Source of the DNA: Giardia intestinalis
Taxonomy: Eukaryota
Strand: one strand, 5' to 3'
DNA length: 64,000 nucleotides
Assembly: GCA_000002435.2 (NCBI GenBank)
Contig: CM018793.1
The position numbers were made by a program, and so were the translations under genes. This document shows, one piece after another, positions 1 through 64,000 of the stretch. Under the pieces are notes generated by a model. It was not told where the DNA came from. It made no database searches and saw only the letters and a program-made list of their open reading frames with translations. Positions within the stretch are counted from its first letter, which is position 1; every line of letters starts with the position of its first letter.

Positions 1-326
1 AGGTCCACCGTTTAGTCATAGGCCGTAATGTCAAACAGACCAACTTCATTGAGTTTCGCTCTCACAAGATAATCTACAGGCGCTACGCTGGCCTCTACTT
101 CACCATCTGCTGTGATCTCAACGATAATGAGCTTGCCATGCTGGAGGCAATACACTTGTTTGTCGAAACACTCAATACCTACTTCGAAACTGTCTGCGAG
201 CTCAATCTGATCTTTGACTTCCATAAGGTGAACCTTATTTGCGACGAGGTCTTTCTTGCTGGCGAGATTCAGGAGACCAGTAAAGAAGTCATCATTAACC
301 ACGTCTCCCAGATCGATAAGTTTTGA
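1..326 (+). CDS. AP (clathrin adaptor) complex sigma small subunit, 5'-truncated at window edge
   Basis: Translation from nt 3 (frame 3) reads ...FRSHKIIYRRYAGLYFTICCDLNDNELAMLEAIHLFVETLNTYFETVCELNLIFDFHKVNLICDEVFLAGEIQETSKEV..., collinear with AP1/AP2 sigma (VVYKRYASLYF...ELDIIFNFEKAYFILDEFL.GGE.QETSK). Stop at 324-326. The minus-strand ORF 12..302 is its antisense shadow. Confidence 0.8.
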   Translation, partial: VHRLVIGRNVKQTNFIEFRSHKIIYRRYAGLYFTICCDLNDNELAMLEAIHLFVETLNTYFETVCELNLIFDFHKVNLICDEVFLAGEIQETSKEVIINHVSQIDKF

Positions 327-511
327 AGGCCGATGTCTTCTAGTTGCTTTTCCCTGTGTAAATCACTTATGGCTATGTTCGGCGATTTTTGCCACGTGTC
401 TGGAGGAAGATATTTTGCTTGCGACCAAAAAATTGAAAGAGAGCTGGAAGACTGGCTTCGCCCCTTTCTTGACCATTGTCACAAGATCATACTTCAAGGG
501 AGGGCTTTATC

Positions 512-1531
512 ATGGGCTGTATTGTCGATAAAATCGCATATCCATCGAAATATTTACCCCGACAGAAAATCACCAAAGATGACAAGCGGTACATCTGGAT
601 ACCCGTCAAGCACAACACTTCCATCTGCGCCATGATTTGCTATCCTAATCAGAGCGATGTCTTGCAAAGTCTACCCGAGCAGATGGTCTACTCCATCATG
701 ACAATAAGAAAGGCCCTCTTCGAAAGCACTTCCGAGCGACCCTCCGAAGATGCCGCTAGCAATGACCGTCTCATAATTTATTCCCATGGGAACGCAGAAA
801 CCATGATGCACAATTCCGCTTACGGGTTCATGTTGGCGGACCTCAGCGGGATGCCCGTCCTCCTCTATGATTATGAAGGTTATGGAGCATCGGAAGGGAA
901 GAGTGGCGAAAAGACGGCGAGGAGGGACATAGAAGCAGTTTATCGGTACGTGCGCGAAACGTATCCAGAATATAAGCTAATCTTCATGGGAAGGTCCATT
1001 GGAAGCGTGACTACCGTTCATATTGCAAATCTCTACGCCAACAAGAAAGCATATCAAGAAGATAGGAAAAGAGACGTGCTGGCAGGCATTATACTCCAAT
1101 CTGGTGTGGCATCTGCACTCCAAACGCTTCGGAAACGGAAGATAAATGTAATCTGCGATTGCCTGCGCAATTATGATAAAGTCGGGAATTGGTCATTTCC
1201 GTGTCTCATCATTCATGGTGCTTGCGATAACATTGTTCCCGTGCATAACGCGATTATAATGGCTCGCAACGTAATCAAGCACAATCACCCTTCATATCTT
1301 AAATCTTTTGAGTCCTTCATTAAAAAAGCACACCCTTTAGACACGATGGACAATCACTGCATATTTAGAGCAGATAACTTCAGTCTTTTGCTCATTGCCG
1401 GGGGAGACCACAACAGCTACGATATTGAGACATACGAGCTGACGTACAGTGTCATAGCGCAATTCCTGACCGGGGATGGCACAATAGAGACGTCAATCGT
1501 GCAAGGCCAAGAGATGCTGCTCCAAGTCTGA
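512..1531 (+). CDS. alpha/beta-hydrolase, ABHD17/FAM108-like serine hydrolase (MGC N-terminus suggests N-myristoylation/palmitoylation)
   Basis: HGNAETMM...YDYEGYGASEGKSGEK...IFMGRSIGS (GxSxG nucleophile elbow)...LIIHGACDNIVP, collinear with ABHD17 family. True start is ATG at 512 (MGCIVDK); the listed 476 start is a TTG extension. Confidence 0.7.
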   Translation: MGCIVDKIAYPSKYLPRQKITKDDKRYIWIPVKHNTSICAMICYPNQSDVLQSLPEQMVYSIMTIRKALFESTSERPSEDAASNDRLIIYSHGNAETMMHNSAYGFMLADLSGMPVLLYDYEGYGASEGKSGEKTARRDIEAVYRYVRETYPEYKLIFMGRSIGSVTTVHIANLYANKKAYQEDRKRDVLAGIILQSGVASALQTLRKRKINVICDCLRNYDKVGNWSFPCLIIHGACDNIVPVHNAIIMARNVIKHNHPSYLKSFESFIKKAHPLDTMDNHCIFRADNFSLLLIAGGDHNSYDIETYELTYSVIAQFLTGDGTIETSIVQGQEMLLQV

Positions 1532-2035
1532 ATATACCGTCCTCCAACCTGCTATTAGGGTGTTGAGCTCATTCCTCCATGTAGTGCGCTCCTCGTTAAA
1601 CTCCTGGATCAACTGAGCAAGTCGCTCCTTCAGCCTTGCAGCCTCACGGATTGCGGCTTGTCCTTCCTCGGCCTGCTGTATCTCCTTCGCAGCTTCCCTT
1701 GAGTGTTCCTTTTCCGTATAGTTAGCCAGCTGAATGCTAAGCTCTAGAATTTTGCTTTCCTTGACTTGGAAGATTGATACCAGAGAGTGAATTAGCCCCT
1801 TCATCTGTTGGGATATGCTCTGGTATGCATCCTCCTTTGGGATCCTCCTTTCTTGAACTCCGGTGAGCGCAGCCCACATCCCTGTTTTCAGGGAGTCATA
1901 GGAGGAAGCAAAGGTCCAATAAAGAGGCTCCACAGTTGGGTCTCTGTCATAGAAGCCACACTTCTCCAGCGATGCGACAGTCCGCGCAAGGGTCTTCGAG
2001 GACGCTACGGTCTGCCGATCAGATTCGAAAGACAT
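1493..2035 (-). CDS. hypothetical coiled-coil protein (181 aa)
   Basis: ORF 1493..2179 trimmed to the internal ATG at 2035 (MSFESDRQ...), because the upstream part overlaps the S27a gene and the AT-rich divergent promoter. The C-terminal half is heptad-like. Its 3' end overlaps the ABHD gene by 39 bp. Confidence 0.5.
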   Translation of the reverse strand: MSFESDRQTVASSKTLARTVASLEKCGFYDRDPTVEPLYWTFASSYDSLKTGMWAALTGVQERRIPKEDAYQSISQQMKGLIHSLVSIFQVKESKILELSIQLANYTEKEHSREAAKEIQQAEEGQAAIREAARLKERLAQLIQEFNEERTTWRNELNTLIAGWRTVYSDLEQHLLALHD

Positions 2036-2112
2036 ATTCCTATCCCCAGTGAAAAAATCCCGGCTTCCATTTTTTTGATTTTTTAGAATCAAAAAATGAT
2101 AATGAAATTGAA
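2036..2112. promoter_or_regulatory. 77-bp AT-rich bidirectional promoter/initiator region between divergent genes
   Basis: tttttttgattttttagaatcaaaaaatgataatgaaattgaa lies directly between the ATG at 2035 (-) and the ATG at 2113 (+). Giardia promoters are short AT-rich initiators abutting the ATG. Confidence 0.45.
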
Positions 2113-2526
2113 ATGCTGGTGATAGTCCGACTCCAGGATCAGACGTTACCCTTTGAGCTTCCGGCTGGCGCACGCGCATCCCAGCTTTCGAACCTGCTCT
2201 CTAGCTCTGGCATGGCCTTTTCTCTCCACACGCAGGGTCGTGTCCTCTCGGAGGCGGCTGAGCTCAATGATAAGATGGTTATCGACGCGTTTGTCCCTGC
2301 TGATGGCGCCGGTAAAGACAAAAAGCGCAAGAAGAAGGCGCACAAGACCCCCAAGAAGATCAAGCACGAGCCCAAGAAGGTCAGGCTTGCCTGTTTGAAG
2401 TACTACACGATCAAGGGGGATACCGCAGAGCCCACGCGCGAGTACTGCCCCAACTGCGGACCGGGAATCCGCATTGCCAGGCACGCGGATCGATGCCACT
2501 GCGGCCGCTGCGGCTTTGCAAAGTAA
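2113..2526 (+). CDS. RPS27A: ubiquitin-like domain fused to ribosomal protein S27a (eS31)
   Basis: Divergent Ub-like N-terminus (MLVIVRLQDQTLPFELP...), a K-rich linker (KKRKKKAHKTPKKIKHEPKKVRLACLKYY), then the C4 zinc ribbon CPNCGPG...CHCGRCGF typical of S27a. Confidence 0.85.
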   Translation: MLVIVRLQDQTLPFELPAGARASQLSNLLSSSGMAFSLHTQGRVLSEAAELNDKMVIDAFVPADGAGKDKKRKKKAHKTPKKIKHEPKKVRLACLKYYTIKGDTAEPTREYCPNCGPGIRIARHADRCHCGRCGFAK

Positions 2527-2528
2527 AT
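2522..2528 (+). terminator. polyadenylation signal AGTAAAT overlapping the S27a stop codon
   Basis: gcaAAGTAAATcc; the Giardia consensus AGTRAAY overlaps the TAA stop at 2524-2526. Confidence 0.6.
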
Positions 2529-2603
2529 CCTCCTGGCTGCCGGTGGCCAGAGGGCGAGTAAACGCACAAACACACGCGTGGGTGCCATGAGTCCCCGTCT
2601 AAT

Positions 2604-3065
2604 TTACCTCCTGCAGAGTATCTTTACGAAGTCTGCGTACTTGATCTGGCCCTCGCCGTCTATGTCGGCCTCACGGAGGAGATCGTCAACCTCGTCCTCG
2701 TCAAGCTTCTCTCCGATGTGGGTCAGGACGTGCCTCAGCTCCGCCGCATTGACGTACCCGTCACCGTTCCTATCGAAGACGCGGAAGGCCTCCCTGAGCT
2801 CCTCCTCAGAGTCTGTGTTGCGTGACTTCGTGACCATGAGCCGAACAAACTCCACGAAACTGATCACGCCGTTGCCGTCCGTGTCGATGGAATTGATCAT
2901 ATCGGCGAGATCTGCCTCCGTGGGGTTCTGCCCGAGGGAGCGCATCACCGTTCCCAGCTCGGCTGTGGTGATGTTCCCGTCTCCGTTTCTGTCGAAAAGG
3001 TTGAAGGCCTCTTTGAATTCCTCCAGGGTCTCCTGGGGCAGGTTTATAGGCATGTCTCCCTCCAT
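2604..3065 (-). CDS. CaM: calmodulin (4 EF hands)
   Basis: [52 protein letters not shown]. From the second Met ([17 protein letters not shown]) it aligns residue-for-residue with MADQLTEEQIAEFKEAF, so the start may be 3053 rather than 3065. Confidence 0.9.
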
Positions 3066-3217
3066 CTGCTACGTCCTCTGAACTTTTTTTCTGGCCAGGC
3101 AGGTTGAAATATTTTTTGAATTTTAAATTCTGAATTTTAATTCTACCGAAATGAAAGCAAACGATGAAAACAGGTTGATCCACCGGTCTCCTTCGTCGCT
3201 TTCTAAAGCATGAATGG

Positions 3218-5809
3218 CTAGTTTCGTCGAGCAGTCGCTTTCTTAGATATTCCTAACTTCTGATTACGCGTGTGTGAGCGAGCAATCCGATCCTTTTCGG
3301 CTCCACTACGAGCTCTCTTATTACGGACCCGCTGACTGTGCAAGAGCATAAGCATATTCTTTGTCGTCTTTTGCTTTTGTATGTTGGAAAGAGACTTGTT
3401 GGACTCTAGCTTACGCGCAATACTCTCTGCCCACCTACTTCCTTTGTGATCATTGGCACTTCTACCAGAATGAGCTAAAACGGTCTTCTCAGCGCGGGTG
3501 AGCTTCTTTCTGGGCAAAAAGCTCTCCAGATCGACTTCGTTCATGCGTGCAGGCGTGACGTATTCGCTTATCCGCGCTAGCTCCTCATCTGTTAGAAGTC
3601 TGCGAGACTGTAACGGAACATTAGAATCGTTCTCTCCAGCACTAGAGTCGGCCTCAGATCTATCTGCTGACTCTGCATCAACGAGAATGGCCCTCTTCTT
3701 TCCTCTCTTTCCTCTAATGATTCGTATGCACTTTCCGGGCTCACCTGATTCGGGCTCGATTGCGTCACCATCAATATTTTGTCCTTCGTCTTCTTCCTCC
3801 TCAGAATCTTGCTCCTTCGGGTTGCCATATTCATCTATTGGCCCAAAGAGCTCATTAATTCTCGTAAAGTAGCACTCTGGTATTGGTAAGCCTCTTTTCT
3901 TGCAATTTACCAGAATGTGACCCATCTTGTTCCGCTCCAGTTTCATCTTCTTCAGCTGGTGTTTCGATGGTGCTACCTCTTCTCCTTCGTCATCAGAGTA
4001 GGTTTCTTTTAGGAGTTTTGCAATGTTTCTCCTGGAGAAATCCGACGAATCAATCTTTTTGTTCGACAAAGGAACGCCGAACTTGGGAACCGCTTTCTGG
4101 TTTCCCATGAGTTGAGTAGTACCTGTCTTGTCTCTGGAACTAGTCTCCTCAAACTCTTCAATATCCTCCAGCTCTTCAAACTCTTCTAGTTCTTCCAAAT
4201 CTTCCAGCTCTTCTAATTCTTCAAGCTCTTCCATTTCCTCGGCACCATGATCATCTCCGTCGTCTTCTTCTCCTTCATCCTCAGTTACCTGGCCCTTTTG
4301 GGCCAACCTCTCGATAGCCTTGAGCTGGCGAACGACTTGTGCACTATCCCTATTCTGGAATCTCGCCTCAAGCTTGTCGGGCGCCTGCTCTCTATAAAAT
4401 TGTAGTAGACACCTTGCAGCAGTCATAACACCCCTACGAGTTTTGCTCGTTGTCTTGCATTTGCTGTTTTGGTATGACCGCGCGACGACTGCCTCCTTAG
4501 AATAACTTGCCAATTCATTAAGTAACTCGCATGCAGAGGGGTTTGCGATGAGCGCGTTTGGATTGCGCTTTGCCATCTCTGCAATAGCATTGAGACCAAC
4601 TGTCATTATATAGTCGGTGGACCCAGAGTGTATAAACTCATGGGCTATGACCTTCATAACGGCAAAAACTTCCTCGTCAAAAATGGCAGGATGAACGGAC
4701 GAGACCAGGTACTCCAGAATTTTGATGACATCCTTTTGCTGCGGCTTAAGGTACTTCATGTAGTAGCGGTAATAATTCTGAATCTCTAATGAGTGGTGCG
4801 CTATTATCTTGGATGTAACCTCAAATGTCAATAACTTTAGTTGAAACGAAGTGTTCCTGCCCAAGTACTTATGGCACAGTTTTTCTATGAACACATATGG
4901 ATCGCGAATGTTATCATATGGATGCCTTGATCCTGCATACGTCAGTTCTTTTTCTTCGTTGTTTTCATCCATTAGATTCTTCAGAGACTTTTGAGCTTTG
5001 GCAAGAGTTTTGTGCGTTTTCGTCTGGTTCCCAGCGAAGCTAGAAACAGCACGCAGGTGTCTTATTTTCGCCTTGAGTGCCTCTTTCTTCTCGTCCTTGG
5101 TTACTCCCTGATCATCTTCTTCCTCGTCTGAGTCCTTGGCTGCAGCTGTGTTTTCTAAAAGGAGAAAATGCAAGACTAACAATGATATGCGCTTATCATT
5201 GGAGTTTAGAAGGCTATCAAGAATGACAGACATCGTCCTTTCATTCTCCCACGCGTGCTTAGAGTACAGGTCACAGCATAGCTGTGTTAACTTAAATGCA
5301 AGAAGCGCGTTTCCGTCCCTCATCTTCATGTTAAAGAACGAAAGAATCTTCTGTGAAGCCCCTGTTTTACCGGCCTTGAACAGCTTTATGCAAGCATTCA
5401 GTAGATGGCTATAGACTAGCTGGCGAATTGGCTTATCGTGAATCCTCAAGAGTCCGCAGTAAAGGCTTAGGAGATTAGTATCTGTTAGGCTTAGGACGCC
5501 GCGTTTGACAAAGAGAATAAGGGTTTGGACAAGGGTTTGACGCAAAGGGGGTGACAAAAGGAGTGCAGACGATTCTGTAAATGTAATCAAGATGGGTATT
5601 AGCGAAGAATATATTGCATTGTACTGGGCAATACCTGAAAGGCGCGCAGTGAAGTTCAAGAGGTCAACGAATTCCTCCTCACTTGTCAGACTGGAGCTGC
5701 TCTGAATGAGCTCCAACTGGCTTCTGAGAACCAGCAGCTGTTTCTGCACCTCCTCAGCGTAGTTGGTGGGGTCTCGACATGCTTTAGAAGCCAAATCAAC
5801 TAACAGCAT
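3218..5809 (-). CDS. SDA1: SDA1-family protein (60S pre-ribosome export/maturation factor homolog)
   Basis: The N-terminal LASKACRDPTNYAEEV...LVQTLILFVKRGVL matches the SDA1 NUC130 region (LQNLIKRDP.SY..EF; R..LV.ALILLRNK). The middle ...NSKCKTTSKTRRGVMTAARCLLQFYREQAPDKL matches the SDA1-domain motif YKKSKDKGVVMAARSLIGLFREVNPELL. It also has an acidic EELEEL tract and a basic C-terminal tail. Confidence 0.65.
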   Translation of the reverse strand: MLLVDLASKACRDPTNYAEEVQKQLLVLRSQLELIQSSSSLTSEEEFVDLLNFTARLSGIAQYNAIYSSLIPILITFTESSALLLSPPLRQTLVQTLILFVKRGVLSLTDTNLLSLYCGLLRIHDKPIRQLVYSHLLNACIKLFKAGKTGASQKILSFFNMKMRDGNALLAFKLTQLCCDLYSKHAWENERTMSVILDSLLNSNDKRISLLVLHFLLLENTAAAKDSDEEEDDQGVTKDEKKEALKAKIRHLRAVSSFAGNQTKTHKTLAKAQKSLKNLMDENNEEKELTYAGSRHPYDNIRDPYVFIEKLCHKYLGRNTSFQLKLLTFEVTSKIIAHHSLEIQNYYRYYMKYLKPQQKDVIKILEYLVSSVHPAIFDEEVFAVMKVIAHEFIHSGSTDYIMTVGLNAIAEMAKRNPNALIANPSACELLNELASYSKEAVVARSYQNSKCKTTSKTRRGVMTAARCLLQFYREQAPDKLEARFQNRDSAQVVRQLKAIERLAQKGQVTEDEGEEDDGDDHGAEEMEELEELEELEDLEELEEFEELEDIEEFEETSSRDKTGTTQLMGNQKAVPKFGVPLSNKKIDSSDFSRRNIAKLLKETYSDDEGEEVAPSKHQLKKMKLERNKMGHILVNCKKRGLPIPECYFTRINELFGPIDEYGNPKEQDSEEEEDEGQNIDGDAIEPESGEPGKCIRIIRGKRGKKRAILVDAESADRSEADSSAGENDSNVPLQSRRLLTDEELARISEYVTPARMNEVDLESFLPRKKLTRAEKTVLAHSGRSANDHKGSRWAESIARKLESNKSLSNIQKQKTTKNMLMLLHSQRVRNKRARSGAEKDRIARSHTRNQKLGISKKATARRN
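4150..4245 (-). repeat. imperfect 9-bp tandem repeat encoding an acidic (EEL/EDL/EEF)n tract inside SDA1
   Basis: ctcttcaaa ctcttctag ttcttccaa atcttccag ctcttctaa ttcttcaag ctcttccat encodes EELEELEELEDLEELEEFEELEDIEEFEE on the coding strand. Confidence 0.6.
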
Positions 5810-5814
5810 TTATT

Positions 5815-6288
5815 TTATACCCTGCTTTGGATCTTAAAATCGCTTTCCGAAGTACAAGGAGCCACCAAATCTAAGACGAGATCGGGAACACCTGCCATAT
5901 AATCCAGTCCCAGGATTCCGTTGTACTTGCCAAAGGAACGACCGGTTTGTAGAGACACTTGGAGTTTTTTTGAAGGAATTTGGGCATTATGATTAACCAA
6001 GCTGACGTCAAGGCGCACGTAGGGACGTACAGAAGTACCATACTTTGTTACCACTTTACCACTTGCAGATATAGGAAGAGTAAACAATGGCTCAATTTGT
6101 TCTGTAGGCACAACAGGCCACAGCTTAAGGGTTACTTGAGTGCCAAGAATATCGATAGCGTCCAGAAAAAGGCTTGAGTTCGTGCTTCCTGTGTCTAGAA
6201 GCATGTGCAGAACAACACCAGGGAGCTGCTGAACGCGAATGTCAACGGATACGGGCAATATAGTGGGCGAGGGCCCCAATGATAGCAT
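5815..6288 (-). CDS. stand-alone retropepsin-like aspartic peptidase (157 aa)
   Basis: VLHMLLDTGSTNSSLF (D-T/S-G catalytic motif) and the downstream GILGLDYM (retropepsin IIGRD.L-like) at the spacing seen in Ddi1/retroviral proteases. No UBL or UBA domains. AT-rich initiator gaaattgaaaaATG. Confidence 0.5.
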   Translation of the reverse strand: MLSLGPSPTILPVSVDIRVQQLPGVVLHMLLDTGSTNSSLFLDAIDILGTQVTLKLWPVVPTEQIEPLFTLPISASGKVVTKYGTSVRPYVRLDVSLVNHNAQIPSKKLQVSLQTGRSFGKYNGILGLDYMAGVPDLVLDLVAPCTSESDFKIQSRV

Positions 6289-6389
6289 TTTTCAATTTCA
6301 TACACTATCCGAACATCGTTCCTAACCCTTTTAAACGCAAGTACATGTCTGCAAGCAGTTGCATGCTTTCAAGGGTCCCCAAAAAGAGA

Positions 6390-7112
6390 TCAATCCTGGG
6401 TCACAGATTCTGAATCTTCACATTCAGCAAGCTGCAAAAATGAAAGCCGGATCCGTCTGATTAATAGGGGGATATTACCAGTGATCTTTGCATCTGATAG
6501 GAAGAGGTCCAGGTTAGCTATTTCTATTGTAGGATCCTCTATTATAATCTCTCCGTCCTCCCTTGTTATGAGCCGAAAGGAATACTGCTGAGACTCGTCG
6601 GCTGGATTAAGGCCCCAAAAGATAACAATAATGCTGTTCTCGTCCCGCTGCTCTATCTTCATTCTAAGCATGCTTTCATAGTTTCGTAGACGCCACTCCA
6701 GATCCTCTTTAACATGGGCTTTCTGTGTGGCCGGAAGTGCCTCAAATGCTACTCGCCTCTCTTCCTCAAAGTCTGCAAGTGCCTTTCTGTACTCCTCCTG
6801 CATTATAGAGTATTGTTGTTTAAGGGTGTCGAGTTGGGTTCGAGCGCGTGCAAGTTGTGCATTCAGCTTCTGTTCCTCTTCCGACGCAGAAGTGGAAAGC
6901 TTCTCCACTTCGAGCTCCTGTTTTAGCCGCTCTTCGTAGTCATCTTTGGACTTCTTTAATAGATGTAGAGTCTCGTCAACAAACGATATAAAGGTAGACC
7001 CCATGTTGGAGATGGCGTCCAAATTCTTCGTTACAAATGTATTAAGCGAAATGGTTAGCGTATCTGCAAGACTTACTAGCCGCTCAGCAGCGCTCTTCTG
7101 CTCGTCCTCCAT
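6390..7112 (-). CDS. hypothetical coiled-coil protein with a C-terminal globular (possibly RWD-like) domain
   Basis: Residues 1-150 are heptad-rich (ERLKQELEVEKL...LDTLKQQYSIMQEEYRKALADFEEERR), and the C-terminal ~90 aa have a beta-rich pattern (IIVIFWGLNPADESQQYSFRLITREDGEIIIEDP). This architecture resembles the Spc24/Spc25 kinetochore subunits, but that is only inference. Confidence 0.5.
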   Translation of the reverse strand: MEDEQKSAAERLVSLADTLTISLNTFVTKNLDAISNMGSTFISFVDETLHLLKKSKDDYEERLKQELEVEKLSTSASEEEQKLNAQLARARTQLDTLKQQYSIMQEEYRKALADFEEERRVAFEALPATQKAHVKEDLEWRLRNYESMLRMKIEQRDENSIIVIFWGLNPADESQQYSFRLITREDGEIIIEDPTIEIANLDLFLSDAKITGNIPLLIRRIRLSFLQLAECEDSESVTQD

Positions 7113-7199
7113 TGAATTTTTAATCTTACAGAAAGAGCAAAGTAAGCGCTAAAGCTATTTACTATAAGCCAAGCAGCCACAGTGACGCATAGCCGCTGC

Positions 7200-8396
7200 T
7201 CAAAAGTCCAGAAGAGAATTAAAGTTGGTTGTCTTTGGTGCAGGCGCAGGTGCAGGCACAGGAGCTGACATTGGCACTGGCGTTGGCGTTGGCGCTGGGA
7301 CTAGCGGAGGTGCCGTTAGCGGGACTGCTGTTGGCATCGTAACCGGAACTTGAGGAGGTGCAGACATAATTCCTGGAATAATAGCTGGCTGCGCAGGCGT
7401 TGTGGGCACCACAGGAGGTTGCGATGGAACGGAGATAGCGTTACTAAAGAGGTCGAGGCCGGGTCTCATCATTTCTGTCTGTGGTACTGCCTGAGGAGCC
7501 GGCGCGGAGGTTCCGCCTGGAATCATCGGTGCAGACGGTTGCATAGGCACTGCTGGAATAGAAGGCACTGGAGCCATACTGGGTGCATTAAGGACAGGTT
7601 GGGGACCAGGAACCCCCGGAATAGTGCCCACAGCACCCGAAAACTGCGCCATGGACGCCGGTTGCGAGGGCATTGGAGCCGCGGCAGGCATCACGGGCAT
7701 AGCAGAAGCCACAGGTGCTGGCATGGTAGAAACCGCCGGAGCGGTAAACATGGCCGGAGCAGTCTGCTGCATCACCCCTGGTTGCACTGCCCCAGAGAAT
7801 TGCTGTGCTGGCGGTTGTTGCACCATGCCCATCGTGGGCTGCTGTACCATACCGGACGGCCTGGCGAAAGCTGGCATACCCATCGGCTTCATCCCCATGC
7901 CCATCTGAGGCATACCGAAAGCAGAGACAGACTGGGGTAGTGGGGGAGTCACGTCTGGGGTTATCTGCTGGGTGACACCAGGTGCCCCTGCAAATGCCGG
8001 GACCTGTGGGACCTCTTGCTGTGGCTGTTCGTGGCAGAACCTCTTCTCAACGTACTTCATCCTGATAAAGTCACGTACTCGCCCATTATCTTCACTGCCA
8101 GGCTCAGGGAGCTTGAAGACTTGTTCGCTCCAGTAAGGTAAATAGGTACGCTTGTCGAGATCGTTGCCGCCCAGGGCCTGAATCTCATCTAACTTAAAGA
8201 CGCTATTAGACACCGATTTGACCCTGTGATCAAACTCGCGATGAATCCCTGCACAACGCGCACACACAAATGTTCCGCATGTGAGATTAATGTACGGCAC
8301 ACTAAGAGACTTGCAGTCAGCGCACTGCTTATTTTCAGGCTTGCGTCTGAGGGCGTCGATTGCATTTTTTACGCGTTGTTGGTCCCTCTCGCTCAT
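7200..8396 (-). CDS. ArfGAP-domain protein with a long Pro/Ala/Met/Gln-rich tail
   Basis: N-terminal C4 ArfGAP zinc finger CADCKS-x14-CGTFVCARCAGIHREF with the catalytic Arg. About 250 aa of low-complexity (P/A/M/Q/V) tail ending ...NFNSLLDF. Confidence 0.8.
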   Translation of the reverse strand: MSERDQQRVKNAIDALRRKPENKQCADCKSLSVPYINLTCGTFVCARCAGIHREFDHRVKSVSNSVFKLDEIQALGGNDLDKRTYLPYWSEQVFKLPEPGSEDNGRVRDFIRMKYVEKRFCHEQPQQEVPQVPAFAGAPGVTQQITPDVTPPLPQSVSAFGMPQMGMGMKPMGMPAFARPSGMVQQPTMGMVQQPPAQQFSGAVQPGVMQQTAPAMFTAPAVSTMPAPVASAMPVMPAAAPMPSQPASMAQFSGAVGTIPGVPGPQPVLNAPSMAPVPSIPAVPMQPSAPMIPGGTSAPAPQAVPQTEMMRPGLDLFSNAISVPSQPPVVPTTPAQPAIIPGIMSAPPQVPVTMPTAVPLTAPPLVPAPTPTPVPMSAPVPAPAPAPKTTNFNSLLDF

Positions 8397-8522
8397 AGCG
8401 TTTTTTAGATAAGCCTTGTAGTGTTAGTTTGTTTGACTTATGAATTTAATTTAAACTGGCAATAAATATGTGCAATAAGAATTAAATATTTAAGCCTTGT
8501 TGCAATTTCTAATGCCGGTAGA
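8397..8522. promoter_or_regulatory. AT-rich divergent intergenic/promoter region
   Basis: 126 bp, very AT-rich (aatttaatttaaactggcaataaatatgtgcaataagaattaaatatttaag), between the divergent ATGs at 8396 (-) and 8523 (+). Confidence 0.4.
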
Positions 8523-11500
8523 ATGCATGAATTTTGTCTCGAAGCTACCCATAAAGTTTTGAGATACACTTCCGATGAGGAGGAGGATCTTCTTCGGGGC
8601 GTGTTTGCCATCAGGAAAGTCGATGAGGTGCTAGTGATGCTGCGAATTTTGGATTTCAGACAGCTTCCTCAGACCAGACGAACTGTTATGACAGCTAGAG
8701 TCAAGGCCAATCTGCGCTACCCAAGTCGGTATCTTACACAGATATACTCTCTTCAGGAAGCTCCAGACAAATCCAGGATCCTGATAGAGCTGTATCTGTC
8801 TACAAACAAAACGTTTGAATGCTTGCTAGTTGAGGATGTAATTTCTGTTGAGAGGGCTGTGAGGTTGATTTCTGACTTAGTGCATGGTACAGTTGAACTT
8901 CTAGACTATTATTTACAACGCAACGTTACCGTTACCCAGGATCTTCTCTGTAATGCAATCTTATTGCCCAGTACATTGTTTATTTTGCATGATGATACCA
9001 TACTTTTCCCGAATCCATGCATAGCTACACTCGATGCCGACTTGGGGTTTTCTAATAGGTTGCTTGAGCAAGAGCAATGGAAAAGATATGCACCACCAGA
9101 AATACATTTTTTGCTGTTAGACCGTGGCACAGAGCTATCTATCGACACTCTGGAGAAAGTCCTTACATGGTCTGTTGGTATGTTAGTGTCGGACCTTTAT
9201 TCTCTCGTAGAGGGATCAGACGGTATAGCTGACGCAATGGTCGATACCGTGTTCCCTGACCGATGCGCTATGCATTGTGATGTTCTTTGTCTTGTTCGAA
9301 AGATACTCTGCGCTTGCCTAGTAGAAGATCCTGCATCGCGGGCTGACTGTCAGACGCTTGCGATGAGTCTGGAAGCTGTCCAAAATATCCCGCAAGTTGT
9401 CTCCATTATTAATGCTTCAGAGCATTCAGTAGTTTCTATGAATACTAGTCTGATTTCGGATGAAGACAACTTTCTCATTCTTCCCAATGAATACTTATGC
9501 GTAGAAAGGCCGAGAGAGGATCATTTAGTTACTGCTATCCATGGTACACCAGGTTTTCATGATATTTTTGATGCTGATGATTACGCTGGCAGCATTTCAA
9601 GTGATTATTGGCAACTGGAAGATGAAGTGGCAGTACGACGGCATTCAATATCTTGCTATAAAAACGCACCTAATGAATCTGACTATTTTAACGAAGTCGA
9701 TATAAACGATAAGCGGTCACGATCTAAGTCAGACGCTTGGTCTCACAACTTAGCCGATAGCGCATTCCGCCGGTACATAGAGGCTGCTACCGTAGGACGT
9801 ACCGATTTAGTAGCTATCTATATCGGTAGGTGCTCCAGACAACAAGATATAGACGGTGGTACTGCTCTAATGGCAGCCACGAAAGGGGGAAAACATGAAT
9901 GTGTCTCTCTATTGGCACAGTGTGAAGCTGGCTTGCAAGATGTTCACGGACTATCGGCGCTAATGTATGCCGTGCTTCGAAGTGATGCTACATCTGTCCA
10001 ACTTCTTTGTACGGCCGAGTGTGGTCTGGTGGATGACAGAGGGATGACAGCTCTTATGCATGCGGTCGAGCAAGATTGCTATCAAGTGATTCATCTGCTT
10101 ATAGAAGAAGTTGCTATGATAAACACTAATCATATGAGCGCCTATGATATTGCCGTGAAGCTGGGGCACAACAGATGCACCATGATATTAGAACCATATG
10201 CACTGCAGCTCAGAGTACACCGTGTTGCACGCGTTAATAGCTATGGATACACAGCTTTAATGTTTGCCGCTATACAAAATGACGTTGCAACAGTGTGTCA
10301 GCTTGCTTCAGAAGAAGGAGGAGTAGTGGCAGAGGATGGTAGCACAGCTCTTTATGCTGCTATTCTGCATAACAACTACCTTTGTATACCACCTCTTCTA
10401 CGGTATGAACGATCTATAACGACACCTGATGGATCCACGCCGCTAGAGTTAGCAGAGAAGCTTAACCGCTATGAGTGCGCCCGTCTCTTGCGGAGCCCGG
10501 TTGTAAAAGGGTATCTTCCGATTGATACTGAGTCCTGTTTGATGAAGGAGGCAAGACACGGAGATCCAGAGCTTTTAAGAGCTCACTTGAATGAGGTTCT
10601 TTTAATGTCTGCTAGAGGTGAAACTGCCCTTATGATAGCCGCAGGTGCGGGAAGCTACAGGTGCGTAAAGGACCTATTGCAGTATGAGCAAGGGATGGTA
10701 TCTCCAACTGGCTGGACTGCTCTGATGTACGCGTCCATGAATGGACATTTAGACTGCGTTAGCTTGCTATGCGCCACTGAGGCGAGAATTACTAATACTC
10801 TCGGTCAATTAGCATATGATATTGCAGTGGAAAAAGGCCACAAGGCGTGTGCACGGTTTCTTTCTAAATATGAAGAGCATTTAACTGTTGCGTATCGGGT
10901 TGACGAACTTTTAGCTTTAGACCGTATAGGCGATGCGGTGAGACTACTCAAGCAGCCATTTGTGCTATCTGCAGCTCTTGTCAAATGTATTTGGAGCGTA
11001 CACGGGGGAGAATTTATGGTATTGTGGGGGGCTCTTCGAGCAAACGTGGACCTGACTATACTGGCCAAATATATCACTTTAGAAATGAGTGTTGACCTCA
11101 ATGATCCAGAGCTAACCGACCTTGTATTGAAAAGGAAAGCAGAGTATCAATTGGTCAGTGCAGGACAGAACAACTTAGAAAGTTTATTACATAAAGCTCT
11201 CTGTTCACAGAAATTTCTTGTTATTCCAGTTATCTGTGAGCATGCAATGACTAAGCGTAAGCGCATCTTTGTACAAAAGAGGGTTGGAAAAGCAGTCACC
11301 AGGAAAACAAGACTAATGATAGCAGCAGAGATTGGGGACCTTTCTGAAGTAGAGCAGAATCTTCAATACTTGTGTTTTCAATGTAAGGGTCTTTGCACTT
11401 TCCAAAGGAAGGAAGAGCGTCATTCTTTAGAGACTCATAATAAGACAGTCAGTAGCGTTACGGCTTTAATGCTTGCTGCTGCAAATGGACACAGGAACTG

Positions 11501-11723
11501 TGTTCCTGCTCTCCTTCCCGAACTAGGGCTACGGGACCAGGCATCTGGCACAACAGCTCTGATCCTTGCCCTTTGGTACGAAGATACTACTATTGTCCGC
11601 CTACTTCTTCCTGAGGCCAATATTGCTGATAACAGTGGTATGACTCCTTTAATGCATGCTTCTAAGAAAGATAACAAAAAATGTGCGCAATTACTTAAAT
11701 CATATTTGAAAGCAAAAGGATAA
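8523..11723 (+). CDS. ankyrin-repeat protein with an N-terminal degenerate NEK-like (pseudo)kinase region (Giardia 21.1/NEK family type)
   Basis: The N-terminal ~230 aa carry relic kinase motifs (LHDDTILFPNP, LDADLGFS, YAPPE) but lack a Gly loop and the VAIK Lys. At least 12 ankyrin repeats follow (G.TALM.A...GH...V.LL). Confidence 0.7.
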   Translation: MHEFCLEATHKVLRYTSDEEEDLLRGVFAIRKVDEVLVMLRILDFRQLPQTRRTVMTARVKANLRYPSRYLTQIYSLQEAPDKSRILIELYLSTNKTFECLLVEDVISVERAVRLISDLVHGTVELLDYYLQRNVTVTQDLLCNAILLPSTLFILHDDTILFPNPCIATLDADLGFSNRLLEQEQWKRYAPPEIHFLLLDRGTELSIDTLEKVLTWSVGMLVSDLYSLVEGSDGIADAMVDTVFPDRCAMHCDVLCLVRKILCACLVEDPASRADCQTLAMSLEAVQNIPQVVSIINASEHSVVSMNTSLISDEDNFLILPNEYLCVERPREDHLVTAIHGTPGFHDIFDADDYAGSISSDYWQLEDEVAVRRHSISCYKNAPNESDYFNEVDINDKRSRSKSDAWSHNLADSAFRRYIEAATVGRTDLVAIYIGRCSRQQDIDGGTALMAATKGGKHECVSLLAQCEAGLQDVHGLSALMYAVLRSDATSVQLLCTAECGLVDDRGMTALMHAVEQDCYQVIHLLIEEVAMINTNHMSAYDIAVKLGHNRCTMILEPYALQLRVHRVARVNSYGYTALMFAAIQNDVATVCQLASEEGGVVAEDGSTALYAAILHNNYLCIPPLLRYERSITTPDGSTPLELAEKLNRYECARLLRSPVVKGYLPIDTESCLMKEARHGDPELLRAHLNEVLLMSARGETALMIAAGAGSYRCVKDLLQYEQGMVSPTGWTALMYASMNGHLDCVSLLCATEARITNTLGQLAYDIAVEKGHKACARFLSKYEEHLTVAYRVDELLALDRIGDAVRLLKQPFVLSAALVKCIWSVHGGEFMVLWGALRANVDLTILAKYITLEMSVDLNDPELTDLVLKRKAEYQLVSAGQNNLESLLHKALCSQKFLVIPVICEHAMTKRKRIFVQKRVGKAVTRKTRLMIAAEIGDLSEVEQNLQYLCFQCKGLCTFQRKEERHSLETHNKTVSSVTALMLAAANGHRNCVPALLPELGLRDQASGTTALILALWYEDTTIVRLLLPEANIADNSGMTPLMHASKKDNKKCAQLLKSYLKAKG

Positions 11724-12379
11724 TACTGTAAGAGATTGTGTCTAAATTTATTGTATAATAACTCTATGAATACTTTATAATTGTTCTACTCAATATTAAT
11801 ATAAAAATGCATATTCTTGATGATCTGTGAAGGTATGGTAAGAAGCTGGTAGTTCTTACGTTTTACCAAAAAGCATCTTCAGTAAACCTAACTTATCCAT
11901 ATGCACGAATTCGAAGACTGCAAGTTGCGGCCTCAGCAGAACCCCCAGTCTTTTACAGAAGAGCTATAGACTGTCTGCAACCTCTTGGGATAATTTGTCT
12001 ATTTGCGCACTTCAGTACCCCATCCACGACGATGACCAGTAGACAGCAGCGACTCCTGCCTCGGACATAGCGCTAGATGCCGCCCAGCTCAGAACTCGTC
12101 AGCTAACATGTTCTACCCGAACGGAGGAGGCGCTTGGACAGCTGAGTGCAGAGGGAGCTATCTGCTAAGGTTATCCAATGGTTGTATCACCACGCACTCT
12201 TCCTTCATCGCTTCCATTTCTAAGACTCGCAGGAGAAGTCACAGACCCTATAGCAGCAGGGTAACGCTTGTTCAGACGATGCGCTCACCCCGCCCCTGAG
12301 CGTACTGGATGAATCGGTGCTGATCTTCTTGTCTCTAGTAGTTGACCCTGATCACTACAGCAGGTGTGGGCCTTGTATG

Positions 12380-12555
12380 GTGGTGGACCTTAGTAGTAGT
12401 TTACTCCACCCACCGGTTGCTTCCAGTGGTGTGCTGCTGGAGCCCTCGCCTGCGGGCGCTGTCCGCAAATCTCGCGAGTAAATTCCCGCTCAATTTTTGG
12501 CGATGTCCGGAGACGAGGGTTGGCTATGGAATATGATAATGACCACAGTAGTGGA
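12380..12555 (-). repeat. inverted copy of a retroelement 3'-end module (115-bp near-identical core ending in AGTAAAC)
   Basis: The reverse complement of 12397-12515 matches 15421-15549 with 1 mismatch over ~115 bp (ccaaccctcgtctccggacatcgccaaaaattgagcgggaatttactcgcgagatttgcggacagcgcccgcaggcgagggcYccagcagcacaccactggaagcaaccggtgggtggagtaaac). The flanks are ~70% similar for another ~60 bp. Confidence 0.75.
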
Positions 12556-12559
12556 AGGG

Positions 12560-15500
12560 AGGAGCTATTGCGTTCCTCGGTTGTTCCGCGGGCGTGCACA
12601 CAGCTGTACCTGAGGCGAAGGAGAGCCCGCGAGGACCCGATCCGCATTCTGAATGCAAGATCGTACCTCCGGGCCCCAGAGAGCAAGCCATGAGTTCCTG
12701 CTCGGGGGACCACTCCGAAGACATTTACTCTCTCAGCAGGACACACACGCTGGCTCTGTGGCCTGCCGTGCGAGAGCGCCAAGCAACTAACCGAGCACCT
12801 GAGAGAAGCAAATGATGACAGACACAGAGTACTAGGCGACGACAAACTGATCATTCCGTCTCACATACCGAACCAGACAGCTGCCATGCTCATCCACCAG
12901 GGGGCACGCATGATCGCGAGCATCGAACAGGCCGGGACTGGGGTAGCGCTCCCCGCTATCAGGGGCCTAGACGCCCTGGTGGGAAGCCCCAGAGGACTCA
13001 AGCAACACAGTAGAGCAGGCCCAGAGTAAGGCAGACCCAGACCCCGAGAAGGCGAGGCGCCGGATAGCAAACAGGGTGAGTAACGCGCTGAGCTTCGGAG
13101 CAGTTGCTAAGGCTCTCCGTGCCCTTGATGACACACCCATGGTAGACATCAAGCCGGAGAAAGCCAAGGCCGCCCTCAGCGCGCTACACCCGTGCGTCCT
13201 CCCGAAGGCTACGTTGGCCTTGACTACCCTCCATCGATGAACTCGACGGGGCTGGAGCCGGCAACCGAAGAAGAAATGAGGAAGGCCCTGTTGGGACTCT
13301 CAACAAGAAGGCCTCGGGCGTGTCTGGCCTCGGGCCGGTCCATCTCAAGGCGATGAAGCAGAACGACGACTGTGAAATGCCTCACGCAGGCGTACAACGA
13401 GCTGACCACCCACCCCGAGGCGATGTCCGACGTGATGGCCATGTTCGAGTTCCGGGCGATCCTCATCCCGAAGGAGTCCGACGGATACCCCGATCGCGAT
13501 AGGCGGACGGTCACGAACATCTTCCACCGCGTCCTGCTGAAGGGCTGATCAGGCATGCCAGCTACCTCTCATGCGAGCAGATCGCCCTCAAGCAGAACGC
13601 ATACGCGGTAGGCGTGAGGAGGGCCCACGAGCTCATCAGCAGGCCGGGGATGCACCCCGTCTCCCTCGACACAAAGAACGCCTTCAACTCCCTCCCAAGG
13701 GCGGAGGTCGTCAGAGCCCTGAACGAGGCGGGCGTCCCGAAGGTCCTGGTCGACTACATTAGGAACTTCCTCGAGCCGAGGCACAGCCGGGACGTGAAGT
13801 GCGAGGTCTGCGGCGTCCCCAGGGCGGCCCGCTCAGCACGCTCCTCTTCTGCATGGCCACCGAGCGCCTCCTGAGACGCCTCAAGGAGAGAGGCATCACC
13901 TTCCTTGCCTATGCAGACGACATCGTGGCGTTCCACGACGAGGGGTACCCGGCAGGCACGATAACACAGCAGGCCACGGTGGAGGCCGCCGCCATGGACC
14001 TGACGATCAGGAGCGACAAATGCAAGTCTACCATGGCGGGCGAGGAGGTGACCTTCCTCAACCACCCGGCGTCCCCTACTCCTGCAAGCTCCAAAGGCCA
14101 TCGCAGGTGCCGAGACTGCCCTGAGGAAGATCGAGAGAGCACCCATAACCATCCACCAGAAGCTCATCCTGCTGTCACTGTGTGGTCCCGATGGTGAACT
14201 ACGCCCCCCTGGTCGAGATAACATCGAACAAGGTGAACTACGAGGAGCTCGACAGACATCGCACAAGGCTTCAGCAAAATAACTAACAGAAGCTGCGATC
14301 GCCTGGTCGACTTCCTGGCGTACCCGAAGGAGAAGGGCGGCCCGGGCCTGCTCATGCCGGGGCTCTACCACGACGAGCTGCGGAGGGCATGGGCCTCCCT
14401 GGACGTCAACAAGGGGGCCAGAGACCCGGTGGAGCTGTCGGTGGACGGCCAGGCACTGCAAGGAAAGGGACCTACTCCAACCGCCTCCTCAGCCACACAC
14501 CAGCTTCCGGACAGAGCGGCGGCGTGCTGACCGAGGAGGAAAGGGCCCTGAAGGAGAAGGGCGATTCGATCATGGCGCAGACAAGAGGCACCTGCCCGGG
14601 CTGCCACACGGCAGACCCTCGACCACGACATGAACTGCCCGAAGACGGCGTGGACCAGGACCACGAGGCACGACACGATCGTCACGTGCCTGTACCTCCG
14701 CGTCTCAGGGAAGTTCAACGCAGAGCTGGAGGTCAAGACCCACAGCCACCTCAGCGACCAGAACCAGAAGCCCGACATCTGGCTCGTCGACAAGTGGAAG
14801 GCGATAGATGTGGGCGTCATCCAGCCCCGCCAGATGGATGCCTACTACAACGAGAAGGTCAAGAAGTACAGGGACGGGACGCTCCCGATCATCTACGGGA
14901 CAGACGGATCCCTCCACCCCAGTCCAAGGGGCACCTCGAGGAGCTCCACGTGGACCTCTGTCCGGGCTGCCTTCGCCATCGCCCACATGGCTGCAGAGGC
15001 GAACGAGCACCCGACGAAGCTGATCAGACGGGCCGGGCCGAAAGCCTGGCCACCCAGAGCGACCGTCTCCTGTCATCCTACTTCTGACAACCGAATGAGT
15101 CCATCCCCGGGACCTGTCGACAACGACCGAGAAGGGGCGCAAGACTGGACACACAACCGAGTTGAATCCCAACCAGAAGAGAAAGCCCCGCTAGCTGCTG
15201 CTGATATACATGGACAGTATTGAGAATGACAACAAAGACCAGAGCTTCACTCACCGTGAGGGGAGAACAAAGAGAGGTGCCCTAGTAGACCAGTGAGTCC
15301 ATGAGATGGCTTGATCTCCAAAAGGACCTATGTGCACATCCAGTCTAAGTGTACTCCTGTAGAATAGCCGAGGAACGCAATAGCTTCTCCCTACAACCGA
15401 TGTGATTATCGTTACGGTCCGTGACCAACCCTCGTCTCCGGACATCGCCAAAAATTGAGCGGGAATTTACTCGCGAGATTTGCGGACAGCGCCCGCAGGC

Positions 15501-15560
15501 GAGGGCCCCAGCAGCACACCACTGGAAGCAACCGGTGGGTGGAGTAAACCACCTTTGTGA
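12560..15560 (+). mobile_element. degenerate (frameshifted) R2-clade / GilM-GilT-GilD-like non-LTR retrotransposon: zinc finger, RT, CCHC + REL-endonuclease, 3'UTR
   Basis: Zinc-finger-like CGLPCESAKQLTEHLREANDDRH (~12762-12830). RT motifs VSLDTKNAFNSLPR (13659-13700), QGGPLSTLLFCMA and AYADDIV (13908-13922) sit in different frames. CPGC (14593-14604) and QTLDHDMNCPKTAWTRTTRHD (to ~14660) are split by a 1-nt frame change. Then KPDIWLVDKWKAIDVGV...EKVKKY (14768-14880) is the PD-(D/E)xK REL-endonuclease. The 3' module ends in AGTAAAC (15543-15549). GC-rich, with no continuous ORF. Confidence 0.7.
15368..15560 (+). repeat. direct-orientation copy of the retroelement 3'-end module (partner of 12380-12555)
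   Basis: See the inverted copy. Ends ggAGTAAACcacc, 14 nt before the AT-rich initiator of the ankyrin gene at 15574. Confidence 0.75.
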
Positions 15561-15573
15561 CCATGGAATAAAA

Positions 15574-16245
15574 ATGTCGTCTGTGGATGATTCAGATCAA
15601 CTCCTTCAGAAGCACGACTGCGCCCCGCCCCTTATGCCCGAGAAGGACACGAGCGAAGAGGGCGCAGGAAACCCAACTGAGCCTTCAGAAATGGATGATG
15701 AAGGCAGCGTGGACGAGAACGGCGTCACCACACTTATGAAGGCAGCCAGCAGAAACGACGTGGACGCGGTGAAGCGCTACATCCCTTATCAGGCAAGGAT
15801 GGTGGCGAGGTTTGTCAAGGCAGGGAGAGTAGAGATACGCGAAGGAACGGCACTGATGATCGCCGCGGTGCTTGGACACGTTGAGGCGGTGAAGCTGCTG
15901 ATGAAGCACGAGCGTTGCATGAGGAGCAGCAATGAGTACACGGCCCTCATGTGGGCGGCAGCAAATGGTCGCGCTGAGGTCGTGAGGCTACTCATGGAGG
16001 TTGAGGGTGGCATGCAGCAGGGCAAGGGCTGGACTGCTCTCGTCAGTGCAGCATACTTTGGTCGTCTGGACTGTGTCAAGTTACTGCTGGAGAAGGAGAG
16101 GGACATAGGCGGCTGGCCTGCTCTTTGCGTAGCTGATATGGAGGGTCATTCCGAGGTGGTGTCTCTTCTCGAGAGTGAGGGTATTGGACTGGAGGAGCCC
16201 TGTCTACGGATGTCGCCCAGAAAGGCCGTGAGTGAACGCGCCTAA
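15574..16245 (+). CDS. small ankyrin-repeat protein (224 aa)
   Basis: Start trimmed to ggaataaaaATGtcg (MSSVDDSDQ). The listed ORF start at 15421 runs through the retroelement repeat. It has 4-5 ankyrin repeats (TTLMKAASRNDVDAVK, TALMIAAVLGHVEAVKLL, TALMWAAANGRAEVVRLL, TALVSAAYFGRLDCVKLLL). GC-rich codon usage. Confidence 0.7.
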   Translation: MSSVDDSDQLLQKHDCAPPLMPEKDTSEEGAGNPTEPSEMDDEGSVDENGVTTLMKAASRNDVDAVKRYIPYQARMVARFVKAGRVEIREGTALMIAAVLGHVEAVKLLMKHERCMRSSNEYTALMWAAANGRAEVVRLLMEVEGGMQQGKGWTALVSAAYFGRLDCVKLLLEKERDIGGWPALCVADMEGHSEVVSLLESEGIGLEEPCLRMSPRKAVSERA

Positions 16246-16551
16246 CTGTTGGTTGCATCCGGCGGTGGATAGAATCTCCCTCCAGCTGTGCAGCAAACAG
16301 ACACCTCAATGAAGTGGTGGCTGTCAGTGAGGCACACAGCTGCCCGTTTCCGCAGAGGTCAGGGGGAGCAGGCCTTCTCACCCCCGGCCAGCACTGGAGC
16401 GCCAGTGGGTGAAACGGTCGCACGGGTGGCCTTCTTGCCCTTGATGCAGAAGCCCTCCGCAAGCATTGGACCACTACAGATATGTAGACACAAACCCCTG
16501 TGGAAACGGATCGTTTCCAAAACTGTAGATTACCAAAATAATAAAACCAGG

Positions 16552-18617
16552 ATGGACACTGCCTCGTCTGGGTCTGCAACGGTGGCTTTCAGTGCCCCGC
16601 AGTTCACCCCTAGGGAGCTCCACGAGCGGCTGGATGATGTGCTGGCCAAAGACCCCACAAGCACAATCTACTCTCTCGAAGCTATCTGGAGCTCGCTGTA
16701 AAGGTCATTCTACTAGATGGCCTGGACAAGAACAGCGCAGACGCCATCAGACTCGAGCTGGCCGCCCTCCCCGATCTCTCCCACCCAGGAGTCCTCAAGC
16801 ACCATCAAGTGGTCGAGGACGGGGGCTTCATCTACGTCGTTATGGACCGTCACGACAAGACCCTCGAGCGCCTCCTCGCTAAACACAAACGATGGAAGAA
16901 CCCTGTGCCCACCAAAGTGATCTTCTCTGCCATGAAGCAAATCGCCGCCGCCCTCGCCTACCTCCACGACCTCAGTGGGGCAAATACTAGGGGGCTTGTC
17001 CACTGCGACCTCAGGCCTGCCAACGTCCTCATCAGCGAAGACGGGGAGCGCTTCATCATCGCTGGCCTCGGCCTCTGCAGGAACGCCCTGAGATGCGGGA
17101 GCACCATTGCAGGCACGGCAGTATACATGGCCCCCGAGGTGCTCCTCCACAACGAGCCCAGCCCCGCCTCTGACGTGTGGAGCCTCGGGGTCATCCTCTA
17201 CGAGATGGCCACTCTGAGGAGACCGGACTTCCTAGAAGGTAAAGACCCAAAAGACGTCTTCGTCGACAGGTGGAGGCCGGACCTGAGCGGTGTCACTGAT
17301 GGCTTCATGCAGAGTGTTCTGGAGAGGATCTTTGTACTGGATCCTGGGAGGAGGCCGACGGCCAGGGAGCTGCACGAAACGTTCGCTACATTCGACATCC
17401 CAGTTGGTGAGCTGGGGGGTCAGTGCGTGATGCTGAAGTACGAATGCAGCTCCTTGAAGATTGCTTTGAATAATGCTAATGCTAGGATTGCTACTCTTGA
17501 GGCAGCCTTCAAGAGGAGATCAAGTGAGGCCGACGCCCTGGGACAGGAGCCCCGACTTAAGACCTCTGAGATTGACGCGCTTGAAGGCCGGATAAAAGCA
17601 CTGGAGGATAAGCTTGCACAATCCAGTAGTGGGATGAACACGAGTAGCCCCCAGAGCAACCTCTCCGCGCTGCCTCAACTGATATACGCTGCACACACGA
17701 ATGACATGGAGACTGTCCGGGTGCTACTTGAAGAGGGGGTCACCGGCCAGCGCGACGAGCGGGAGATGACGGCCCTCATGCACGCGGCCCAGCAGGGGCA
17801 CATTGGTCCCGTCAAGCTGCTTGTTAAAAAGCAAAAGGGTCTCAAAGATAAAAACGGCTGGACCGCGCTCATGCACGCTGCACATGAGAACCACCCTGAG
17901 GTAATTGAAATTCTCGTCCCTCATGAGCATGGGAAGAGGAACAAGAACGGCCGCACTGCTCTCATGATTGCCGCAGAGAATGACAGCGCAGAAGCTGCTT
18001 CTGTTCTGGCTCCGTACGAGGAGGACATGATCGACAGACAAGGCAACACGGCCCTGATCCTTGCGGCAGAGGCAGGACACGAAGCTGTGGTGGAGGCTCT
18101 CGACCCAACCGATGATAGGGGCGTCACAGCGCTCATGCGGGCCGCGAAACTAAACGACACATTAGCAGTAAGCGTACTTATACCCATCCAGAAGAAGCGA
18201 GCTGTATATGCTGGGACGGCGCTAATACAAGCAGCAATATGCGGCCGCGTAGAAGCAGTACGACTGCTGATGCCATATGAGAGCAGGGCACGGGATGGTT
18301 GTGGTGCGACCGCCCTCATGAAGGCGGCCTCTGAGAATCATGCAGAAGTAGTACAGCTGTTGATGGAGCGCGAAGGCTGCATGCTGGATGTCCGTGCCTT
18401 GCCCGCTATCGCGCACGCAGCGTATGGCGGCCACTTAGAGATAGTGAAGCTGCTATTTGAAAAGGAGGGGCATCTAATAGACAAGTCTGACGAATCCCTC
18501 TTTGGTAAGCTTGAGGCTAAGGGCTACTCTGAGATAGCATCCTTCCTTAGGGACAGCCGTATACCGGGCGCCGACGACTGCAACGATCACCAAGCTGCTT
18601 CACGATCTCACGAGTAA
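16552..18617 (+). CDS. NEK-like kinase-domain protein with C-terminal ankyrin repeats; predicted pseudokinase, with an apparent frame break near 16640-16700
   Basis: Initiator aaataataaaaccaggATGgac. Frame 1 reads MDTASS...PRELHERLDDVLAKDPTSTIYSLEAIWSSL* (stop at 16701). Frame 3 continues ...LAVKVILLDGL...LELAALPDLSHPGVLKHH...FIYVVMDRHDKTLERLL...HCDLRPANVL...IIAGLGLC...YMAPEV...DVWSLGVILYEM. That gives beta3 Lys, alphaC Glu, an HCD loop and G-L-G in place of DFG. A coiled coil and >=7 ankyrin repeats follow. The intact listed ORF is 16809..18617. Confidence 0.6.
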
Positions 18618-18619
18618 AC
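18613..18619 (+). terminator. polyadenylation signal AGTAAAC overlapping the stop
   Basis: cacgAGTAAACcc; TAA at 18615-18617. Confidence 0.6.
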
Positions 18620-18778
18620 CCGTCGTTCCCTTCACGAGAAGCAGAAGGCCCTGGAGAACAGGCCATACGGACCAGCGCCCCATGCTTCTGGCCGTGCCAA
18701 AATACCATGAAACAGCGTCTCCAAGTTTTCTATCAATATGTCTTATGAAGAGCCGCGATCGCAATTGGGAGGCAAAGA

Positions 18779-19537
18779 ATGGCACTTATTGAGGCGGCCA
18801 AGGAGAACAGGCTGGACTACGTCAGGGCCCACAAGGCCGCGGACGCAGGCCAGAGGGACGCAGACGGGAAGACGGCGCTCATGTGGGCCGCCGAGGCCGG
18901 GCACACCGCCGTCGCCCTGGAGCTGGTCGACGCAGAGGCGGGCCTGGTCTCGAACGACGGGTCCTTCGCGCTGATCGCGGCGGCAAAGAGGGGGAACCTC
19001 GAGCTGATCCAGGCCCTTTTCGAGAAGGAGGGGAGGCTGCGGGACGCCGGCAAGCTCTCCGCCCTCAACCACGCCTCCAGGGCGAAGCAGTTCGAGGCGG
19101 CCAAGGTCCTCCGGCTGAAGACCATCGAGACGATGGACGCGGCGATGCTGGAGCAGCTCCGCCAGAGGGTCGCGGCCACCTACACCGAGATGGCCAAGAA
19201 GTCGCAGCAGGCCGAGGTCAAGAGCCACAACATGGCCATCTTCCGCTCGTTCTTCGAGGCGTTCTACTCCCTCTCCTGCTCGGGGATCGACCAGGGGGCG
19301 GAGATCTCGGAGGAGCAGCTGAACAAGTCCCTCGAGAAGTGCCTGGGCGAGATCCGCAAGCTCCTCAACTCGAAGAAGTACACGAAGTGCGTGAAGTGCC
19401 GCGCCAACGCCCCCAACCTGGTCTGCATGCCGTGCAAGCACTACGTCCTCTGCAAGGACTGCGGGAAGGACGTGGCCAGCAAGGTCTGTCCTGCTTGCAA
19501 CAAGCCGGTCGAGGAGTTCATGGAGGTCTTCAAGTAA
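18779..19537 (+). CDS. ankyrin-repeat protein with a C-terminal RING-type (C3HC4-like) zinc finger; putative E3 ligase
   Basis: 3-4 ankyrin repeats (KTALMWAAEAGHTAVALEL, SFALIAAAKRGNLELIQAL), a coiled segment, then CVKCRANAPNLVCMPCKHYVLCKDCGKDVASKVCPACNKPV (IAP/MIB-type RING spacing). GC-rich. Confidence 0.7.
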   Translation: MALIEAAKENRLDYVRAHKAADAGQRDADGKTALMWAAEAGHTAVALELVDAEAGLVSNDGSFALIAAAKRGNLELIQALFEKEGRLRDAGKLSALNHASRAKQFEAAKVLRLKTIETMDAAMLEQLRQRVAATYTEMAKKSQQAEVKSHNMAIFRSFFEAFYSLSCSGIDQGAEISEEQLNKSLEKCLGEIRKLLNSKKYTKCVKCRANAPNLVCMPCKHYVLCKDCGKDVASKVCPACNKPVEEFMEVFK

Positions 19538-19539
19538 AC
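19533..19539 (+). terminator. polyadenylation signal AGTAAAC overlapping the stop
   Basis: ttcaAGTAAACgc; TAA at 19535-19537. Confidence 0.6.
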
Positions 19540-19829
19540 GCTAAGAGGCGCTCCACGCACTGCAGATGTCCACCTAGTCGGGGCTCACCAGTAGGATTGC
19601 TTTGGCAGCTGCGCCACGAACCACACAGGACGGAGACGCGGTGATTGGCGCAGCCTCAGAAGGAGCCAGCGGACGCGACCCGTGACAGTCTGACAGGACC
19701 AGATTTGTGAAGACGTCTGCCTCTGCAAGCCCCTCCACCCAGCGGCCGTAGCCGAGACCCACCCTGGCCCTCTTTCCCATCAGTCCACCCAGACAAGGCT
19801 TACTGTAGAACCGATGCTTCCCGCTGTTC

Positions 19830-22206
19830 AGTGTATTTGTTTGGCTAAAGACACGCGGGTCCTTTTCAGATGCGGCTGCAGGGCCATCCCGCGTGGAGCT
19901 GGGAGAGCGCAACGGCCTCCTCCGCCGCGTACTGCTCCGGGGCGTCGGCAGGCTGCTCTCGTAGAGCCAGCCGTGGTGGGCCAGCGCCAGCCGTCCTCGC
20001 TGCACGGGCTTATGGAGAGCTGGTAGATGAGCCTCGTCAGGTGCTCGCGGAAGGCGGGGAGGCCCTGCAGCTCGAACACCCCGTATATGCGCGAGTAGTC
20101 CCCGCCGCGAGAGCAGTATGTGCTTGGCGATCTTCAGAAGCACGACGATGGACGAAAGGTTGTTGACCTTGGACAGCTGGTACCCTGGGAAGTTGCACGT
20201 GAGCGTGCCCGCCGTGTTTATGTTGGCGGGGTTGTTGGTGCTATTGTCTCCGCGCAGGAACTCCATCAGGTTGGCCAGGTTGTTCGGGATGTACGCCATC
20301 GGCGGCCTGGAGCCCCCACCCGGGACGCTCTGCGCCGCGGCCCCTGGCTGGCCGCCGTGCTGGACGGCTGCAGGATGTGCGAGACGTAGCCGTAGAAGCA
20401 GCGCGACGCCGTCAGCAGGCAGAACAGCCGCCTGCCGCTCGCCAGGCTGTGGAGGGGCCTCGCGGGGCCTAGCGCCGGGTCCGGCGGGGCGCCCTGCTTG
20501 GCGGGCCTGGCCTGCAGGAGGAGAAGGATGTGGAGGCAGCTCTTCAGCACAGACTCCCGGACGTGCTGCGTGGACGATGGGGTGTTGTTGGAGAACGCGC
20601 CCTTCTCAGCGTCCTTCGTCGTGCCCGCAGCCGCCTTGGCCGACAGGACCGTCTCGAGCATGTGGGGGACCCCGCACAGCGCCAGGCGGAGCAGCGACGA
20701 GAGGAACGCCGGCATGTCGACCTCCCGGTTCAGGTGGTAGAGCTGGTGCCCCAGGACGCAGTCGGCCTCGTTGGAAATGCCGACGAGCATCGCCTGCTGG
20801 ACGTCCAGGGGGAGCGCGTAGGCGAGCACATTGACCAGCTCGTGGTACTTGATGCTGCGGAACCGCTCCTCGTGGTAGTTGAAGGACAGCACCTTCTCTA
20901 TGCACCGCTCGAAGTAGGGCAGATTGCCCTTCGCACCCGGCCTCCCCGAGAACGGGAAGGACGCGGTCAGCCCCCGCTTGACCCTGTTGAGGTACATGCG
21001 GTAGTCGCCGGTGGCCACCGCGTTGCCGAGGGTGCGCTCCAGCTCGGCGTCGTGCCCGCCGCCCAGGTCGCTCCGACCGCCGACAGAGGTCTCCTGGGAG
21101 CGCGACACGACGGACTCTCTGGCGTCGCAGCTGTACCGCATGGCCATGTACCCCCCGTGGAGGTCTGCCAGGGACTGCAGGCCGATCCGCACGTCCGGCC
21201 CGGGGAGCGGCTGGAAGAGCCCCGGGCGCCGCCTGTTGGGCTGGGGGCGTTGAAGGCTGTCATGACGCTTGCACACTCTGCTATCTGGTCTGCGACGCCC
21301 TTGTCGGCGTAGGGGAGACGTTGCCGGACGAGAAGGGGGCGTCCTTCGGCCTGAACGAGCCCTCGAAGAACCGCAGCAGGGCCGCGACAGACGAGGACGT
21401 GGGGTTGACGTAGCCACGAAAGCGCGGGGGCGGAAGCCGCTTGACGGTCTTGATCGCGCAAGACCCGGCGCTGCCCTGCTCCTCCAGGGCCATCCTGCGG
21501 ATGCTCCGGCACTTCCGGGCCTGCTTGTGGTCGCCCAGCGGGCCCAGGAGGAGGAGGAGCGCCTGTCTCAGCAGGGCCACCGGGCGGCAGCAAGCCACGC
21601 AGCGGGCGATCGCGTTGTTGAAGGTGTTGTTGTGCGGGCCCGCGTCTGCCTGGATCAGCTTGGAGAGTAGGAGCGCAAGGGGGTGGACCAGAGCCCTGAC
21701 GAAGCCTTCGAAGGTGTGGAGGTAGGGCGAGCAGTCGACTGAGCCGTCCAGGCGATCGTAGACGGTGTGCTCGAAGACGGTGACCCCCCGCAGGTTCAGG
21801 GAGGCCAGCACGAGATGCAGGACCTGGATGCAGTGGGTCAGGGGAGGCGGGAGCTGCTTGCTTGCGTTCTGCGTCGACTCCGCCCTCAAGTCCGAGAGGG
21901 AGACCGCGCACTCGCCGGGACGCCGAACCGCTTGAGGACCTGCCTGAAAAGGGAGCCGCCGTTGTGGAGGAAGAGGAGGAGCGCCCGCCTCGCCTCGTCG
22001 GCGCCCAGCTCGTCCTCGAAGAGCGAGAGGAACGACTCGCTGAGCTCGTAGATCGCCGGCTCCACGTCCGACCACACGACCGAGAGCGGGGCGGTCGTCC
22101 GGTCCCAGTCCAGGCTTCCGTCCCCCATGTTTGCGTTTTCTGGCCCCGCGTGTCCCTCTGCCCCAATCCATAGGGCCATGGGCTTGAGCAGACGAGAGCC
22201 GCCCAT
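19830..22206 (-). pseudogene. GC-rich gene of unknown function disrupted by >=4 frame changes (pseudogene, or assembly indels)
   Basis: Protein-like segments lie end to end on the minus strand but in different frames: 21886..22206 (MALWIGAEGHAG...ELSESFLSLFEDELGADEARRALLLFLHNGGSLFRQVLKRFG); 21281..~21900 (...THCIQVLHLVLASLNLRGVTVFEHTVYDRLDG...NNAIARCVACCRPVALLRQALLLLLGP...); ~21230-21300 (LPYADKGVADQIAECASVMTAFNAP); 20266..~21230 (...GNLPYFERCIEKVLSFNYHEERFRSIKYHELVNVLAYALPLDVQQAMLVGISNEADCVLGHQLYHLNRE...CLHILLLLQARPAKQ...); 19830..~20300 (MAYIPNNLANLMEFLRGDN...SSIVVLLKIAKHILLSRRGLLAHIRGVFELQGLPAFREHLTRLIYQLSISP). Confidence 0.4.
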
Positions 22207-24275
22207 TCATCCTCTACTATACGTTTCCACGGATGGCACCGTTCGCGGCAGGGGCACTGAAGCCTCAGGCGTTCCTCTCTGCCAACAACCATGAACTACG
22301 GTAAGGTTCTGACTAGGCTGGAAGGCGCTCTGGCGGTGGCACGGGCAACTGCTAGACCCACCCGCATCGGCCTCTGGTCATGAAGGCGAGCTGGCCCTTC
22401 CTTGGTGTGTCCTCCATACTAGTGGGACTTGCCGCGCTTCCCCCTCACGTGCAGCCAAAGGCCATGGCCGACGTCCGCACTGGTCATATAGCCGACCTCT
22501 GTGACTCTGGTGGCAGCGTGCTTGCTCGCTTATTCCGCGAGGCATGGGCATGGTAGTTACCGGCCTTGCTGCACAGCTCTTGACGGCGCCTTCCAGCCAT
22601 TGCATCGGCCAGCTGTGCTACTTACAAGAAGCTCGCGCGCGTTCCCAACGTTGCAGCGACGCACGCTTGATCCCCGGCGGTGATTACTTTCATTAGTGGT
22701 GGTGCCCGCTCCGTCTCTAATCTAGTGTCGAACACACCAAGGATACGGCGGCGCCACTCACGTTGCCGACGACCGCTTTATCCTGGCTTCTCAGATTGAA
22801 GGAGTGCTCTTGCTGGGCGTGGGCTCCCACGCTCCCCTTCATGGCCTCCTGGCCCTGTGCAATCTCTTCCTGGAGGACGGGGTGCTGCTGCGCGCGATGT
22901 CGTGCACGGCATGTCGCCGAAGCAATAGCAGGGCTGCGCAATCATGCATCCACTTGGTGGGCTACATGACTTGGCCCGCCATGCTTCTCTGTGCCTTCTT
23001 GTCAGTGCTAAGCGGGCACCCTTACGACGGCCAGCGCCTATGCGGCTGCGTGTCCATTCAATATATTTGCTCGCGTCCTTGCCGGTTTACCGTACTTGGT
23101 CTCCTCATTGAGCTCTGCAATTGCCAGCTGCCACAGAGCGAGGCAGGTTCTTACTCTGCCCGAGGGCGATTATTGTGGGAAGCTCCATGCAAAGAACGAC
23201 TCCACAGCGGCTCAGTTTGTTATATGGACAGCGGGCAACCCGAGTTATTCGTGGGGGAGACAGTGCCACAGACACATACCCTCTTCTCTCAATTCTAACG
23301 AGCAATCTTACAAGACCAGAAACAGAAGATTGCTGTCCATGAGGGCGGCTCTAAACTGCTCGGCGCATACAATGCACTCGAGAAGAGGCCTCCTGAAGAT
23401 GTGCTGGTAGGTGCGGAATCGGACGGTCCGATCGAGACGCCGTCCCTGGCAGCCACTGGTTCTCCTAGGGGCGACGAGCCCCATGCCCCCGATGGACTCC
23501 CACTTCCAAAGCCCCAGCCAGCAACGTCTGGTGCCTCCAAGTGCTCCTCTCAAACTAGCCAGTTACCTTATTGCACTGAGGCTAGTTTGTCAGCTGTTGC
23601 CTGACCAGGTCCTCCATGCGAGCCACCGCCGCCCTAGGTTGACAACCTCTCGCTCGTTCACTAGCTGAGACCCAGAATCCGAAAGTCGGATGTCGTCCAG
23701 TTCTGACGGGGAAGATTTATGCCCCCTCCCTCGAGGTGATAGCGAATGCAGATGAGCGTTCGAGGCTGGTAATGGCACCAATCACTCGCCCCGCTTGTCG
23801 AGACGGACCCACACGTGACCTATGTGAATCCCTCGACGGGCAAGTTGGGGCCCCTGGGGTGCTTGGCTGACAGAGGCGGACGAGTCCTGGCTGCCCACAA
23901 CCAGCCGGCGGAAGGGGAGGTCCTAGAAGGCCCTGCGAGAAGCACAGCAGCTCCCAAGAGGATAGGGCAAACCTTCTTCTTCTCCCACGGGGATCTAGGA
24001 CATCCGGCTCTCGGGTCTCGGAAGGTGAGCGGGAGGTCCACTCAGAGCGATGGCTCGCATGGAGAGATTTACTTAGATAGCAAATGATAAGCCCCATCTC
24101 AGTGAAACAGAGAGTAAATGGATTACTTGGACAGCGACTAGCAGATCAACCTCGATACCCCATTGGTACAGTTGACTATACGCTTAAGTAAATCTCTCCA
24201 TGCTTACCACAACAGGAACTTAACTTGTACTAATGTTCATCAGTATATAAGAACACAACATCAATCTGCAGTAAT

Positions 24276-27200
24276 TCACATGGCCCCCATTGAGCCTGGG
24301 GTCATAGAAATAGCATGTCTTGCTGTACACTCTGATGCATTAGCTATGCTGTTCATGCGCGGTGTAAGCATTAATCCTTGAAAGCTTCCTGCTTGTGGTA
24401 ACTGTAACATCATTTTTTCCTGTCCTTGTGGAGCATTTGGAGTCATGGATGGCTCAGAAAATGCGCTTGCCGGATAGGCATACGTGGCTGCCCCCGGATT
24501 CAGCGAGCTAACCGTGATAGATGACGTGAGGTTAGCTGCGGAAAGGGAACCGTCACTATCAACCGTATTTTCACTATAACCATTCTGTGTCATGAGAGCA
24601 GAGACAGTTGCCTTAAGCTCAGTGATATTTTCAGTATATTTTGTCTTCAGCTTCTTTAGAGTCGCCTGAAGCTTTTGTATTTGCCCATCTTTCTCTGCTA
24701 GTTCTTTTCCATGTTGTTCCTGTAAGTCTGAAATTTTCGCTAACTGCCGGCTTGAAAGTTCGGCTACTGTAGCTTGTTCCTTCTCCACTCGACGCTTTGC
24801 ACCCAAAAGCTCAGTAGTAAGATTAGTTATTTTGGCTGCGTTTGCAAGAGCCTCGTCTTTTGATTCCTGTTTGAGCCTAATTATTTCTCTTTCGCGTTTC
24901 TCCACAGAGTTAGCGTATCGTGTGTTGACATCTGCCAAGTCCTCCATCAGCTTAGAAATTTGTTGCCTATAGTGTGCTATCTCCTTCTTAGCATGCTCTT
25001 GCTGCTCTTCAAGCTGTCGCCTAAGTTGATCGACATCCGAAATCCTTGTGTTGTCTGCTGTCACCTGCACTTCTTGCAGCATCTCTAGCCGTCCATTGAG
25101 CTCCTGTATCTTTATAGTGGCGTCCATAGTTGTCTCAGTCAGTTCAACCTTTAAAGCACTTATATTTTCCTGAAGTTTTTCTATCATCTCATCCTTAGTT
25201 TTTAGCTGTGCCTCTAAATCAGTCCTCACCTCGGCAAGCATGCTCTTCGAAGATAAAAGTTCAGCTTGCAGGCGCTCAACTTCTGTAGTGTTAGTCTTCT
25301 GTATTATCTCTGATTTGGCTCGGACCATTTCCAACTCGGACTGGAGCTTCAATTGCTCCATCTCCCCAGTGGTCCTAGTGGCATTGCACTTTGCGTGGGA
25401 TTGCTCGAGCTGAGACTGCAGCTGAGACATTTGCGCCAGTTCTTCCTTCCGTTTCTGCTTCATGTCTTCGTTTGCATCTGTTAGTCGTGTTAATTCGTGT
25501 TCCTTTTCTGCCAACAACTCGCTGAACTGAGCCTTTTGTTGCTCTAGCACAGTATATAACTCTCTTAGTTGTGCATCCTTTTCATCAACACTTGCTAAAT
25601 AATCCTTTTTGTTGCGTTCTAATTGCTCATTCAGCATAACTATTCGCTCTTCTGTATCTGTAACGTACCGTTCGTGTACTTTCTTTGCCAGAGAGAGTTC
25701 TGAATTCAGCTGCGCTAGCTTTTCCTCTTGAGATGCAGCATCAGCCTCGCTCTGGGCCTGGAGCACTGCGTATCGACTACAGAGTCCCTTTAACTGTGCA
25801 TTCAGTCTTGACTGTGTGCTATTTCCGTCGGCAATGAGAAACTCTTGGTTTTTACGCAATTCCGTTAGCTCGTTTTGGAGATCAATAATGTTGTTCTTGC
25901 ACTCCTTAATTTGCCTATCCTTTTCTTTGATTGTTTCTGCTAGGCGAGTCTGAATAAGCTCTGTGTCCGCTTCAGCGGCTTGAACCGCGGCTTTGCTCTC
26001 TTCTCTTACACTTTGCATCTCTGCAGTTAAAGTGTTAAGTAAAGTAGTTTTTTCTTCAGTGACCCGTTCTACACTAGCATTGACTTTTTCAAGGCTGTCT
26101 TCAAGCAGCTTGAGTCTAGCTTCCATAGTGGCTTTGTAAATCTTATACTCTCCTGAAAGGGTCTCATATTCACTGCGCAGCGATCCAATGTCTTCGTCTT
26201 TTTTTAGTAATAGAGCAGTGTTCTCCGCATTGAAGTTAGAGAGCTGCGCTAGGAGGTCCTGCTTTTCTTTTTCAATACGCTGGATGTCGCTATTTGCACG
26301 TTCTTGGATCTCTTGCCTCTGCATGGCTTGTATGTCCGCCTCATTGCGCTTCTCCTCGTTAAGGGATTGAATAACCTCTTTTAAATTGGAAATCTCCAAC
26401 TCCAGCTTTTCAACTTCGCTCTCTTTGCGTAGTAATGCAGTCTCGGATGTACTGGCCAATGCAGTTAGCTTTGAGTTCAGAGAGATTACCTGAGACTCCG
26501 CGGTTTGGAGCCGCGCCTTGCACTCTATGAGCTCCCGGCTTGTCCTGTCGGCTTCTGCCTCTAAAAGTTTATAATCAGCAGTCGTGTTGGACATCTTTGC
26601 CTTCAGTTCATCTAAGACTGTGTCACGCTCCCGGAGAGTTCGCTCAGACAGGCACCTGATTTCATCGCACTTCAACAGATATGTGCGGATTTCCTCATTC
26701 TTCTTTCCTTCCATGTCTTCGGAATGCTTGATAGCTTCCTTGAGATTTTCTATTTCTTGCTCACGCTTTTCAAGCAATGAGACAAGATAGGCTTGCATTG
26801 CTGATTTTTGTTGATTTTCTTCGTGTAACTTCATTAATTCGCTATTTAAGATATTATTATCCTCAACCACTTTGGCCATGTTTTGTCGCAAGTTTACCAA
26901 ACCCTCCATGACCTGGTTATTTATAGACTCGTTTGCACCGTTCATAGATTGCAGCAGTGTATATATCTGTTTAGGGGTTATCCTGGCTATATCACTTTCT
27001 GAAAGGGAGGCGGCCGGAATGACTGTTGGGCGCTCTTTGCTAAATGTGACTTCCTTCGGCAATCCTTTTCTTGATGGACAGTTGTCTCCAGAGAGGGATA
27101 AAAGAGGGTCGAGTTCCACGGACTGGTGGAGGCTGTCTTGCATGTCGGAAATGTCTGCACTCATGTCTTTCATGGCAGTGTACGCTTCATCTATCGCTTT

Positions 27201-27395
27201 CTTTCTGGCCTCAAACTTTTCTAAGGTTGTCTTTGGGTTATTCTGGCTTGTAGTGCTCTTCTGTGCCTGAGAGTAAAGATTGGTGATAGCCTCACGAAGA
27301 TCGTTAGCCAGCTGATTCTTCGGTTCCAGCTGTGGCCTGGGCTGCACAAAAGCTTCTGGCGGCGTAGTATCTAGCGCCATCTCCCTGTTATCCAT
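24276..27395 (-). CDS. long coiled-coil protein (~1039 aa)
   Basis: Start trimmed to the ATG at 27395 (MDNREMALDT); the listed 27413 start is TTG. About 800 aa of uninterrupted heptad-rich sequence (E/K/L/Q), with non-coiled termini (S/T/P-rich C-terminus). Confidence 0.7.
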   Translation of the reverse strand: MDNREMALDTTPPEAFVQPRPQLEPKNQLANDLREAITNLYSQAQKSTTSQNNPKTTLEKFEARKKAIDEAYTAMKDMSADISDMQDSLHQSVELDPLLSLSGDNCPSRKGLPKEVTFSKERPTVIPAASLSESDIARITPKQIYTLLQSMNGANESINNQVMEGLVNLRQNMAKVVEDNNILNSELMKLHEENQQKSAMQAYLVSLLEKREQEIENLKEAIKHSEDMEGKKNEEIRTYLLKCDEIRCLSERTLRERDTVLDELKAKMSNTTADYKLLEAEADRTSRELIECKARLQTAESQVISLNSKLTALASTSETALLRKESEVEKLELEISNLKEVIQSLNEEKRNEADIQAMQRQEIQERANSDIQRIEKEKQDLLAQLSNFNAENTALLLKKDEDIGSLRSEYETLSGEYKIYKATMEARLKLLEDSLEKVNASVERVTEEKTTLLNTLTAEMQSVREESKAAVQAAEADTELIQTRLAETIKEKDRQIKECKNNIIDLQNELTELRKNQEFLIADGNSTQSRLNAQLKGLCSRYAVLQAQSEADAASQEEKLAQLNSELSLAKKVHERYVTDTEERIVMLNEQLERNKKDYLASVDEKDAQLRELYTVLEQQKAQFSELLAEKEHELTRLTDANEDMKQKRKEELAQMSQLQSQLEQSHAKCNATRTTGEMEQLKLQSELEMVRAKSEIIQKTNTTEVERLQAELLSSKSMLAEVRTDLEAQLKTKDEMIEKLQENISALKVELTETTMDATIKIQELNGRLEMLQEVQVTADNTRISDVDQLRRQLEEQQEHAKKEIAHYRQQISKLMEDLADVNTRYANSVEKREREIIRLKQESKDEALANAAKITNLTTELLGAKRRVEKEQATVAELSSRQLAKISDLQEQHGKELAEKDGQIQKLQATLKKLKTKYTENITELKATVSALMTQNGYSENTVDSDGSLSAANLTSSITVSSLNPGAATYAYPASAFSEPSMTPNAPQGQEKMMLQLPQAGSFQGLMLTPRMNSIANASECTARHAISMTPGSMGAM

Positions 27396-27675
27396 CAACA
27401 GAGCTATATTCAAAAGTAGGATAAATTTTAGTGGGAGTTAAATCTGGCTGCATACCAGTAGCTTAGCAAGGCACCCCATAGAGTGGCGGTTACAGCGTTT
27501 CTATGAAATGTTTGAGTGGAAAAGTATCAGAGTCTCTTCAGACAGAGTGAGGTTGAGTGCTAGATTTACTGTCAGGCAATATTAGTGTATTATTAGATGA
27601 GAACTATGCTATGTACCGAATCGCTAGCGGGAGTTACGAGGCCTCTAACAGCCTAGACTCTCACATCTTTTAAAA

Positions 27676-28461
27676 ATGGCTCGTGAGCTACGCCCAGATG
27701 GACGAGAAAAACTGGAGCACCGGGAGCCGACTGTGCTCTTCAACTGTATATCTACCTCAACAGGATCCGTGCGGTTTCGCCTTGGCGGCACAGATCTTAT
27801 TGCCTCTGTCTACCTCGATGCACCTCAGAACTCACCATTCAAGCTTACTGTTGAAGCGCTGCCCACAGTCGCAGATGCTTATCGGCTTACTTCGAATATA
27901 CGCGTATTAGTAGGTAGCGTCTTGTCCAGTGTAGTTTTATCTGAGCAAAAGACCTGTTCTCTCTGTGTTTCGGGCCGAAGCTTACTTGTGCTTTCACTCC
28001 TTATCTTATCTGACGACGGTAGTGCAGTGGCCTCTGCGTGTAATGCCATATTGCTTACGCTAATGGCGATAGGAGTGACGCTCCCATATGTCCCATGTGC
28101 GGTGTCTCTAGGCTTCACCAGAACATCAGACTCCAGAACAATGCTCATAGATCCCTCAAAGACTGAGGAAAGAAGCCTCAGTGGAGCCCTTACAGCCGTT
28201 CTAGATTCAATCACAGGAGACGTCTTGGCCTGCGTTCACTCGACAGCCATCCATTCCACAGAGCTTCGGGACATTCTTGTATTGGCGAGCTCCTGCAGCG
28301 ATGTCCTGAGTAAAAACCTTTTTGATCACTTGTCACCGACCAAAGCAGGGGTGCCTCTGGGGGATATTGTGAGTAGGGTGGAGCCGTTCCCGAAACGCCA
28401 AGCAGACCATCCAACGGTTGGAAGGTACCTCAAGGTACCAAATCCGCTCGAGGACACTTAG
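27676..28461 (+). CDS. exosome complex RNase PH-like subunit (Rrp41/Rrp46/Mtr3 family)
   Basis: MARELRPDGREKLEHREPTVLFNCISTSTGSVRFRLGGTDLIASVY matches the RNase PH fold N-terminus (LR.DGR...E.R......A.GSA....G.T.V...V.GP). Initiator ttttaaaaATGgc. Confidence 0.65.
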   Translation: MARELRPDGREKLEHREPTVLFNCISTSTGSVRFRLGGTDLIASVYLDAPQNSPFKLTVEALPTVADAYRLTSNIRVLVGSVLSSVVLSEQKTCSLCVSGRSLLVLSLLILSDDGSAVASACNAILLTLMAIGVTLPYVPCAVSLGFTRTSDSRTMLIDPSKTEERSLSGALTAVLDSITGDVLACVHSTAIHSTELRDILVLASSCSDVLSKNLFDHLSPTKAGVPLGDIVSRVEPFPKRQADHPTVGRYLKVPNPLEDT

Positions 28462-28466
28462 TAAAC
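28460..28466 (+). terminator. polyadenylation signal AGTAAAC overlapping the stop
   Basis: cactTAGTAAACcg; TAG at 28459-28461. Confidence 0.6.
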
Positions 28467-28482
28467 CGACAGCAGGCATCAT

Positions 28483-29022
28483 TTACTGTTCCTGGAGCCC
28501 GCGGGAGGAGACGTAGCAGCCGTCGAGGAACTTGCGGAGATCTTTGTTGGGAACTTTAAGGCTTTCGTGGATGCGCGCAGCAGTATGCGAAACGTCCTCT
28601 ATGGAGATGCCCCTAAGGATTAGCTCGTCCTTGACATTTGTCGACATCGCTATGGTGACGCCCGGAAGGCATTCGATGCGGCGCGTCTTGATCTGGTGCA
28701 TGAAATTGCGGATCTCAATGGCCTTGTTGTTGTCCACAACGGTAGCCGCGATGGGGAAGTGAGCGTATGCCAGCCTCATCTTGTACTCAAATCCATACGT
28801 GACGCCCTTGAACATGTTCTCTATGTGTGAGCAGATGGTGCGGGGGAGAGCATTTCTCTTGCCGCGAGGGAACCAGACTGCGACGCTGATGGTGTCGTTG
28901 GCGTGGGTGATGTCGAGGGGTGCATGGGAAAAATCTCGGACCAGAGTGCCCTTCTTGCCCTTGACAGTTACAACGCGCTTGTTGATCGTGCACTCGACGT
29001 CCGTCGGGACCTTGATCGTCAT
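28483..29022 (-). CDS. RPL9: ribosomal protein L9 (uL6)
   Basis: MTIKVPTDVECTINKRVVTVKGKKGTLVRDFSH...TICSHIENMFKGVTYGFEYKMRLAYAHFPI...IEIRNF...DELILRGISIEDVSHTAARIHES...KDLRKFLDGCYVS is collinear with eukaryotic L9. An alternative upstream ATG at 29040 would add MPLCSS. Confidence 0.85.
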   Translation of the reverse strand: MTIKVPTDVECTINKRVVTVKGKKGTLVRDFSHAPLDITHANDTISVAVWFPRGKRNALPRTICSHIENMFKGVTYGFEYKMRLAYAHFPIAATVVDNNKAIEIRNFMHQIKTRRIECLPGVTIAMSTNVKDELILRGISIEDVSHTAARIHESLKVPNKDLRKFLDGCYVSSRGLQEQ

Positions 29023-29151
29023 GGAGGAACAGAGGGGCATTGCTTCGCGACCTCTAAAAAAAGAGCATCGAAAGCGGATTTAAAATTGTTTGCATATTTC
29101 TTCACGAAAGCCCAAACCGGAGAATGATTTACAAGCCACTAGGTGACCACG

Positions 29152-30816
29152 TCAGGCAAAGCGAATGACGGCCTTGAACTCAACCATCTCGTCAATCCAC
29201 GATGCTATCTTCGCGTTAATTTCCGATAAACGCTTTTGCTTTTTCTCTTCAGCCTCCTCCGCCTTCTTACGGGCTTCCTCTTCTGCCGCTGCTGCAGCCT
29301 TCTTTGCCTCCTCTTCCGCGAGCCTCTTCTGTTCCTTTGCCTCCTCGTCATCATCATCGAGCTCTCCCCTACACATCTTAAGTATCTTCGTGACCTCTTC
29401 CTTGGATGAAACACTGCTATGATCTATGTCTAGGACATTGAGGAGTTCGCAGAGATCCTTATTGAGGATGACCTCCGTCCTTTTGCCCGTTTTTACCGTC
29501 TTTGTTGTCCCGAACGACCCAGTGGCAATGGCCTCCTCACACCACTTAGCCAGTTTAGCTTTCGCTGCCTCAACGATGGCCAGACCAATAGCAGACTTGT
29601 CAGTGACACGTTCATCTGCAGCTACCTCACGTTCAGAACGCTGCAGCGCTCGTTTGGGCAGATCGGTCAAGGGGTACGAAGAGACGACAAACTCACCTGA
29701 CTCGTCACCTTGCTCGGTGATGGTGGCACCGGCTCCGTTGATAAGCTTGCAGAGAGTCTTCCACTTGTTACGAAGGAAGCCACGGTAGCTAGTCTGGGCT
29801 TCAACGCGCCTCTCCTCGGAAGTGTACGCGCGCATGGCAGTTCTGTACTCGGTTGTAATGGCCCTTTTCTCCGAGTAAAGCGTGTCGAGGACCTCGTTCT
29901 CCTTGTCCTTTCTTGCTCGCAGCTCCTTAATTTTCGCGAGGATCACAGACCTATCAAGGCGATCAGGATTGTTCTTAGAGAGAGCCTCATTAGCCTCTTT
30001 TTCAAGTTGGTCCCTTTGCTTCTTTACAGGATCAATCTTCTTCTTCAGCTCCTCTAGTTCTTTCTCGATTGATGCGCGCTCCTCCTCTAATTCACGAACC
30101 TTCGGAAGGCACTTGACCTTTTCAGAGAGCTTCTTAATGCTGGCCTGGGTTTTCTTCTCTTCTTCCGGAGTCATGGATGTATGCTCGGACTCATACTTCA
30201 GTCTTGCAAGCTGGTCCGCTATGGTGTTGAAGTTCTTAAGGCCCTGACCATCTCCTATAATAGATTTAATCTTGGCTGTGACGGGGTTTAGTCTCTCATA
30301 TATCTCTTTCTTCACACTTTGAAGAGCAGAGAACTCGTCACGTGCCGCTTTGAGGCGGTTGCGCAGGTCTTCACTGAGTGCGTCGAAGCTGAGGTTCTTA
30401 AGCTTCTCGTCCAGAGAGCTGATCTCACCAATGATAGAGGCAACGGTCTCCTTGGACTTTGCAATCTTGTCGTCCAACTTTTTTACAGCCTTTTCGACGG
30501 GCCCATAGTCGGGTTTGGGGGGAAGAGGCTCGATGACTTTAGGGTATTCTGAGCGGAGGCGCTCTTTGCGGGGCTTCTTTGCATTTTTATCGGCTTCCGA
30601 GGCAGAGTCCTGGGTAGTGCTCTCCTTGTGAGGATTGTCTTCCTCTCCTTTACAGTCATCAGACTCAGGTTTATCGGTAGACGAAGCTCCCTTGAGCACA
30701 ATAGAGATCTTCTTCGCAGATGCCGCAGAAAGCTGTTCAGTGTCGACATGCTCAACCCTCTCGTCTTCAGGAAGCTGCTCTACTGCAGAGGCTTGGGTGG
30801 TCGAACTGTCTACCAT
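29152..30816 (-). CDS. coiled-coil protein, possibly Bfr1-like (554 aa)
   Basis: A charged K/E-rich coiled coil throughout. The C-terminus (...EVILNKDLCELLNVLDIDHSSVSSKEEVTKILKMCRGELDDDDEE...) recalls the Bfr1 C-terminal pattern. The functional call is inference. Confidence 0.55.
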   Translation of the reverse strand: MVDSSTTQASAVEQLPEDERVEHVDTEQLSAASAKKISIVLKGASSTDKPESDDCKGEEDNPHKESTTQDSASEADKNAKKPRKERLRSEYPKVIEPLPPKPDYGPVEKAVKKLDDKIAKSKETVASIIGEISSLDEKLKNLSFDALSEDLRNRLKAARDEFSALQSVKKEIYERLNPVTAKIKSIIGDGQGLKNFNTIADQLARLKYESEHTSMTPEEEKKTQASIKKLSEKVKCLPKVRELEEERASIEKELEELKKKIDPVKKQRDQLEKEANEALSKNNPDRLDRSVILAKIKELRARKDKENEVLDTLYSEKRAITTEYRTAMRAYTSEERRVEAQTSYRGFLRNKWKTLCKLINGAGATITEQGDESGEFVVSSYPLTDLPKRALQRSEREVAADERVTDKSAIGLAIVEAAKAKLAKWCEEAIATGSFGTTKTVKTGKRTEVILNKDLCELLNVLDIDHSSVSSKEEVTKILKMCRGELDDDDEEAKEQKRLAEEEAKKAAAAAEEEARKKAEEAEEKKQKRLSEINAKIASWIDEMVEFKAVIRFA

Positions 30817-31155
30817 GAGCGACTTATTTTTTGGAGGCTATTATCAATTCCATTTTTAATTGGCGAAAAAGGCGCACCTGTGCAGACTGCCTCAAACAGA
30901 TACCACAGTATCCCCAGAAGGGGGGACAGCCGGGGAGCCGCACACAGATTGAGTAAAGGATATGCGCGCACACGGCAGACATGGAGATCCACATCCTTCC
31001 TTGGTGCTTTCTGTCGGCGTATCTGGCAGAGCGCAGATCCGCGCTCCATGGCTCTAGCCTTGCTTTTGATCTTTTTCTCTTCCGGCCATCTTTTAAGAAG
31101 CAATCCATTTTAATTTTGATTCTGGAGACATCTATAGATTCCGTGCGTAGGTTAA

Positions 31156-32136
31156 ATGTCCGCTGCCCCACTCACTGCGAAGCAGGCCAGGCGACAGGCG
31201 TATGTTGCGAAGCTGGAGAGGTGTCTGACCGAGTACAAGAAGATCGTCCTCGTCAGCGTCGACAACGTGCGCTCCTTCCAGATCGCTCAGATCCGCCGCC
31301 TCCTCAGAGGCAAAGCTGAACTGTTGGCCGGGAAGAACACGATCATCAAGCGCGTCATCAATCAGCTTGACGACGACAAGCTCAAGAACCTCCTTCCGTA
31401 TATAAAGCTCAACGTGGCCTTTGTCTTTACGAATGGGGACACGTCTGCGATCCTCAAGGCGTTCAAGAAGACAAAGCGCAAGGCAGCCGCCAAGGCGGGG
31501 ATTGTCGCACCGGCTGATGTAGTCATCGAGCCCATGCTCACGCAATCTGGGCCTGATCAGCACGGCTTCTATGCGGCTCTCGGGATCGACACGAAGATCA
31601 ACAAGGGTAAGATAGAAATCGTCAACCCTGTCAACCTGATTAAAAAGGGTGACATAGTTACGCCCTCCCACGCGACGCTTCTTCAGAGGCTTGAGATAGA
31701 CCCCTTCTTCTATGCCATGAGCGCGCTCAATCTCTACGACGATGGCGAGATCTATGATGCGGCCGTGCTTGAGATTGACGACTCTGTGATGGAGGCCAAG
31801 TGGAATGCTGGGCTGGAGGCCTTCGTCTCCTTGGCTCTTGGTGCCAACTTCCCGTGCCTTCCTGCCATTCCTCACATCTTCATGGATACCGCCAAGAGCT
31901 TCATCGGTGCAGGTGTTGAGGCTGACGTCACCGAGATTCCCCTTGTTAAGCGTGTCAAGGAGATCCTTGCTGATCCCAGTAAGTTTGCCGTTGCTGCTCC
32001 TGCGGCTGCCACCGCCGCGGCTGCTGCCCCTGAGGAGGCCAAGAAGGAGGAGTCTGACGACGACGAGATTGTCGGTGCCGGTGGGATGTTCGGCGGCGAC
32101 TCGTCTTCCTCTGAGGAGGAGTCCTCGTCTGACTAG
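31156..32136 (+). CDS. RPLP0: 60S acidic ribosomal protein P0 (uL10)
   Basis: N-terminal ...YVAKLERCLTEYKKIVLVSVDNVRSFQIAQIRRLLRGKAELLAGKNT... and the acidic P-protein tail EESDDDEIVGAGGMFGGDSSSSEEESSSD. Confidence 0.9.
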   Translation: MSAAPLTAKQARRQAYVAKLERCLTEYKKIVLVSVDNVRSFQIAQIRRLLRGKAELLAGKNTIIKRVINQLDDDKLKNLLPYIKLNVAFVFTNGDTSAILKAFKKTKRKAAAKAGIVAPADVVIEPMLTQSGPDQHGFYAALGIDTKINKGKIEIVNPVNLIKKGDIVTPSHATLLQRLEIDPFFYAMSALNLYDDGEIYDAAVLEIDDSVMEAKWNAGLEAFVSLALGANFPCLPAIPHIFMDTAKSFIGAGVEADVTEIPLVKRVKEILADPSKFAVAAPAAATAAAAAPEEAKKEESDDDEIVGAGGMFGGDSSSSEEESSSD

Positions 32137-32229
32137 GCGATCTTGCTGGGCTCCATCTCCGAGTGAACGCTGAGCAACGCATCTCTTTTCGCACCAAATC
32201 CAGAGCTACACAGAGGGTTTACTCCGTAA

Positions 32230-35200
32230 TCATATCAAGTGCTGCGCCTGTCTGAACACTTTCTCAACCTCGTGGATGATGAGAGCATTTCCGCTTTCGC
32301 GTGCATAGGAGAGGGTATCGCGGCCTGTTGCGGTCATCTGGTCGTGCTCGTCAGGCAGCATCTTCATTACACAGGGGAGGTGGGAATTTTGGCAAGCGAT
32401 CATTAAAGCGGTGCGGCCGTCAACGGTCTGCATTTTCTTTTCAAGAGGGAGCAGAACCGAGACAATCTCATCAAATCCGTTCGCACACGCAGCCATCAGT
32501 GCAGTTGCGCCATCCTGTGGGCGCTTAAACGACGCCTCTTTCTCTGCAAGTACCTTTACACACGCAAGATGTCCGAAAGAGGCTGCATACATCAACGCAG
32601 TCATACCATCCCTGTCAGCCACACAATCTTCATATTCAAGAAGCGATTTAACGCACTCCAAATGACCGTACTCAGCCGCATACATTAGTGCCGTGCGGCC
32701 ACAGCCATCTACCTCCCCACGCTGCGTATCGAGAAGCCTCTGCACCTCCGTGATGTTCCCTCCCTTCGCTGCCAGCATAAGCTCTGTCTTATTACAAAAA
32801 GGAGACACGCTATAATCAATTAAGGAAGTAGTGCTACGTAAAGGCACGTCCGAGTTAACCTTGTGGCCTGTACGATGTGTGGAGTTTGTGGACACGTTGC
32901 TGCTCGTAATAGGTGACCCGGAACTCGTCCTGACAAGAAGTTGATTGAATCCGAGAGTCTTAGAGGGTGACTTAACAGTGGAGGTGCCTTTCCTTGTGCT
33001 AGATGTCTTTGTAAGATCTGGGTTGCGAGATTGAGTTGGGGAAGTATGAAACCCAAGCACATCTTCATGTGTGCGCGGGAAAAGAAGACGGTCTGCTGCC
33101 CGAGGAATAAATCCGTGCTCCTCAAGCTTAAGTGTTGCAGAGCGCACCGTGCCTGTGAAGCGATTGGCTGCGATGCTGTTAGCCATAAATGCATTTGGAT
33201 TTCCTTGAACATAGATGCCTCCTGGGGATGCACTGGTTACCAGGTGCGCAGTATTAGTGGCCGTGTTTATCAGAACAGAGTCATCAGTATAGCCAGCTGC
33301 CTTTAGATTCTTCATTTGGTAACAATTGGCGCACCCCTGCATCTGGCTGACGCAAGCTGCAGCGAACGCACGTGTTTCCTCGAGAGCGTTTTGAAGGGCA
33401 GCAATACGTTTATCTTTGGCATGCAGTTGGCAGGCTATTTCTGTAAGCTTGGCGGTACATTCGGGGCAGGTGCAATAAAGCCTGATGCCGTAGTAATCGG
33501 CAGGTAAGATTCCTTGAATCTGAGCAGGGCCCATAGTAGCATTAGGATCAGGGGGTATGCTCCCCTGTGTGGTAACAAGGATGCTTCTGGAGGGAGAGTT
33601 AGAGTGGTCAATACGTTCATGTAAAGGCCTGCCCTTGGCGTCTGTCTTTGGCGTGTACTGTCTAGGAACGATTAGTGTGGGATCCAACTTTTCGTGACTG
33701 CTGACGGAAGGAAACGGAACGTGCTTCTCCACCGAAGTGCCTATTAGCGGAAACGGATTTGTGGAGTCGATGACATCTTCGTTCCTGTGGAACGCCCTGT
33801 TCCTTTCTTGGATATCTTGGCGCTTACGCCGCAGCTCCTCGTGCTCACGCTCTATCTCCTCCGCGCTTAGCCTGATATCGGCCCTGCCGCAAGTGCCGTT
33901 GTTTGCTGGCTCCCCCGAACCGTAATGCTCGACACCCTCCGGAACAGTGTATCCCACTCGCTGGTTAGCACGGAACACAGAGTCCTCTGTCTGACCGCCC
34001 TCGTCATCACTGGAGTATGCTTCATACGCATCGTTTACTACTCCGGCAGCCGATATCTGATTGATGATATCATCAACATCGACCTCATCCTGAGTAGCAG
34101 CGCCAACGTTGATCGGTCCGGCTGTCCCTTCTACAGATTCATCGAGAGCAGACGCACGAAGAGTATCCTCAACTGTGCCCTTAACGTCAGCGGAGGGGGG
34201 ATAGGCGGTCAATTGGGCGAGGGTGACTGGAAGCAGAGGCGGGGGTGATTCGGGATTTCCGTCGGTTGGAAACATTGCTGACAAGGCCTCCAGGCGAGAG
34301 GCGCTAGCCTTCATAAGCTCCACTTCGCGTTCGGCAGCCGCCTGCTCAGCAAGGGCGAGACGCTCAGCCGCTTTTCGCGATCGCTCCGCAGCATTCTCAG
34401 CGAGCCTACGCTGGATGGAGTCGGCTTCCCTTTGCTCTTCTGCACGGCGTTCTGCGGCCTTGGCCGCAAGGACCTCTTCTTCAGATGGAGGCCTCTCCTT
34501 CTCGCGCTCAGAGGCCAGCTCATCGATATTACTAACGAAATCTTCCATAGCCTTTTTCTTTTTGTCTATCTCATATCTGTTGACGACCTGGCAGACCTTC
34601 TGTTGAGCTAGACGCATAGACTCGCTGAGACCCTCCATTGGAGGAACGACCTCATTCTTGAAGGATTCGGTCATCACCTTAGAGTGGCTCATGATCACGT
34701 TGGCCTTTTCCTGAGCCGACATTTCAGCAACTAATGCCAAGGCCTTCGACGAAACCTTCGACGACTGCAGGAGACGCATGCTCGCAGTAATGACACTAGG
34801 GTCTATGTCCGGGAAGTCGAAGGACGCAATGTAATCGGCTATATTCTGGAAACCGTGGTCCTTGGCGATCTTGATGGCACGAGCAGCATCGTGTTTGGAT
34901 ATATGGTTCCCCAGCTCGATTAGCTTCTTGACCGACTCCGTCTTTCCCAGGCTACACGCCAACTCGAACGAAGTCATTCCGGCACTATCGCGGGCACGTT
35001 TGAGCGCACCGTGCATCAGCACGATGGACCTTAGGCTCTCCATTGCAGCAGCAAAATGCAAGGGCGTAGAGCCGTCCTTGAGCCGGGTAGCTATCTCGTA
35101 CATGCACATGTCCGAGACGCAGCCAGGCTGGTCGTACCTGATGGCAGTGAGGATGGCATTCTCGCCGCGGTCATTGCAGATGCCGTGCTCAATGGGGGCA

Positions 35201-35364
35201 AGAAGCTTTGTTATGCGCCTATCTCCGCGTTTACACGCGAGGATCAGAGCAGTGTCACCGCGGCTGTTCTTCTTCTTTGCATACGTGGGCAGTGCCTCCA
35301 CGATGGCATCTATGTCTCCGACCTCACACGCCCTGAACCACTGCAAATAGTTTTGGACCTTCAT
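32230..35364 (-). CDS. ankyrin-repeat / coiled-coil protein (1044 aa; 21.1-type)
   Basis: N-terminal ankyrin repeats (GDTALILACKRGDRRITKLL, GSTPLHFAAAMESL). A central E/R/A-rich coiled coil and a Cys-pair region (CTCPEC...CANC). A C-terminal block of >=5 ankyrin repeats (RTALMYAAEYGHLECVKSLL, MTALMYAASFGHLACVKVL, TALMAACANGFDEIVSVLL, RTALMIACQNSHLPCVMKML). Confidence 0.75.
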   Translation of the reverse strand: MKVQNYLQWFRACEVGDIDAIVEALPTYAKKKNSRGDTALILACKRGDRRITKLLAPIEHGICNDRGENAILTAIRYDQPGCVSDMCMYEIATRLKDGSTPLHFAAAMESLRSIVLMHGALKRARDSAGMTSFELACSLGKTESVKKLIELGNHISKHDAARAIKIAKDHGFQNIADYIASFDFPDIDPSVITASMRLLQSSKVSSKALALVAEMSAQEKANVIMSHSKVMTESFKNEVVPPMEGLSESMRLAQQKVCQVVNRYEIDKKKKAMEDFVSNIDELASEREKERPPSEEEVLAAKAAERRAEEQREADSIQRRLAENAAERSRKAAERLALAEQAAAEREVELMKASASRLEALSAMFPTDGNPESPPPLLPVTLAQLTAYPPSADVKGTVEDTLRASALDESVEGTAGPINVGAATQDEVDVDDIINQISAAGVVNDAYEAYSSDDEGGQTEDSVFRANQRVGYTVPEGVEHYGSGEPANNGTCGRADIRLSAEEIEREHEELRRKRQDIQERNRAFHRNEDVIDSTNPFPLIGTSVEKHVPFPSVSSHEKLDPTLIVPRQYTPKTDAKGRPLHERIDHSNSPSRSILVTTQGSIPPDPNATMGPAQIQGILPADYYGIRLYCTCPECTAKLTEIACQLHAKDKRIAALQNALEETRAFAAACVSQMQGCANCYQMKNLKAAGYTDDSVLINTATNTAHLVTSASPGGIYVQGNPNAFMANSIAANRFTGTVRSATLKLEEHGFIPRAADRLLFPRTHEDVLGFHTSPTQSRNPDLTKTSSTRKGTSTVKSPSKTLGFNQLLVRTSSGSPITSSNVSTNSTHRTGHKVNSDVPLRSTTSLIDYSVSPFCNKTELMLAAKGGNITEVQRLLDTQRGEVDGCGRTALMYAAEYGHLECVKSLLEYEDCVADRDGMTALMYAASFGHLACVKVLAEKEASFKRPQDGATALMAACANGFDEIVSVLLPLEKKMQTVDGRTALMIACQNSHLPCVMKMLPDEHDQMTATGRDTLSYARESGNALIIHEVEKVFRQAQHLI

Positions 35365-35681
35365 CTATGTGCCTCCTTTATTTTCTGCGTGCGTCACCTT
35401 TTTTTATTTTGGCGCAATTTTCAAAAACCGATACCCAGACCACTCTGGACGTTTCACTGATGTACTATCGTTATTAGCAATCACATAGGGACCGCCGTAT
35501 AGTTTTCTGTTCACTAAGCAATTTCTATTAGCCCTAATTAGGTTCTTTTAACCGATGGATGTATTCTTCTTTCCTTGCTGGCCATCTTATTTAGTATATT
35601 CGCCCGCTATTTCCCCTCCTTGGCACAGGCATATACGCCCTTAAAATATCAAACGTCAGGGTGCCGTAAATCACTTTAAAA

Positions 35682-37634
35682 ATGAAACCCATTCTAGATG
35701 AATCTACTGATGTACCTGTTTCTATTCTTCCAATTAGTGAGATTGAGAATCTGGTAAGGGCCAAAGATATTATTTCTCTAGTTTCTAGGCCGTATTTCGC
35801 GGCCGCCATTAAATCACTCTATCCCCCCGTGATGAACCTTATGGACGATCAGAATGTGATACAGCAGGTGATGGTGACGGTCTATTATCAGGAAAACCAG
35901 TCTGAGAGCGCGCTGCAGACAGTTAAGACCAACCTCGTCAGTGCGTTTCAGGACTGCGGCACTGGGAGCATTGCATTGGCAGCGCTTATGTTCAAGCATC
36001 CCATTGTTCTAAGTAGAATTTTCCAAAAGCTCACAGAGATCACCATTTTAGACACAGAAAGCATGATACTTTCATTTGAAAAGCTTAATACGCCATCAAC
36101 CCGGTACTTCTTCGAGGTAGTTACAGCAGCCTTGTCATCATTTACTTTGCATCACGAGCACCTAGTAGCGTTTATCAATTACTTGCTTGCGTTCCCAGCG
36201 TCCTTTGATGGCCTTGTGTCTTTGTCTGGATACGCCTGTTTTCAGACCTTGTTGGAAGCGCTGTTTGTAGTTAAATTAAATAGAACGATGGAGGTTACCT
36301 CCAAGATAACCTCTGCGTGGCGTGAAGGAGGCATGGGGTCCAGGATGCTCACATGTCTGATCCGCTCCTTTTCATATACGAATCGCACGATCACCTGTGT
36401 AGATCTTACCAGAGGGATTGCCGATATATTAATAAAGGGACTACTACTGGACATTGATTATATAGTCGAAAGTACACTTGAGGCGATTCCCGAGCTGACT
36501 AGAATCATCGCATTTTCAGACCAATCTGCAGCATACACAGATTTGTGCGACTTTGCTGATCATATTCACATGAAGGCGGACGCCCTTCGCTCCCTTGTTG
36601 ACCTGTGGGTTTGCGCTGTGAGATGCCTTATGATACGGATACACCAGAACGCTGTTTCCATCTACTCGTACCAAGACAGTCCTATATATGCCTCTGGCGC
36701 GACTATCACTGTCTCGGATATGAAACAGCACAACATTTTCGTGGTAGATATCTTTCAGCAGTTCATAGATGTGTTGCAAAGCGGAGACTTTTCAATGACT
36801 CTGGTAGGAGATTACATGCATCCACCAATACTGCACTTAACTCTACAGAGACTCACAGCGGTAGCGCGCTTGCTCTGCGTGGCTGGGGACATACGTAGCT
36901 TTCATTATTTCAAGACACATGGATACTATCCGCCAGATTACTTTATGGATCCTGAGAATACTCACAGCACAACTAACCACCAAATTGGAAAGGTGTACGG
37001 TGCCCTGCCACCGACTGCGCACCTCACCATCATTGGGTCTGACGATGTACCAATAGAGGAGCTGTGTCAGACTGACAATGGAGCTGTTGTCGAGGCCTCT
37101 ATGCTTGGAATTGTGAAAGCGCTGCTGCAAGCTAATGTGCACGCCTTTGTCAACTGCATTTTCAGCAACTCGTCTAATGATTTGCAGTGCTTACTTTCTC
37201 TCTGTACAGCCGTTGACTCCCTTCTTCTGGAATACAGGTTCATGATTCCGCAGCTAATAGAACAGGTTGTAGCCAATGAGTACATCACTACTCTATTTTC
37301 TGATACTCTCAAAGGCATCTCCTCGTTAGTTGCTCACAACTCAAACTTCACAGTGGAAGAGAGCCTTACGGATAGGCTTACAAATAGACATAGGTTACGC
37401 CTACCTTTGAAAGCCGTTTTTGTTTGCTCTTTTGTCCAGAACCTTTACAAGATGCTCGACAATGAAGGCGATAGAAGACAGTTAATAGGAAAAAGAATGC
37501 TTAGTCTGCAGAACATAAAGATCTCGTTCACAAGCGAATCCCAGCAACAGAAGCGTGGACAAGACCCGCTGGCTTCATTCCTCAATGAAGGGTCTGTTAT
37601 ACACAGTATACTCAGGTACAGCTCACCTTTGTAA
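35682..37634 (+). CDS. hypothetical alpha-helical protein (650 aa)
   Basis: Long ORF with the initiator ctttaaaaATGaaa. Composition and codon usage match neighbouring genes. No motif recognised. Confidence 0.6.
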   Translation: MKPILDESTDVPVSILPISEIENLVRAKDIISLVSRPYFAAAIKSLYPPVMNLMDDQNVIQQVMVTVYYQENQSESALQTVKTNLVSAFQDCGTGSIALAALMFKHPIVLSRIFQKLTEITILDTESMILSFEKLNTPSTRYFFEVVTAALSSFTLHHEHLVAFINYLLAFPASFDGLVSLSGYACFQTLLEALFVVKLNRTMEVTSKITSAWREGGMGSRMLTCLIRSFSYTNRTITCVDLTRGIADILIKGLLLDIDYIVESTLEAIPELTRIIAFSDQSAAYTDLCDFADHIHMKADALRSLVDLWVCAVRCLMIRIHQNAVSIYSYQDSPIYASGATITVSDMKQHNIFVVDIFQQFIDVLQSGDFSMTLVGDYMHPPILHLTLQRLTAVARLLCVAGDIRSFHYFKTHGYYPPDYFMDPENTHSTTNHQIGKVYGALPPTAHLTIIGSDDVPIEELCQTDNGAVVEASMLGIVKALLQANVHAFVNCIFSNSSNDLQCLLSLCTAVDSLLLEYRFMIPQLIEQVVANEYITTLFSDTLKGISSLVAHNSNFTVEESLTDRLTNRHRLRLPLKAVFVCSFVQNLYKMLDNEGDRRQLIGKRMLSLQNIKISFTSESQQQKRGQDPLASFLNEGSVIHSILRYSSPL

Positions 37635-37644
37635 TCAGGAAAAG

Positions 37645-40600
37645 TCATTTAGAGTTCTTATTTAGTTCTGCTTCCAATGCATTTAGGCAATCCATATACG
37701 CGTGCTGTGAGTGACCTGGTGTATCCGTAATAGATCCCTTCACTTTACCGGTTTTGCTTAGCCTTGCCGTCTTGATTACATTGATCTTATTCTCAGCTAT
37801 CCAGATGGAGTGTTGCTTTTTGAGAGATACTAAGAGCTTCATCACCGAGCTCTCCCCCATATTATAGGAGCTAATTAAAAGAGGAGCCAGGCTTCCCTCT
37901 AAATATGCAGTGAACTCTCCCTCCTCTTCCGTTCCGGTTGCCTTGCTATCTAGACCAGCATCCCGCAGGGCGTACTCGTGAATCTGAGTGATGGCCTCCT
38001 TGGGGGAAGTCTGCAGAAGAGACAAGTTCGCCTTTAGAGAGACCTGCTTTGTAGTCCTTGAGAACCCGGCAGGGGCAGTTACTAGACGCTCTCTCTCGAC
38101 CTTACTTGCGCCGCTCTCAAATCCAGGGATCTTGGATTTATGTCTAGAGATAGATGCGTTCGCAGATTCAGTGGTTGCAATAGCACTGCTCATATAGTTG
38201 GCAATCTCTGCTGCCGCATGGTGGGCAACATCATTATGCAGCGAGGGGGGCCCAATCAGTCGTGCAGCTTGAGCACCAGGTGTGGCACTATCCCTTGACC
38301 TGTCCTCAGAATATGAAGCACTGTCCTGCAGTGACATTGGCGAGTTATCGCTGTTATGAGATATGCTGTATCCAGTTCCTGGATATCCTAGACTGGTAAG
38401 GAATATCTCATAATAAGGAGGGATGATCTCTAGTTGGTCAATGATGCCACTGCCGATTGTCGACTTCACATACGTTTCTGTCATTGATCTCACAAAGCGC
38501 AAACAGAGGCGAACATCCTTGCTGTCCACGCCGTAAAGTTCATAGGAGCGGTGATACATATCTGCAAATACCTTGTTTGTGTCTGGATTAAGTAGATAGA
38601 AGACATTTTCTGGAGAAACCCCGTGCTCTAATTGAAGATACGTCAAGACGTGGTCACAAGCAGTATTGAAGCAGGTGGCAAGCATCTGAATGAACTTCAG
38701 TGGATCGAGCTGCATCGTGGCTGATCCATTGCTATCACCTTGTAGTTCTTTGCGCGCTGGATTGATCTGGCTTTGTAAGGAATCTGTAATGGGTATAAAC
38801 ATTTTTGTAAGGACTTCGTTTTGCAAGTGTAATAAATATGAACCATGCTGAGCAAGGTTTTCAGGAATAAACCGAAAGACAAGCGCGGGCATTGCCGTAA
38901 TTTCTGCATTAAGGTCTTCTGCGTCATTGCTGTGCCGTGCAACAAAATAGTCGCAGGTAAAGCTCATAAGGGTCACATAGACCTCTAGGAGTAGACTCAT
39001 ATTTGCTTTAGCGAGCGTCTCGATGTTTCCATTAGAAAGTAGAGACATCATTATCCCGATGTAAAGCTCAATAACGTCAGTCACAATCTCCTCTGTCTCA
39101 TCAACAAAAAGCCCTTGAATCAATGACCTGTTACAAAAGTAGCCTATCTCAACAAGAATGGTCGCCGCGTCATGGCTGCTCAGAAACTTTGAACACCCTT
39201 GTGACTCAACACATTCCAGCAGTACAATTGCTGCGTAGCGTACAAGGCGATAGACCAGCTTAGATCCTATGTGCTCATTGACACTTGTATTAAGTGCGCT
39301 GATAGCACTCTTGCTCAGGCTTACCCCAAGACTTGCTCCAATGCATGGCTGTATGACTCCAATAGCATTATCCCTATGTATCCTTAAGATGCGTACAACC
39401 AGCTGTACAAGAAGTCGGCAAAGAGAAGAGTGTAAAAGCTCCTTGTGGTCGCGCACATGGTTGATGAGCAGCTTCATGGCCGTAATTACCGGTTCAGTCG
39501 ACTTGCTGATTTCTTCTTCTGGTACAGAAAGCTGAGAGATGATCTTAGATAGCTTTGTATCGACGTCATGGAAGGGTATCATAGAAGCAATGATGGATTG
39601 AACAGATGGAGGACAGCCATGCGAGAATTGCGCAGACAGCACAGTAAACGGCACATCCTTTTGCAAAACTAAGAGAAAGGTTCTAAACAGCGACTGTAAG
39701 GACTCGAGTGCTCGCTCATCTCGCTCATACATGCGCAGGAAATCAATAGTGGTGGTGAGACACCAGGAAATACTAGTGCTTTGATTGACAGAAGGGAACA
39801 GAGGCACATTCTTACTGCTCATCTCGGAGCAGATAGACCTTATGCAGTTTGAGAGCTCGACAATGTTGACTGGAACCTGAAGGCTGTCTGGATCCGAGAG
39901 TAGTAAGACCTCACTGGAAGTGAGGTTAAACACATGTCTGGGCTCTTGTGATAGACTAACAAACAGAGGAAAGATGGTGTTCGATATCGTGGTAAGGGCT
40001 TCCGTACAATCACTGTCTTTTGAGGTGGGAGGACAGTCACCAGTTGACGCTTTCAGAAGAAGCACAATTCGCACAAGCACAGGAGCTATAGTGTCGATAG
40101 AGTTTTTAGTCAAGCCTGGCAGAGAGGGTGTAAAAAAGCTCACAAGAAGAGTTTCTAAGGTCTTAGCAATCTTGGTAAACAGGTCTGGGGGCAACAATAA
40201 ACTTGAATTAGGAAATGGATTGGCAGTACTAAAGGATAAAGAAAATAAAAGGACACAGTATCGACAGAAGAACTCAAAGAGCTGCACAAAGGTTGCTTGG
40301 ATCATACGATAGGTAAGTCCTTCCGCAGTACCAGACGAATGGGGCGAAATCTTAAGCACGTAGAGAGAATTGCAGGCTGTTCCCTTTGAATGTAAAAAAG
40401 TTAGAAGATCATGAATGGTGCACTTGGAAGCAAAGTCACAGGCTAAGGATAAGAAGTGATTAATGGATGCCATATCCAGCTGCAGCAGATTGATATCGAA
40501 GTTCCTAAAAAGCTCACAGGCTGTCACAAACAGGCCGTCTATAAACTCTTGTAGATTTAACAGGCATATGCTTTCAGGTCCTGCCAGCAGGAGAGTGTTG

Positions 40601-42783
40601 GTCAGGTCAATGAGGATGCTAGAAAGACGATAAGGTTTTGCCAGAAAATCAGCGAGAATAAGGCTTTCGGAGATGACATCGAGGGGATTGAGTAGAAGCT
40701 CGGATATCTTATGCGTGTTTTGCGGGGGTCTAGTAGAGATGGGAGTAGTGCCAGCCACATTGCCACTGAGGCTGGGCACAGTAGGTACAGTAGGCGTCCC
40801 ACTAACGACACGCTGCTTGGTGGTGGGCGTTGTTGTTTGGCGAGTACGCGACACCTGTATTTGTGGAGACTTCCTGTCTGCCAGCTCGCTTGACCCTGGA
40901 CGAGACGGAGTGCGCCTTATCCCTGGAGTAACCCCAGGAGACCTTGTGCGGGCAGTGGTTGAGACAGGAGTTGCTGCTGTGGTGGCAGGGGCAGTAGGAG
41001 GATGGGGATCTACATTAGGAATAAGTCCAGAGTTGACTGCGGCCTGAATACTCAAAACAAGACTTTTCAACCTCTGGACCTCGGTCGACGAACCACCAGT
41101 GGACAGCGCATTGAAGCGCATAATTTCGGCCATGATGGTGGACACAGGGGCATTCTTCTGATATCCTATCATAGGCTGGAAAAGGATGTCAGAAAGGACC
41201 TGCAAATGTTGCGGAGACTGGATGTGATGAATGCAGCACGCAGAAAGCATCTCGGTGCAAGCGTTACGGATCCCTTGTGACGCATCGCAAACAAGCCCCA
41301 TTGATGCTTTGCTAAGGGCTCCAAGAGCCTTTGTAGTTAACGTGATCCTAGACCTGAAGGAGTCGATAAAGCTTTGCAACTGATCCTTACTCCTAATATT
41401 GAGACCCGAAGCCTTTAAGTAATAAGAGTACCCTTCGAATGAATCTTCTAGAAAGGATGAAACATTGGTCATAACCCCCAGTTCTGTTGAGAATCCATAG
41501 CAGTGCTTAAGAAAGATCAGCATTTCCTGTCGTTGGTCGGGAGACTTGCTGCTGAGCGCAGCTAGTACGTCGGTCATGGCCTCTGTGAGCGTTATCTTAT
41601 TGATTAACAGAGCCATCATAGATTTGTTGCAGTGAGACACAATAGCGGGCCGCTTTTCTCTGAGCTTTCCTATTAAAGACTGAAAAAATTGCTTAGCAAG
41701 TTGGGGAGGAAACGCTTCGATTACGCTTCCCATGAGTCCTTGCAACCTGATAGCTTGAATACAGCACGCATTATTAGATTCATTGTCAACCAGGTGCTTT
41801 ACTATTTTAGTAAGATTGCTCCACGAGTTTGTCGGAGGGATTCTTGGCTGCGGGTGGCTGGCTAAATCGTCATAGATCTGTTTTAGTATATTGCATCGCT
41901 CCTCCCACTTCGAAGAAGTGTTTTGGAGAATCGTTTCCCACCCAGGGTCAACTGTAGGAAAGTAGTAGTCTTGGAGTGCAGGGGTACCCCCGTCTACTGA
42001 AGATTGCAGCAGGGCTGAAGACGGGTTCTCAGGCCTAGCATCCCCCCTTCCTTGTCTAGGCCCTGTGGTACCTTTTTTCATCCCTCGCTGCCCCCCTGGT
42101 CCACCTCCCTGGTCCACTTCCTTCGTTTTATCTGCTATTGCACTAAGAAGTGCCTGGAAGTGTGCTTTAGGGAGCTCTGACTCTAGTATCCCCATCAGAT
42201 CATGAGCGTCCTTAGAGTCTAGCGTGAGTACCTGTGCAATTGCCTCCTGCGACGCCTTTCTAACCTCTGGTTCCTTGGCCTGGAGAGTCTGAATTAGCAG
42301 AAAAATCACGTCGGTGAAGTCTAGTTGCTTTCCCCGTGCCGATGAGTGCTCTATTTGTTGTTTGATAAGCTCTGTAAGAGCTATCAGCGCTGCCTTGGCC
42401 TGAGTCGGATTGCTACTCTGAACTGTACTAGTTACCACTCCCATGACTATATCGTGTGACCGCTTCTCGAAATCTAGGAGCAGAGCCATCGACATTGCAC
42501 GCACATTACTCTTGGAATGGATGCAACAAGGATAGATCAGCAAAGAAACAATCTCGTAGAAGACGGGCCAAGAGTGCAATTCTGGCTCGTCCTTAATCCG
42601 CTCAAGTAGCTGCAGTGCAGCACTCAGACAGAGCAAGTTCGAGTCTCTGAGTGACTGGGGAAACACATCGCTAACTGACGCAATGGCCACGGATGGCTCT
42701 TCCCTAATCAAGCCCTGTATTGTTTCTAGTCTTATCTTCCATTCACTCTTCCCGGAGTTATCATCGGCTGGAGCAGCTTGCAT
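37645..42783 (-). CDS. large HEAT-repeat protein, possibly an XMAP215/CLASP-like TOG-domain microtubule regulator (1712 aa)
   Basis: The N-terminal KSEWKIRLETIQGLIREEP...LLCLSAALQLLERIK...SNVRAMSMALLLDFEK resembles the TOG1 N-terminus (KLWKARLSGYEE...). Helical repeat blocks are separated by a basic S/T/P-rich linker (PTAPATTAATPVSTTARTRSPGVTPGIRRTPSRPGSS...TRQTTTPTTKQR). Only the architecture is consistent, and the family call is inference. Confidence 0.5.
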   Translation of the reverse strand: MQAAPADDNSGKSEWKIRLETIQGLIREEPSVAIASVSDVFPQSLRDSNLLCLSAALQLLERIKDEPELHSWPVFYEIVSLLIYPCCIHSKSNVRAMSMALLLDFEKRSHDIVMGVVTSTVQSSNPTQAKAALIALTELIKQQIEHSSARGKQLDFTDVIFLLIQTLQAKEPEVRKASQEAIAQVLTLDSKDAHDLMGILESELPKAHFQALLSAIADKTKEVDQGGGPGGQRGMKKGTTGPRQGRGDARPENPSSALLQSSVDGGTPALQDYYFPTVDPGWETILQNTSSKWEERCNILKQIYDDLASHPQPRIPPTNSWSNLTKIVKHLVDNESNNACCIQAIRLQGLMGSVIEAFPPQLAKQFFQSLIGKLREKRPAIVSHCNKSMMALLINKITLTEAMTDVLAALSSKSPDQRQEMLIFLKHCYGFSTELGVMTNVSSFLEDSFEGYSYYLKASGLNIRSKDQLQSFIDSFRSRITLTTKALGALSKASMGLVCDASQGIRNACTEMLSACCIHHIQSPQHLQVLSDILFQPMIGYQKNAPVSTIMAEIMRFNALSTGGSSTEVQRLKSLVLSIQAAVNSGLIPNVDPHPPTAPATTAATPVSTTARTRSPGVTPGIRRTPSRPGSSELADRKSPQIQVSRTRQTTTPTTKQRVVSGTPTVPTVPSLSGNVAGTTPISTRPPQNTHKISELLLNPLDVISESLILADFLAKPYRLSSILIDLTNTLLLAGPESICLLNLQEFIDGLFVTACELFRNFDINLLQLDMASINHFLSLACDFASKCTIHDLLTFLHSKGTACNSLYVLKISPHSSGTAEGLTYRMIQATFVQLFEFFCRYCVLLFSLSFSTANPFPNSSLLLPPDLFTKIAKTLETLLVSFFTPSLPGLTKNSIDTIAPVLVRIVLLLKASTGDCPPTSKDSDCTEALTTISNTIFPLFVSLSQEPRHVFNLTSSEVLLLSDPDSLQVPVNIVELSNCIRSICSEMSSKNVPLFPSVNQSTSISWCLTTTIDFLRMYERDERALESLQSLFRTFLLVLQKDVPFTVLSAQFSHGCPPSVQSIIASMIPFHDVDTKLSKIISQLSVPEEEISKSTEPVITAMKLLINHVRDHKELLHSSLCRLLVQLVVRILRIHRDNAIGVIQPCIGASLGVSLSKSAISALNTSVNEHIGSKLVYRLVRYAAIVLLECVESQGCSKFLSSHDAATILVEIGYFCNRSLIQGLFVDETEEIVTDVIELYIGIMMSLLSNGNIETLAKANMSLLLEVYVTLMSFTCDYFVARHSNDAEDLNAEITAMPALVFRFIPENLAQHGSYLLHLQNEVLTKMFIPITDSLQSQINPARKELQGDSNGSATMQLDPLKFIQMLATCFNTACDHVLTYLQLEHGVSPENVFYLLNPDTNKVFADMYHRSYELYGVDSKDVRLCLRFVRSMTETYVKSTIGSGIIDQLEIIPPYYEIFLTSLGYPGTGYSISHNSDNSPMSLQDSASYSEDRSRDSATPGAQAARLIGPPSLHNDVAHHAAAEIANYMSSAIATTESANASISRHKSKIPGFESGASKVERERLVTAPAGFSRTTKQVSLKANLSLLQTSPKEAITQIHEYALRDAGLDSKATGTEEEGEFTAYLEGSLAPLLISSYNMGESSVMKLLVSLKKQHSIWIAENKINVIKTARLSKTGKVKGSITDTPGHSQHAYMDCLNALEAELNKNSK

Positions 42784-43172
42784 TGGCCACTCTGTTTTTG
42801 TTTTTTAAATTTTCTTCATCTAAATTGCGAGCAATGAAAAAGAAGATGGTGATAACGACTATGCGCTCTTGCTATTCTGCCAGGACAACTTTGTAGCTAC
42901 GCGGATCACAGAGCAGTTTATCACCTCCTGCTGCAGTTCCGTCCAGCGCTGTCCATGATCTGCTAAAGGTTTAAAAAGCTTTTAGAAACCACATCGAATT
43001 ATCTTCGCCCTACAAATCTACCAATTGCCGTCTTTTTTAAAATCTTTGGCGATTCCATAAAAATTCCGGGGGCCAGTAACGTAGAAGCTCGGCTATATGG
43101 ACGTAAAGTCTTAAATTTCTTTTACGCCATTTTGCAATTCATAAAATTATCAAGTTTGCCTTGGTGCGGTGC

Positions 43173-46100
43173 ATGGAGACAGCTCGTGCTTTCCCACGAA
43201 ACAGCTCAGCACCCACACCATATAGGAGTAAGGGGGTTGTGGATGTCATTAATAAAAGCTCGAGTATTGCGCTTTTTGCTGATCAGTCTTATAGCCCATA
43301 TCAATCAGCATTCAACTCAACATCTGATAGTCTATCGGTGAGTGATTTCCCTCAAAACCCTGGGATGCATAGTGTGATTCACATTTACGACTGCCATATT
43401 GTCCCCTCTCCAGCTCCCTGGAATGCCCCCACTCCCGTCATAGACGCATACGACCCCATCATAACCTTTCCTACCTCAATTACCAACTCTCCGTTTCTTC
43501 AGCGTAACTCATCAACGGGAAGAGGATCAATCAACTCTGCTGGTATGTCGGGGTCTGCTTTGCTACGCCTATCCACGTCGTACGCACGGGCCTCCCCGCT
43601 TTCTGAGCGAGATCTTGCGGCTGCATCCCCTCTCTCTCCGGTAATGAATGCAGCGGACGCCTTGCGATCATCTGTTAACCAGTTTGCAGAGAGTACTACG
43701 AACGCGTACGAAACCAACGGAGAGATATTCTTTCCTCGCGTTAAGATATTGCAGGATTGTCGCGACGAGGAAGACGTCACCGAAAAAGAAGGTGTACAGA
43801 GTCTCATCACAGAGTATCTTCCCGAGAACAACCCTTCCGCCTCCATTGCTCTCTCAACCTTTGAAGTGATTGCAGAGGAACAATTGGGGGTTAGATCTAC
43901 GAGTTCTCATGAGAGATCTGAATCAAAGGTTAGCCGTGAGCAACTTCTAGATGACCAATATTATCAGGGTGTGGACATTGCATCATTTATGCCGTTTCCT
44001 CAGCGGGTGGGAGAGCATGGAGACAAGGGTGGTCGATGGAGAGGAAAGGGGGCGCCCGTTGGGGTTCCATTTGGGGTACAGAACTACCAATCTACTCAGT
44101 CATCCAGCTCTCGGCGTCTCCTTTCCTCCGCGGTTAAGCACCAAAGCCGCGCAGTCCCCAAAGAGGTCTTTGCGTCATCCGTTGATGACGCGTTTCTGCC
44201 TCTGAAGGGGTTAACAGAACAGCAGCTCTCTTTCACTACAACACCTGTTATGACTCACAGAACAGAGGATGATGATCAGTATCGGTACTCACTAAAAACT
44301 AAGTTCTCTAAGCATAACGCTGATGAGGATTCTGCGCTCTCTGGAAAGGATAAAGGCATGTCTCCAATCACTCACAAGTATACTAACCAAATTAGCCGTG
44401 ACACCTCTGGCTCAATTCGTCTTGGGGAGACGCTACTCGCCGAAGCCAGTCCAGACCAACGTATCTCAATTATCAAACGTCTGCTTAAAGCTGCAATGAC
44501 CCACAGAGACATTGAAGTGGTTATCTACTTTACTGCTAAGCTGGTGGATATGGCGTCTATCGACTCTCGTGTGTCTAGGGAGATAACAGACTACATCCGT
44601 TTCTTAGAAGAGCATGGATATGTAGCTAAAGCTGCTGCTCTCCTGATAAAGTGTGTAGAAAATCACCTTCGATCCGCAGACGGTGCGAATTTCCCAGAGC
44701 AGCTTATCCTTAAGGCTCTTAAGCTCTACGAATCTATAGGGGAATATGACTCGTGCTATCATTTAATTGAGCGTACAGTTCAGCAGTATACGCAACCACC
44801 TTTCTATACTTGTGGTTCTAACTTTCCAACCGGCGGCAGCATGAATAGGCACTCTGTTAGTCTAGACAAGTATTGGAGAGTCATCTTTTTTGGTGCATAT
44901 CTTGAGATGCTGCAAGGAAACCATGGCCGAAGCCGAGAAATAATCTCGTATCTAATTCTTCATACCAAGGAACCAGGCCCTGTGATAGTAGATTACCTGG
45001 AGCTAGAATTGAAGTATGGTTCCTTTAAGTGCGCATTCAGTTACATCTTCCAGTACTTCTTGCGCGAAGAAATCTTGTATTCACCGCTGTCGCTTCTATC
45101 CTTTGAGCTGATGATGCGGGGGTTTCCCAACAACATAAAGCTTATCATGGGAATACTCAAGAAGATGACAAGCAGCTGCGCGATCAACGACATACGCTGG
45201 AAGCTAAAGTGCTTGTGTGCACTGTATTGCATAAGGAACAATAACGCAGAGCAAGCTCTCAATCTCTGCTTTAAGGCGCTATCCTGTGCTAAGGATGGCG
45301 TCCAGTGGCGCATCTTTGTCCTCATAGCCAAGATTTACTTTATACGCAGCTGCAAGAGCAACGTATCTGACTACTGGGTGAGGGAAATGAAGGAGAAGCT
45401 GTTCAACAATCTTACACAGGCGTATCAGACGGCTCCATTGAAATCACGGCTTTTTGTTATAATTGAAAGGGCACACTACTATGAATACTATGGAGATATC
45501 AACACCGCATTAAGCTTGCTGCTCGAAGCAATCAGCACGAATCAAAAAGAGTGGAAATACACGTTAGAATACGCAAATATTCTTCGTAGACACAACAGGC
45601 TAGTGGAGGCCTTGGAAAGCATTGCCTTCTCCCTTACTCTGGGAGATAATGTAAGTACAGGGCGGCTCTGGGCTCTGTATGCGTCTACGGCACAGTCAAA
45701 AGGTGCAAGCTCACATTACATGGTAATAAAGGCGGCCGTCTATCACTGTCCAAAAAGTGCTGACGTCTGGGTAGAGCTTGCTCGACTGTTCCTCAATCCA
45801 GCATACAATTGCTTCAACACTGCTACTGCAGAGGATGCTCTTGCTAAAGCGGTATACTATACCCCGCAATACGGAGACACGTACATTGAGTGGCTAAGGC
45901 TTCTAGTAATTAAGTACCTTGTATACGGCACGAATATCTCCTCTGTTGTGCGACAGTGCCTCGGTTTATGTATTGACATGAAGCCTACGTACGGTAATTT
46001 GTGGTCATACTGCAAAGCAAAAACAGTCCATCTGGGGTATTGCCCTGTTAAAGACTACAATGGACCAGCATCTGTTTCTAAGAGCATCGTTGATTGTGCG

Positions 46101-46379
46101 TTCTTCCACGTTATCCAGGACGTTTATCAGAACCTAGACCTATATAAGGTGGCGTGCAGATTTCAAAAAGAGTACGCTGACCAGGCCACAGGTGGAGTGA
46201 TTGGGGCACTCTCCCTTAGACCCGAGGACGTGCAAAAGAAAACTCCAACACAAAGGTGGTACAACTTCAATACAGCAATCGGCCTATTTGATAAGCTGCA
46301 CGCAGAAGCACTAAACAACCCATTAAGCGACAAGAAGGAGAGGGCTGATTTGATTTTTGGCAGTGATCTTGTTCTCTAG
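43173..46379 (+). CDS. HAT/TPR-repeat protein with an S-rich disordered N-terminus (PRP6/SYF1/CstF77-like fold)
   Basis: Start trimmed to the ATG at 43173 (METARAFP); the listed 43161 start is TTG. The C-terminal ~600 aa are helical-repeat-like with W/Y-rich HAT-like units (SADVWVELARLF, YGDTYIEWLRLLV, KPTYGNLWSYC resembling PRP6 EPRHGELWCAV). Confidence 0.55.
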   Translation: METARAFPRNSSAPTPYRSKGVVDVINKSSSIALFADQSYSPYQSAFNSTSDSLSVSDFPQNPGMHSVIHIYDCHIVPSPAPWNAPTPVIDAYDPIITFPTSITNSPFLQRNSSTGRGSINSAGMSGSALLRLSTSYARASPLSERDLAAASPLSPVMNAADALRSSVNQFAESTTNAYETNGEIFFPRVKILQDCRDEEDVTEKEGVQSLITEYLPENNPSASIALSTFEVIAEEQLGVRSTSSHERSESKVSREQLLDDQYYQGVDIASFMPFPQRVGEHGDKGGRWRGKGAPVGVPFGVQNYQSTQSSSSRRLLSSAVKHQSRAVPKEVFASSVDDAFLPLKGLTEQQLSFTTTPVMTHRTEDDDQYRYSLKTKFSKHNADEDSALSGKDKGMSPITHKYTNQISRDTSGSIRLGETLLAEASPDQRISIIKRLLKAAMTHRDIEVVIYFTAKLVDMASIDSRVSREITDYIRFLEEHGYVAKAAALLIKCVENHLRSADGANFPEQLILKALKLYESIGEYDSCYHLIERTVQQYTQPPFYTCGSNFPTGGSMNRHSVSLDKYWRVIFFGAYLEMLQGNHGRSREIISYLILHTKEPGPVIVDYLELELKYGSFKCAFSYIFQYFLREEILYSPLSLLSFELMMRGFPNNIKLIMGILKKMTSSCAINDIRWKLKCLCALYCIRNNNAEQALNLCFKALSCAKDGVQWRIFVLIAKIYFIRSCKSNVSDYWVREMKEKLFNNLTQAYQTAPLKSRLFVIIERAHYYEYYGDINTALSLLLEAISTNQKEWKYTLEYANILRRHNRLVEALESIAFSLTLGDNVSTGRLWALYASTAQSKGASSHYMVIKAAVYHCPKSADVWVELARLFLNPAYNCFNTATAEDALAKAVYYTPQYGDTYIEWLRLLVIKYLVYGTNISSVVRQCLGLCIDMKPTYGNLWSYCKAKTVHLGYCPVKDYNGPASVSKSIVDCAFFHVIQDVYQNLDLYKVACRFQKEYADQATGGVIGALSLRPEDVQKKTPTQRWYNFNTAIGLFDKLHAEALNNPLSDKKERADLIFGSDLVL

Positions 46380-48628
46380 CTCGGAATAAGTTTTTCTAGG
46401 GATTCCGCGTACCTTATCACATACTCTACGCAATCGCTTTGGTCGTATTCCTTGCACCAATCTAACACTGTCTTTCCAGAAGCCTGTACAAGTTCGTACT
46501 CACGGGGCATCAGTATCTTCAGGCATTCCAGATTACCGTTTCTAGCTGCAGCCATGAGTGCCGTGAACCCGTTAACCTTTTGCATCCCTGCCTCCTTTTC
46601 ACATAGTAAACTAACTATTTCAAGATGCCCGTTCCACGCAGCGCTCATAAGAGCAGTCCAGCCGCTCTTCATAGAGAAGCCAGCCTCGCGCGAAACGAGA
46701 TATATGCAGGCTTCCACATTGCCCGAATCGGCCGCGGCCATCAAAGCTGTCCACCCGTCGGTCGATTGCATCCCTATCTCCACGTCCAATAGCTCAAGGA
46801 GTGTTTTGCCACCCCGCTTAGCGCCAATCATCAGTGAGGTTTGACCATCGTTCTTTTGCAGTCCTGCTTCGTGAGGAGCAAGGTGGCGAATAGAAGAGTA
46901 ATGGAGCGCCTTGACTGCAAAGTAGAGAGCAGTCCGTCCCTCCGAGTCCTGCTTTCTGGCCTCTTTGCCCGTTTCTATTAGAAGAGCGACAATATCAGCA
47001 TTTCCCACGCTAGCCGCCATCATCAGTGCAGTACGTCCGCTTTTGTTAGTGGTCCCAGCTTGAGACAGCAAGCTCTCAGCCATCCTGAGATCGCCGAGCA
47101 AAGCAGCCTGCATCAGTAGAGTGTTCGCCTTACTGTCAAATAGGACAGCAGATGAACGAAGCTCCTTCAATGGTGGCTGCTCTATTGTAATGTCAGACAG
47201 CTCGCACTCTATGTTCTCATCACCGTGTAGATCTGATAGATTCCCCCGAGGAGAGGGGATACCTGATAGTAGAGCCCTGTGTAATTCTACGTCAAATTGG
47301 GATGAGGAAGCGCCTAAATTGGGCTTAGCCGGTGACACAGATATAGGAGGCTGAAGGGTGGATGATGTCAGAGTGTCGAGGATTATAGATGATCGTCTTA
47401 GCTCACGGAGTGTGCTGTCCTTGACGACGGCAGTGTCTTGTGAGACTAATGAGTCTGTCTGCAATACTACATCGACCATCTCAACACTCTGAGTCAGCAT
47501 TGCAATCTTTTTATATGCAATCGAAAGTTCTTCCTTGTAAATAGATATTTCTGAATGCATAGAGGCCATCTTTGCTTTTATCTCCTCGTACTTGGCCTCT
47601 TCCTTTGTCTGTACTTCTGCCCTTCGCCTAAAAGCTTGAAGTATTGCCTTGCAATACCTCCCAATGTCGTTGTAATTGTATATCTCTGACTTAGAAGATA
47701 AAGAAACGTCATAAACTCCTGCGGCAACTCCCTCATTTATCAGCTGAGAAAGGAGTCTCTGCAAGTAGCTTACACGATAGTTCGAGACGGTCGCATCCAT
47801 CGTGGTTGACATTGCAGATATACTAGACGAGGAGGGTCGCCGAGCATGATCAGGACGCTCTGCAGCCAATGTTTCGCATCTGCGCTCTAATTCCTGCAAC
47901 CGTGAATCAGCCATTCGACGCTCTATTTCGCCGTGCCAGCACTTTGTGCATGGAGTTGTGTTATTAATTCTCGCCAGGCGCACATACGCTAAAAGGTCCA
48001 CTATGGACGACGCCCGCACAGAGTTTGCTGCAGAAATCGCGCGGTTAATGTCGGCAATAATGGCTCCGTGGCCATTATTAATCAAATACTCTGCAGCCTC
48101 CACGCTGCCACTTAAACACGCGTGATCCAAAGCAGAATATCCCTGAAAGTCCCTAAGAGCCGGTGCATGTGTCTTGATTAAGATAGGCAGTGCGTCCATG
48201 GAACGGTTGCGTGCAGCGCGCATTAGCGGGCTGAATCCGTTGTCAGGAATGATGGTGCCTTCTAGTGGAAGAAGAGTAATGCAGGCAGGGGCGTTATTAG
48301 ATTCGGCTGCGTAACAAAGGGCTGTGGAGCCACTGTTGTCAACCATCCCTCCTTCGTGTCGTGCCAGGAGAATAACTGCCGAAATATTAAGAGGGCTTTC
48401 AGTGCCGATGTGAGGTGGTTCTCTAGGGTCACCATAGTGCTGCATGTCTCCAGATCCGTGCAAAGGATCAGCAGAATGTGCCACACCCAAAACGGCCCTC
48501 ATCAGTGCTGTCCGGCCTGCGTCATCCTGTGACCGCTTGAAGTTGGCCAGGTGCTTACTTAAAAAGACAACATCACCAGTCTCAGCAGCCTTCATCCATC
48601 GCGAAGAGTCAAAGGGTTTGCTGGTCAT
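46376..48628 (-). CDS. ankyrin-repeat / coiled-coil protein (750 aa; 21.1-type)
   Basis: N-terminal and C-terminal ankyrin blocks (GRTALMRAVLG..., RTALMMAASVGNADIVALL, WTALMAAADSGNVEACIYLV, WTALMSAAWNGHLEIVSLL, FTALMAAARNGNLECLKIL) flank a coiled coil. Its stop shares the palindrome CTAG (46376-46379) with the stop of the convergent 43173..46379 gene. Confidence 0.75.
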   Translation of the reverse strand: MTSKPFDSSRWMKAAETGDVVFLSKHLANFKRSQDDAGRTALMRAVLGVAHSADPLHGSGDMQHYGDPREPPHIGTESPLNISAVILLARHEGGMVDNSGSTALCYAAESNNAPACITLLPLEGTIIPDNGFSPLMRAARNRSMDALPILIKTHAPALRDFQGYSALDHACLSGSVEAAEYLINNGHGAIIADINRAISAANSVRASSIVDLLAYVRLARINNTTPCTKCWHGEIERRMADSRLQELERRCETLAAERPDHARRPSSSSISAMSTTMDATVSNYRVSYLQRLLSQLINEGVAAGVYDVSLSSKSEIYNYNDIGRYCKAILQAFRRRAEVQTKEEAKYEEIKAKMASMHSEISIYKEELSIAYKKIAMLTQSVEMVDVVLQTDSLVSQDTAVVKDSTLRELRRSSIILDTLTSSTLQPPISVSPAKPNLGASSSQFDVELHRALLSGIPSPRGNLSDLHGDENIECELSDITIEQPPLKELRSSAVLFDSKANTLLMQAALLGDLRMAESLLSQAGTTNKSGRTALMMAASVGNADIVALLIETGKEARKQDSEGRTALYFAVKALHYSSIRHLAPHEAGLQKNDGQTSLMIGAKRGGKTLLELLDVEIGMQSTDGWTALMAAADSGNVEACIYLVSREAGFSMKSGWTALMSAAWNGHLEIVSLLCEKEAGMQKVNGFTALMAAARNGNLECLKILMPREYELVQASGKTVLDWCKEYDQSDCVEYVIRYAESLEKLIPS

Positions 48629-48684
48629 GGCAATATCCCATTAAAAAATTCTGCTTCATACAAAACCTTTTCCCAGGCTACAGT

Positions 48685-51600
48685 TCAACCACCAGATCGC
48701 TTCCTGCCTGTGTATCTCCGCATCCCAATTCCGCTTCCGGGTCTAGCTATCCCGCCAATCGTTATCCATGTGCTTCCGTCCTCGGGTTTGAATCTCCGCT
48801 GTCCGAGAGCCTCTATGTGCGCTAGCTCGCTTTCCGTGAGGTTCTCATTCAGGCTCTGCTCAATACTATTGGTGTTGCTAATGAGATTCTTGACATGGCT
48901 CTGTGACAAATATCTGGATTGAGAAGTCGTACCTGATGTAGCCATCGCTCCTCTTTTCCAAGGGTTTTTACTACCGACGTCTTTTTTATGATCAGCTTCA
49001 AATGAGCTGGAAGGGCGAAGAAGGGTATTTGGAGTGTGATCCACACTACAGATAGATTGTTCTGCAGAGCTATTGACAGAACCCCTGGAAATGAGTTTGA
49101 TTTGTCTTTGTGCACCGGCAAGCACTTCAGGCAAAATGGGTTTCTGAACAGGGACGCCAGTAAGGATCATGGAAACCCCGTCTCTATTAGTAGACTTCTG
49201 GTACTCGCACTCAGCTACGCTCATAGACCCTGGCTTTTTAACGCTCTTCTTAGTGTTCGGTAGACGATTCCTGTCAAGGGAAGATTGGCATCTATGAACA
49301 GGCACCTCCTTGGCGTTATTTGTGTCGGTGTATCTTGCAAATAATTTATTAAGGCCTTCTGTGTCATCGTTGGAACTGAGACTTGTCTGGAGTGACGAAT
49401 TTAGTGAAAAGTAATTAGGTGTCATGTCTGCCACCATGCCTGCCTCTAAGGTCTTCTCCACGTGTCGAGGAAGCCGCACCCCGGCGCTTTTGATGGAGCT
49501 GAGCCTAGAACTCTGACTTGCAGTTCTCCTTTCTGTGGTGGAAATGTTTGAAAGATCCCTTGATATGGGAGTGTTGTCTGGTATGCACGACTGCTTTCGC
49601 TCTTTCCTTTTATGAATAGCGTCTATCTGCTCTGCAGCCTGATGGCCAGTAGGAAGTGGCCTTAGAGTAGGAGAGTCGTCATGTGAAGATGTGCCATCTG
49701 ATGACAAAGATGCATTCTTCGGTGCAATATTTTCTGTTGTGACAAGCTTCTGCAGAATACGACCTAGATCCTTATCTTGGCGGGGTGTCTTCATTCCTCG
49801 TGATCGCAAGCTGTCTATTGTGAGCCGGGCAGCCTTTTGCTTAACGTTCAATGACATGTTCAGCTGTACGATATTTAGCGAACCTTTCGTTCCTGAAGGT
49901 GGCTTGAGGTGACTTCCTGACATTGGTCTAGAGGAGGAACTTGTTATTTGGGCAGCACTTGGAGCGTGGGAATCGTCGCTAATGGTGACTCGGCGACCTT
50001 TCTTATTGAGCGTGCTAGAGGGCTCATGAATGGAAGATTGTTCCTCAGACAGATCATCTAGCTTTTCCTGAACATCAGGTACCTCGCACATTGAAAAGAA
50101 TGATTCGGATTGGGATATAAACTCCACAATGCTACCGTCAAATTCATCTAGGTCTCCCCTCTGTAATCTGTCCAGTCGCTGCTTAATGTCTCGAGACAGC
50201 ATGTCCAAATTGTTCATTTTAAGCGCGAGGGCTACCGTTTTGGTGGGAGAGAAAGCCAGAGGGCTCGGTGTACCATCTTTCACCATTGTTAGTTTTATAT
50301 CGCTAACAGGTAACGCTGTGTGTGGTCGAGACAGCTCCTTCGCCATTGATACAGCAGCGTTCTTAGCAAGGCTAGACCTGCTATCTGCCAAGTCAGCGTT
50401 ACTCTCTCGAGCCTCCAGGTTTTCGCGTGTCTTCCTTATCTCCTTTGCTTCCATCTCATCGGAATTAACTCCATACATATAATCATACGCTCCAACTTTC
50501 GACTTTCCACTGGTCAACGCTTCCATTGAGATTCGCTTAAATAAAGTGTCTGAACTTTTCATGATGAGCGGCAACTGAGAGAACACGGAATCGAGATCAT
50601 CCAGGACCATGTACTGAATGCTAGTAAGCATGTTATTCTTGTGCTGTGCTTCAAATAGTCGTGTAGAGAACTCAATCATTACAAGACGACTAAGAAACAA
50701 GTGCCTCATGCGATGCTGCATATCTAGCTCCCTTTCGCTCACGATGGTAGATGCAAATCTTTGTGAGCCAGAGCTATGCGATGTTCCTGTTGTAGGCCTT
50801 GTAGAGCGGTAGGACAGCAATAGTGTTTTATCACTCTTCTCGGATGCTTCGCTTTCTTTGGCTCTTTCTCTCGCCGTAATTGGCATTTCGCCGGTTCCAA
50901 ACGGTGCTGTATTTAGTGACGGCTCTAGACTGTATTTCTCAAAGGGTTCTTCATTAGCAATAGGGAAGTATCGCTGGAGAGCCTCCTTGAATGCTGCACC
51001 CTTGCGATAGCTAATGAGCAACAGGCCGCTTATATTATATATGGGCCCATGGAGACGCCAGTTCCGCATGACTTCCATCATGAGATAGCGTATACGCTCT
51101 AATTCAGCCTTATGCTCAACTTCCTTTTGATGTCTTCTAATTTGATACTCTCTAAATACAGCCGGATGCTTGGTGTAGTACTCACTATTCAACGTTAGAG
51201 CCTTTTCAATCAAAAGATCCAAATCGTAGTCATGCTGTTGTAACAAATTTTCAAATCGCTCGGAATAAAGCCTAACAGCTTGAATGTTCAGGACATGGTG
51301 CATGTTAAAGACGAGCCTGTTCCATAGGTCATAGCATGATGCCGTGTCATTACTGTATGCTCTAGTGTTCTCCATCAGCTGCGAAATCTGTGCATTTCTA
51401 ACTTCCAAACTCTTTACAGCTCTTTGACTCTGTAGCACCGCAGACACATCCATAACATGCTTATTTAGAGTTTTGGTGTGTAGAAGAAAAGATCTATAGT
51501 CTATATAGTCCACAGGAAGCATTATAAACTGTCTCAAGTGTGTTGCGCTGTATATGCCGATAGGGTTGCATTCCGCTTTTCTATTAACTAGGGAATATGT

Positions 51601-54600
51601 GTCTAACACACTTTCAGATCCATACAATACATGTGCAAAGCCAGACGTAGCTGTACACGGTGGAAGGTCACTTAGCGGCGTTGTTTGCTTAGTTATGATC
51701 GGCACAAACTCCTTTTCTACCATTGTCTTAAAATAAACAGCGGCCTCCCTGTGCCTAAAAATATGTGAAAGAGAGCACGCAAAGCTCTCCGATGCTTGTA
51801 AAATAATGATCTCCATAAGATAGGTGGGTAACTGTCTGCTGTGACAAAGTGATTGTGAGCGAGCAAATGTATTTATCCACGTTTTTATACCAGATAGTTG
51901 GTTCTCAGGACGAGCTGAAGCCGCTCTTCTGTGATTGATTTGGCCGGGTCTAGAATTTTCCGTGGTCGGAGTGATTGAGGTGTGACCTGCTAAAGCGTGA
52001 GTGCCTCTGGTTATTACTATTTCTTTTGTCAGCTCTCGTGCACCACAGCTTTGGCCCCCTCTGGATGGTGTGCTGACGAGTCTTTCTCTACCAAATGACT
52101 GGGATAGCATCCGCTGAATATCCACAGTAAATACATGAGTAGTCAGACGCATAGAACTGAGGCCAATATCTTCTCCTATCTCCCTGTTTTCTGAAAGGCA
52201 ACCCTTTCCAATACTTGACTCCAGCAAGCTTTTGTATGTACTCTTCTCTGAATAGGAAGCCAAAGTGATGGCTGGTCGACTCTCTAGTACGTTTCGCTGA
52301 TCACAAATATGACTGACCTCTGTATCTGCGAGCGCAGCTTTATTCACGGGTTTCTGCGTCTCAGATATACTCCCCCCTGTTTTCCTTGGTGCTATGCGCC
52401 TGCCGAAGATATCGTACATATTCATGATTCTATTCCGTTTGCGACGACCAACTCTGCTCAAATCTGGAAGCGTGTCCGGACAGATTTCATATAATTGTTC
52501 TTCTTGTGCTCGCAGTCTGTTATATTTATATCTATCATATCTGCAAGTTAAGAGGCCTTTCAGAAAGATTTCTGGATCGTCGCTAGTATCTTCCTTAGTA
52601 CTTAGCGTAAAGAGCATAATATTCTTAGTCCTCTCTGCAATCGTCACGTATGCAGATGTCGCTGATGTCAAGACGTTTGCTGCATCGGAGTACGCCAGAT
52701 CCCATGACTTGGCTAGCCCCCAGTACTGGGCATTAAGAGTATTGAGAAAGGACGCCTCAATTGGTCCACTGAGACAATCAACAGATAAGAACCGAAGTCC
52801 ACTAGGAAATATAGCACTCGCAAGTCGTGCGGAAGAAAACGTTAGACTATGCAAATGGTCTATGTACCTTTGCTTGTCATATAGCTTTGAAGAGAGCTCA
52901 TGAATGGAAGACTCTGAGAAATCTACCCCCTTGTCGTGCTCCATTGCACGTTTGTCTTCCCTAGAATTGTAGATTTCACCTCTGGGTGCAACTGTGTGCA
53001 TAGCAAAGGTTCCCGACGAGATCTGAAAGTCTTTAGTTTGAGTGCCCCCAGAAGCTGATTGATGCAACAAAATTGAAGTTGAAAGGTTTTTCTTCTGTGG
53101 TAACAGATATTCTGGCCGGGGAGTAGAAACATATACATCCCTTCCTATCGCGTCGACGATCAGCTTTTTGTTGAAGCAAGACTCAATGTTTCGTACTACT
53201 TTTGAGGCTAGGATAAGGGATGTTTCAAATGCGAGACAACAATTCTCTGCGGTGCTTGTATGATTGTGCATGTAGACGCCACTGAAGACAAGTTCTTCGT
53301 CGGAAATAGACGTATCTAGAAAGTCCTTTAGACTTTTCATCCTTGGCTGTAAGAGATTGGATGTAGTTGGAACGGCAGAAGTTATAGGGCTGTACTGACG
53401 TATATTATATGCTCCAAGAGTGTAATAGCTTACGTCTGGATAGAACCTTACATAGTTGTTCTGTAAGACATTCTCTGTCGATTTTGATATCTTCGAACAT
53501 TGGAGTCTACTTCTAATTCTCCGGTGCACGATGCTTCGCGTCTCTGCAGACGGAATAACCGCTCCGTGAGAGTCATTCCACCGCCTTCCGAACAAGGTCA
53601 TGCTGGGAACAGGTCTGTGGACACAACAATTCTTGCTTAGGCTATACTTCCAGTGGCTAATACTGTAGTATATATTGCAGTCATCATACAGTGTGTCCTT
53701 AGTAAGAGAGTGAGACGAGTATCGCTCCAACTTACGCAGCTCTTCAAACGAACGTGCCCTTCGTGCTTTACTTTCTGACTGTTTGGGCTTGACGTGCCTA
53801 TTACTGATAATGCTATGTTGATCCTGGGTGGAACGTAGAGCTGTATCAAACGACTTCCCGGACGTAATAGTAAACGAATGGTGTAAATCGCTATGGTATG
53901 ACGGGCTTGATGAACGACTGGCCTGAAAGCTCATGGATTGGCTACGACTAGCATTGTGGCGCGAAGTAGGTCTTTGATGAATGGATTGGCGATCAATACA
54001 CGACCTCTGAGCGGATTTAGATCTTGGAGGTATTAGTAATACATTTTCTGTACTACGCAAAAGATTTTGGGTGTTCGTTATCTCACGATCATAATCTGCA
54101 ACGGAAACATCGACAAGCGGATGGTCTGTGTATAAAATCAGGCGTCTTCTTCCTTCTGGATACACCATGTCTGCAGTCGTTGTTATAGAGGCACGGTTGG
54201 ATACCGCAATAGCAGCGTGCATCGGTGTGCATCTCCTGTTAATAACATCTAGTGCATTCGTGGAATTGGAGAGTTTTGAGAAGACCCCGTGCAAAAAGCC
54301 CATAAAGCGTAGGCTGTCAAGCCGTTGTCTCAGGATAAACTCTGGATTCAGGCATGTATCTATATGGGCCTCCGAGGTCAGCTGAGGCATATTATAATAG
54401 AAGTACCTTTTGTGCTTTTTCAACCCTGATGCTTGCATCTCTACTTCCGTATATGTACCGAATGCCAGTATACCGTGGTATTCTGCGTGTAAAATCTTCT
54501 GCGTCAATGGGTATAAATAAGTGCTCAGTGAGGTCAGGTATTCAGACAGGACAATTAGTTGCTGGGATCTGAAGGCTGCTGCATCTCTTTTAAACGAGTC

Positions 54601-57600
54601 TGTCTTTGCAGTAATGTATCTTTGATATATCTGGGTCAGTTGAACACCAAACGGTTCCTGCGGCTTGGTCTTCTTATTGGAGAGGACAGGGCATGATTGC
54701 ATAATTAATTCCCTAGTATCATGCAAACTTGTGGATGGAGATTGTGAAGGTACGTGTGAGATGGTCACAGATCCATTGCATATAGAGGAAAATGGTAGCA
54801 TAGGTGTGCTAAACGAACGCAGTTGTCCTGAAGTTAGGTCTAAGTCAGATAGTTCAATATTGCCGGGTGTTACACGATCGATATGTGGACCTGAGAAAAA
54901 CACATCCGCGGAAAGGGAAGGGTCAGTTTGAGTATGGTCATGTGACTGGAAATCCAAGAAGCACGTCTGCACTGCACAGCTATAGCCGTCACTCGTCCGA
55001 CGAAGAAAGTCACAACAGGAGCGAGACCTCCCAGGACGGGTGCTAAAGCCTTCTGTTGGTGTCAGGGTACCATAGCGATAACTTCTGTGAGATGGCTTCT
55101 TAGAGGAGGCACGGGGAGAGCGCATCTGCGTGATGACTGCTCCAACAAAAGTGTCGCTGTCATCTGACCATCGAGCTGGAGACGATGACCTAGAGTAGGA
55201 GAAGCTATTACTTTTTGAGGTCCGCCTAGTTGACGACGCTGATGACACGCTAGATGTGGGAGAAATGTGCGAGGAAGTGCGTGCTTTTCCAGCAGTAGCC
55301 GGGAGTGGAGTGTCTGCTTTGCTAGGTACTTTAAGCCCTAAGGCTGATAAAACGATGTCTGGACGCCTCAAATTATACGGTGATCGGTGTGACATAGAGA
55401 GAAGAAGGTCTCTGTCTCGAGAGCGGAGATTGATGAGCTCAGATGGATGGTGCAGACCTTTGACATGCTCCTGGATAGAAGAAAAGCACTCTGGGCGGGG
55501 GCTAGATGCCGCTGGACGTAGAGCTCCAGAGGATGGACGTGGGGGAAGGCCACTGTGGATGCTATCTTGGGCGAGGCCAGAGACAGCCGGAATAGAGGTC
55601 CCGTGTCCTCTACTCTTTTCGCTGACAGATCCGTTAAGGGAATCATGGGATTGAGAAGTAAGGATATCACTGGGAAAAGACACAGCAGATGAACTTCTAG
55701 AACGTATCAGGTTTTGATTTTCTTTGAGTTCTAAGGTATTGGCATCTTCTGCATCTGCAAGACCGACTTCAGGAGCGCTATCAAATGGAGTAATCGATTT
55801 TCTATCTACTAAAGAAGCATCTTTAGATTTAGAAGTCTGGGGCATTGAAGTCTGTTGGCTACTTCGTAACGTACTTGGTTCCTTATTAGACAATGGATGT
55901 ATCCGACAGGTAGAATCGTTGAGCTCCAATAGCTGTGTCTTTGCCACCATATCTGGCCTTGCTGGTACTACATGATCCCCAATAGTTCTTTTGGTGTTAT
56001 CGTGATTTTGCGTTGTCTGTGGTTTTAAGCTAGTGATGCTGTCTGCTAGCTCTGGCAGAAGATGAAAATCATTATGTTGCTGAGTAGGTAAGGTTGCTAG
56101 AGCTTTGGATGATCCAAAAGATGAAGTTAGAGATGGGTCAATTGGTTGTAACGATTTCACCCTTGCCGAAGTTGACAAGCTCATTGTGGAATTTGAAGCG
56201 TAGCTATACCTATCTTGTAACTCCTTTCCACTAGCGTTACGCCCTTGTATCAAAGAACTGTGCAGGTTGGATGGAAACGCAAGATTGACACGTAGCGCAT
56301 TCAGGTCAGCTCCGTCTTGCCTTGTATGTGCCGTGACTGTTTGGGAACCAGTTAAATTGTTCCTACGTAACCTGTTTCCCTTATTTGGTTGTCGCCTTAT
56401 AAGATTCTTTTCAGTCAAGTTTTCTGTAGAAGTTCCAATAAAGATGGATGGCACAATCAATTCTGGAATTTCCAGTGATTGATTGTCCTGAATCGTTTTC
56501 TTAGCTGCGAGGGTACGCCTTCTCATGGTGTGAAACTTCATGGGTGAAAGGACAACGGAATGCAGGAGGACTGAAGGCTTGTCACTATACCTTGTGACGT
56601 TCATGTTGATCAAATCTAACGTACTGACCTCTAACGGTTGGTCAGTGTCCCGGAGCTGCTCGCATATGCTCTTTCCAGTAGACCCCATTAGAGACACCCT
56701 GCTATCATAAACAACCCCTTCTGTAGAGCGTTGCATGGTTTGTAAGCTGATTGCTTGCTCCTGAACCTCTTCAAAGCGCTTCTGTGTTTGCATTAAATCC
56801 TGGATGCGTATTGCATGCTGCTCCATAAGCCCTCGTTTCTCATGCAGGAAAGAAAATAGCTGCTCTTTGAAGATGGAATCATTCTTAACAACTTGCGGCA
56901 GAAGAGGCTCCAGTGCTCTAATGTTATCGGGCTGAGATGCTGAATCAACCATACGTAACAGCAAACGGACTAAATCTTTACGCTTAACCTGGATTGCAGT
57001 GTTGGTGGTTTGGGAGTCAAACGTGTGCTGTGCTGGAAGTATGTCATAATCGGCTAATATAGTCTGAATCAGGGAAGCGTCTTCAAGAAGAGGATGTCTT
57101 AGCTTCGCTTTGGTCTTCTGGCCGCGAAGACCACTCACTTGTTTAGCAGTAGTAACTGGTGGTGCACTGTTCTGGTCAGTCTGAAATTCATACCGTGGTA
57201 GTAGTTCATTAAGAGACTCAACTGATTCCCTCGGAAGAAGGTGCTGGAACGAAGTACTCCTCCGTTTTTCTAAGCTCTCTTTCATCTGTTGTGAGTCTAA
57301 ACTGGGGTGTTGACCGCCGCCGTCACCCTGCCAAAAATGCTCTCCGCTGCTCGTTTCTTCATTATCTGCACATCCATATATGTCTGAATCTGCCCGGTAT
57401 ATTTTGGTCAGCCTGTCGGCATTCAAAGAGCGAATCTCTCCGTTAGCACCAACACCGACATCGAGATATGAAAAGACTTGTAATACATCCTTGAGGGAAT
57501 ACGGCGCAAAGCGGGTACGTGCTTGGGCGAGACTACGCATATACCTAGCGCTTTGAACTCCATCCCTTGCTACACGAGGTTGCATGAATTGGGCCTTGTC

Positions 57601-60600
57601 AACTGGTTTGATGTTCTCATTACTACTCCTTGTTTCTGTGTCATGGAGGTATCTGTAGCTAGGCGCTAATGCAGCAGACGAAACGTTTGCTGCGCCTATT
57701 TTCCATGTTAGTCTCTGAGGCTCCTTAAATTTCTTTTCTTTGACTGGCGAAATCTGATGACCCACGGATTGATTGGATAGAATGCCGTTGTTATTTAAAC
57801 TGACACTTATCTTTTCTGGAGAAAGACCCCTTCCCATTGCTGGCTCGCTGGATACATGTAGCATGTTAGGAAAAGCCCTATTTATCTCTGTAACAGCGGC
57901 GTTCCACATTTCGTCGCGGGCTTCGATCGCTTCTTTTTCGGTGGTCTGACGATACGCCGCCTGCCTCATTATAGTGAGCTTATACACTATGTTTCCAAGG
58001 GCTGATGACAGCTTCGCAAGAGAAGATAGGGGAAGCCCTCTGTCTAATAACACACCTTGGTGCATGGGAGTGCCAGCGCTGGGTCTGCGGTCTAAGGAAT
58101 TAGCCCCCCGATCCTCCAGGGCAGTTGGCGAAAAAGGCTTACTTTGAGCGTTATTACGCCGCACTTGTTGAATTAGTGCACCAGTTATACTCTCAGTATA
58201 ACGGGTAAGGAAGCGCTTCTCTTTCTCTCCATACATATGCACAGAAAGGGCGTCCAGAACGTGGGTTAATTGCTGGTTTAAATCAATGAGTGTAGGGCCG
58301 CTCCTTACATCACTCGTGTCAGGTCGGGACAATGGATAGAATTCAATCGCAGACAAGACGCTTGCATCATTAGGTACGCTAGTTAGTTTTCTAGAGGTTT
58401 CACTGGCAGACCACCTAGGCCTATGGATGACATCCGCTCTTTCCGATTGAGTTGTAGATATGAATGACCCGTCATCGGTGAGGAGGTTAGATCCGTGTCT
58501 TTCTCCTTCAAAAGGAGCCTGGGGAGCAAATAGAGGCGTTAGAACACTGCCAGCATCAGTGCATCTGGGCCCTTGTACAGATAACGGACGAGAAACCTTA
58601 TAAACTAAGCTTCCAACAGGCTCTACTGAATCGGTAAGATCCCTCTGTTGTAGCATGTTGAAATGGTGCTTGTGTGCATACTCAATGCGTGTTCTCATAT
58701 CATAGTACTTCGGAATGCCAGTGAAGACGGTTACACGAACTGTGTTCCTTGTCTGTGCTCTAGATTTTAGCCATGCATGATGGGTTTCACGTGGTAACAA
58801 CGTCTCCATAGAACTTATGCGCCGAGTAAAGCGGGAAGAAGGGAGAGAGGATGGCCGCATAGGCTTCTGGTGAACAGCCCGTGGCAGTGGTTGTAGAGCA
58901 GAGCTGGTGGATGCAGATAGTGCCTTATGCTCCTCCATTTGATCAGAGGATGCAATGGGATACAAAATATCGGGAGGGCGCAGTTTCGGCCTAAGAGTTT
59001 GTGGATCAGACTTGGATGCTTTCAATGTTTCCTTCCGAAAGTGACTACTAAATAACTGTGAGCTCTTTGGGGATGATCTAAAAATACGATGCTCATTATG
59101 AACCATGGCCGTGGATGAGTTGCTACGCTCGTTGTTATCGTCTGCAGAGGTAGATGAATCCATGCTACCATCGCGACTATTCGTTGGCCGTGATTCTCTA
59201 CGAAAGTCAGCCAAAATATTAGGTTGTGTAGTGCCTGACAGAGGAGCATTGCTCAGACCCCCTTGCTGAGCTGTACAAGCGCTAGTGTGCTTTTCTTCTA
59301 AGTGAGAAGTGTTACTTTCAGAGTATGCTACAACAGATATATCAGCGGGCAGACCTTCGGAAGGGCCTGCAAGTGTAGGAAAAGAGGCCTCCCTAGCAAC
59401 CGGGCTAGAGCCGCTCTTAGAAGGGTATATGAAATCTTTCGATTTGGAAGACGATACGTTAGATGTTCTTACTAGTGAAAGCGAGTGAGGAGCACTTGAC
59501 GGGGGTGCAGTCATAGTAGTCATGGCTCCAGTCGATAACGATAAGCTCTTTCTTAGTGAAGTAATGCCTGGTGTGGAAGAAGAAGTTTGCAGCGAATATA
59601 CTTGTAGGCTACTCAGCTCTTTTGCTGGCTGCAATGGGCAGCTAACCAGATCTTCCCTTTCCTGTCTCCGCAGTTCTGATGCCCCTAAAGAGGGCTCTTT
59701 ATCTGATTTATGGGCTTTGGGAATCCATCGAGTGGACATTGCGCTAGTCATGTTTCTTCCTGGATGCTTAAAATACATATCTGGCTTTAAGTCTGTGAGT
59801 TTGTGCGGCAAAATATTGTGGGAATCTAAGTAGCCTCTCCACTGTGATACGCCTTCTATTGTGCTCGGCTTTATCTGGTTGATATCTATCGCAGGAACAC
59901 CCAGCTGTTGATAGTAGAACCTAGCGTCGTCAAGGGTCTCTATTAAAATAGCGCGTTCGCTGTCTGTAAAAAGACCTGTCCGCGCCAAGAAGCTAAACAC
60001 ATTTTGCCTTCTATGAATATGCAGGAGCATCTTAATCTTATCATCTGTTTCATCTCGCCGGGGAAGCTTTAGAATATGAACCATTGCAGACGCCATAGAA
60101 GCATACTTTCTATTGCGTGACAGCAGCTTGGATATAGAATATAACTCTGACACACGCTCAACACGAGGCCAAGCTCTTTGATCAGACTCTAGAGAATCGT
60201 TCATTTGAGGAGTGCGATTACATGGTAAAGCAGCTGGTATGCTTGTGCTGTTTCCTTGAGAATGAGATTTGTGAGGCTTCAAAACTGGCAACTCAGAGCA
60301 CGACTCTTCAGTATGCTTATGCGTGCTGAGAATAAACGATACAATGCTATCAATCTTTCTCTCCTCGAGGTTAGTAGCATCTGAGGACGATGGAGGGGCT
60401 ACAATCTGCGGAGAATGCTGGTTAAGTGCACATCGATCAACACGATCAGCTGCTTCAGGGAGTGACATGGCACAACTGATTACATTAGAGATAGATTGTT
60501 CAATATTTTTAGTTGCAGCATAACCAGATAGTTGTGGCTCTGGATCATTTAGTAGATGATTGTTTTTTTCATGGCCAACACTACTAGTGGGAGATTGTCC

Positions 60601-63366
60601 ACTCAGGTCTACTACAGGCCGCATACTATTATCATATACCGTAATATGCTGAGAATCATGGTAGAAGGCACCACCACTTTTGTCCTGAGAAATATCACTG
60701 GATATGGAGGAAGATTCACCATTCTCTCGACATTTGGGAGACGTTCGAAAAGATCCGCCACTTATTGAGGCCAGTGTAGAGGAACTTTGAGATAGGACCT
60801 CCGATGCATCAGTTAACAGGTCACTAAGCGCAAGGTTAGTATCAGAACACTCGCCCTTGCCTGACCCAATTTTCTTATCCCGCGATCGTTCTCGAAGCCT
60901 ACCTCCAACAGTGCTATGCAAAAGACCGTCTCCTGATTGCCTCATCTTATCGTCTATTACTTTACGATAGTCTTGCTCGAAATTAAGGGAATGAACGCGC
61001 CGATGACGACCCATTATTACCTCACCTGAGATATTCGTGACAGGAAAAAACCGAGTATGATCATATCTATCTATTTCATTGCATGAAATTCGTTTATAGC
61101 GGTCGTAGTTGCCTTGTCGTGGGGATAGCTGACGATAATTATCCGGGTCATCTTGTCCATACTCAAAGCGCCTCATGATCTGGTCGAGCATCTTCTCTCT
61201 GATAAGGGTCTCTCTTGCCATTCGCAAATGAGCATCTGCAAGAGCAACTCTGTCTGAGAGAACTGTTCTAAACCGTGGCTCTTCCTCGTTTGTCTTCGGT
61301 GTAAAGGAACGTCCACCGGGACTGCTTTTCATCCTTTTTTCTCTTAGCTGTTTTAGTAATTGTACAGGCGAACGGGGATCACTCTTGCTTAATGCCCCTG
61401 CTCCCTGCCCCGTGCTACCACTTCTACTGATAGGTGTTCCACCCGTTTGATACAGATGAGAGTCCATAAATTGGTCGGCAGCAGAGGCAGAGATAGCTGT
61501 CTTCACCGACAGATCGATCATGGAGTCAAAGGCCGGAGCTAAGTTAGAGCCTAACTCCTTACAACCTTTCATAAATAATGACTGTTGAGCAAGATCTGCC
61601 GACTCGAAAATCACCCTAACGTCGTATGGATAATCCTCTTCACTATTACCGAGGATATCGCGCTCCCCCTGGGAGTAAAACCGATAGTTCCCAAAGCGCG
61701 GTATATAGCTAATTAACGGCAGTAGGAATTGCGGGAGGCTTATTGTATGAATAGTGTTAGCCATGGACACTAATAACCTGCCATTGTGTATGCGTAACTG
61801 CATATTTTTCTTAGGTTTCTCAGAGGCACTACACTTGTACAGGCCTGAGGTGGTCATGTTCTCTAGATACACCGGCCTAGAGATGGCGTTGTCATAGGCG
61901 GTGAGATTAAACGCAACAAGGTAGCCTTTAAAGCACGTGAAGAGAACGAGATAGTCATCAATAGATGCAATTTGTGACGATTCGAAGCCCTTAGTTAGAA
62001 TAACACTAGGGCGAGGAAGCTTTAGTGTTGTGGATTGCTTTGGAGTGTAGATTTCATCTCCAGAAAGTCCAGATTGACGATGTGCAGACCCACACTCCCA
62101 CTCCTCCACGAAAGTGTCTAGAAGTTCCTGCATCACGCCCTCAGCCTGTTCTTTGGCAAGTCTCTCTTTTAGTTCAATGTACTCTGTCAAAAAGTCACGC
62201 ATAGGAGGCTGATGTGACTCAGCATTCAATGCGGTCAAAGGACTAATGTTTTCGGTAGATTGATCATCACGCAGTGCTCTTTTTTGTGCCTCAGTATGCT
62301 TACTTATGCAGAATTTCCCTAACAGTGGGTCGCTGCCTAACAGAACACGAGCCTTGATCCCCGGTTTTCCTGTTATTTTTGTTTTTAGCCGACCAGATTG
62401 GTAGGTATTTGTACAAGCAATGTCGTGCTTCATTACCGCTTTTGTTTTAATATTTATTGTAAGCATCATTCCGTCAATATACCCCAGAAAGAGAGTAACC
62501 GGAGAAAGGATGTGTATTTGCTTGATGTGCTCCGGATAAACACGCTCGAAGAAAATGAAGTTGGCAAGGCTTGATACACCAACAGGTGACACATCGGAAG
62601 CTGGGACAGGTTGATTCTGGACCCGTTGCCTAAGAGATTCCGACGTCATTAATATGTACACACGTCCAGTTATGTCTCCTATGAAAGAAAGCCCAAGGTT
62701 TCCAAAACACATTGCTGTGATACGGTTCCGTAGGTAATAGGGGGTGATCTGAGAAAAGTTACTGCAATAAAGGAGCGCATTGAAAGAGGGTATCCGCAAG
62801 TCTGCATTAAAGTCAACGTGAAAGGAGAGCATAAAGCTCTGGTGGTTAGTGGGATCGATCTCCATGTGTACATCTGATATTGTTCGATTTAGCTGCATAA
62901 CCGGAGCATACATATTTGTTCTGTTATCAATTGCCAGATCAATGCAACGGCCTGCATCCAAAGAATGAACTAAGTCAACGGCTCTAACAGACGGAGTACT
63001 GTACGATTTGCCAAACGACTGCAGAATATATAAGATTCCGTCTTCTGTTATTACATAAAGACATGTATCATTCCATGCTGCTCCCACGCGTAAAACGTTG
63101 AACTTAAATGATTGTCGCGAAATTAGAACAGAGTTGGCTGCAGATAAAAGAATTGTTGTATTCTTAGTTGCCACAAAGATGTAGCTAGTGGATAAAGTAA
63201 AGTCTATTATTTCTGTGGGTGCTTTATAATGGATACCGATGGTAGTCAATCTGTGGCCTTCAGGAGGAGCTGATTTTGCATTAGCTACTCCTCGATTAGG
63301 AGCATTAGACATCAAATTTAGTGATGGTGGGCTTGACTGATCGCTGTTGTTGATCGCTTTTAACAT
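48685..63366 (-). CDS. giant hypothetical protein (4893 aa), mostly S/T/N-rich low complexity with a structured N-terminal ~500 aa
   Basis: A single uninterrupted 14.7-kb ORF starting at the genuine ATG (aattaaacagagaacacagctcaATGttaaaa), with no competing ORFs on either strand. Composition is strongly biased (S, T, R, L), and no catalytic motif is recognised by eye. Confidence 0.8.
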   Translation of the reverse strand: MLKAINNSDQSSPPSLNLMSNAPNRGVANAKSAPPEGHRLTTIGIHYKAPTEIIDFTLSTSYIFVATKNTTILLSAANSVLISRQSFKFNVLRVGAAWNDTCLYVITEDGILYILQSFGKSYSTPSVRAVDLVHSLDAGRCIDLAIDNRTNMYAPVMQLNRTISDVHMEIDPTNHQSFMLSFHVDFNADLRIPSFNALLYCSNFSQITPYYLRNRITAMCFGNLGLSFIGDITGRVYILMTSESLRQRVQNQPVPASDVSPVGVSSLANFIFFERVYPEHIKQIHILSPVTLFLGYIDGMMLTINIKTKAVMKHDIACTNTYQSGRLKTKITGKPGIKARVLLGSDPLLGKFCISKHTEAQKRALRDDQSTENISPLTALNAESHQPPMRDFLTEYIELKERLAKEQAEGVMQELLDTFVEEWECGSAHRQSGLSGDEIYTPKQSTTLKLPRPSVILTKGFESSQIASIDDYLVLFTCFKGYLVAFNLTAYDNAISRPVYLENMTTSGLYKCSASEKPKKNMQLRIHNGRLLVSMANTIHTISLPQFLLPLISYIPRFGNYRFYSQGERDILGNSEEDYPYDVRVIFESADLAQQSLFMKGCKELGSNLAPAFDSMIDLSVKTAISASAADQFMDSHLYQTGGTPISRSGSTGQGAGALSKSDPRSPVQLLKQLREKRMKSSPGGRSFTPKTNEEEPRFRTVLSDRVALADAHLRMARETLIREKMLDQIMRRFEYGQDDPDNYRQLSPRQGNYDRYKRISCNEIDRYDHTRFFPVTNISGEVIMGRHRRVHSLNFEQDYRKVIDDKMRQSGDGLLHSTVGGRLRERSRDKKIGSGKGECSDTNLALSDLLTDASEVLSQSSSTLASISGGSFRTSPKCRENGESSSISSDISQDKSGGAFYHDSQHITVYDNSMRPVVDLSGQSPTSSVGHEKNNHLLNDPEPQLSGYAATKNIEQSISNVISCAMSLPEAADRVDRCALNQHSPQIVAPPSSSDATNLEERKIDSIVSFILSTHKHTEESCSELPVLKPHKSHSQGNSTSIPAALPCNRTPQMNDSLESDQRAWPRVERVSELYSISKLLSRNRKYASMASAMVHILKLPRRDETDDKIKMLLHIHRRQNVFSFLARTGLFTDSERAILIETLDDARFYYQQLGVPAIDINQIKPSTIEGVSQWRGYLDSHNILPHKLTDLKPDMYFKHPGRNMTSAMSTRWIPKAHKSDKEPSLGASELRRQEREDLVSCPLQPAKELSSLQVYSLQTSSSTPGITSLRKSLSLSTGAMTTMTAPPSSAPHSLSLVRTSNVSSSKSKDFIYPSKSGSSPVAREASFPTLAGPSEGLPADISVVAYSESNTSHLEEKHTSACTAQQGGLSNAPLSGTTQPNILADFRRESRPTNSRDGSMDSSTSADDNNERSNSSTAMVHNEHRIFRSSPKSSQLFSSHFRKETLKASKSDPQTLRPKLRPPDILYPIASSDQMEEHKALSASTSSALQPLPRAVHQKPMRPSSLPSSRFTRRISSMETLLPRETHHAWLKSRAQTRNTVRVTVFTGIPKYYDMRTRIEYAHKHHFNMLQQRDLTDSVEPVGSLVYKVSRPLSVQGPRCTDAGSVLTPLFAPQAPFEGERHGSNLLTDDGSFISTTQSERADVIHRPRWSASETSRKLTSVPNDASVLSAIEFYPLSRPDTSDVRSGPTLIDLNQQLTHVLDALSVHMYGEKEKRFLTRYTESITGALIQQVRRNNAQSKPFSPTALEDRGANSLDRRPSAGTPMHQGVLLDRGLPLSSLAKLSSALGNIVYKLTIMRQAAYRQTTEKEAIEARDEMWNAAVTEINRAFPNMLHVSSEPAMGRGLSPEKISVSLNNNGILSNQSVGHQISPVKEKKFKEPQRLTWKIGAANVSSAALAPSYRYLHDTETRSSNENIKPVDKAQFMQPRVARDGVQSARYMRSLAQARTRFAPYSLKDVLQVFSYLDVGVGANGEIRSLNADRLTKIYRADSDIYGCADNEETSSGEHFWQGDGGGQHPSLDSQQMKESLEKRRSTSFQHLLPRESVESLNELLPRYEFQTDQNSAPPVTTAKQVSGLRGQKTKAKLRHPLLEDASLIQTILADYDILPAQHTFDSQTTNTAIQVKRKDLVRLLLRMVDSASQPDNIRALEPLLPQVVKNDSIFKEQLFSFLHEKRGLMEQHAIRIQDLMQTQKRFEEVQEQAISLQTMQRSTEGVVYDSRVSLMGSTGKSICEQLRDTDQPLEVSTLDLINMNVTRYSDKPSVLLHSVVLSPMKFHTMRRRTLAAKKTIQDNQSLEIPELIVPSIFIGTSTENLTEKNLIRRQPNKGNRLRRNNLTGSQTVTAHTRQDGADLNALRVNLAFPSNLHSSLIQGRNASGKELQDRYSYASNSTMSLSTSARVKSLQPIDPSLTSSFGSSKALATLPTQQHNDFHLLPELADSITSLKPQTTQNHDNTKRTIGDHVVPARPDMVAKTQLLELNDSTCRIHPLSNKEPSTLRSSQQTSMPQTSKSKDASLVDRKSITPFDSAPEVGLADAEDANTLELKENQNLIRSRSSSAVSFPSDILTSQSHDSLNGSVSEKSRGHGTSIPAVSGLAQDSIHSGLPPRPSSGALRPAASSPRPECFSSIQEHVKGLHHPSELINLRSRDRDLLLSMSHRSPYNLRRPDIVLSALGLKVPSKADTPLPATAGKARTSSHISPTSSVSSASSTRRTSKSNSFSYSRSSSPARWSDDSDTFVGAVITQMRSPRASSKKPSHRSYRYGTLTPTEGFSTRPGRSRSCCDFLRRTSDGYSCAVQTCFLDFQSHDHTQTDPSLSADVFFSGPHIDRVTPGNIELSDLDLTSGQLRSFSTPMLPFSSICNGSVTISHVPSQSPSTSLHDTRELIMQSCPVLSNKKTKPQEPFGVQLTQIYQRYITAKTDSFKRDAAAFRSQQLIVLSEYLTSLSTYLYPLTQKILHAEYHGILAFGTYTEVEMQASGLKKHKRYFYYNMPQLTSEAHIDTCLNPEFILRQRLDSLRFMGFLHGVFSKLSNSTNALDVINRRCTPMHAAIAVSNRASITTTADMVYPEGRRRLILYTDHPLVDVSVADYDREITNTQNLLRSTENVLLIPPRSKSAQRSCIDRQSIHQRPTSRHNASRSQSMSFQASRSSSPSYHSDLHHSFTITSGKSFDTALRSTQDQHSIISNRHVKPKQSESKARRARSFEELRKLERYSSHSLTKDTLYDDCNIYYSISHWKYSLSKNCCVHRPVPSMTLFGRRWNDSHGAVIPSAETRSIVHRRIRSRLQCSKISKSTENVLQNNYVRFYPDVSYYTLGAYNIRQYSPITSAVPTTSNLLQPRMKSLKDFLDTSISDEELVFSGVYMHNHTSTAENCCLAFETSLILASKVVRNIESCFNKKLIVDAIGRDVYVSTPRPEYLLPQKKNLSTSILLHQSASGGTQTKDFQISSGTFAMHTVAPRGEIYNSREDKRAMEHDKGVDFSESSIHELSSKLYDKQRYIDHLHSLTFSSARLASAIFPSGLRFLSVDCLSGPIEASFLNTLNAQYWGLAKSWDLAYSDAANVLTSATSAYVTIAERTKNIMLFTLSTKEDTSDDPEIFLKGLLTCRYDRYKYNRLRAQEEQLYEICPDTLPDLSRVGRRKRNRIMNMYDIFGRRIAPRKTGGSISETQKPVNKAALADTEVSHICDQRNVLESRPAITLASYSEKSTYKSLLESSIGKGCLSENREIGEDIGLSSMRLTTHVFTVDIQRMLSQSFGRERLVSTPSRGGQSCGARELTKEIVITRGTHALAGHTSITPTTENSRPGQINHRRAASARPENQLSGIKTWINTFARSQSLCHSRQLPTYLMEIIILQASESFACSLSHIFRHREAAVYFKTMVEKEFVPIITKQTTPLSDLPPCTATSGFAHVLYGSESVLDTYSLVNRKAECNPIGIYSATHLRQFIMLPVDYIDYRSFLLHTKTLNKHVMDVSAVLQSQRAVKSLEVRNAQISQLMENTRAYSNDTASCYDLWNRLVFNMHHVLNIQAVRLYSERFENLLQQHDYDLDLLIEKALTLNSEYYTKHPAVFREYQIRRHQKEVEHKAELERIRYLMMEVMRNWRLHGPIYNISGLLLISYRKGAAFKEALQRYFPIANEEPFEKYSLEPSLNTAPFGTGEMPITARERAKESEASEKSDKTLLLSYRSTRPTTGTSHSSGSQRFASTIVSERELDMQHRMRHLFLSRLVMIEFSTRLFEAQHKNNMLTSIQYMVLDDLDSVFSQLPLIMKSSDTLFKRISMEALTSGKSKVGAYDYMYGVNSDEMEAKEIRKTRENLEARESNADLADSRSSLAKNAAVSMAKELSRPHTALPVSDIKLTMVKDGTPSPLAFSPTKTVALALKMNNLDMLSRDIKQRLDRLQRGDLDEFDGSIVEFISQSESFFSMCEVPDVQEKLDDLSEEQSSIHEPSSTLNKKGRRVTISDDSHAPSAAQITSSSSRPMSGSHLKPPSGTKGSLNIVQLNMSLNVKQKAARLTIDSLRSRGMKTPRQDKDLGRILQKLVTTENIAPKNASLSSDGTSSHDDSPTLRPLPTGHQAAEQIDAIHKRKERKQSCIPDNTPISRDLSNISTTERRTASQSSRLSSIKSAGVRLPRHVEKTLEAGMVADMTPNYFSLNSSLQTSLSSNDDTEGLNKLFARYTDTNNAKEVPVHRCQSSLDRNRLPNTKKSVKKPGSMSVAECEYQKSTNRDGVSMILTGVPVQKPILPEVLAGAQRQIKLISRGSVNSSAEQSICSVDHTPNTLLRPSSSFEADHKKDVGSKNPWKRGAMATSGTTSQSRYLSQSHVKNLISNTNSIEQSLNENLTESELAHIEALGQRRFKPEDGSTWITIGGIARPGSGIGMRRYTGRKRSGG

Positions 63367-63853
63367 TGAGCTGTGTTCTCTGTTTAATTTTGTTAAAATT
63401 GAAGACGCATGCAGGGCGGCTTTACTTTATGCCTCTGTATGTTTAGTGAGCGCATACTCTACCCGCAACACAGAATGTACTTATTGGCAATTAGTTAGCT
63501 TTCCCTTTCGAGGATGTTAGTCATTGTCATAAGGGTGTCTTTTGGTCTTCACTAGAAAAATTGGCAGATAGCGAGCTACTTGGTTGTTGCAAGTAACTAC
63601 TCAGCTAATAAGCTTATTATATAGAGCTATCAAACCAACTCGAGAACGTTGCGTGTCTCCATTCTTATTCATGAAGATTCAGAGACAACTAGATGGGTCA
63701 TAGATATAGCCTAGAGGAACTCTTGTTAGTTGTCGAGGGACAAGGTTTCGCCCTAGGCCATGGCCCCTTACATGCGGCGCCCTGCCGCTCTCGCCAGAAG
63801 GTGCGTCGATGCTCCGGGGTGGGGCCTTGAGATATAGTGTAACACATGGGCGC

Positions 63854-63860
63854 GTTTACT
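63854..63860 (-). terminator. polyadenylation signal AGTAAAC 7 nt downstream of the VSP stop
   Basis: Minus strand reads ...AAGGCGTGActcaggtAGTAAACgcgcc. Confidence 0.6.
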
Positions 63861-63867
63861 ACCTGAG

Positions 63868-64000
63868 TCACGCCTTCCCCCTGCAGAGGAACCACCAGCA
63901 GAGGAAGCCCACGAGGCCCCCCACGACAGCGATGACAGCCACGGAGATCCCTGCTATGGCACCAGTACTGAGGCCGCTCTTGTTGACGCTTCCGCCGGTG
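63868..64000 (-). CDS. VSP: variant-specific surface protein (VSP) 3' end: transmembrane helix + CRGKA tail (5' part lies beyond the window)
   Basis: Minus-strand translation of the window end is ...[43 protein letters not shown]. The hydrophobic helix plus the invariant C-terminal CRGKA is diagnostic of Giardia VSPs. Confidence 0.85.

Follow-up and report, generated by a model that had tools for sequence, protein, structure and literature searches.

Organization of the GL50803_2830 locus

The window, a 64,000-nucleotide stretch of Giardia intestinalis (G. duodenalis) contig CM018793.1 from isolate WB, contains the features listed in Table 1. The ORF of GL50803_2830 starts with ATG, ends with a TAA at 5815-5817 and is 100% identical to GL50803_002830, which is annotated as "hypothetical protein" only. 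The chromosomal neighbours are SDA1, an Spc25-like gene, an ArfGAP and calmodulin, and the synteny of the locus is conserved. The AT-rich sequence GAAATTGAAAA lies within the 101-nt spacer that follows the Spc25-like gene, and AT-rich sequence also precedes the start in the loci of the GL50803_2830 orthologues.

Table 1. Positions of genes, sequence elements and protein segments at the GL50803_2830/SDA1 locus
Feature	Position	Strand	Remarks
SDA1 (GL50803_16299), 863 aa, downstream gene	3218..5809	(-)	Pfam SDA1_HEAT, E=4.9e-59
Approximate poly(A) site of the GL50803_2830 mRNA	5802..5802	(-)	Derived from the published 13-nt 3'UTR; SDA1 codon 3
AT-rich SDA1 initiator gggTATAAAATAA before ATG	5810..5822	(-)	Holds the last codon GTA, TAA and the 5-nt spacer
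GL50803_2830 ORF, 157 aa + TAA	5815..6288	(-)	Candidate single-lobe aspartic protease, pepsin/retropepsin superfamily
Non-conserved C-terminal tail, residues 144-157	5818..5859	(-)	Encoded by the SDA1 promoter-proximal region
Candidate C-terminal beta-strand LVLDL, residues 137-141	5866..5880	(-)	Putative
Psi-loop hh-Gly block LQTGRSFGKYNGILGLDYMAG then Asp129, residues 113-133	5890..5952	(-)	11/21 residues invariant
Candidate flap hairpin tip VVTKYGTSVRPY, residues 79-90	6019..6054	(-)	Low-threshold hhalign alignment
Active-site block PGVVLHMLLDTGSTNSSLFLD, residues 23-43	6160..6222	(-)	14/21 residues invariant in Giardia orthologues
AT-rich initiator of GL50803_2830, GAAATTGAAAA before ATG	6289..6302	(-)	Putative function, from the published Giardia TSS consensus

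GL50803_2830 is a real gene, because its dN/dS is low (0.07-0.15 across five G. duodenalis lineages/assemblages, which indicates purifying selection), its synteny is conserved and it is transcribed in four isolates (FPKM 158/79/32/25, with 157.67 in WB; Franzen 2013 Table S1). The selection and the synteny bear out the first-pass annotation, which had described a stand-alone host gene. Homologues are found in Giardia only, G. muris included (38% identity); outside the genus, no homologue emerged from a word-indexed search of 5.8 billion proteins or from a full HMMER run over 1.84 billion representative proteins, and a repetitive insect protein (P0010) matched in a database search is an artefact. 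Rfam and repeat scans of both strands of the region gave nothing relevant. Literature searches with the gene ID and for a Giardia retropepsin yielded no mention of GL50803_2830, and the supplements of PMC9014877 and PMC3792122 hold no entry for this gene or SDA1. Spc24, considered in view of the Spc25-like upstream neighbour, was ruled out by eye; the protein shows no coiled-coil pattern, nor does any Pfam family match it.

The junction with SDA1

The stop codon of GL50803_2830 had been placed 5 nt (AATAA) from the SDA1 ATG at 5807-5809, and these coordinates are confirmed; the minus strand across the junction reads gggtataaaataaATG, in which an AAUAAA hexamer at 5809-5814 extends into the SDA1 ATG. 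The SDA1 initiator fits variants of the published TSS consensus, AAAATAAAATG among them (PMC3792122), and five lineages of G. duodenalis conserve an (A/G)ATAAAATAA-ATG-like sequence upstream of SDA1. The name SDA1 and its FPKM of 70.36 are given in the same published table that reports a 3'UTR of 13 nt for GL50803_2830 in both WB and AS175 (Franzen 2013 Table S1), and the published mRNA 3' end lies a few nucleotides downstream of the SDA1 AT-rich element.

The first-pass annotation had also located the SDA1 initiator inside the coding end of the protease gene. In WB the initiator does overlap the final codon, stop and spacer, but it is not a conserved design, because the gap between the stop and the SDA1 ATG varies by G. 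duodenalis lineage (5, 0, 19, 33 and 59 nt), the tail of the ORF is not conserved and the homologue of GL50803_2830 is unlinked to SDA1 in G. muris. The overlap is real, specific to assemblages A and E, and absent in G. muris. The sequence of the C-terminal tail differs between assemblages A and E, and the orthologues of assemblage B and two further lineages end 11-6 codons earlier. The 5-nt junction is probably just ordinary Giardia genome compaction: the non-conserved ORF tail has probably drifted into the AT-rich SDA1 initiator, a conserved element that also provides the stop codon, and the GL50803_2830 mRNA terminates a few nucleotides within SDA1.

It is quite improbable that the tight junction is regulatory, with upstream transcription or translation controlling SDA1 via interference, a read-through bicistronic RNA or termination-reinitiation. 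Among the 13 tandem gaps of the window, none is shorter than these 5 nt (the second shortest is 56 nt), and the published 3' end falls inside SDA1 codon 3 in WB, which would suit such coupling; however, the gap differs among lineages (0, 5, 19, 33 and 59 nt) while the initiator is conserved, and the two genes are unlinked in G. muris. Also in favour of coupling, no AGURAA poly(A) signal is present within 2.8 kb downstream of the GL50803_2830 stop, and in P15 and GS the closest poly(A) sites in sense are found 1.6-1.9 kb downstream. The missing signal is weak evidence, because only about a third of the ORFs in the window have an AGURAA near the stop. Against coupling, the GL50803_2830/SDA1 FPKM ratios vary by isolate (158/70, 79/137, 32/38 and 25/91), and very short 5'UTRs and sense poly(A) sites inside other ORFs are general in Giardia (PMC3792122, PMC3610916). 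Nothing was found that points to regulatory coupling, and the earlier suggestion that upstream transcription or translation could influence SDA1 initiation was not borne out. The junction offers nothing new beyond a clear case of one AT-rich element that holds both a stop codon and the next initiator.

Conserved motifs in the GL50803_2830 family

Residues 28-41 of the protein, HMLLDTGSTNSSLF, contain a catalytic-type D32-T33-G34 encoded at 6187-6195. The loop L30-L31-D32-T33-G34-S35 agrees with the clan AA pattern hh-Asp-Thr/Ser-Gly-(Ala/Ser/Thr); 9 of 9 Giardia sequences share its D, T and G, and the residue after Gly34 is Ser35, replaced by Thr in G. muris. In clan AA, a downstream hydrophobic-hydrophobic-Gly motif completes the psi-loop (Rawlings and Bateman 2009, PMC2761423), and this motif is present as I125-L126-G127, of which L126 and G127 are invariant, within GILGLDYM (residues 124-131; GILGLD at 5902-5919). 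All Giardia orthologues, G. muris among them, share D32, T33, G34, L126, G127 and D129.

Conservation within the Giardia family is highest at LLDTG[ST]T and [ILV]LGxDYM, and the two 21-residue motif blocks (42 positions) hold 25 of the 38 invariant residues (Fisher P=3e-9). The pattern hhD[TS]G[AST] occurs once among the 18,216 aa of the window's long ORFs, in GL50803_2830, and the two motifs are beyond chance. Conservation in orthologues had been named beforehand as a point on which the protease reading might fall, and in all Giardia orthologues, G. muris included, both motifs are invariant or nearly so. The motifs and their order are likewise as first described, whereas their "retropepsin spacing" is only loosely true, because the distance from Asp to hh-Gly (95 residues in GL50803_2830, 81 in G. 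muris) exceeds that of HIV protease (61) and DDI2 (71) and is near that of the pepsin N-lobe (90).

Between the two motifs, Gly84 is invariant, and the low-confidence AF2 model contains a hairpin at 68-81/84-93. Tyr83 aligns with pepsin Tyr75; because it is Arg in G. muris, the flap hairpin is regarded as putative. Toward the C-terminus, LVLDL aligns with CTLNF of HIV-1 protease and SIDL of Ddi1 in low-threshold hhalign alignments, and its Leu141 is invariant. The terminal strand is the dimer-interface strand in retropepsins. UBL and UBA domains are absent, as had been noted: no Pfam match is found and the protein is only 157 aa long.

Relationship to the aspartic protease families

Pfam hmmscan of six family members at E<=10 assigned no family, barring a chance E3_UBR4_N match (E=0.11), and PDB sequences gave no match at E<=10 in phmmer or hmmsearch. 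AlphaFold2 models of the family, which are of low confidence throughout (pLDDT 31.8 and 40.8), match no protease fold; structure prediction, the other check named beforehand, thus speaks neither for nor against the fold. The low-confidence model has a predicted all-beta character. For the profile comparisons, pepsins and Ddi1 were kept out of the family alignment because the resulting model would be circular. The hand-typed pepsin-family profile was validated on chymosin, pepsin, renin, cathepsin D and plasmepsin, which are found at E values of approximately 1e-74 to 1e-81.

The hhalign comparison of the family profile with the pepsin-family (A1) N-lobe reveals two collinear matches, with a chained score of 51.2 and an hhalign probability of ~14%. 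The DTG block matches pepsin residues 27-37 with zero offset (P=0.0032), with Pro23 aligned to pepsin Pro23, and the hh-Gly block matches pepsin 113-135 (FDGILGLAY; P=0.0018-0.002). In the controls, column shuffles reach a maximum of 32.2, with 0/300 attaining 51.2, and real Giardia protein segments from the window reach a maximum of 24.1 vs 47.1 for the single query sequence (0/190). At the level of these sequence comparisons, the similarity of the GL50803_2830 motifs to the pepsin N-lobe exceeds chance. BLASTP against pig pepsin gives collinear short HSPs (E=0.16 and 0.28), neither significant alone, and low-threshold alignments to both pepsin and HIV-1 protease bring the DTG, flap Gly, hh-Gly and final strand into register.

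These matches could also arise in a lineage-specific beta-rich Giardia protein of a different fold, in which DTG and ILG-x-D are kept for binding or turns and the likeness is due to chance or convergence. The standard homology tests are all negative, AF2 yields no protease fold and the significant hhalign stretches span just 10-27 columns. In unfiltered HMMER searches, the scores stay below 10 bits and a decoy scored higher. We nevertheless consider a different fold rather unlikely: the two independent motif matches are collinear, rightly spaced and reproduced by none of the 300 shuffles or 190 real segments, and they coincide with the invariant core of the Giardia family. Additionally, further positions fall in register (Pro23, Gly84 of the flap, the last strand), and the size and predicted all-beta character suit a single lobe. 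With a retroviral-protease HMM, 9 of 9 family members rank above every window protein in the unfiltered HMMER search.

The A1 N-lobe is the best profile match (51.2, compared with 34.4 for retroviral proteases, 16.7, which is not significant, for the A1 C-lobe, and 15.2 for Ddi1); the retroviral score is reached by 0/300 shuffles and 2/190 real segments. Residues 23-37 share the numbering of pepsin with zero offset (Pro23, Asp32, Ser35, Asn37), DTGS-x-N and (F/Y)(D/N)GILGL(A/D)Y are common to both, and the Asp-to-Gly spacing is 95 vs 90 in pepsin. KYGTS aligns with TYGTGS (Tyr75), LDV with YDT (Asp87) and YNGILGLDY with FDGILGLAY. According to the MEROPS family descriptions, DTG-Ser/Thr is the A1-type active-site signature; DTGS/T is present in all members of the Giardia family, whereas the YG at the flap, with its Tyr83-Tyr75 match, is confined to G. 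duodenalis, G. muris having Arg.

A "half-pepsin", that is, a homodimeric single lobe specifically related to the A1 N-lobe, whose C-lobe was lost or which is a pre-duplication survivor or a reversion, could account for these resemblances but is clearly unlikely. The A1-like extras are not conserved in G. muris, which lacks Tyr83 and Asp94 and whose members have negative scores with the HMM of the A1 N-lobe. The C-terminus of GL50803_2830, a short helix plus strand, is of the retropepsin and not the A1 type, as is Gly-x-Asp129, and the disulfide cysteines, signal peptide and propeptide of A1 are all absent. Known A1 members are all bilobed, with about 320 aa and two Asp residues (Rawlings and Bateman 2009, PMC2761423), whereas GL50803_2830 is a single lobe of 157 aa with one DTG and has no match to the Pfam Asp model (PF00026), so it lacks the features that define A1 membership.

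The retropepsins (MEROPS A2, HIV-1 protease) resemble GL50803_2830 in other respects: a single lobe of ~100-160 aa that must pair to obtain two Asp residues, and the motif order hairpin, hh-D-T-G, flap Gly, hh-G-x-D, short helix and terminal strand. Ddi1/DDI2 (MEROPS A28, PF09668) is similarly a eukaryotic host-encoded single-lobe domain; the hh-Gly-x-Asp-h-h followed by h-x-h-D-L of GL50803_2830 resembles Ddi1 LLGLDMLKRHQCSIDL, as does ILGLDYMAGVPDLVLDL. Bacterial APRc-type proteases and human ASPRV1 are further single-lobe clan AA peptidases, likened here by description. With the single-lobe size, and with all family members at the top of the retroviral-protease HMM ranking, a Ddi1 paralogue or a domesticated retroelement (A2) protease might be considered, but this origin is very improbable.

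For Ddi1, hhalign against four PDB Ddi1 domains and 120 Ddi1 domains gives only single-motif alignments (P=0.11-0.21), by which identity as a Ddi1 paralogue was ruled out; with the 120 domains (P=0.11), 47/300 shuffles and 60/190 real segments reach the score, which places the profile similarity no higher than chance. Ddi1 proteins contain the PF09668 domain and an N-terminal UBL, with a UBA in some lineages; GL50803_2830 has no UBL, UBA or PF09668 match, and at 157 aa it is too short to accommodate a UBL. Giardia already carries another gene, GL50803_7718, that is DDI1-like (PMC9094438). For the retropepsins, none of the RVP, RVP_2, gag-asp_proteas, Asp_protease or Asp_protease_2 models matches the six members at E<=10, whereas the RVP, Asp_protease and gag-asp models match all Ddi1 controls. 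GL50803_2830 has Ser/Thr after Gly where the Asp-Thr/Ser-Gly-Ala signature of retropepsins has Ala, and its Asp to hh-Gly spacing is 81-95 vs about 61. The gene is chromosomal and its synteny is conserved; it lies next to SDA1, the Spc25-like gene and ArfGAP, and gag/pol or other retroelement context is absent.

GL50803_2830 is probably a Giardia-specific, highly divergent single-lobe clan AA protease, likely homodimeric, with a retropepsin-like architecture and a pepsin-type DTG-S/T signature, and neither Ddi1 nor retroelement-derived. We infer its fold, dimerization and catalysis from the sequence. Each chain would provide one hh-Asp32-Thr-Gly-Ser/Thr loop and one Ile-Leu-Gly127 psi-loop partner, and, on the pattern of retropepsins and Ddi1, two chains would have to pair for the catalytic water to be held by both Asp32 side chains. 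The hairpin around Gly84 may serve as the flap, and a short helix (LDYM) and the last strand (LVLDL) may close the lobe. The predicted protein would be retropepsin-like in architecture (about 135-157 aa, Gly-x-Asp after hh-Gly, a single C-terminal strand) and pepsin-like in its signature and best profile match (DTG-S/T-x-N, Pro23, (Y/F)(N/D)GILGL(D/A)Y). From the original proposal of a host retropepsin-fold protease, the single lobe of the superfamily stands as the best reading, whereas the family-level link to Ddi1 or retroviral proteases does not, given P=0.11, the lack of a Pfam match and DTG-Ser/Thr in place of DTG-Ala.

If this reading is true, GL50803_2830 would be a second intracellular aspartic protease in Giardia besides the DDI1-like protein, and one restricted to the genus. 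In vitro inhibition of G. duodenalis by lopinavir/ritonavir and by ritonavir is reported in a review (PMC3103880, citing Dunn et al. 2007), and GL50803_2830 would then be a candidate target of these HIV protease inhibitors. A pepsin-type loop on a retropepsin-sized lobe would additionally bear on the origin of the bilobed pepsins from single-lobe ancestors.

Conservation of GL50803_2830

The window belongs to Giardia duodenalis WB, and its candidate aspartic protease GL50803_2830 (residue numbers refer to its 157 aa) is a real gene. Within G. duodenalis, assemblage A has an orthologue, as do E (GLP15_24), B (GL50581_2750) and two more lineages (both from runs ERR33333xx) that are probably dog assemblages; the G. 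muris orthologue is GMRT_13240, and one more G. muris-like sequence is found. Pairs within G. duodenalis have dN/dS values of 0.07-0.15 (dS 0.6 to >2), the gene order ArfGAP, Spc25-like, GL50803_2830, SDA1, calmodulin is kept across this species, and FPKM values of 157.67, 78.91, 31.53 and 24.53 are reported for isolates WB, AS175, P15 and GS, respectively (Franzen et al. 2013 Table S1). GLP15_24 is annotated (P15 locus L004, 4001-4030) with 10 extra N-terminal codons (MFSKCMITEK) before the Met at which all other orthologues begin; this start is probably mis-called. The assemblage-B orthologue is listed with 118 aa instead of 146 aa in several database entries (P0132, P0133, P0135, P0137), presumably through alternative start calls or truncated contigs. 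Additionally, 6740..6810(-), within the upstream Spc25-like ORF, weakly resembles the C/D-box snoRNA sR53 (18.5 bits, below the gathering score of 49; E=0.24), most likely by chance.

The nine Giardia sequences of the family, with identity down to 38%, share 38 invariant positions, 25 of which lie within residues 23-43 and 113-133 (Fisher P=3e-9). The window's long ORFs, 18,216 aa in total, contain the pattern hhD[TS]G[AST] a single time, in GL50803_2830. The two motifs are not noise. [quoted passage not shown] The Asp-to-Gly spacing (95 residues in GL50803_2830, 81 in G. muris) exceeds that of HIV protease (61) and DDI2 (71), and in GL50803_2830 is near that of the pepsin N-lobe (90). The Pfam search reveals no UBL, UBA or other Pfam domain in GL50803_2830, which, together with the coordinates, bears out the first-pass annotation on the ORF, its motifs, the missing UBL/UBA domains and the 5-nt junction.

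Features of GL50803_2830 and the SDA1 junction
Feature	Position	Strand	Remarks
GL50803_2830 ORF, 157 aa	5815..6288	(-)	100% identity to GL50803_002830, annotated "hypothetical protein"
GL50803_2830 stop TAA	5815-5817	(-)	
DTG-containing motif HMLLDTGSTNSSLF	residues 28-41		
GILGLDYM	residues 124-131		
Conserved block PGxxLxxLLDTGxTxSSLFxD	residues 23-43		
Conserved block LQxxRSxGxxxxxLGxDYMxG	residues 113-133		
Pepsin N-lobe match 1	residues 27-37		pepsin 27-37, P=0.0032
Pepsin N-lobe match 2	residues 118-144		pepsin 113-135, P=0.0018
SDA1 ORF	3218..5809	(-)	Pfam SDA1_HEAT E=4.9e-59; GL50803_16299 in Franzen et al. 2013
SDA1 ATG	5807-5809	(-)	
AAUAAA hexamer	5809-5814	(-)	overlaps SDA1 start, just upstream of published 13-nt 3'UTR end

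Probable relationship to aspartic proteases

No Pfam family is matched at E<=10 by any family member, no PDB sequence is matched at E<=10 by the GL50803_2830 sequence or the family profile, and when 1.84 billion representative proteins are scanned with the profile HMM, Giardia sequences alone come up, apart from one insect artefact. This match (P0010, Homalodisca vitripennis KAG8322535.1; 388 aa; E=1e-4, four matched stretches) is internally repetitive and was rejected as a repeat-driven false positive. AlphaFold2, run as the structure check proposed earlier, yields a mean pLDDT of 31.8 with 7 Giardia sequences aligned and 40.8 with 9, values too low to speak for or against the fold.

The family profile was compared using hhalign with 120 Ddi1 protease domains, seven retroviral proteases and six pepsin-family N-lobes, with 300 column shuffles and 190 real Giardia segments as controls. 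The pepsin-family profile picks up PDB chymosin, pepsin, renin, cathepsin D, plasmepsin II and proteinase A with E-values of ~1e-74 to 1e-81. The best Ddi1 match (P=0.11) is within the control range, being equalled by 47 of the 300 shuffles and 60 of the 190 segments, and the DDI1-like gene of Giardia is a different one, GL50803_7718 (PMC9094438); the Ddi1 identity was rejected. The seven retroviral proteases match in the DTG block (P=0.0078) and the ILG block with a chained score of 34.4, which is equalled by no shuffle and, in a single-sequence comparison, by two of the 190 segments. Nothing ties GL50803_2830 to retroelements.

The two pepsin N-lobe matches are collinear, and their chained score of 51.2 is equalled by none of the 300 shuffles (maximum 32.2); none of the 190 segments reaches the 47.1 observed for the single query sequence (segment maximum 24.1). 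The pepsin C-lobe does not match the family profile (score 16.7). In low-threshold alignments, Pro23, KYG (Tyr83 to Tyr75), LDV (Asp94 to Asp87) and the terminal strand are also in register with pepsin; Tyr83 and Asp94 are not kept in G. muris. The hhalign probability is only ~14%. In unfiltered HMMER comparisons, G. duodenalis members score 5.6-9.5 bits and G. muris members are negative, whereas residues 38-77 of an unrelated 650-aa window protein (35682..37634(+)) reach 12.5 bits against A1 N-lobe HMM positions 127-165, above the Giardia family; this protein serves as a decoy and indicates that similarity at the HMMER level is not significant here.

The best reading, which we consider moderately probable, places GL50803_2830 in clan AA as a single-lobe member that is specific to Giardia and has diverged strongly. 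Its size, Gly-x-Asp129 and predicted short helix and single last strand are retropepsin-like, and its active-site loop, DTG-Ser/Thr, is of the pepsin type. An active enzyme would need to be a homodimer because each chain has one Asp; all known single-lobe members act as homodimers, from which we infer the same arrangement here by analogy. The fold, dimerisation and catalysis are predictions. The stronger reading, that it is a true single-lobe A1 relative, is rather unlikely; such a protein would be unusual because the known A1 members are all bilobed (Rawlings and Bateman, PMC2761423).

The SDA1 junction and mRNA 3' ends

The GL50803_2830 stop lies 5 nt from the SDA1 ATG (minus strand, gggtataaaataaATG); of the window's 13 tandem gaps this is the shortest, the next measuring 56 nt. 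The initiator-like element of SDA1, (A/G)ATAAAATAA-ATG, is kept in 5/5 G. duodenalis lineages and resembles Giardia TSS consensus variants, e.g. AAAATAAAATG, which extend from -5 to +5 around the start site; most Giardia 5'UTRs are <20 nt (PMC3792122). The initiator overlaps the end of the GL50803_2830 coding sequence in WB, as first proposed, but the arrangement is not conserved: the gap varies (A 5 nt, E 0 nt, B 19 nt, the other two 33 and 59 nt), in WB the final ~14 residues form a tail that is not conserved, and the G. muris orthologue does not adjoin SDA1. GMRT_13240 (134 aa; CM016926.1, locus L009 5001-5405) has a coiled-coil gene on one side, an SMC gene on the other and a downstream spacer of 578 nt, which indicates that the SDA1 linkage is specific to G. 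duodenalis. The GL50803_2830/SDA1 FPKM ratio also differs among isolates. We conclude that the junction reflects compaction, in which the stop codon drifted into an AT-rich initiator, and is no conserved regulatory device; coupling of the two genes, with the suggested influence on SDA1 initiation, is quite improbable.

The GL50803_2830 3'UTR is 13 nt in WB and AS175, 1857 nt in P15 and 1592 nt in GS (Franzen et al. 2013 Table S1), which places the poly(A) site at about 5802, inside SDA1 codon 3, for the 13-nt form and the nearest sense poly(A) cluster deep inside SDA1 in P15 and GS. The normal Giardia signal, AGURAA (PMC9014877), is absent within 2.8 kb downstream of the stop, and we speculate that the AAUAAA hexamer at the SDA1 start may be a near-cognate signal. 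Sense-direction poly(A) clusters overlap 25% of WB ORFs, with upstream-gene read-through as one possible cause (Franzen et al. 2013).

Elsewhere in the window, two pairs of long convergent ORFs are packed so tightly (43173..46379(+) with 46376..48628(-), overlapping by 4 nt; 35682..37634(+) with 37645..42783(-), separated by 10 nt) that their 3' ends must reach into adjoining coding regions. A 4893-aa ORF (48685..63366(-)) takes up almost a quarter of the window.

Implications for Giardia proteases

GL50803_2830 is unannotated, and no mention of it was found in the literature searched. If confirmed, it would be a new family inside a known superfamily. HIV protease inhibitors are reported to act against Giardia (PMC3103880), and GL50803_2830, if confirmed, would be a candidate target behind this activity.

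What the first reader, a model, noticed from the sequence alone, without database searches (positions are those of the whole stretch)
12380..15560. Near-perfect 115-bp inverted module (AGTAAAC-terminated) flanks the retroelement and abuts an ankyrin gene start
Seen in sequence: 12397-12515 (reverse complement) and 15421-15549 differ at 1 position over ~115 bp, while the adjoining ~60 bp are only ~70% similar. Both copies end in GGAGTAAAC, the Giardia polyA signal. The core has internal self-complementarity (ccctcg...cgaggg and the palindrome ctcgcgag). The right copy ends 14 nt before the ATG of the ankyrin gene at 15574. Inference: this is the element's 3'UTR/RT-recognition module. The left inverted copy would then be an extremely 5'-truncated second insertion lying head-to-head with the main copy. 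Alternatively it is a conserved structured RNA or regulatory cassette maintained by gene conversion.
Basis: partly seen in the sequence, partly recalled or inferred. Interest (0 to 1): 0.65.

Follow-up and report, generated by a model that had tools for sequence, protein, structure and literature searches.

The report
Inverted end repeats of a dead Giardia retrotransposon
The two near-identical inverted 125-base modules are the built-in terminal inverted repeats of a degenerate Giardia non-LTR retrotransposon (GilD/Genie 2 type), a feature I recall as already described for this family, and here they also mark sites where the genome has recombined and inverted.

Summary
Arms 12396-12599 and 15349-15552 form a 204-nt inverted repeat, and the outer ~125 nt ('O') match at 124/125. 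Each arm ends outward in AGTAAAC.

Between the arms lies a frameshifted non-LTR reverse transcriptase with an RVT_1 domain, YADD, a CCHC motif and restriction-like endonuclease motifs. It lacks about the first 712 codons of an intact relative.

The reading of the left arm as a chance 5'-truncated second insertion is not supported. Both arms occur, with the same inner junction, in two further copies in isolate DH. The inverted arm also sits 27 nt upstream of an intact 1548-aa ORF in assemblage-B relatives.

Four other assemblage-A assemblies lack at least the left end of the insert, exactly from 12392|12393. A 34-nt segment inside the arms is swapped between copies. In DH the orthologous 4-kb block (element plus ankyrin gene) is inverted, with one breakpoint in the left arm. 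So the arms recombine.

From memory, Burke et al. 2002 reported inverted repeats in all Genie 2 copies; I could not retrieve that paper. Verdict: an already known kind of feature with some new local detail. How the 5' arm is made and kept is unresolved.

The parts
12393..12523 (-). Left terminal inverted repeat, outer module O' (the inverted copy of the 3' module). The left junction of the insert is 12392|12393. The reverse complement of AGTAAAC is at 12399-12405.
   Evidence: 124/125 identical to 15425-15552 in reverse complement. nhmmer E 4e-40. Four assemblage-A contigs (L011-L014) follow the window to 12392 and then diverge into P15-like sequence. DH has the identical left junction.
12524..12557 (-). 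Left arm, variable segment V, type A.
   Evidence: 34/34 identical to the RIGHT arm V of L002 and 30/34 to the right arm of L003, but only 18/34 to the window's own right arm V.
12558..12599 (-). Left arm inner part: the invariant 23-nt block I (12558-12580, GGAGGAGCTATTGCGTTCCTCGG) and the fading end of the repeat.
   Evidence: I is 22-23/23 identical in all good arms of the window, L002 and L003_R. It has no counterpart in the assemblage-B relatives.
12600..15348 (+). Degenerate body of the non-LTR retrotransposon. It has a C2H2-like finger (~12745-12815), an RT domain (~13357-14060, YADD at ~13915-13926), CCHC (14592-14641), restriction-like endonuclease motifs (RHD ~14668-14676, KPDI 14768-14779) and a 3' UTR from ~15090. 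It corresponds to aa ~713-1517 of the intact relative P0007, so about the first 712 codons are missing.
   Evidence: Three-frame reading with many frame changes and stops. Pfam RVT_1 E 2.5e-23 on the stitched translation. tblastn of P0007 hits frames 2, 1, 3, 2. GC 0.60-0.66 and A-over-T skew on the + strand, unlike the flanks. The only homologues are Giardia proteins.
15349..15424 (+). Right arm inner part: block I (15368-15390) and variable segment V, type B (15391-15424).
   Evidence: V is 30/34 identical to the LEFT arm of L002. The orthologous arm in DH (L020) carries type A instead.
15425..15552 (+). Right terminal repeat, outer module O. This is the 3'-terminal structured module ending in the poly(A)-type signal AGTAAAC (15543-15549). 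The right junction of the insert is about 15551|15552.
   Evidence: Homology to the P15 orthologous site resumes at CCTTTGT (15553). DH has the identical right junction.
15574..16245 (+). Flanking ankyrin-repeat gene (ARP-1, 223 aa). It is not part of the element, but it travels with the element in the DH inversion.
   Evidence: Pfam Ank_2. P0022 = KAE8304669.1. Inverted together with the element in DH contig L020.
16385..16411 (+). Old, diverged O-like relic (CCAGCACTGGAGCGCCAGTGGGTGAAAC), ~140 nt after the ARP-1 stop. It is the second breakpoint of the DH inversion.
   Evidence: The DH junction is a hybrid of the left-arm outer end and this relic. The relic is also present at the orthologous place in P15.

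Best explanation
The 3.16-kb segment 12393-15551 is one copy of a Giardia-specific, restriction-like-endonuclease (R2-like) non-LTR retrotransposon. It matches what I recall of the 'dead' family GilD/Genie 2, and it carries built-in terminal inverted repeats.

The ~125-130-nt module O is the 3' end of the element's RNA: two hairpins followed by the Giardia poly(A)-type signal AGTAAAC. By analogy with R2-type elements, this is where the reverse transcriptase would bind to begin target-primed reverse transcription (inferred, not shown).

An inverted copy of O is a fixed part of the 5' end of the element, both in intact relatives and in this deleted derivative (shown).

The two arms stay alike because they exchange sequence. 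Recombination between arms, and between an arm and an O-like relic, has swapped an internal 34-nt segment between ends. In isolate DH it has inverted a 4-kb block that includes the neighbouring ankyrin gene (shown by comparison).

The window copy is a non-autonomous, frameshifted deletion derivative. It replaces about 2.4 kb of older sequence still present in P15; four other assemblage-A assemblies still carry the first ~390-450 bp of that older sequence (shown).

Whether it arrived by trans-mobilisation or by DNA-level conversion is not resolved. Nor is the role of the 5' arm: promoter, antisense terminator, or pairing partner of the 3' end.
For: - Repeat geometry and significance.
- RT/endonuclease body, degenerate.
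- Both arms with the same inner junction, in different genomic contexts (DH L002 next to a VSP gene; DH L003 next to a NEK/ankyrin gene).
- Inverted O arm 27 nt upstream of an intact 1548-aa ORF in L004, and again in L019. O sits in sense orientation ~560 nt after the ORF stop in L001. The left and right arms of this B family are 98% alike. O is 82-88% identical between assemblages, while the ORF is 75%..
- Left edge of the insert defined by alleles that lack it there: L011-L014 diverge at exactly 12392|12393 and continue with P15-like sequence. P15 has 2.47 kb with no detectable similarity to the element apart from one weak O-like stretch, and its homology resumes ~1 nt after the right arm..
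- DH shares both junctions.
- Arm recombination: V types A and B are swapped between the window and L002, and they differ between the WB and DH orthologous arms. DH carries a 4-kb inversion with a hybrid O'/relic junction..
- Stable, similarly shaped sense-strand fold in the A and B versions (z -3.4 and -4.3).
- Giardia poly(A) signals of the AGUGAA/UAAA type lie within 40 nt of the cleavage site: PMC3610916.
- Three retrotransposon families are known in WB, one of them dead: PMC10999387, PMC3091692.
Against: - Identity with the deposited GilD/Genie 2 sequences could not be checked, because no Giardia nucleotide collection was available. The two primary papers are not in the library, so the family name and the prior description of the repeats rest on memory.
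- Covariation support for the RNA fold is weak: one compensatory pair and a positive covariation term.
- There are no transcript data, so the poly(A) use, the transcription start and any RT binding are untested.
- V differs by 47% between arms while the flanking O and I are 96-99% alike. Simple homogenisation does not explain this.
- L003's left arm is degenerate (about 70-86% to O, depending on how much is aligned) and truncated, so homogenisation is not universal.
- No target-site duplication is visible, so retrotransposition into this site is not demonstrated.
- Contigs L011-L014 end 260-450 bp past the junction, so absence of the rest of the element in those isolates is inferred, not seen.
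Confidence: 0.78

Rival explanations
1. The 5' arm is not inherited through the RNA. It is rebuilt from the 3' module at every integration, an inverted analogue of LTR regeneration. Either both ends of the target break prime on the RNA 3' end, or the first-strand cDNA folds back on its own 5' region and copies O. If copying runs on past the element end, it would also duplicate the flank in inverted orientation.
For: - L and R arms share lineage-specific states: A-type vs B-type O differ by ~13-18%, yet the arms are 98-99% alike within each lineage.
- The high-identity zone has a sharp inner boundary at the same place in both lineages.
- The A-assemblage deletion derivative has a longer left arm (204 nt, reaching into 3'-UTR-derived V and I) than the full-length B element (130 nt). 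That fits a left arm copied from the 3' end when the derivative arose.
- L002's inverted repeat continues from AGTAAAC outward, symmetric to the base, for ~700 more nt into a VSP gene.
Against: - The three A copies share one inner junction, so the arm was not made afresh with variable length in each.
- V and the region inside it are not homogenised.
- L003's arms differ markedly (left arm about 70-86% identical to O).
- The transcription start is unknown.
- A DNA-level fold-back after a break would give the same structures.
Confidence: 0.2
2. One reading: the left arm is a separate, extremely 5'-truncated insertion of a second element copy that landed head to head with the main copy at this locus.
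For: The left arm is exactly an inverted 3' end, running to within 7 nt past the poly(A)-type signal. That is what a 5'-truncated copy would look like.
Against: - The same arm with the same inner junction is found at two other DH loci, and an inverted O arm at the 5' end of intact assemblage-B copies.
- At this locus the insert spans arm to arm: the ancestral sequence kept in P15 is missing from 12393 to ~15551, and both junctions are shared with DH. One replacement event explains this more simply than two insertions.
Confidence: 0.04
3. The arms belong to the target, not to the element: the element inserts into the centre of a pre-existing palindromic host sequence.
For: Related Giardia elements are said to insert in a specific repeat (Genie 1; PMC1950533). 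An O-like relic exists independently of an RT body at 16385-16411, and one at L015 16393-16475.
Against: - The allele lacking the insert (L011-L014) and P15 have no O arms at the junctions.
- O is contiguous with element 3'-UTR sequence in every copy, including the old fragment in L002.
- No uninterrupted palindrome was found in any sequence held.
Confidence: 0.03
4. O is an independent structured non-coding RNA gene or regulatory cassette, only coincidentally next to the retroelement.
For: The predicted fold is stable, with the same shape in A and B versions. The outer end sits 21-24 nt from the ankyrin gene's ATG.
Against: - No Rfam family matches at E<=1.
- No copy lies away from an element body or remnant in the ~190 kb of Giardia sequence examined.
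- Covariation is weak.
- There are no hits in JGI metagenomes.
Confidence: 0.03

Closest known systems
GilD (Arkhipova & Morrison 2001, PNAS 98:14497) = Genie 2 (Burke, Malik, Rich & Eickbush 2002, Mol Biol Evol 19:619), the degenerate non-telomeric non-LTR retrotransposon family of Giardia lamblia WB
   Same: Host and isolate (WB). RT plus CCHC and restriction-like endonuclease. Degenerate reading frame. Interstitial location. From my memory of the Burke et al. abstract, all Genie 2 copies carry inverted repeats of up to 172 bp.
   Different: Nothing demonstrably different. I could not align to the deposited sequences or read either paper. As far as I know, these points are not in that description: the repeat here is 204 nt with a 125-nt near-perfect outer part; the same arm sits in front of an intact 1548-aa ORF in assemblage B; and the arms have swapped segments and mediated an inversion.
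R2-type (restriction-like endonuclease) non-LTR retrotransposons
   Same: Single ORF with N-terminal zinc finger, central RT, C-terminal CCHC and PD-(D/E)XK-like motifs. A structured 3' UTR that in R2 is the RT binding site for target-primed reverse transcription.
   Different: R2 elements have no terminal inverted repeat and are strictly site-specific for rDNA. This family is dispersed and carries an inverted copy of its 3' end at its 5' end.
Penelope-like elements with an upstream inverted 5'-truncated copy, and DIRS elements with inverted terminal repeats
   Same: Retroelements whose copies commonly carry an inverted piece of themselves at the 5' side. This is thought to come from the integration mechanism (own knowledge).
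   Different: No GIY-YIG nuclease or tyrosine recombinase; Pfam finds only RVT_1 and weak zinc fingers. Here the inverted piece has a fixed length and junction.
Duplicated inverted VSP gene pairs of Giardia WB (Adam et al. 2010, PMC2996952; Xu et al. 2020, PMC7000408)
   Same: In WB, identical gene pairs in inverted orientation are separated by 2-4 kb with abrupt divergence points. Four of seven divergent pairs have a reverse-transcriptase remnant between them. DH contig L002 shows the same layout, with this element and its arms at the centre.
   Different: No VSP pair flanks the window copy; its repeat stops a few nt beyond AGTAAAC. The papers do not link the pair boundaries to the element's inverted repeats.

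Membership tests
GilD / Genie 2 (dead Giardia non-LTR family) | Found in Giardia lamblia/intestinalis assemblage A (WB) | tested here: met
   Flanking genes are 100% identical to WB proteins KAE8304668.1 and KAE8304669.1. All RT homologues are from Giardia.
GilD / Genie 2 (dead Giardia non-LTR family) | Degenerate coding capacity (frameshifts, stops, truncation) | tested here: met
   Frame changes and stops throughout. About 712 N-terminal codons of the intact relative are missing.
GilD / Genie 2 (dead Giardia non-LTR family) | Interstitial, not in telomeric tandem arrays | tested here: met
   A single copy between two ankyrin-repeat genes, in a region syntenic with P15. There is no tandem copy in the 64-kb window.
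   204-nt repeat in the window. Both arms are also present in L002 and L003. The literature value is from memory and could not be verified.
GilD / Genie 2 (dead Giardia non-LTR family) | Nucleotide identity to the deposited GilD/Genie 2 consensus | not testable with these tools
   No collection holding Giardia GenBank entries could be searched by DNA. The metagenome scan gave 0 hits.
Restriction-like-endonuclease (R2-like) non-LTR retrotransposons | Reverse transcriptase domain with YxDD | tested here: met
   Pfam RVT_1, E 2.5e-23. YADD is read at ~13915.
Restriction-like-endonuclease (R2-like) non-LTR retrotransposons | C-terminal CCHC motif followed by PD-(D/E)XK-type nuclease motifs; no APE domain | tested here: inconclusive
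   CPGCH..H..C and RHD...KPDIWLVD...D motifs were read by eye. There is no Pfam hit for this region. No structure was predicted.
Restriction-like-endonuclease (R2-like) non-LTR retrotransposons | RT binds the 3' UTR RNA and primes on nicked target (TPRT) | not testable with these tools
   Only a predicted 3' hairpin module is available. There is no biochemistry.
Class II DNA transposon / MITE with terminal inverted repeats | Transposase gene (or none) between TIRs, plus a target-site duplication | tested here: not met
   The interior encodes an RT, not a transposase. No duplication is present at the junctions defined by the insert-free allele, only a 4-nt CCTT microhomology.
Known structured RNA families (Rfam 15) | Covariance-model match | tested here: not met
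   No match at E<=1 in 11500-16500, both strands.

The most novel reading that the evidence does not exclude
The inverted O arms are fold-back primers. They would act either during reverse transcription (rebuilding the 5' arm each cycle) or after a nearby DNA break. When synthesis runs past the element end, it would copy the flank in inverted orientation. That would make this 'dead' retroelement family the seed of Giardia's perfectly identical inverted gene pairs, including the duplicated VSP surface-antigen genes. It would also make it a driver of local inversions between isolates.
Probability: 0.2. Interest if true: 0.7.

Novelty: already known. Interest (0 to 1): 0.33.

Why it matters
On its own this is an annotation point. 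A 3.2-kb stretch of the WB reference has no protein-coding gene between two consecutively numbered ankyrin genes. It is a dead retrotransposon copy whose inverted ends explain why short-read assemblies break there.

The wider interest is that these ends are recombination-active. At this locus they account for three structural alleles within assemblage A: no insert at the left junction, insert present, and insert plus gene inverted. In another isolate the same ends sit at the centre of an inverted VSP gene duplication.

If that link is general, a retroelement relic shapes the antigen-gene repertoire and the synteny breaks of a human parasite.

An apparently intact 1548-aa relative in assemblage-B material also suggests the family is not dead everywhere.

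Tried and rejected
- Literature. Burke et al. 2002 and Arkhipova & Morrison 2001 are not held. Guessed ids for Eickbush reviews failed. Searches for 'Genie 2', GilD and inverted repeats found no paper describing the repeats.
- Public DNA scan. The conserved core pattern found nothing in JGI metagenomes. The bacterial/archaeal and viral collections were not scanned, being irrelevant to Giardia.
- Rfam. No family matched.
- Covariation. With only two divergent lineages, alifold gives one compensatory pair and a positive covariation term, so the RNA structure is not established.
- Extra conservation of O among assemblage-A copies. I considered this and dropped it. Interior identity is ~90-98% per 100 nt, so O's 97-99% is not clearly exceptional. 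Only the A-versus-B contrast (82-88% vs 75%) is notable.
- Left flank 11724-12395. It has no homology to anything held and no ORF. The similarity of 11801-11824 to the ankyrin gene start is most simply a shared initiator-like gene start, not a target duplication, because it lies 570 nt from the arm.
- Exact-product look-up of the 223-aa ankyrin gene found nothing. The DH orthologue was reached through cluster members instead.
- P15 as a clean empty site. Rejected: it carries 2.47 kb of other sequence with a weak O-like remnant, possibly a much older element.
- The sigma-70 promoter/terminator scanner was not used, as it is inappropriate for Giardia.
Full report

The window contains an inverted repeat with arms at 12396-12599 and 15349-15552 (204 nt, 87% complementary, 2749 nt apart). 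It has three zones.
- O, the outer zone (12396-12523 / 15425-15552), matches at 124/125.
- V, a 34-nt segment (12524-12557 / 15391-15424), matches at only 18/34.
- I, a 23-nt block (12558-12580 / 15368-15390), matches at 22/23. Beyond it the similarity fades.

A 77-nt core and the 33-nt outer end each occur exactly twice in the 64 kb, with none expected by chance. Each arm ends outward in GGAGTAAAC.

WHAT LIES BETWEEN THE ARMS

The interior is G+C-rich (0.60-0.66), with a strong A-over-T bias on the + strand, unlike the flanks.

Read across frames, it encodes a C2H2-like finger, a reverse transcriptase (FRAILIPKE, SLDTKNAFNS, YADD), a CCHC motif and RHD/KPDIWLVD endonuclease-like motifs. Many frameshifts and stops interrupt it. 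The stitched RT segment hits Pfam RVT_1 at E 2.5e-23.

In 5.8 billion proteins the significant homologues are three Giardia proteins plus one marginal metagenome RT (E 1e-6).

The flanking genes are 100% identical to the consecutively numbered WB proteins KAE8304668.1 and KAE8304669.1. So the window is WB chromosome sequence, and the element is not annotated as a protein-coding gene there.

THE INVERTED ARM IS A FAMILY FEATURE

Two other loci in isolate DH carry ~90% identical copies of the whole 3.2-kb unit, including both arms and the same inner junction.
- L002 (880-4064) lies next to a VSP gene.
- L003 (9193-12292) lies next to a NEK/ankyrin gene.

A related family from assemblage B is 75% identical in nucleotides.
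- It has an intact 1548-aa ORF (P0007, with RVT_1 and weak C2H2).
- In two independent metagenome scaffolds (L004, L019) an inverted O arm ends 27 nt upstream of that ORF's start codon.
- In GS_B contig L001, O lies in sense orientation ~560 nt after the stop.
- The left and right arms of this B family are 98% alike.
- O is 82-88% identical between assemblages, while the ORF is 75%.

The assemblage-A copies correspond to aa ~713-1517 of P0007. They are a shared 5'-deleted derivative.

The idea that O is the element's 3'-terminal module is supported.

THE INSERT EDGES ARE DEFINED BY OTHER ALLELES

Four short-read assemblies of other assemblage-A isolates (L011-L014) are 99% identical to the window up to 12392. 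They then continue with different sequence, collinear with the assemblage-E isolate P15. These contigs end 260-450 bp past the junction, so only the left edge is directly shown to lack the insert.

P15 (L015) has 2.47 kb at the orthologous place, with no RT and no repeat. It has at most one weak O-like remnant (E 6e-5). Its homology to the window resumes at CCTTTGT, about 1 nt after the right arm.

So 12393-15551, arms included, replaces the older sequence. No target-site duplication is visible. Short-read contigs of WB-like isolates break within or just before the left arm.

THE ARMS RECOMBINE

V exists in two forms.
- In the window, type A is at the 5' end and type B at the 3' end.
- In L002 it is the reverse, while the sequence just inside I stays with its own end of the body.
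- L003 and the DH orthologue also have type A at the 3' end.

This mosaic needs exchanges with crossovers in I and O.

DH contig L020 is orthologous to the window. It has the same left junction (GGACCTTA|GTAGTAGTTTACTCC) and the same right junction (GGAGTAAGCCACCTTTGTGACCATGGAATAAAAATG). But window ~12.41-16.41 kb, meaning the element plus the ankyrin gene, is inverted there.

One breakpoint is in the outer 25 nt of the left arm. The other is in an old O-like relic at 16385-16411, which P15 also carries. P15 keeps the WB orientation, so the DH arrangement is the derived one.

RNA-LEVEL PROPERTIES

- The sense strand of O folds into two hairpins (-51.4 kcal/mol, z -3.4). The B version folds the same way (-61.7 kcal/mol, z -4.3). 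The antisense strand folds less well.
- Across the few divergent sequences, most changes are wobble-compatible. Only one pair is compensatory and the covariation term is positive. The structure is plausible but not proven.
- Rfam has no match.
- Giardia poly(A) signals of the AGUGAA/UAAA type lie within 40 nt upstream of cleavage sites, and Giardia promoters are reported to be bidirectional (PMC3610916).
- If one transcript contained both arms, they would form a ~125-bp duplex (calculated -280 kcal/mol).

A LARGER PALINDROME IN ANOTHER ISOLATE

In L002 the inverted repeat does not stop at AGTAAAC. It continues outward, symmetric to the base, for ~700 nt at 95-99% identity. It includes an older degenerate 3'-end fragment and the last 25 codons of a VSP gene.

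Two papers bear on this.
- Adam et al. 2010 describe 14 identical inverted VSP pairs in WB, separated by 2-4 kb of 'non-coding DNA' with abrupt divergence points (PMC2996952).
- Xu et al. 2020 list 19 duplicated inverted pairs. Four of the seven divergent pairs have a reverse-transcriptase remnant between them, at 3.2-6.3 kb spacing (PMC7000408).

The spacing minus the repeated flanks in two of Adam's head-to-head pairs (about 2.7 and 3.0 kb) is close to this element's interior. That is suggestive only.

MECHANISM

Shown: a terminal inverted repeat that belongs to the element, and that undergoes exchange and inversion.

Inferred:
- O is the poly(A) and RT-recognition end of the RNA, by analogy with R2.
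- The 5' arm is either transcribed and inherited, or rebuilt from the 3' end by fold-back or double priming.

Evidence favouring rebuilding:
- lineage-specific states shared by the arms;
- the sharp inner boundary of O in both lineages;
- the longer left arm of the deleted derivative;
- the base-symmetric flank duplication in L002.

Evidence favouring inheritance:
- the fixed inner junction in three copies;
- the un-homogenised V;
- the degenerate left arm of L003.

I rate inheritance with recombination as more likely, and rebuilding at about 0.2.

COMPARISON AND NOVELTY

Host, architecture, degeneracy and location match the 'dead' third Giardia family, GilD or Genie 2. The family's existence is confirmed by PMC10999387 and PMC3091692.

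From memory, Burke et al. 2002 stated that all Genie 2 copies contain inverted repeats of up to 172 bp. I could not retrieve that paper or align to its sequences. I therefore rate the finding as already known.

Local additions that I did not find in the searchable literature:
- the arm in front of an intact ORF in assemblage B;
- the O/V/I fine structure with swapped V;
- three structural alleles at this locus;
- the arm-mediated inversion in DH.

LIMITS

- No complete Giardia genome could be searched by DNA, so copy numbers are unknown.
- No transcript or small-RNA data were available.

Noticed in passing
window 12410-16411 vs L020 (DH contig AHGT01000101): The block containing the element and the 223-aa ankyrin gene is inverted in isolate DH relative to WB. 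The junction is a hybrid between the left arm and an O-like relic. Identity inside the block is patchy (79-100% per 100 nt), while the flank is 99%.
   Followed up: yes
window 16385-16411; L015 ~17520: A diverged O-like sequence (CCAGCACTGGAGCGCCAGTGGGTGAAAC) lies ~140 nt after the ankyrin gene's stop. It is conserved in P15, so it predates the A/E split. It may be the 3' end of a much older element copy.
   Followed up: partly
L011-L014 (Logan contigs from SRR10063834, SRR10368411, SRR10063828, SRR10368406), junction at window 12392: Assemblage-A isolates that lack the element's left arm at this site and continue with P15-like sequence. The insert is therefore polymorphic within assemblage A, at least at its left edge.
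   Followed up: partly
L002 163-1083 and 3855-4773 (DH contig AHGT01000170): A 920-bp inverted repeat made of the element's arm plus flank plus the tail of a VSP gene. It is symmetric from AGTAAAC outward. An older degenerate element 3' end sits 3 nt from the VSP poly(A) signal on each side.
   Followed up: partly
L004 267-4913, L019 159-3620 (ENA metagenome scaffolds); L001, L018, L005 (GS_B/GS): An apparently intact 1548-aa ORF of the same family (75% nt identity to the window copy), with ~712 extra N-terminal residues. The family may still be active in assemblage B.
   Followed up: partly
window 12524-12557 and 15391-15424; L002, L003, L020 arms: Segment V exists as two discrete forms that differ at 16 of 34 positions, 12 of them transitions. 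The flanking 23-nt block I is invariant in all good arms. The reason for this contrast is unexplained.
   Followed up: partly
L015 16393-16475 (P15): A weak O-like stretch (nhmmer E 6e-5) lies ~240 nt upstream of the P15 ankyrin gene. It sits inside the 2.47-kb segment that occupies the element's place, which may be the ruin of an older copy.
   Followed up: no
L001 3989-4200 (GS_B): The 3' arm of this copy is truncated ~30 nt from its outer end and joined directly to the middle of a VSP-like coding sequence on the opposite strand. This looks like a rearrangement breakpoint.
   Followed up: no
window 11801-11824 and 15568-15591: Both read ATAAAAATG...GATGAT (71% alike). The first is followed by a stop after 7 codons. 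This is probably only an initiator-like gene start, or possibly a remnant gene start.
   Followed up: partly
window 24276-27413 and 32230-35364 (- strand): Two ORFs of 1045 and 1044 aa in the same orientation, 8 kb apart, look like a paralogous pair.
   Followed up: no

Follow-up and report, generated by a model that had tools for sequence, protein, structure and literature searches.

Giardia WB carries three families of non-LTR retrotransposons, two of them telomeric and intact. The third reportedly received the name GilD from Arkhipova and Morrison (2001) and the name Genie 2 from Burke et al. (2002), and the latter are said to have found that every Genie 2 copy has inverted repeats, with lengths of up to 172 bp. 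GilM and GilT (Genie 1) are not known to have a terminal inverted repeat, and none was seen for them here. These elements have a single open reading frame (ORF) in which reverse transcriptase (RT) is followed by a CCHC motif and a restriction-like endonuclease; they lack a poly-A tail, belong to the diplomonad RT lineage and are found intact, at ~5.5 kb, in head-to-tail subtelomeric arrays. GilM measures 5,474 bp and forms subtelomeric tandem arrays (PMC7000408), and GilD is described as dead, with copies broken up by microhomology-mediated deletions and situated near VSPs (PMC2861651). Among the annotations of the WB reference are RT pseudogenes (PMC7000408).

Outside Giardia, R2 elements combine N-terminal zinc fingers, RT, CCHC and a PD-(D/E)XK-type endonuclease in the order seen here and provide the model for the insertion mechanism; they differ in being specific for 28S rDNA and in having no terminal inverted repeat. 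Inverted 5' sequence is also generated during reverse transcription in L1 "twin-priming" inversions and in those Penelope-like elements that have inverted copies at their termini. In twin priming, however, an internal segment is inverted, the 3' end is not duplicated and the event is a per-insertion accident, whereas in the Giardia element described below an inverted duplicate of the 3' end is fixed in full-length and short members alike.

The window analyzed here, a stretch of 64,000 nucleotides from Giardia duodenalis assemblage A, contains on its plus strand a 3.15-kb non-LTR retrotransposon remnant at 12400-15548. This is very probably a fossil copy of the dead family GilD/Genie 2, which is also the best explanation overall. 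The two agree in host, in having dispersed, chromosome-internal copies, in that frameshifts and deletions, both small and large and some with microhomology, have inactivated every sampled copy, in terminal inverted repeats (reportedly present on the published side) and in the adjacency of other copies to VSP genes. We found no conflict; the window copy differs in lacking a VSP neighbor and in its repeat length of 204 nt. We infer the published name by elimination, from anatomy and from the reported repeats, and the degenerate GilD-type family mentioned in the initial annotation is supported. The element is thus already known, the family having been described in 2001-2002 and the reference carrying an RT-pseudogene annotation.

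Extent and anatomy of the remnant

The element occupies a chromosome-internal site between two ankyrin-repeat genes (8523-11723 upstream and 15575-16245 downstream), the ATG of the latter (15575) lying 26 bp past the element end. The surroundings consist of ankyrin/NEK genes and adjoin a housekeeping cluster, and one of the flanking genes matches 'Ankyrin repeat protein 1' of G. duodenalis, encoded on a 4.0-Mb contig, with 100% identity. The initial annotation had correctly described an internal copy of ~3 kb, and this copy is indeed shorter than its full-length relatives (~5.4 kb in assemblage B). Its interval of 12560-15560 did capture the element but not its limits, since the proposed start falls inside the 204-nt inverted repeat. 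That repeat had been overlooked.

As previously suggested, this is a dead non-LTR retrotransposon with its motifs in canonical order across frames, and all the peptides quoted at that time could be located. The order is zinc-finger-like motif, RT, CCHC motif and restriction-like endonuclease, with three frames used. The 5' terminal inverted-repeat arm (12400..12599) comprises an outer block nearly identical to the 3' arm (12400-12525), a divergent 40-nt block, 'variant A' (12526-12565), whose ATG at 12526 is in frame with the ORF remnant, and a conserved inner block (12566-12599). The degenerate ORF remnant itself (12604..15087) is homologous to residues ~775-1548 of P0006, a 1548-aa ORF of assemblage-B type. 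In three-frame translation it is readable only by hopping among all three frames, and a B-guided translation contains 32 broken codons. At the nucleotide level, it aligns at 75% identity (blastn) to positions 965-3462 of the assemblage-B copy L001 and also to positions 2437-4984 of L008.

The zinc-finger-like motif CGLPCESAKQLTEHLREANDDRH (12757..12825, frame 1; ancestral pattern C-x2-C-x12-H-x8-H) corresponds to the most C-terminal Cys/His motif of the full-length protein, which has three or more of them. P0006 contains at least three CCH[HC] motifs and the window copy a single degenerate one, in which the leading Cys of the ancestral CxxC is mutated (RWLC, versus CWLC in L003 and CWIC in assemblage B). 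The RT core (13456..14040) is split over three frames; it includes a remnant of the 'YRPIAIGE' motif, VSLDTKNAFNSLPR (13659-13700, frame 0), QGGPLSTLLFCMA (13820-13858, frame 2) and AYADDIV (13907-13927, frame 2). 3' of the RT, the CCHC motif CPGCHTA-TLDHDMNC (14593..14650) is interrupted at ~14612, leaving CPGCHT (14593-14610) in frame 1 and QTLDHDMNCPKTAWTRTTRHD (14612-14674) in frame 2. A frame change between CPGC and QTLDH had been noted before and is indeed present, but its cause is a 2-nt deletion. The endonuclease motifs KPD...IDVGV...EKVKKY (14768..14869) have remained in a single frame, within a 197-aa ORF (14630-15223) that includes KPDIWLVDKWKAIDVGVIQPR (14768-14830) and EKVKKY (14852-14869), both in frame 2. 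Then follow the unique part of the 3' untranslated region (15088..15348) and the 3' arm (15349..15548), which ends in ...GGTGGGTGGAGTAAA without poly-A; the letters ...GGAGTAAAC were located at 15541-15549. An Rfam scan of 11700-16300 at E ≤ 1 gave no match.

On the two sides of the insertion we found no convincing target-site duplication, just a weak, offset ACCTTnGT resemblance. In the orthologous interval of assemblage E (P15), alignment with the window stops at 12363 and resumes at 15569. A clean empty site was not found there, as the aligned flanks are separated by an unrelated, GC-rich stretch of 2.47 kb with no RT similarity, long ORF or inverted repeat. In a B-type strain, the end of a VSP-like gene lies downstream of the orthologous upstream gene. 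Positional orthology of the window copy with L001 was considered and discarded: only a short downstream NEK-like match was available, and the NEK and ankyrin families are too large for such a match to be informative. Among Logan short-read contigs for the upstream gene, L004-L007 extend 312-705 bp beyond it and none passes 12428; they reach the 5' arm at most, and the rest of the element has no independent sequence in them.

Domain evidence and relatives

The stitched RT matched Pfam RVT_1 with E = 1.7e-20 (2e-26 for the homologue P0006), so that the significant RT similarity expected from the initial annotation is evident. The stitched ORF matched Giardia proteins with E = 2e-284, and close homologues came from Giardia only. 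Matches of this strength greatly exceed what chance would produce. The best solved-structure matches were R2 proteins (9nl2/9nl3/9dou, E~1e-10). The CCHC/KPD region aligns colinearly, if weakly, with these proteins; since the endonuclease stretch aligned to R2 is not significant by itself (i-E 2.4e2), the presence of a CCHC motif and a PD-(D/E)XK-type endonuclease C-terminal to the RT is a statement at the motif level.

The nearest other relatives were RT/endonucleases of Giardia, Spironucleus and Hexamita, at 28-35% identity, implying a family distinct from the other Giardia RT lineages. RT similarity amounted to ~42 bits to R2 versus 160-215 bits to diplomonad elements. Furthermore, copies occur at unrelated sites between protein-coding genes, not in 28S rDNA, and the element therefore falls outside the R2 clade sensu stricto. 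The earlier assignment to that clade thus stands for the architecture alone, and not for kinship, the nearest relatives being diplomonad, or for rDNA specificity. The element is a member of the 'Genie' lineage of Giardia, not R2 proper.

Other copies, lesions and inverted termini

For the analysis of lesions we aligned four assemblage-A copies (the window copy, L002, L003 and L011) with an assemblage-B reference; L002, L003 and L011 are assemblage-A2 paralogues from the independently sequenced isolate DH. These three match the window across the whole unit and nowhere beyond (12396/12400 to 15525/15558, 86-90%), the homology to L002 and L011 beginning at 12396/12400. All four copies have the same short form, in which ~2.2 kb of the 5' ORF is missing and the inverted 3'-end copy is fused, at ~12595, to the ORF about 775 codons in. 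Ordinary 5' truncation can be discarded as the cause of the short length, given that this specific form recurs in all four.

The alignment to other genomic copies, which had been suggested as a check, allowed the indels to be placed. At least four frameshifting deletions are common to all four A copies, meaning that the ancestor of the short form was already dead. Eight more are private to the window copy (13290, 13371, 13816, 14087, 14177, 14518, 14920 and 15030); the one at 14518..14519 removed 22 nt and is bounded by GCG(A/G)CG microhomology. Other frameshifting indels are shared by pairs of copies: window and L011 (13505, 13542, 14612), L002 and L011 (13347, 13973, 14276), window and L003 (12988, 12997). 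These sharing patterns are mutually incompatible. The ORF body is ~94% identical in every A pair, versus ~85% for the unique 3' untranslated region. Codon-position divergence is 20/14/42% between A and B, which reads as a signature of selection, and ~6/6/10% among A copies, which is near neutral. With these lesions, the window copy is unable to encode a functional protein or to move by itself.

In assemblage B the family is far less decayed. Near-full-length copies persist in assemblage-B-type genomes and metagenomes, and the relatives of ~5.4 kb have an ORF of up to 1548 aa with just a local double frameshift in the endonuclease. In one fragment, P0055, the 'EKxKKY' block of the endonuclease is in frame. 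The family may have been active recently in assemblage B.

The terminal inverted repeat of the window copy was delimited by repeat search at 12396-12599 and 15349-15552 (204 nt, 87%; blastn E = 3e-68), and the two arms could pair almost perfectly over ~125 nt. Positions 15420-15522 of the window align, in the same orientation, to the 3' untranslated region of an assemblage-B copy (L001, 3891-3989). The same repeat occurs at the 5' end of the full-length B-type copies L008 and L009, directly upstream of the ATG; in L008, positions 106-239 are the reverse complement of L001 3889-3989 (98%). From these alignments, the 3' arm is the native end and the 5' arm its inverted copy, ~130 nt long in assemblage B and 204 nt in assemblage A. 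The presence of such an inverted 3'-end copy at the 5' end is the most unusual feature of the family. The 5' arm is not a by-product of the truncation of the window copy, as full-length B-type copies have it too. The repeat was also found in L002, L003 and L011. In L002, a further 717 bp of flanking sequence take part in the repeat (97% identity), and relative to both L002 and L011 the variable blocks of the window arms are swapped. Special constraint on the arms was ruled out: those of L011 are 73-79% identical, versus 94% for the body. Searches of JGI metagenome contigs with conserved arm sequences returned no exact match.

Alternative readings and proposed history

The features of the remnant could in principle be accounted for in other ways. 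That the element is alive, its frame breaks being assembly or sequencing errors, is next to impossible: its intact motif order, and nothing further, speaks for it, but four frameshifts and the 2.2-kb loss recur in the three DH copies, the eight further deletions (including one of 5 nt and that of 22 nt) are atypical of sequencing errors, and the copy lacks the start codon of the full-length ORF together with two of its zinc fingers. When we looked for the private lesions in independent assemblies, the exact products of two in-element ORFs were not on record. A degenerate copy of GilM or GilT, instead of a third family, would share the host and the domain order, and the initial annotation had grouped all three families together. 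This reading is nonetheless highly improbable, because other Giardia RT/endonucleases are just 33-35% identical over the RT (about one third in protein for GilM/GilT, presuming that these are the families in question), and the unit is dispersed and bounded by inverted repeats, with near-full-length relatives of its own in assemblage B, rather than arrayed subtelomerically like GilM. We also regard a use by the host as quite unlikely, whether through a read-through transcript whose arms would fold into a long duplex that is a substrate for Dicer or through an action of the 3' arm in the expression of the downstream ankyrin gene. The pairing of the arms and the closeness of the element to the downstream ATG would suit it, as would the fact that Giardia small RNAs are made from retrotransposon transcripts (PMC10999387, PMC2875222). 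However, conservation of the arms does not consistently exceed that of the body, as L011 illustrates, and the assemblage-E orthologue of the downstream gene does without the element.

A GilD/Genie 2 fossil leaves room for a dead short form that multiplied purely at the DNA level, by ectopic recombination, gene conversion or segmental duplication, aided by the inverted repeats. We consider this possible, if on balance unlikely. It draws on the incompatible sharing of frameshifting indels, the uniform identity of the ORF body as compared with the unique 3' untranslated region, the swapped arm blocks and the extension of the L002 repeat into its flanks. Conversely, homology between loci stops at the element termini, which is the signature of discrete-unit insertion and not of segmental duplication; moreover, the indel patterns come from four copies, and some shared indels of 1-2 nt fall within short homopolymer stretches, so that they are possibly recurrent. 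The question bears solely on how the copies spread. As background, the recombination biology of Giardia is debated.

For the GilD/Genie 2 family, we propose the following history. The live element encoded a single long protein with N-terminal zinc fingers, RT, CCHC and restriction-like endonuclease, and would have inserted by target-primed reverse transcription, by analogy with R2. In the short A form, the inverted 3'-end copy meets the ORF ~775 codons in, with ~2.2 kb gone. Because several frameshifts were present in the common ancestor of this form, the short form would have been dead already when it spread as a discrete unit, whether a relative that was still active copied it in trans or whether it was moved and homogenized at the DNA level. 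After its arrival, the window copy decayed further through small deletions, partly bounded by microhomology.

Taken alone, the window copy is of little importance, an ordinary fossil of a known family. The assemblage-B-type copies are more telling in that they reveal the complete protein (1548 aa, with extra zinc fingers) and establish the inverted repeat as a part of the full-length element. The dead short form and its mosaic lesions point to trans-mobilization and/or ectopic gene conversion. These side results, including copies inside inverted VSP duplications, could interest Giardia and transposon specialists.

The terminal inverted repeat might even be a working part of the lineage rather than an accident. 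In this panhandle or fold-back reading, which as a whole we hold to be improbable, the two ends, whether of the RNA or of the first-strand cDNA, would pair with each other. Such pairing would account for the retention of both ends in the copies and for their decay by internal deletion instead of 5' truncation. Flanking DNA could also be copied in inverted orientation, through snap-back at the 3' end of the cDNA or through fold-back of the DNA itself, which would create inverted VSP gene pairs with a central RT remnant. If so, a 'dead' retrotransposon family would have contributed to building the gene repertoire behind antigenic variation. L001, L002, L003 and L011 all have VSP neighbors and the window copy has none, so that VSP adjacency is a tendency of the GilD family rather than a strict criterion. 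In L002, an RT remnant lies at the center of an inverted VSP duplication, and inverted VSP pairs, four of them in the '<- ->' arrangement, have been described in WB with a central RT remnant (Xu et al. 2020).

Coding remnant and lineage

Three-frame translation of 12380-15570 recovered all the peptides listed in the initial annotation, in the order and frames described there: a zinc-finger-like motif (12757-12825, frame 1); the reverse transcriptase (RT) motifs VSLDTKNAFNSLPR (13659-13700, frame 0), QGGPLSTLLFCMA (13820-13858, frame 2) and AYADDIV (13907-13927, frame 2); CPGCHT (14593-14610, frame 1), with QTLDHDMNCPKTAWTRTTRHD next after it (14612-14674, frame 2); and KPDIWLVDKWKAIDVGVIQPR with EKVKKY (14768-14869, frame 2). 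The terminal ...GGAGTAAAC lies at 15541-15549. Across the element region, ORFs did not exceed 235 aa, and the RT, once stitched from two frames, matched Pfam RVT_1 with E = 1.7e-20; translation and profile match together confirm that retrotransposon motifs are split over frames. The G+C content is 0.60-0.66 inside the element, compared to 0.35-0.47 immediately upstream.

The 1066-aa ORF upstream of the element is 100% identical to Giardia duodenalis 'Ankyrin repeat protein 1' and 80% identical to the assemblage-E (P15) orthologue, which places the window in G. duodenalis assemblage A. Among 5.8 billion proteins, the stitched 838-aa conceptual protein matched only three, all from Giardia: GSB_155064 (assemblage B, 69% identity), DHA2_154256 and DHA2_152589 (both assemblage A2). 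The cluster of GSB_155064 includes a 1548-aa ORF (P0006) from a metagenome contig carrying an assemblage-B-type copy (L008). When P0006 was compared with solved structures, the best matches were the R2 retrotransposon proteins 9nl2, 9nl3 and 9dou (E ~ 1e-10 over the RT), the alignment being colinear but weak in the CCHC and KPD regions. Outside the family, exhaustive HMMER searching of 1.84 billion representatives placed RT/endonucleases of G. duodenalis, Spironucleus salmonicida and Hexamita inflata nearest (28-35% identity, 160-215 bits). By these sequence comparisons, the architecture is R2-like and the lineage diplomonad-specific, the latter corresponding to the 'Genie' clade of the literature (PMC2790886). 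The R2-clade label first given to the element thus stands for its architecture, but the HMMER relatives point to the Giardia Genie/GilD lineage and not to R2 proper.

Three retrotransposon families are described in Giardia WB, two of them telomeric and intact (GilM and GilT) and one dead (GilD, = Genie 2) (PMC10999387; PMC2861651). The chromosome-scale WB reference has annotated RT pseudogenes, four of them located between divergent duplicated VSP pairs (PMC7000408). Being dispersed, dead, flanked by inverted repeats and separate from the other RT lineages of Giardia, the window element is identified by elimination and anatomy as a GilD/Genie 2 copy, the comparison with that family being by description. 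The reading as a dead, GilD-like retrotransposon is accordingly supported, with corrected boundaries, an added repeat and the Genie/GilD refinement. The window copy is a known kind of element, and RT-pseudogene loci are an already annotated class.

Terminal inverted repeat and short form

On either side of the coding remnant lies one arm of a 204-nt inverted repeat (12396-12599 versus 15349-15552, 87% complementary; blastn E = 3e-68), whose termini are TTTACTCC (12400) and GGAGTAAA (15548). This repeat had been missed initially, and the element, correctly recognized as such, is bounded at 12400-15548 (+) instead of where it had been placed. The outer ~126 nt of the two arms differ by one mismatch; inside them come a strongly divergent 40-nt block and then an inner ~34-nt block that is conserved again.

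In the assemblage-B copy L001, positions 3891-3989 align in the same orientation with the 3' arm (15420-15522), so that the element's own 3' end is represented by the 3' arm, of which the 5' arm is an inverted copy. The same inverted 3'-end copy also occurs in L008 and L009, the full-length B-type contigs, directly upstream of their ATG at 267; the one in L008 (106-239) is 98% identical to the reverse complement of L001 3889-3989. This makes the inverted repeat a feature of the family, and its presence in these full-length copies rules out that it arose as a by-product of the window copy's truncation. Inverted repeats, up to 172 bp long, were reportedly found by Burke et al. (2002) in every Genie 2 copy.

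Three paralogues from the assemblage-A2 isolate DH match the window copy: L002 (880-4064, with 12396-15558, 90% identity), L011 (8030-11116, with 12400-15525, 86%) and L003 (9193-12296, the match being cut by the contig end). Since these alignments span the whole unit including the arms and stop there, the flanks being unrelated, we are dealing with a discrete 3.15-kb mobile unit. L001 aligns with 12608-15088 at 75% identity. Compared to the B-type element of about 5.4 kb, nothing in the four A copies corresponds to L008 ~240-2436, so that each of them is missing the first ~775 codons and, along with these, two further Cys/His motifs. The metagenome contig L010, with 89% identity to window 12599-12661, runs on upstream into that N-terminal ORF, which puts the short-form breakpoint at about 12595. 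The short form possibly arose from a full-length ancestor that carried the 204-nt repeat and underwent internal deletion; a one-step origin, through an RT template switch onto nascent cDNA, is also possible.

The 40-nt variable block of the arms (12526-12565 and 15383-15422) occurs in two discrete versions. The window copy has version A at the 5' arm and version B at the 3' arm, and the arrangement is swapped in L002 (1010-1050 / 3890-3930), in the L011 arms and in the L003 3' arm. One inversion of the body, via recombination between the inner conserved blocks, would explain the swap. The inverted repeat of L002 measures 909 bp (163-1069 versus 3869-4773), reaching 717 bp past the element termini and running, on each side, into a VSP gene 3' end (…CRGKA*). 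Identity is 97% between its flanks and 89% between its arms, implying that the flank duplication is younger than the element. This extended repeat fits the WB report of several inverted VSP pairs that enclose an RT remnant (PMC7000408). In a more speculative reading, the inverted repeat would have a function of its own and could help to generate inverted VSP duplications, a matter lying outside the window.

Decay and spread of the copies

When the four A copies were aligned with the B reference, frameshifting deletions at 12673, 12709, 13203 and 13488 were common to 4/4 A copies. The last wrecks the RT 'YRPIAIGE' block, turning it into 'YPDRDRR', as is also seen in the DH proteins. Eight more are private to the window copy, at 13290 (1 nt), 13371 (2 nt), 13816 (1 nt), 14087 (5 nt), 14177 (2 nt), 14518 (22 nt), 14920 (1 nt) and 15030 (1 nt). 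GilD has been described as broken by microhomology-mediated deletions, and the 22-nt deletion, bordered by GCG(A/G)CG microhomology, agrees with this (PMC2861651).

Divergence at codon positions 1/2/3 is 20/14/42% for A versus B, a clear signature of purifying selection, meaning that the two lineages diverged while functional. Between A copies it is about 6/6/10%: these diverged from each other, in essence, as pseudogenes. The ancestor common to them was dead already, and the short form therefore multiplied after death.

How it did so can be weighed from the copies themselves. Different pairs of A copies have frameshifting indels in common in mutually incompatible ways, and every pair is ~94% identical in the ORF body (12608-15088) versus only ~85% in the unique 3' UTR (15089-15348); both features suggest ectopic gene conversion among the A copies, over the ORF. 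Copying in trans by a then-active relative is favored by the discrete termini common to the A copies; combined with later conversion, we give it about an even chance of being right. A purely DNA-level spread of the short form seems less likely.

The B-type copies are dead too, 1-nt and 2-nt deletions scrambling the endonuclease 'IQPRQMDAYYNEKVKKYRDG' block, albeit with far less decay. L008 (267-4913; an ENA metagenome contig), L009 and L001 retain an ORF of up to 1548 aa in which the RT is intact, the CCHC motif is present and additional Cys/His motifs lie at the N-terminus; a local double frameshift, in the endonuclease, is the only ORF lesion seen, and in the fragment P0055 the endonuclease K..KY block is in frame. 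The 'dead' family is, in assemblage B, either much younger or only recently dead.

Genomic setting

The element starts 676 bp past the stop of the upstream ankyrin gene; at its other end, 26 bp separate it from the ATG of a second ankyrin gene (15575-16245, 223 aa). A housekeeping cluster adjoins it. This site differs from the VSP-rich setting typical of the GilD/Genie 2 family; VSP neighbors are present at L001, L002, L003 and L011. In assemblage E (P15), the flanks align up to 12363 and again from 15569 on, and the interval (L012 14242-16708, in place of window 12364-15568) is an unrelated, GC-rich 2.47-kb stretch without ORFs and with no RT similarity. In a B-type strain, the tail of locus L013 has a VSP-like gene end at the corresponding site. 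No clean empty site was found among the assemblage-E and B-type loci compared, and no target-site duplication of the window copy was recovered. The interval between the two conserved flanking genes, different in every assemblage examined (A, E and B-type), is a local hotspot of structural change.

Downstream, a NEK-type kinase/ankyrin ORF (16809-18617, +) has a GTG start and matches the Pkinase profile only from position 67, while similarity to other loci extends upstream (16677-16790); its true N-terminus either lies in another frame or has been lost. The stretch 19500-22300 is GC-rich (0.63-0.70) and has no Pfam matches; long ORFs of 241-441 aa overlap there on both strands. It may represent a single hypothetical gene accompanied by shadow ORFs, or else a further degenerate sequence. 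On the upstream side, all four Logan short-read contigs shown for the upstream gene (L004-L007) stop 312-705 bp past it (12035-12428). Three end in unique flank; L004, the longest, extends to about 12428 and stops within the 5' arm, consistent with an assembly break at the repeat.

Follow-up and report, generated by a model that had tools for sequence, protein, structure and literature searches.

A giant, genus-restricted Giardia protein with a beta-rich head and a mosaic body of conserved blocks and Ser/Arg-rich linkers

Does an uninterrupted 14.7-kb reading frame in Giardia intestinalis represent one genuine gene, and what kind of protein does it specify? The stretch of DNA analysed here (the window) is 64,000 nucleotides long, and an earlier note made from its letters alone had described one unbroken ORF with a real ATG and an AT-rich initiator, encoding a giant, poorly characterised protein of diplomonad origin. 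All of these points held. The ORF lies at exactly the coordinates first read, to which we add the minus strand, and runs from an ATG start to a TGA stop over 4,893 aa. Its translation is 100% identical, across all 4,893 residues, to GL50803_0091504, a hypothetical protein of G. intestinalis WB C6 (P0004, XP_037902138.1, KAE8304681.1, UniRef100_D3KHN7; earlier ID GL50803_91504). The gene has been catalogued already yet is uncharacterised, and the public record assigns it no function.

48685..63366, minus strand: complete coding sequence of the giant protein with its TGA stop, GL50803_0091504 (from the ORF list and translation)
63381..63400, minus strand: AT-rich stretch AATTTTAACAAAATTAAACA, which may serve as core promoter or initiator and lies 15-34 nt ahead of the ATG at 63366-63364 (direct reading)

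The role proposed for the AT-rich stretch follows general knowledge of Giardia promoters, and the homologous Met is also the start codon in the three closer orthologues. Across its 4,893 codons the coding frame is free of stops; the other five frames of the identical DNA have 165-406 each. At least six distinct sequences or assemblies carry an intact 4,893-aa copy, and at least ten assemblies of assemblage B a 4,848-aa one. At the 3' end, no canonical AGTRAA poly(A) motif was found in the 200 nt downstream of the stop, and the ATG of the downstream neighbour follows just 56 nt past it. Internal poly(A)-signal motifs, considered as a sign of several genes, were dropped as a candidate: sense-strand AGTRAA is not enriched inside the ORF, its 4 occurrences lying below the mean of codon shuffles (7.1+/-2.5).

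Full-length, collinear orthologues were recovered from assemblage B (GS; GL50581_1277, 4,848 aa, 66% identity) and from two Giardia-like lineages, P0003 (SRR17450160; 4,911 aa, 61% identity) and P0031 (SRR31929897; 4,640 aa, 26% identity), and Table S3 of PMC8700996 gives GMRT_13925 as the G. muris orthologue. Orthologue length, which the earlier note had singled out as worth checking, is thus kept at 4,640-4,911 aa. The family evolves fast, and length, collinearity and bulk composition are retained even at 26% identity; many linkers and a helical insert (aa ~357-450) of the WB protein are either shorter in P0031 or cannot be aligned with it. The four orthologues resemble one another in Ser/Arg content (Ser 12-13%) and in net charge (+81 to +89). 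However, neighbouring proteins of the P0031 organism are likewise fairly basic and Ser/Arg-rich, and therefore the conservation of bulk properties may partly reflect genomic background. Compared with the L001 orthologue, synonymous sites are saturated (pS ~0.73) and pN is ~0.22, with similar values in all 300-codon windows, and dN/dS is 0.05-0.26 in each 300-codon window with an estimable dS. Therefore, together with the full-length copies in many independent assemblies, the frame is to be read as one gene under purifying selection throughout, and not as several genes. Synteny is kept in L001, including the ankyrin, TPR and TOG-like neighbours, and was demonstrated for P0003.

The gene is also expressed. 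In an encystation series its RNA-seq values are 7.3-8.3 throughout (on the scale of that paper's expression table), and it is among the genes listed as up-regulated at 14 h (PMC8700996). Its peptides turned up in the medium of Caco-2 co-cultures (Table 2, PMC5739509), and a GlActin pull-down yielded 2, 5 and 2 peptide hits, all in replicate 1 (PMC8552679). In our literature search, one paper only gives the gene ID in its main text. In the accessible parts of the supplements, the protein was not found among those of a 608-protein localisation atlas and a structure-based annotation study, and its ID does not occur in those of the secretome and metronidazole-resistance proteome papers. Positions 48685-63366 are one genuine, expressed protein-coding gene.

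How far does the family extend? Three word-indexed searches, one with the single sequence and two with profiles, covered 5.8 billion proteins and returned three Giardia clusters only; the last of the three missed even P0031 and so brought nothing new. An exhaustive HMMER search of 1.84 billion representatives with a profile of aa 1-820 gave nothing beyond Giardia at E<=1e-3, its matches being exclusively Giardia fragments and the 4,640-aa P0031 protein. In JGI metagenomes, 214 stretches matched the search patterns and 0 were confirmed by tblastn. By these sequence searches, detectable relatives are confined to the genus Giardia, so that the earlier description of the protein as typical of diplomonads was too broad. 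The restriction could stem from extreme divergence and not from genuine absence elsewhere.

The protein had been called low-complexity, but Shannon entropy is 3.8-4.1 bits per 200-aa window, SEG-like segments (12-aa windows, entropy <=2.2) cover 200 residues or 4.1%, and self-BLASTP at E<=10 found the identity match alone and no internal repeats. The description as Ser/Thr-rich stands in a moderate sense, with Ser at 13.0%, Thr at 6.8% and S+T at 19.8%, against 11.8-18.2% in ten other ORFs of the window. The sequence after the N-terminal region had further been described as Ser/Thr/Arg-rich; a moderate enrichment of Ser and Arg (7.3%) was borne out, whereas disorder-like composition is limited to ~23% of the chain and sits in discrete linkers, and so does not describe the whole remainder. 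The net charge is +89, or about +1.8 per 100 aa. Coiled coil is almost absent, and the helix-rich, Pro/Gly-poor stretches number seven, each 36-55 aa long. No transmembrane helix was found, the highest 19-residue Kyte-Doolittle mean being 1.58 at a lone peak (aa 286-304) in the beta-rich domain, nor a signal peptide, as the N-terminus MLKAINNSDQSSPPSLNLMSNAPNRG is polar and has no hydrophobic core. The sequence thus gives no support to the name ‘Putative membrane spanning protein’ in one isolate's record (ESU35486.1). The giant protein is soluble, basic and non-repetitive, a mosaic: behind a conserved beta-rich N-terminal domain of ~520 aa come ~4,300 aa of conserved blocks, separated by Ser/Arg-rich linkers that evolve fast and have a disorder-like composition.

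Domain searches bore out the absence of convincing motifs noted by eye. Against Pfam, the whole protein, all four aligned members and aa 1-620 returned 0 families at E<=10; across all scans, those of eight sub-segments included, the best E values were 0.04-0.14, to unrelated families, and were discarded as noise. Pfam likewise found no domain for binding microtubules or actin, and no known catalytic domain is recognisable. PDB searches with the full-length profile and four sub-profiles gave 0 matches or matches at E>0.2 (0 for the A4 profile and noise alone for A6); RNA15, eL21, Rqc1 and SRB, which appeared among them, were set aside as noise.

61687..63249, minus strand: N-terminal beta-rich domain, aa ~40-560, a tentative WD40-like beta-propeller, with a poorly conserved helical insert at aa ~357-450

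The N-terminal ~500 aa had been proposed to be folded and beta-rich, and hydrophobic periodicity and DSSP of two AF2 models agree over ~560 aa, with beta periodicity dominant over aa 1-400. The region is among the best conserved: in 100-aa windows, 60-73% of the columns are invariant across aa 101-600, and 50% across aa 1-100. AF2 was run twice on the N-terminus, with a three-sequence alignment (pLDDT 29) and a four-sequence alignment (pLDDT 33.5), so both models are of low confidence. In a Foldseek search, the beta-rich model of aa 36-600 from the second run gave 25 matches at E<=1e-3, of which those listed all appear, by their entry titles, to be WD40-type propellers; the structural neighbours of this low-confidence model include Nup214, Nup133, the clathrin N-terminal domain, Vps11/Vps18, IFT-A subunits, Sec12 and ROD. 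The earlier model, made without the divergent orthologue, gave no propeller matches, blade-to-blade hhalign of eight putative blades was not significant (best probability 2%, E 0.024), and no WD40 or propeller profile in Pfam matched aa 1-620 or the full protein. We read the domain, tentatively, as a WD40-like beta-propeller. Past aa 600 a crude periodicity analysis gives a mixed alpha and beta signal, and Pfam yields no HEAT, ARM or TPR match.

Behind the head, the chain can be divided as follows.

60937..61569, minus strand: conserved, mostly helical block, aa ~600-810, with 60-73% invariant columns
58816..60939, minus strand: aa ~810-1517, Ser-rich fast-evolving linkers (~810-1065 and ~1217-1517) around a small conserved block (~1066-1210)
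56437..58809, minus strand: conserved blocks, aa ~1520-2000 and 2085-2310 (from the conservation profile)
55567..56439, minus strand: hypervariable linker, aa ~2310-2600, with 19-35% invariant columns and the peak dN/dS window (~0.26)
55018..55080, minus strand: conserved linear motif YRYGTLTPTEGFSTRPGRSRS, aa 2763-2783, within a basic Ser/Arg-rich segment
54010..54027, minus strand: PRSKSA motif, aa 3114-3119, invariant in 4/4 orthologues
49732..52929, minus strand: C-terminal conserved region, aa ~3480-4545, mixed helical blocks with 50-68% invariant columns
48688..49731, minus strand: C-terminal tail, aa 4546-4893, Ser-rich and basic, ending in a conserved WxTIGGIARPGSxIGMR

The first of these blocks contains AF2 DSSP helices at 667-679, 700-735 and 796-808, and a helix-like stretch at 698-740 was found separately. 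In the segment that follows, the share of invariant columns drops to 32-42% for aa 801-1100, where indels occur at 901-1100, and is 35-52% for aa 1201-1500; composition is disorder-like at 834-904 and 1217-1517, with S+T reaching 23-28%. Even at the distance of P0031, islands survive in the blocks: THHAWLKSRAQ..VRVTVFTGIPKYYDMRTRIEYA (aa 1528-1566) is 56% identical in a BLASTP HSP, and collinear HSPs cover aa 3845-4029 and 4223-4400. The C-terminal conserved region, part of which is taken in by the A5 alignment, carries an LWNR..F..HH island at 4014-4024 and has no match in PDB or Pfam.

The region of YRYGTLTPTEGFSTRPGRSRS is 65% identical to P0031 over 26 aa, 4/4 orthologues keep its TP (2769) and RSRS (2780), and the surrounding window (aa 2601-2800) has a net charge of +16; the motif is a candidate phospho-regulated binding site. 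PRSKSA may be a basophilic-kinase-type site. The chain holds 12 RSxS sites where 6.1+/-2.3 would be expected, and its RSRS, RSKS and TP sites are conserved. For 14-3-3 mode-1 and NLS-like motifs, neither enrichment nor conservation was seen. Two TSIP instances, seen by eye as possible EB1-type SxIP motifs, were dropped because the Pro varies among orthologues.

Taken together, we lean, with moderate confidence, towards a genuine expressed gene whose product, confined to the genus, would be a giant scaffold of the cytosol, non-enzymatic in the sense that no known catalytic domain was detected. It would have a propeller head, with conserved blocks and Ser/Arg-rich linkers behind it. The scaffold function we infer wholly from architecture. 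The protein would act as an intracellular scaffold or tether, in which the tentative WD40-like propeller would serve as a docking head for proteins, the conserved internal blocks would bind further partners, and the basic Ser/Arg-rich linkers would be flexible spacers. Conserved RSxS and TP sites lie in these linkers, so they would probably be phospho-regulated, and they could also touch acidic surfaces such as cytoskeletal filaments. A bolder version, which we consider unlikely in its full form, would make the protein the founding member of a Giardia-specific family of ~540-kDa propeller-headed scaffolds. Selection would there preserve length, block order, charge density and Ser/Arg content even as the sequence drifts to 26% identity, and the protein would serve a Giardia-specific structure as a tether or ruler with phospho-tuned linkers, its targets being the ventral disc, the median body, the funis or the peripheral-vacuole system.

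The strongest competing explanation, already raised in the earlier note, makes the protein a giant building element of the cytoskeleton (ventral disc, median body, funis, axoneme-associated structures or actin system) that forms or cross-links filaments. Giardia has elaborate lineage-specific cytoskeletal organelles, built mostly of lineage-specific proteins, which a genus-restricted protein would suit. The charge of +89 could in principle favour acidic tubulin tails or filaments, and the gene lies in a neighbourhood of ankyrin ‘Protein 21.1’-type and TOG-domain genes, although gene order says little on function in Giardia. The hits in the GlActin-interactor screen point the same way; however, the counts are minimal and from one replicate, and the interactor list is very long and inclusive and contains abundant metabolic enzymes (PMC8552679). 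The protein has neither the tandem repeats nor, to any great extent, the coiled coil that are the usual build of giant structural proteins, the search for microtubule- and actin-binding domains was empty, and the accessible localisation-atlas supplements do not contain it. A cytoskeletal role is possible, if rather unlikely; the original proposal has no direct support, the tandem repeats and long coiled coils tested for are absent, and the GlActin result is the one experimental hint.

Somewhat less probable still, the protein would be a highly diverged orthologue of a propeller-headed giant shared across eukaryotes, such as a protocoatomer-like coat, a tether, a nucleoporin-type protein or a ROD-like protein, with its sequence signal erased by the fast evolution typical of Giardia. 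The structural neighbours of the N-terminal model include just such proteins, and a family that falls to 66% identity between assemblages A and B and to 26% in P0031 while keeping length and order could lose its sequence signal. However, the propeller matches are fold-generic and come from a low-confidence model, the exhaustive profile search with the best-conserved domain was empty beyond Giardia at E<=1e-3, and neither full-length nor sub-region profiles matched a PDB sequence. We know of no propeller-headed family of ~4,900 aa with such a block structure. This origin is quite improbable.

A role as virulence factor, secreted or released and directed at host cells, deserves mention because the protein is listed among those released solely in Caco-2 co-culture (the WB proteins specific to the interaction medium in Table 2, PMC5739509). 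Cytosolic kinases, ribosomal proteins and Protein 21.1 members abound in that table, a make-up that fits lysis or vesicle release, the ID does not occur in the accessible supplementary peptide tables, and the hydrophilic N-terminus (MLKAINNSDQSSPPS...) offers no signal-peptide-like or transmembrane segment, the maximum Kyte-Doolittle mean falling in the beta domain; we regard such a role as very improbable. An artefact of annotation or assembly, whether several fused genes or a chance ORF, can point to nothing except the oddities past the stop (no AGTRAA and the next ATG close by), and is already effectively refuted by the unbroken frame, the intact full-length copies across many assemblies and four lineages, the purifying selection in every window and the unenriched internal AGTRAA.

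According to PMC13322205, some 40% of Giardia proteins are labelled ‘hypothetical’. GL50803_0091504 is among the largest of these hypothetical genes, and such large genes are easily omitted from tagging and structure-annotation surveys. With the present analysis, an entry that was blank becomes a target for tests: a single, selected, expressed gene that is genus-restricted, not low-complexity and probably propeller-headed. Should the protein turn out to tether a Giardia-specific organelle, it would be of importance to the cell biology of the parasite; as matters stand, it is an ordinary uncharacterised orphan.

Among known systems, ROD/KNTC1 of the RZZ complex, the HOPS/CORVET subunits Vps11/Vps18, IFT-A subunits, Nup133/Nup214 and clathrin heavy chain share with the Giardia protein a tentative N-terminal propeller and a long non-catalytic body. 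In contrast to these scaffolds, the Giardia body is a mosaic of blocks and Ser/Arg-rich linkers and not a demonstrated alpha-solenoid, the protein is 2-4x longer, and sequence similarity to them is undetectable; membership among the known propeller-headed scaffolds is not supported. EDC4/Ge-1 offers a second comparison, with a WD40 head, a Ser-rich linker and a helical C-terminal region. It has ~1,400 aa against 4,893, there is no sequence match in the Pfam and PDB searches, and nothing found points to mRNA decapping. The likeness, to be taken as a lead only, is in layout: the two have the same order of modules, with a Ser-rich disordered linker following a beta-rich head.

The giant gene GL50803_0091504 (old ID GL50803_91504) is a single, expressed gene that is under selection and restricted to the genus Giardia. 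It encodes a mosaic protein that is soluble, basic and non-repetitive and has no known domain. We infer that this protein acts as a non-enzymatic scaffold or tether. The frame and its start region are as follows:

48685..63366, minus strand: giant coding sequence, 4,893 aa, with ATG start, TGA stop and no internal stop (ORF list and translation)
63381-63400, minus strand: AT-rich stretch, 15-34 nt 5' of the giant gene ATG

The earlier note had correctly placed one uninterrupted ORF here, the longest feature in the window, without giving its strand. As each of the other five frames contains 165-406 stops over the same 14.7 kb, the open frame cannot be due to chance. The ATG and AT-rich putative initiator that had been noted are also present: the ATG (63366-63364) is the first in-frame start downstream of the preceding stop, the homologous Met is the start in the three closer orthologues, and the AT-rich stretch lies just upstream. 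The product is 100% identical to KAE8304681.1 / XP_037902138.1 / UniRef100_D3KHN7, titled "hypothetical protein GL50803_0091504" from Giardia intestinalis WB C6. An antisense ATG ORF within the gene (52394-52903, plus strand, 169 aa) is most likely a chance ORF.

The remaining genes of the window are consistent with Giardia, comprising ankyrin "Protein 21.1"-type genes, a kinase-ankyrin ORF, SDA1, ArfGAP, a TOG-like ORF and the tail of a variant-specific surface protein (VSP). This tail (63869-64000, minus strand) runs past the window end and carries the hallmark TM helix and CRGKA end, with an AGTAAA motif 11 nt 3' of its stop; the intergenic distance of about 500 nt from there to the giant gene ATG is long for the window. 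A GC-rich island (12000-24000; 0.57-0.67 vs 0.43-0.53 elsewhere) holds many overlapping ORFs on both strands. Three further ORFs are described here:

15421-16245, plus strand: ankyrin-only ORF
16809-18617, plus strand: protein-kinase domain from Pfam profile position 67, then ankyrin repeats; GTG "start"
37645-42783, minus strand: 1,712 aa, with a weak N-terminal XMAP215/CLASP TOG match (E 6.7e-6, 26.5 bits vs a 27.1 cutoff)

The first two resemble NEK-kinase / Protein 21.1-type genes, either broken into pieces or lacking a called true start, and the third is likely, from its sequence, to be a divergent microtubule regulator. The convergent genes 43161-46379 (plus strand, TPR-like, 1,072 aa) and 46376-48628 (minus strand, ankyrin, 750 aa) share 4 nt at their 3' ends (46376-46379).

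Three clusters came out of word-indexed searches covering 5.8 billion proteins, and each is full-length: that of assemblage A (4,893 aa), that of assemblage B with GL50581_1277 (4,848 aa, 66% identity), and that of P0003, an orthologue on a contig from SRR17450160 (4,911 aa, 61% identity). By cluster membership, intact 4,893-aa copies occur in at least 6 distinct sequences or assemblies and 4,848-aa copies number at least 10, the shorter members being contig-end fragments. Comparing the window gene and the P0003 gene by the Nei-Gojobori method gave overall values of about 0.73 for pS, which is saturated, and about 0.22 for pN. In every 300-codon window with an estimable dS, dN/dS was 0.05-0.26, which indicates that the ORF codes for protein and is constrained throughout. 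Its interior shows no excess of sense-strand AGTRAA poly(A)-type motifs (4 observed vs 7.1±2.5 expected). As far as sequence data tell, the locus is neither several genes nor frameshifted in other assemblies, the two outcomes that the earlier note had named as counting against it. Only 56 nt (48629-48684) separate the TGA from the next same-strand ATG, that of the ankyrin gene, and no canonical AGTRAA motif lies within 200 nt 3' of the stop; the 3' end of the 14.7-kb mRNA may therefore fall within the next gene or depend on a non-canonical signal.

When a profile of aa 1-820 was run exhaustively with HMMER on 1.84 billion representatives, the sole matches were Giardia fragments and P0031 (E 2e-18), a protein of 4,640 aa encoded on an 81-kb Logan contig assembled from SRR31929897. 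BLASTP aligned the window protein and P0031 collinearly over their full length in at least 9 HSPs (40 -> 4 through 4370 -> 3980, query -> subject), with a global identity of 26%. Nothing turned up outside Giardia: full-length profiles gave no more relatives, and a scan of JGI metagenomes yielded none. Across four orthologues, net charge stays at +81 to +89, length at 4,640-4,911 aa, Ser at 12-13% and Arg at 6-8%; a caveat is that the proteins encoded next to P0031 in its organism are likewise somewhat basic and rich in Ser and Arg. The P0003 contig preserves the downstream order ankyrin, TPR, TOG-like, the TOG-like ORF being conserved there beside the giant gene's neighbours; its GC is 40% vs about 46-49% in the window part holding these genes, synteny nonetheless being kept. 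The P0031 contig has 51% GC, with an orthologue of only 26% identity. Both Giardia-like sources may represent species of Giardia that have yet to be sequenced or annotated. In a published table (PMC8700996 Table S3), GL50581_1277 and G. muris GMRT_13925 are given as orthologues of GL50803_91504. An assemblage-E (P15) orthologue is missing there while GS and G. muris are present; rather than having lost the gene, the P15 draft assembly probably holds it in pieces or without annotation.

The protein had been described as low-complexity, which the composition contradicts: entropy is 3.8-4.1 bits in every 200-aa window, only 4.1% of residues, spread over 13 short patches, satisfy a SEG-like criterion, and self-BLASTP found no internal repeats. 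The accompanying description as S/T-rich holds moderately, in that S+T is 19.8% vs 11.8-18.2% in ten other window ORFs (Ser 13.0%, Leu 9.6%, Arg 7.3%, Thr 6.8%), but not for the whole remainder of the protein, since disorder-like composition covers about 23%, gathered in discrete linkers. The net charge of +89 is unusually basic, the ten other ORFs being mostly acidic (none above +4). Possible coiled coil is limited to seven helix-rich stretches of 36-55 aa each.

Conservation among G. intestinalis-type sequences is block-wise. Higher-conservation blocks, mostly with 52-73% invariant columns (48-50% in a few windows), are aa 1-800, 1100-1200, 1500-2000, 2100-2300, 2600-2800, 2900-3000, 3200-3400 and 3500-4500; low-conservation stretches (15-42%), at aa 800-1100, 1300-1400, 2300-2600, 3000-3100 and 3400-3500, match the Ser-rich, disorder-like composition. 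Islands that P0031 retains include the following:

aa 1528-1566
from aa 2763: YRYGTLTPTEGFSTRPGRS
aa 3114-3119: PRSKSA
aa 3353-3365: SISDEE..GVY
aa 4014-4024: LWNR..F..H

RSxS occurs about two-fold more often than in shuffles (12 vs 6.1±2.3), and RSRS-2780, RSKS-3115 and TP-2769 are invariant; these are candidate phospho-regulated sites.

The folded, possibly beta-rich N-terminus proposed earlier is supported by beta-type hydrophobic periodicity across aa 1-400 and by two low-confidence AlphaFold2 models, both rich in strands and containing a helical insert (about 357-450), one of aa 1-820 from a three-sequence alignment (pLDDT 29) and one of aa 36-600 with the divergent orthologue added (pLDDT 33.5). 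Foldseek against the PDB gave 25 matches at E<=1e-3 for the second model, and those listed all appear, by entry titles, to be WD40-type propellers (WDR91, Vps18, mLST8, WDR4, Utp21, ROD and others). The first model yielded no propeller matches; a poor model need not produce them, and the propeller result is therefore not robust. Pfam WD40 models had no match in the protein, and hhalign detected no similarity among the putative blades. A WD40-like propeller head is a best guess rather than established.

GL50803_91504 is recorded at 7.3-8.3, in the units of the expression table, in an encystation RNA-seq series and among 14 h up-regulated genes without a Myb2 motif (PMC8700996), among WB proteins specific to Caco-2 co-culture medium, a list with many cytosolic proteins (PMC5739509 Table 2), and in a GlActin-interactor screen, where replicate 1 gave hit counts of 2, 5 and 2 (PMC8552679 Supplemental Table 3). 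Together these listings indicate that the protein is produced. It was not found in the accessible parts of the supplements of a 608-protein localisation atlas or an I-TASSER-based annotation study.

In the scaffold or tether proposed here, the propeller-type head would dock partners, the multiple conserved blocks after it would bind further ones, and flexible Ser/Arg-rich spacers, probably phosphorylated, would link the blocks. A cytoskeletal role, as the earlier note favoured, is possible: Giardia-specific structures exist, the charge is basic and there is a weak actin pull-down match, although sequence features typical of structural giants are missing. A less likely reading, for which the sequence searches gave no positive evidence, is that it is the strongly diverged orthologue of a propeller-headed protein found across eukaryotes. 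A secreted role is very unlikely, with no TM-like segment (top 19-aa hydropathy 1.58, within the beta-rich domain) and, given the polar N-terminus, no signal peptide. An artefact is also very unlikely.

Compared with public annotation, in which the gene already appears without a function and its orthologues are also present, the additions are the rejection of "low-complexity", selection along the whole ORF, a full-length orthologue at 26% identity, a domain map and a tentative propeller head.
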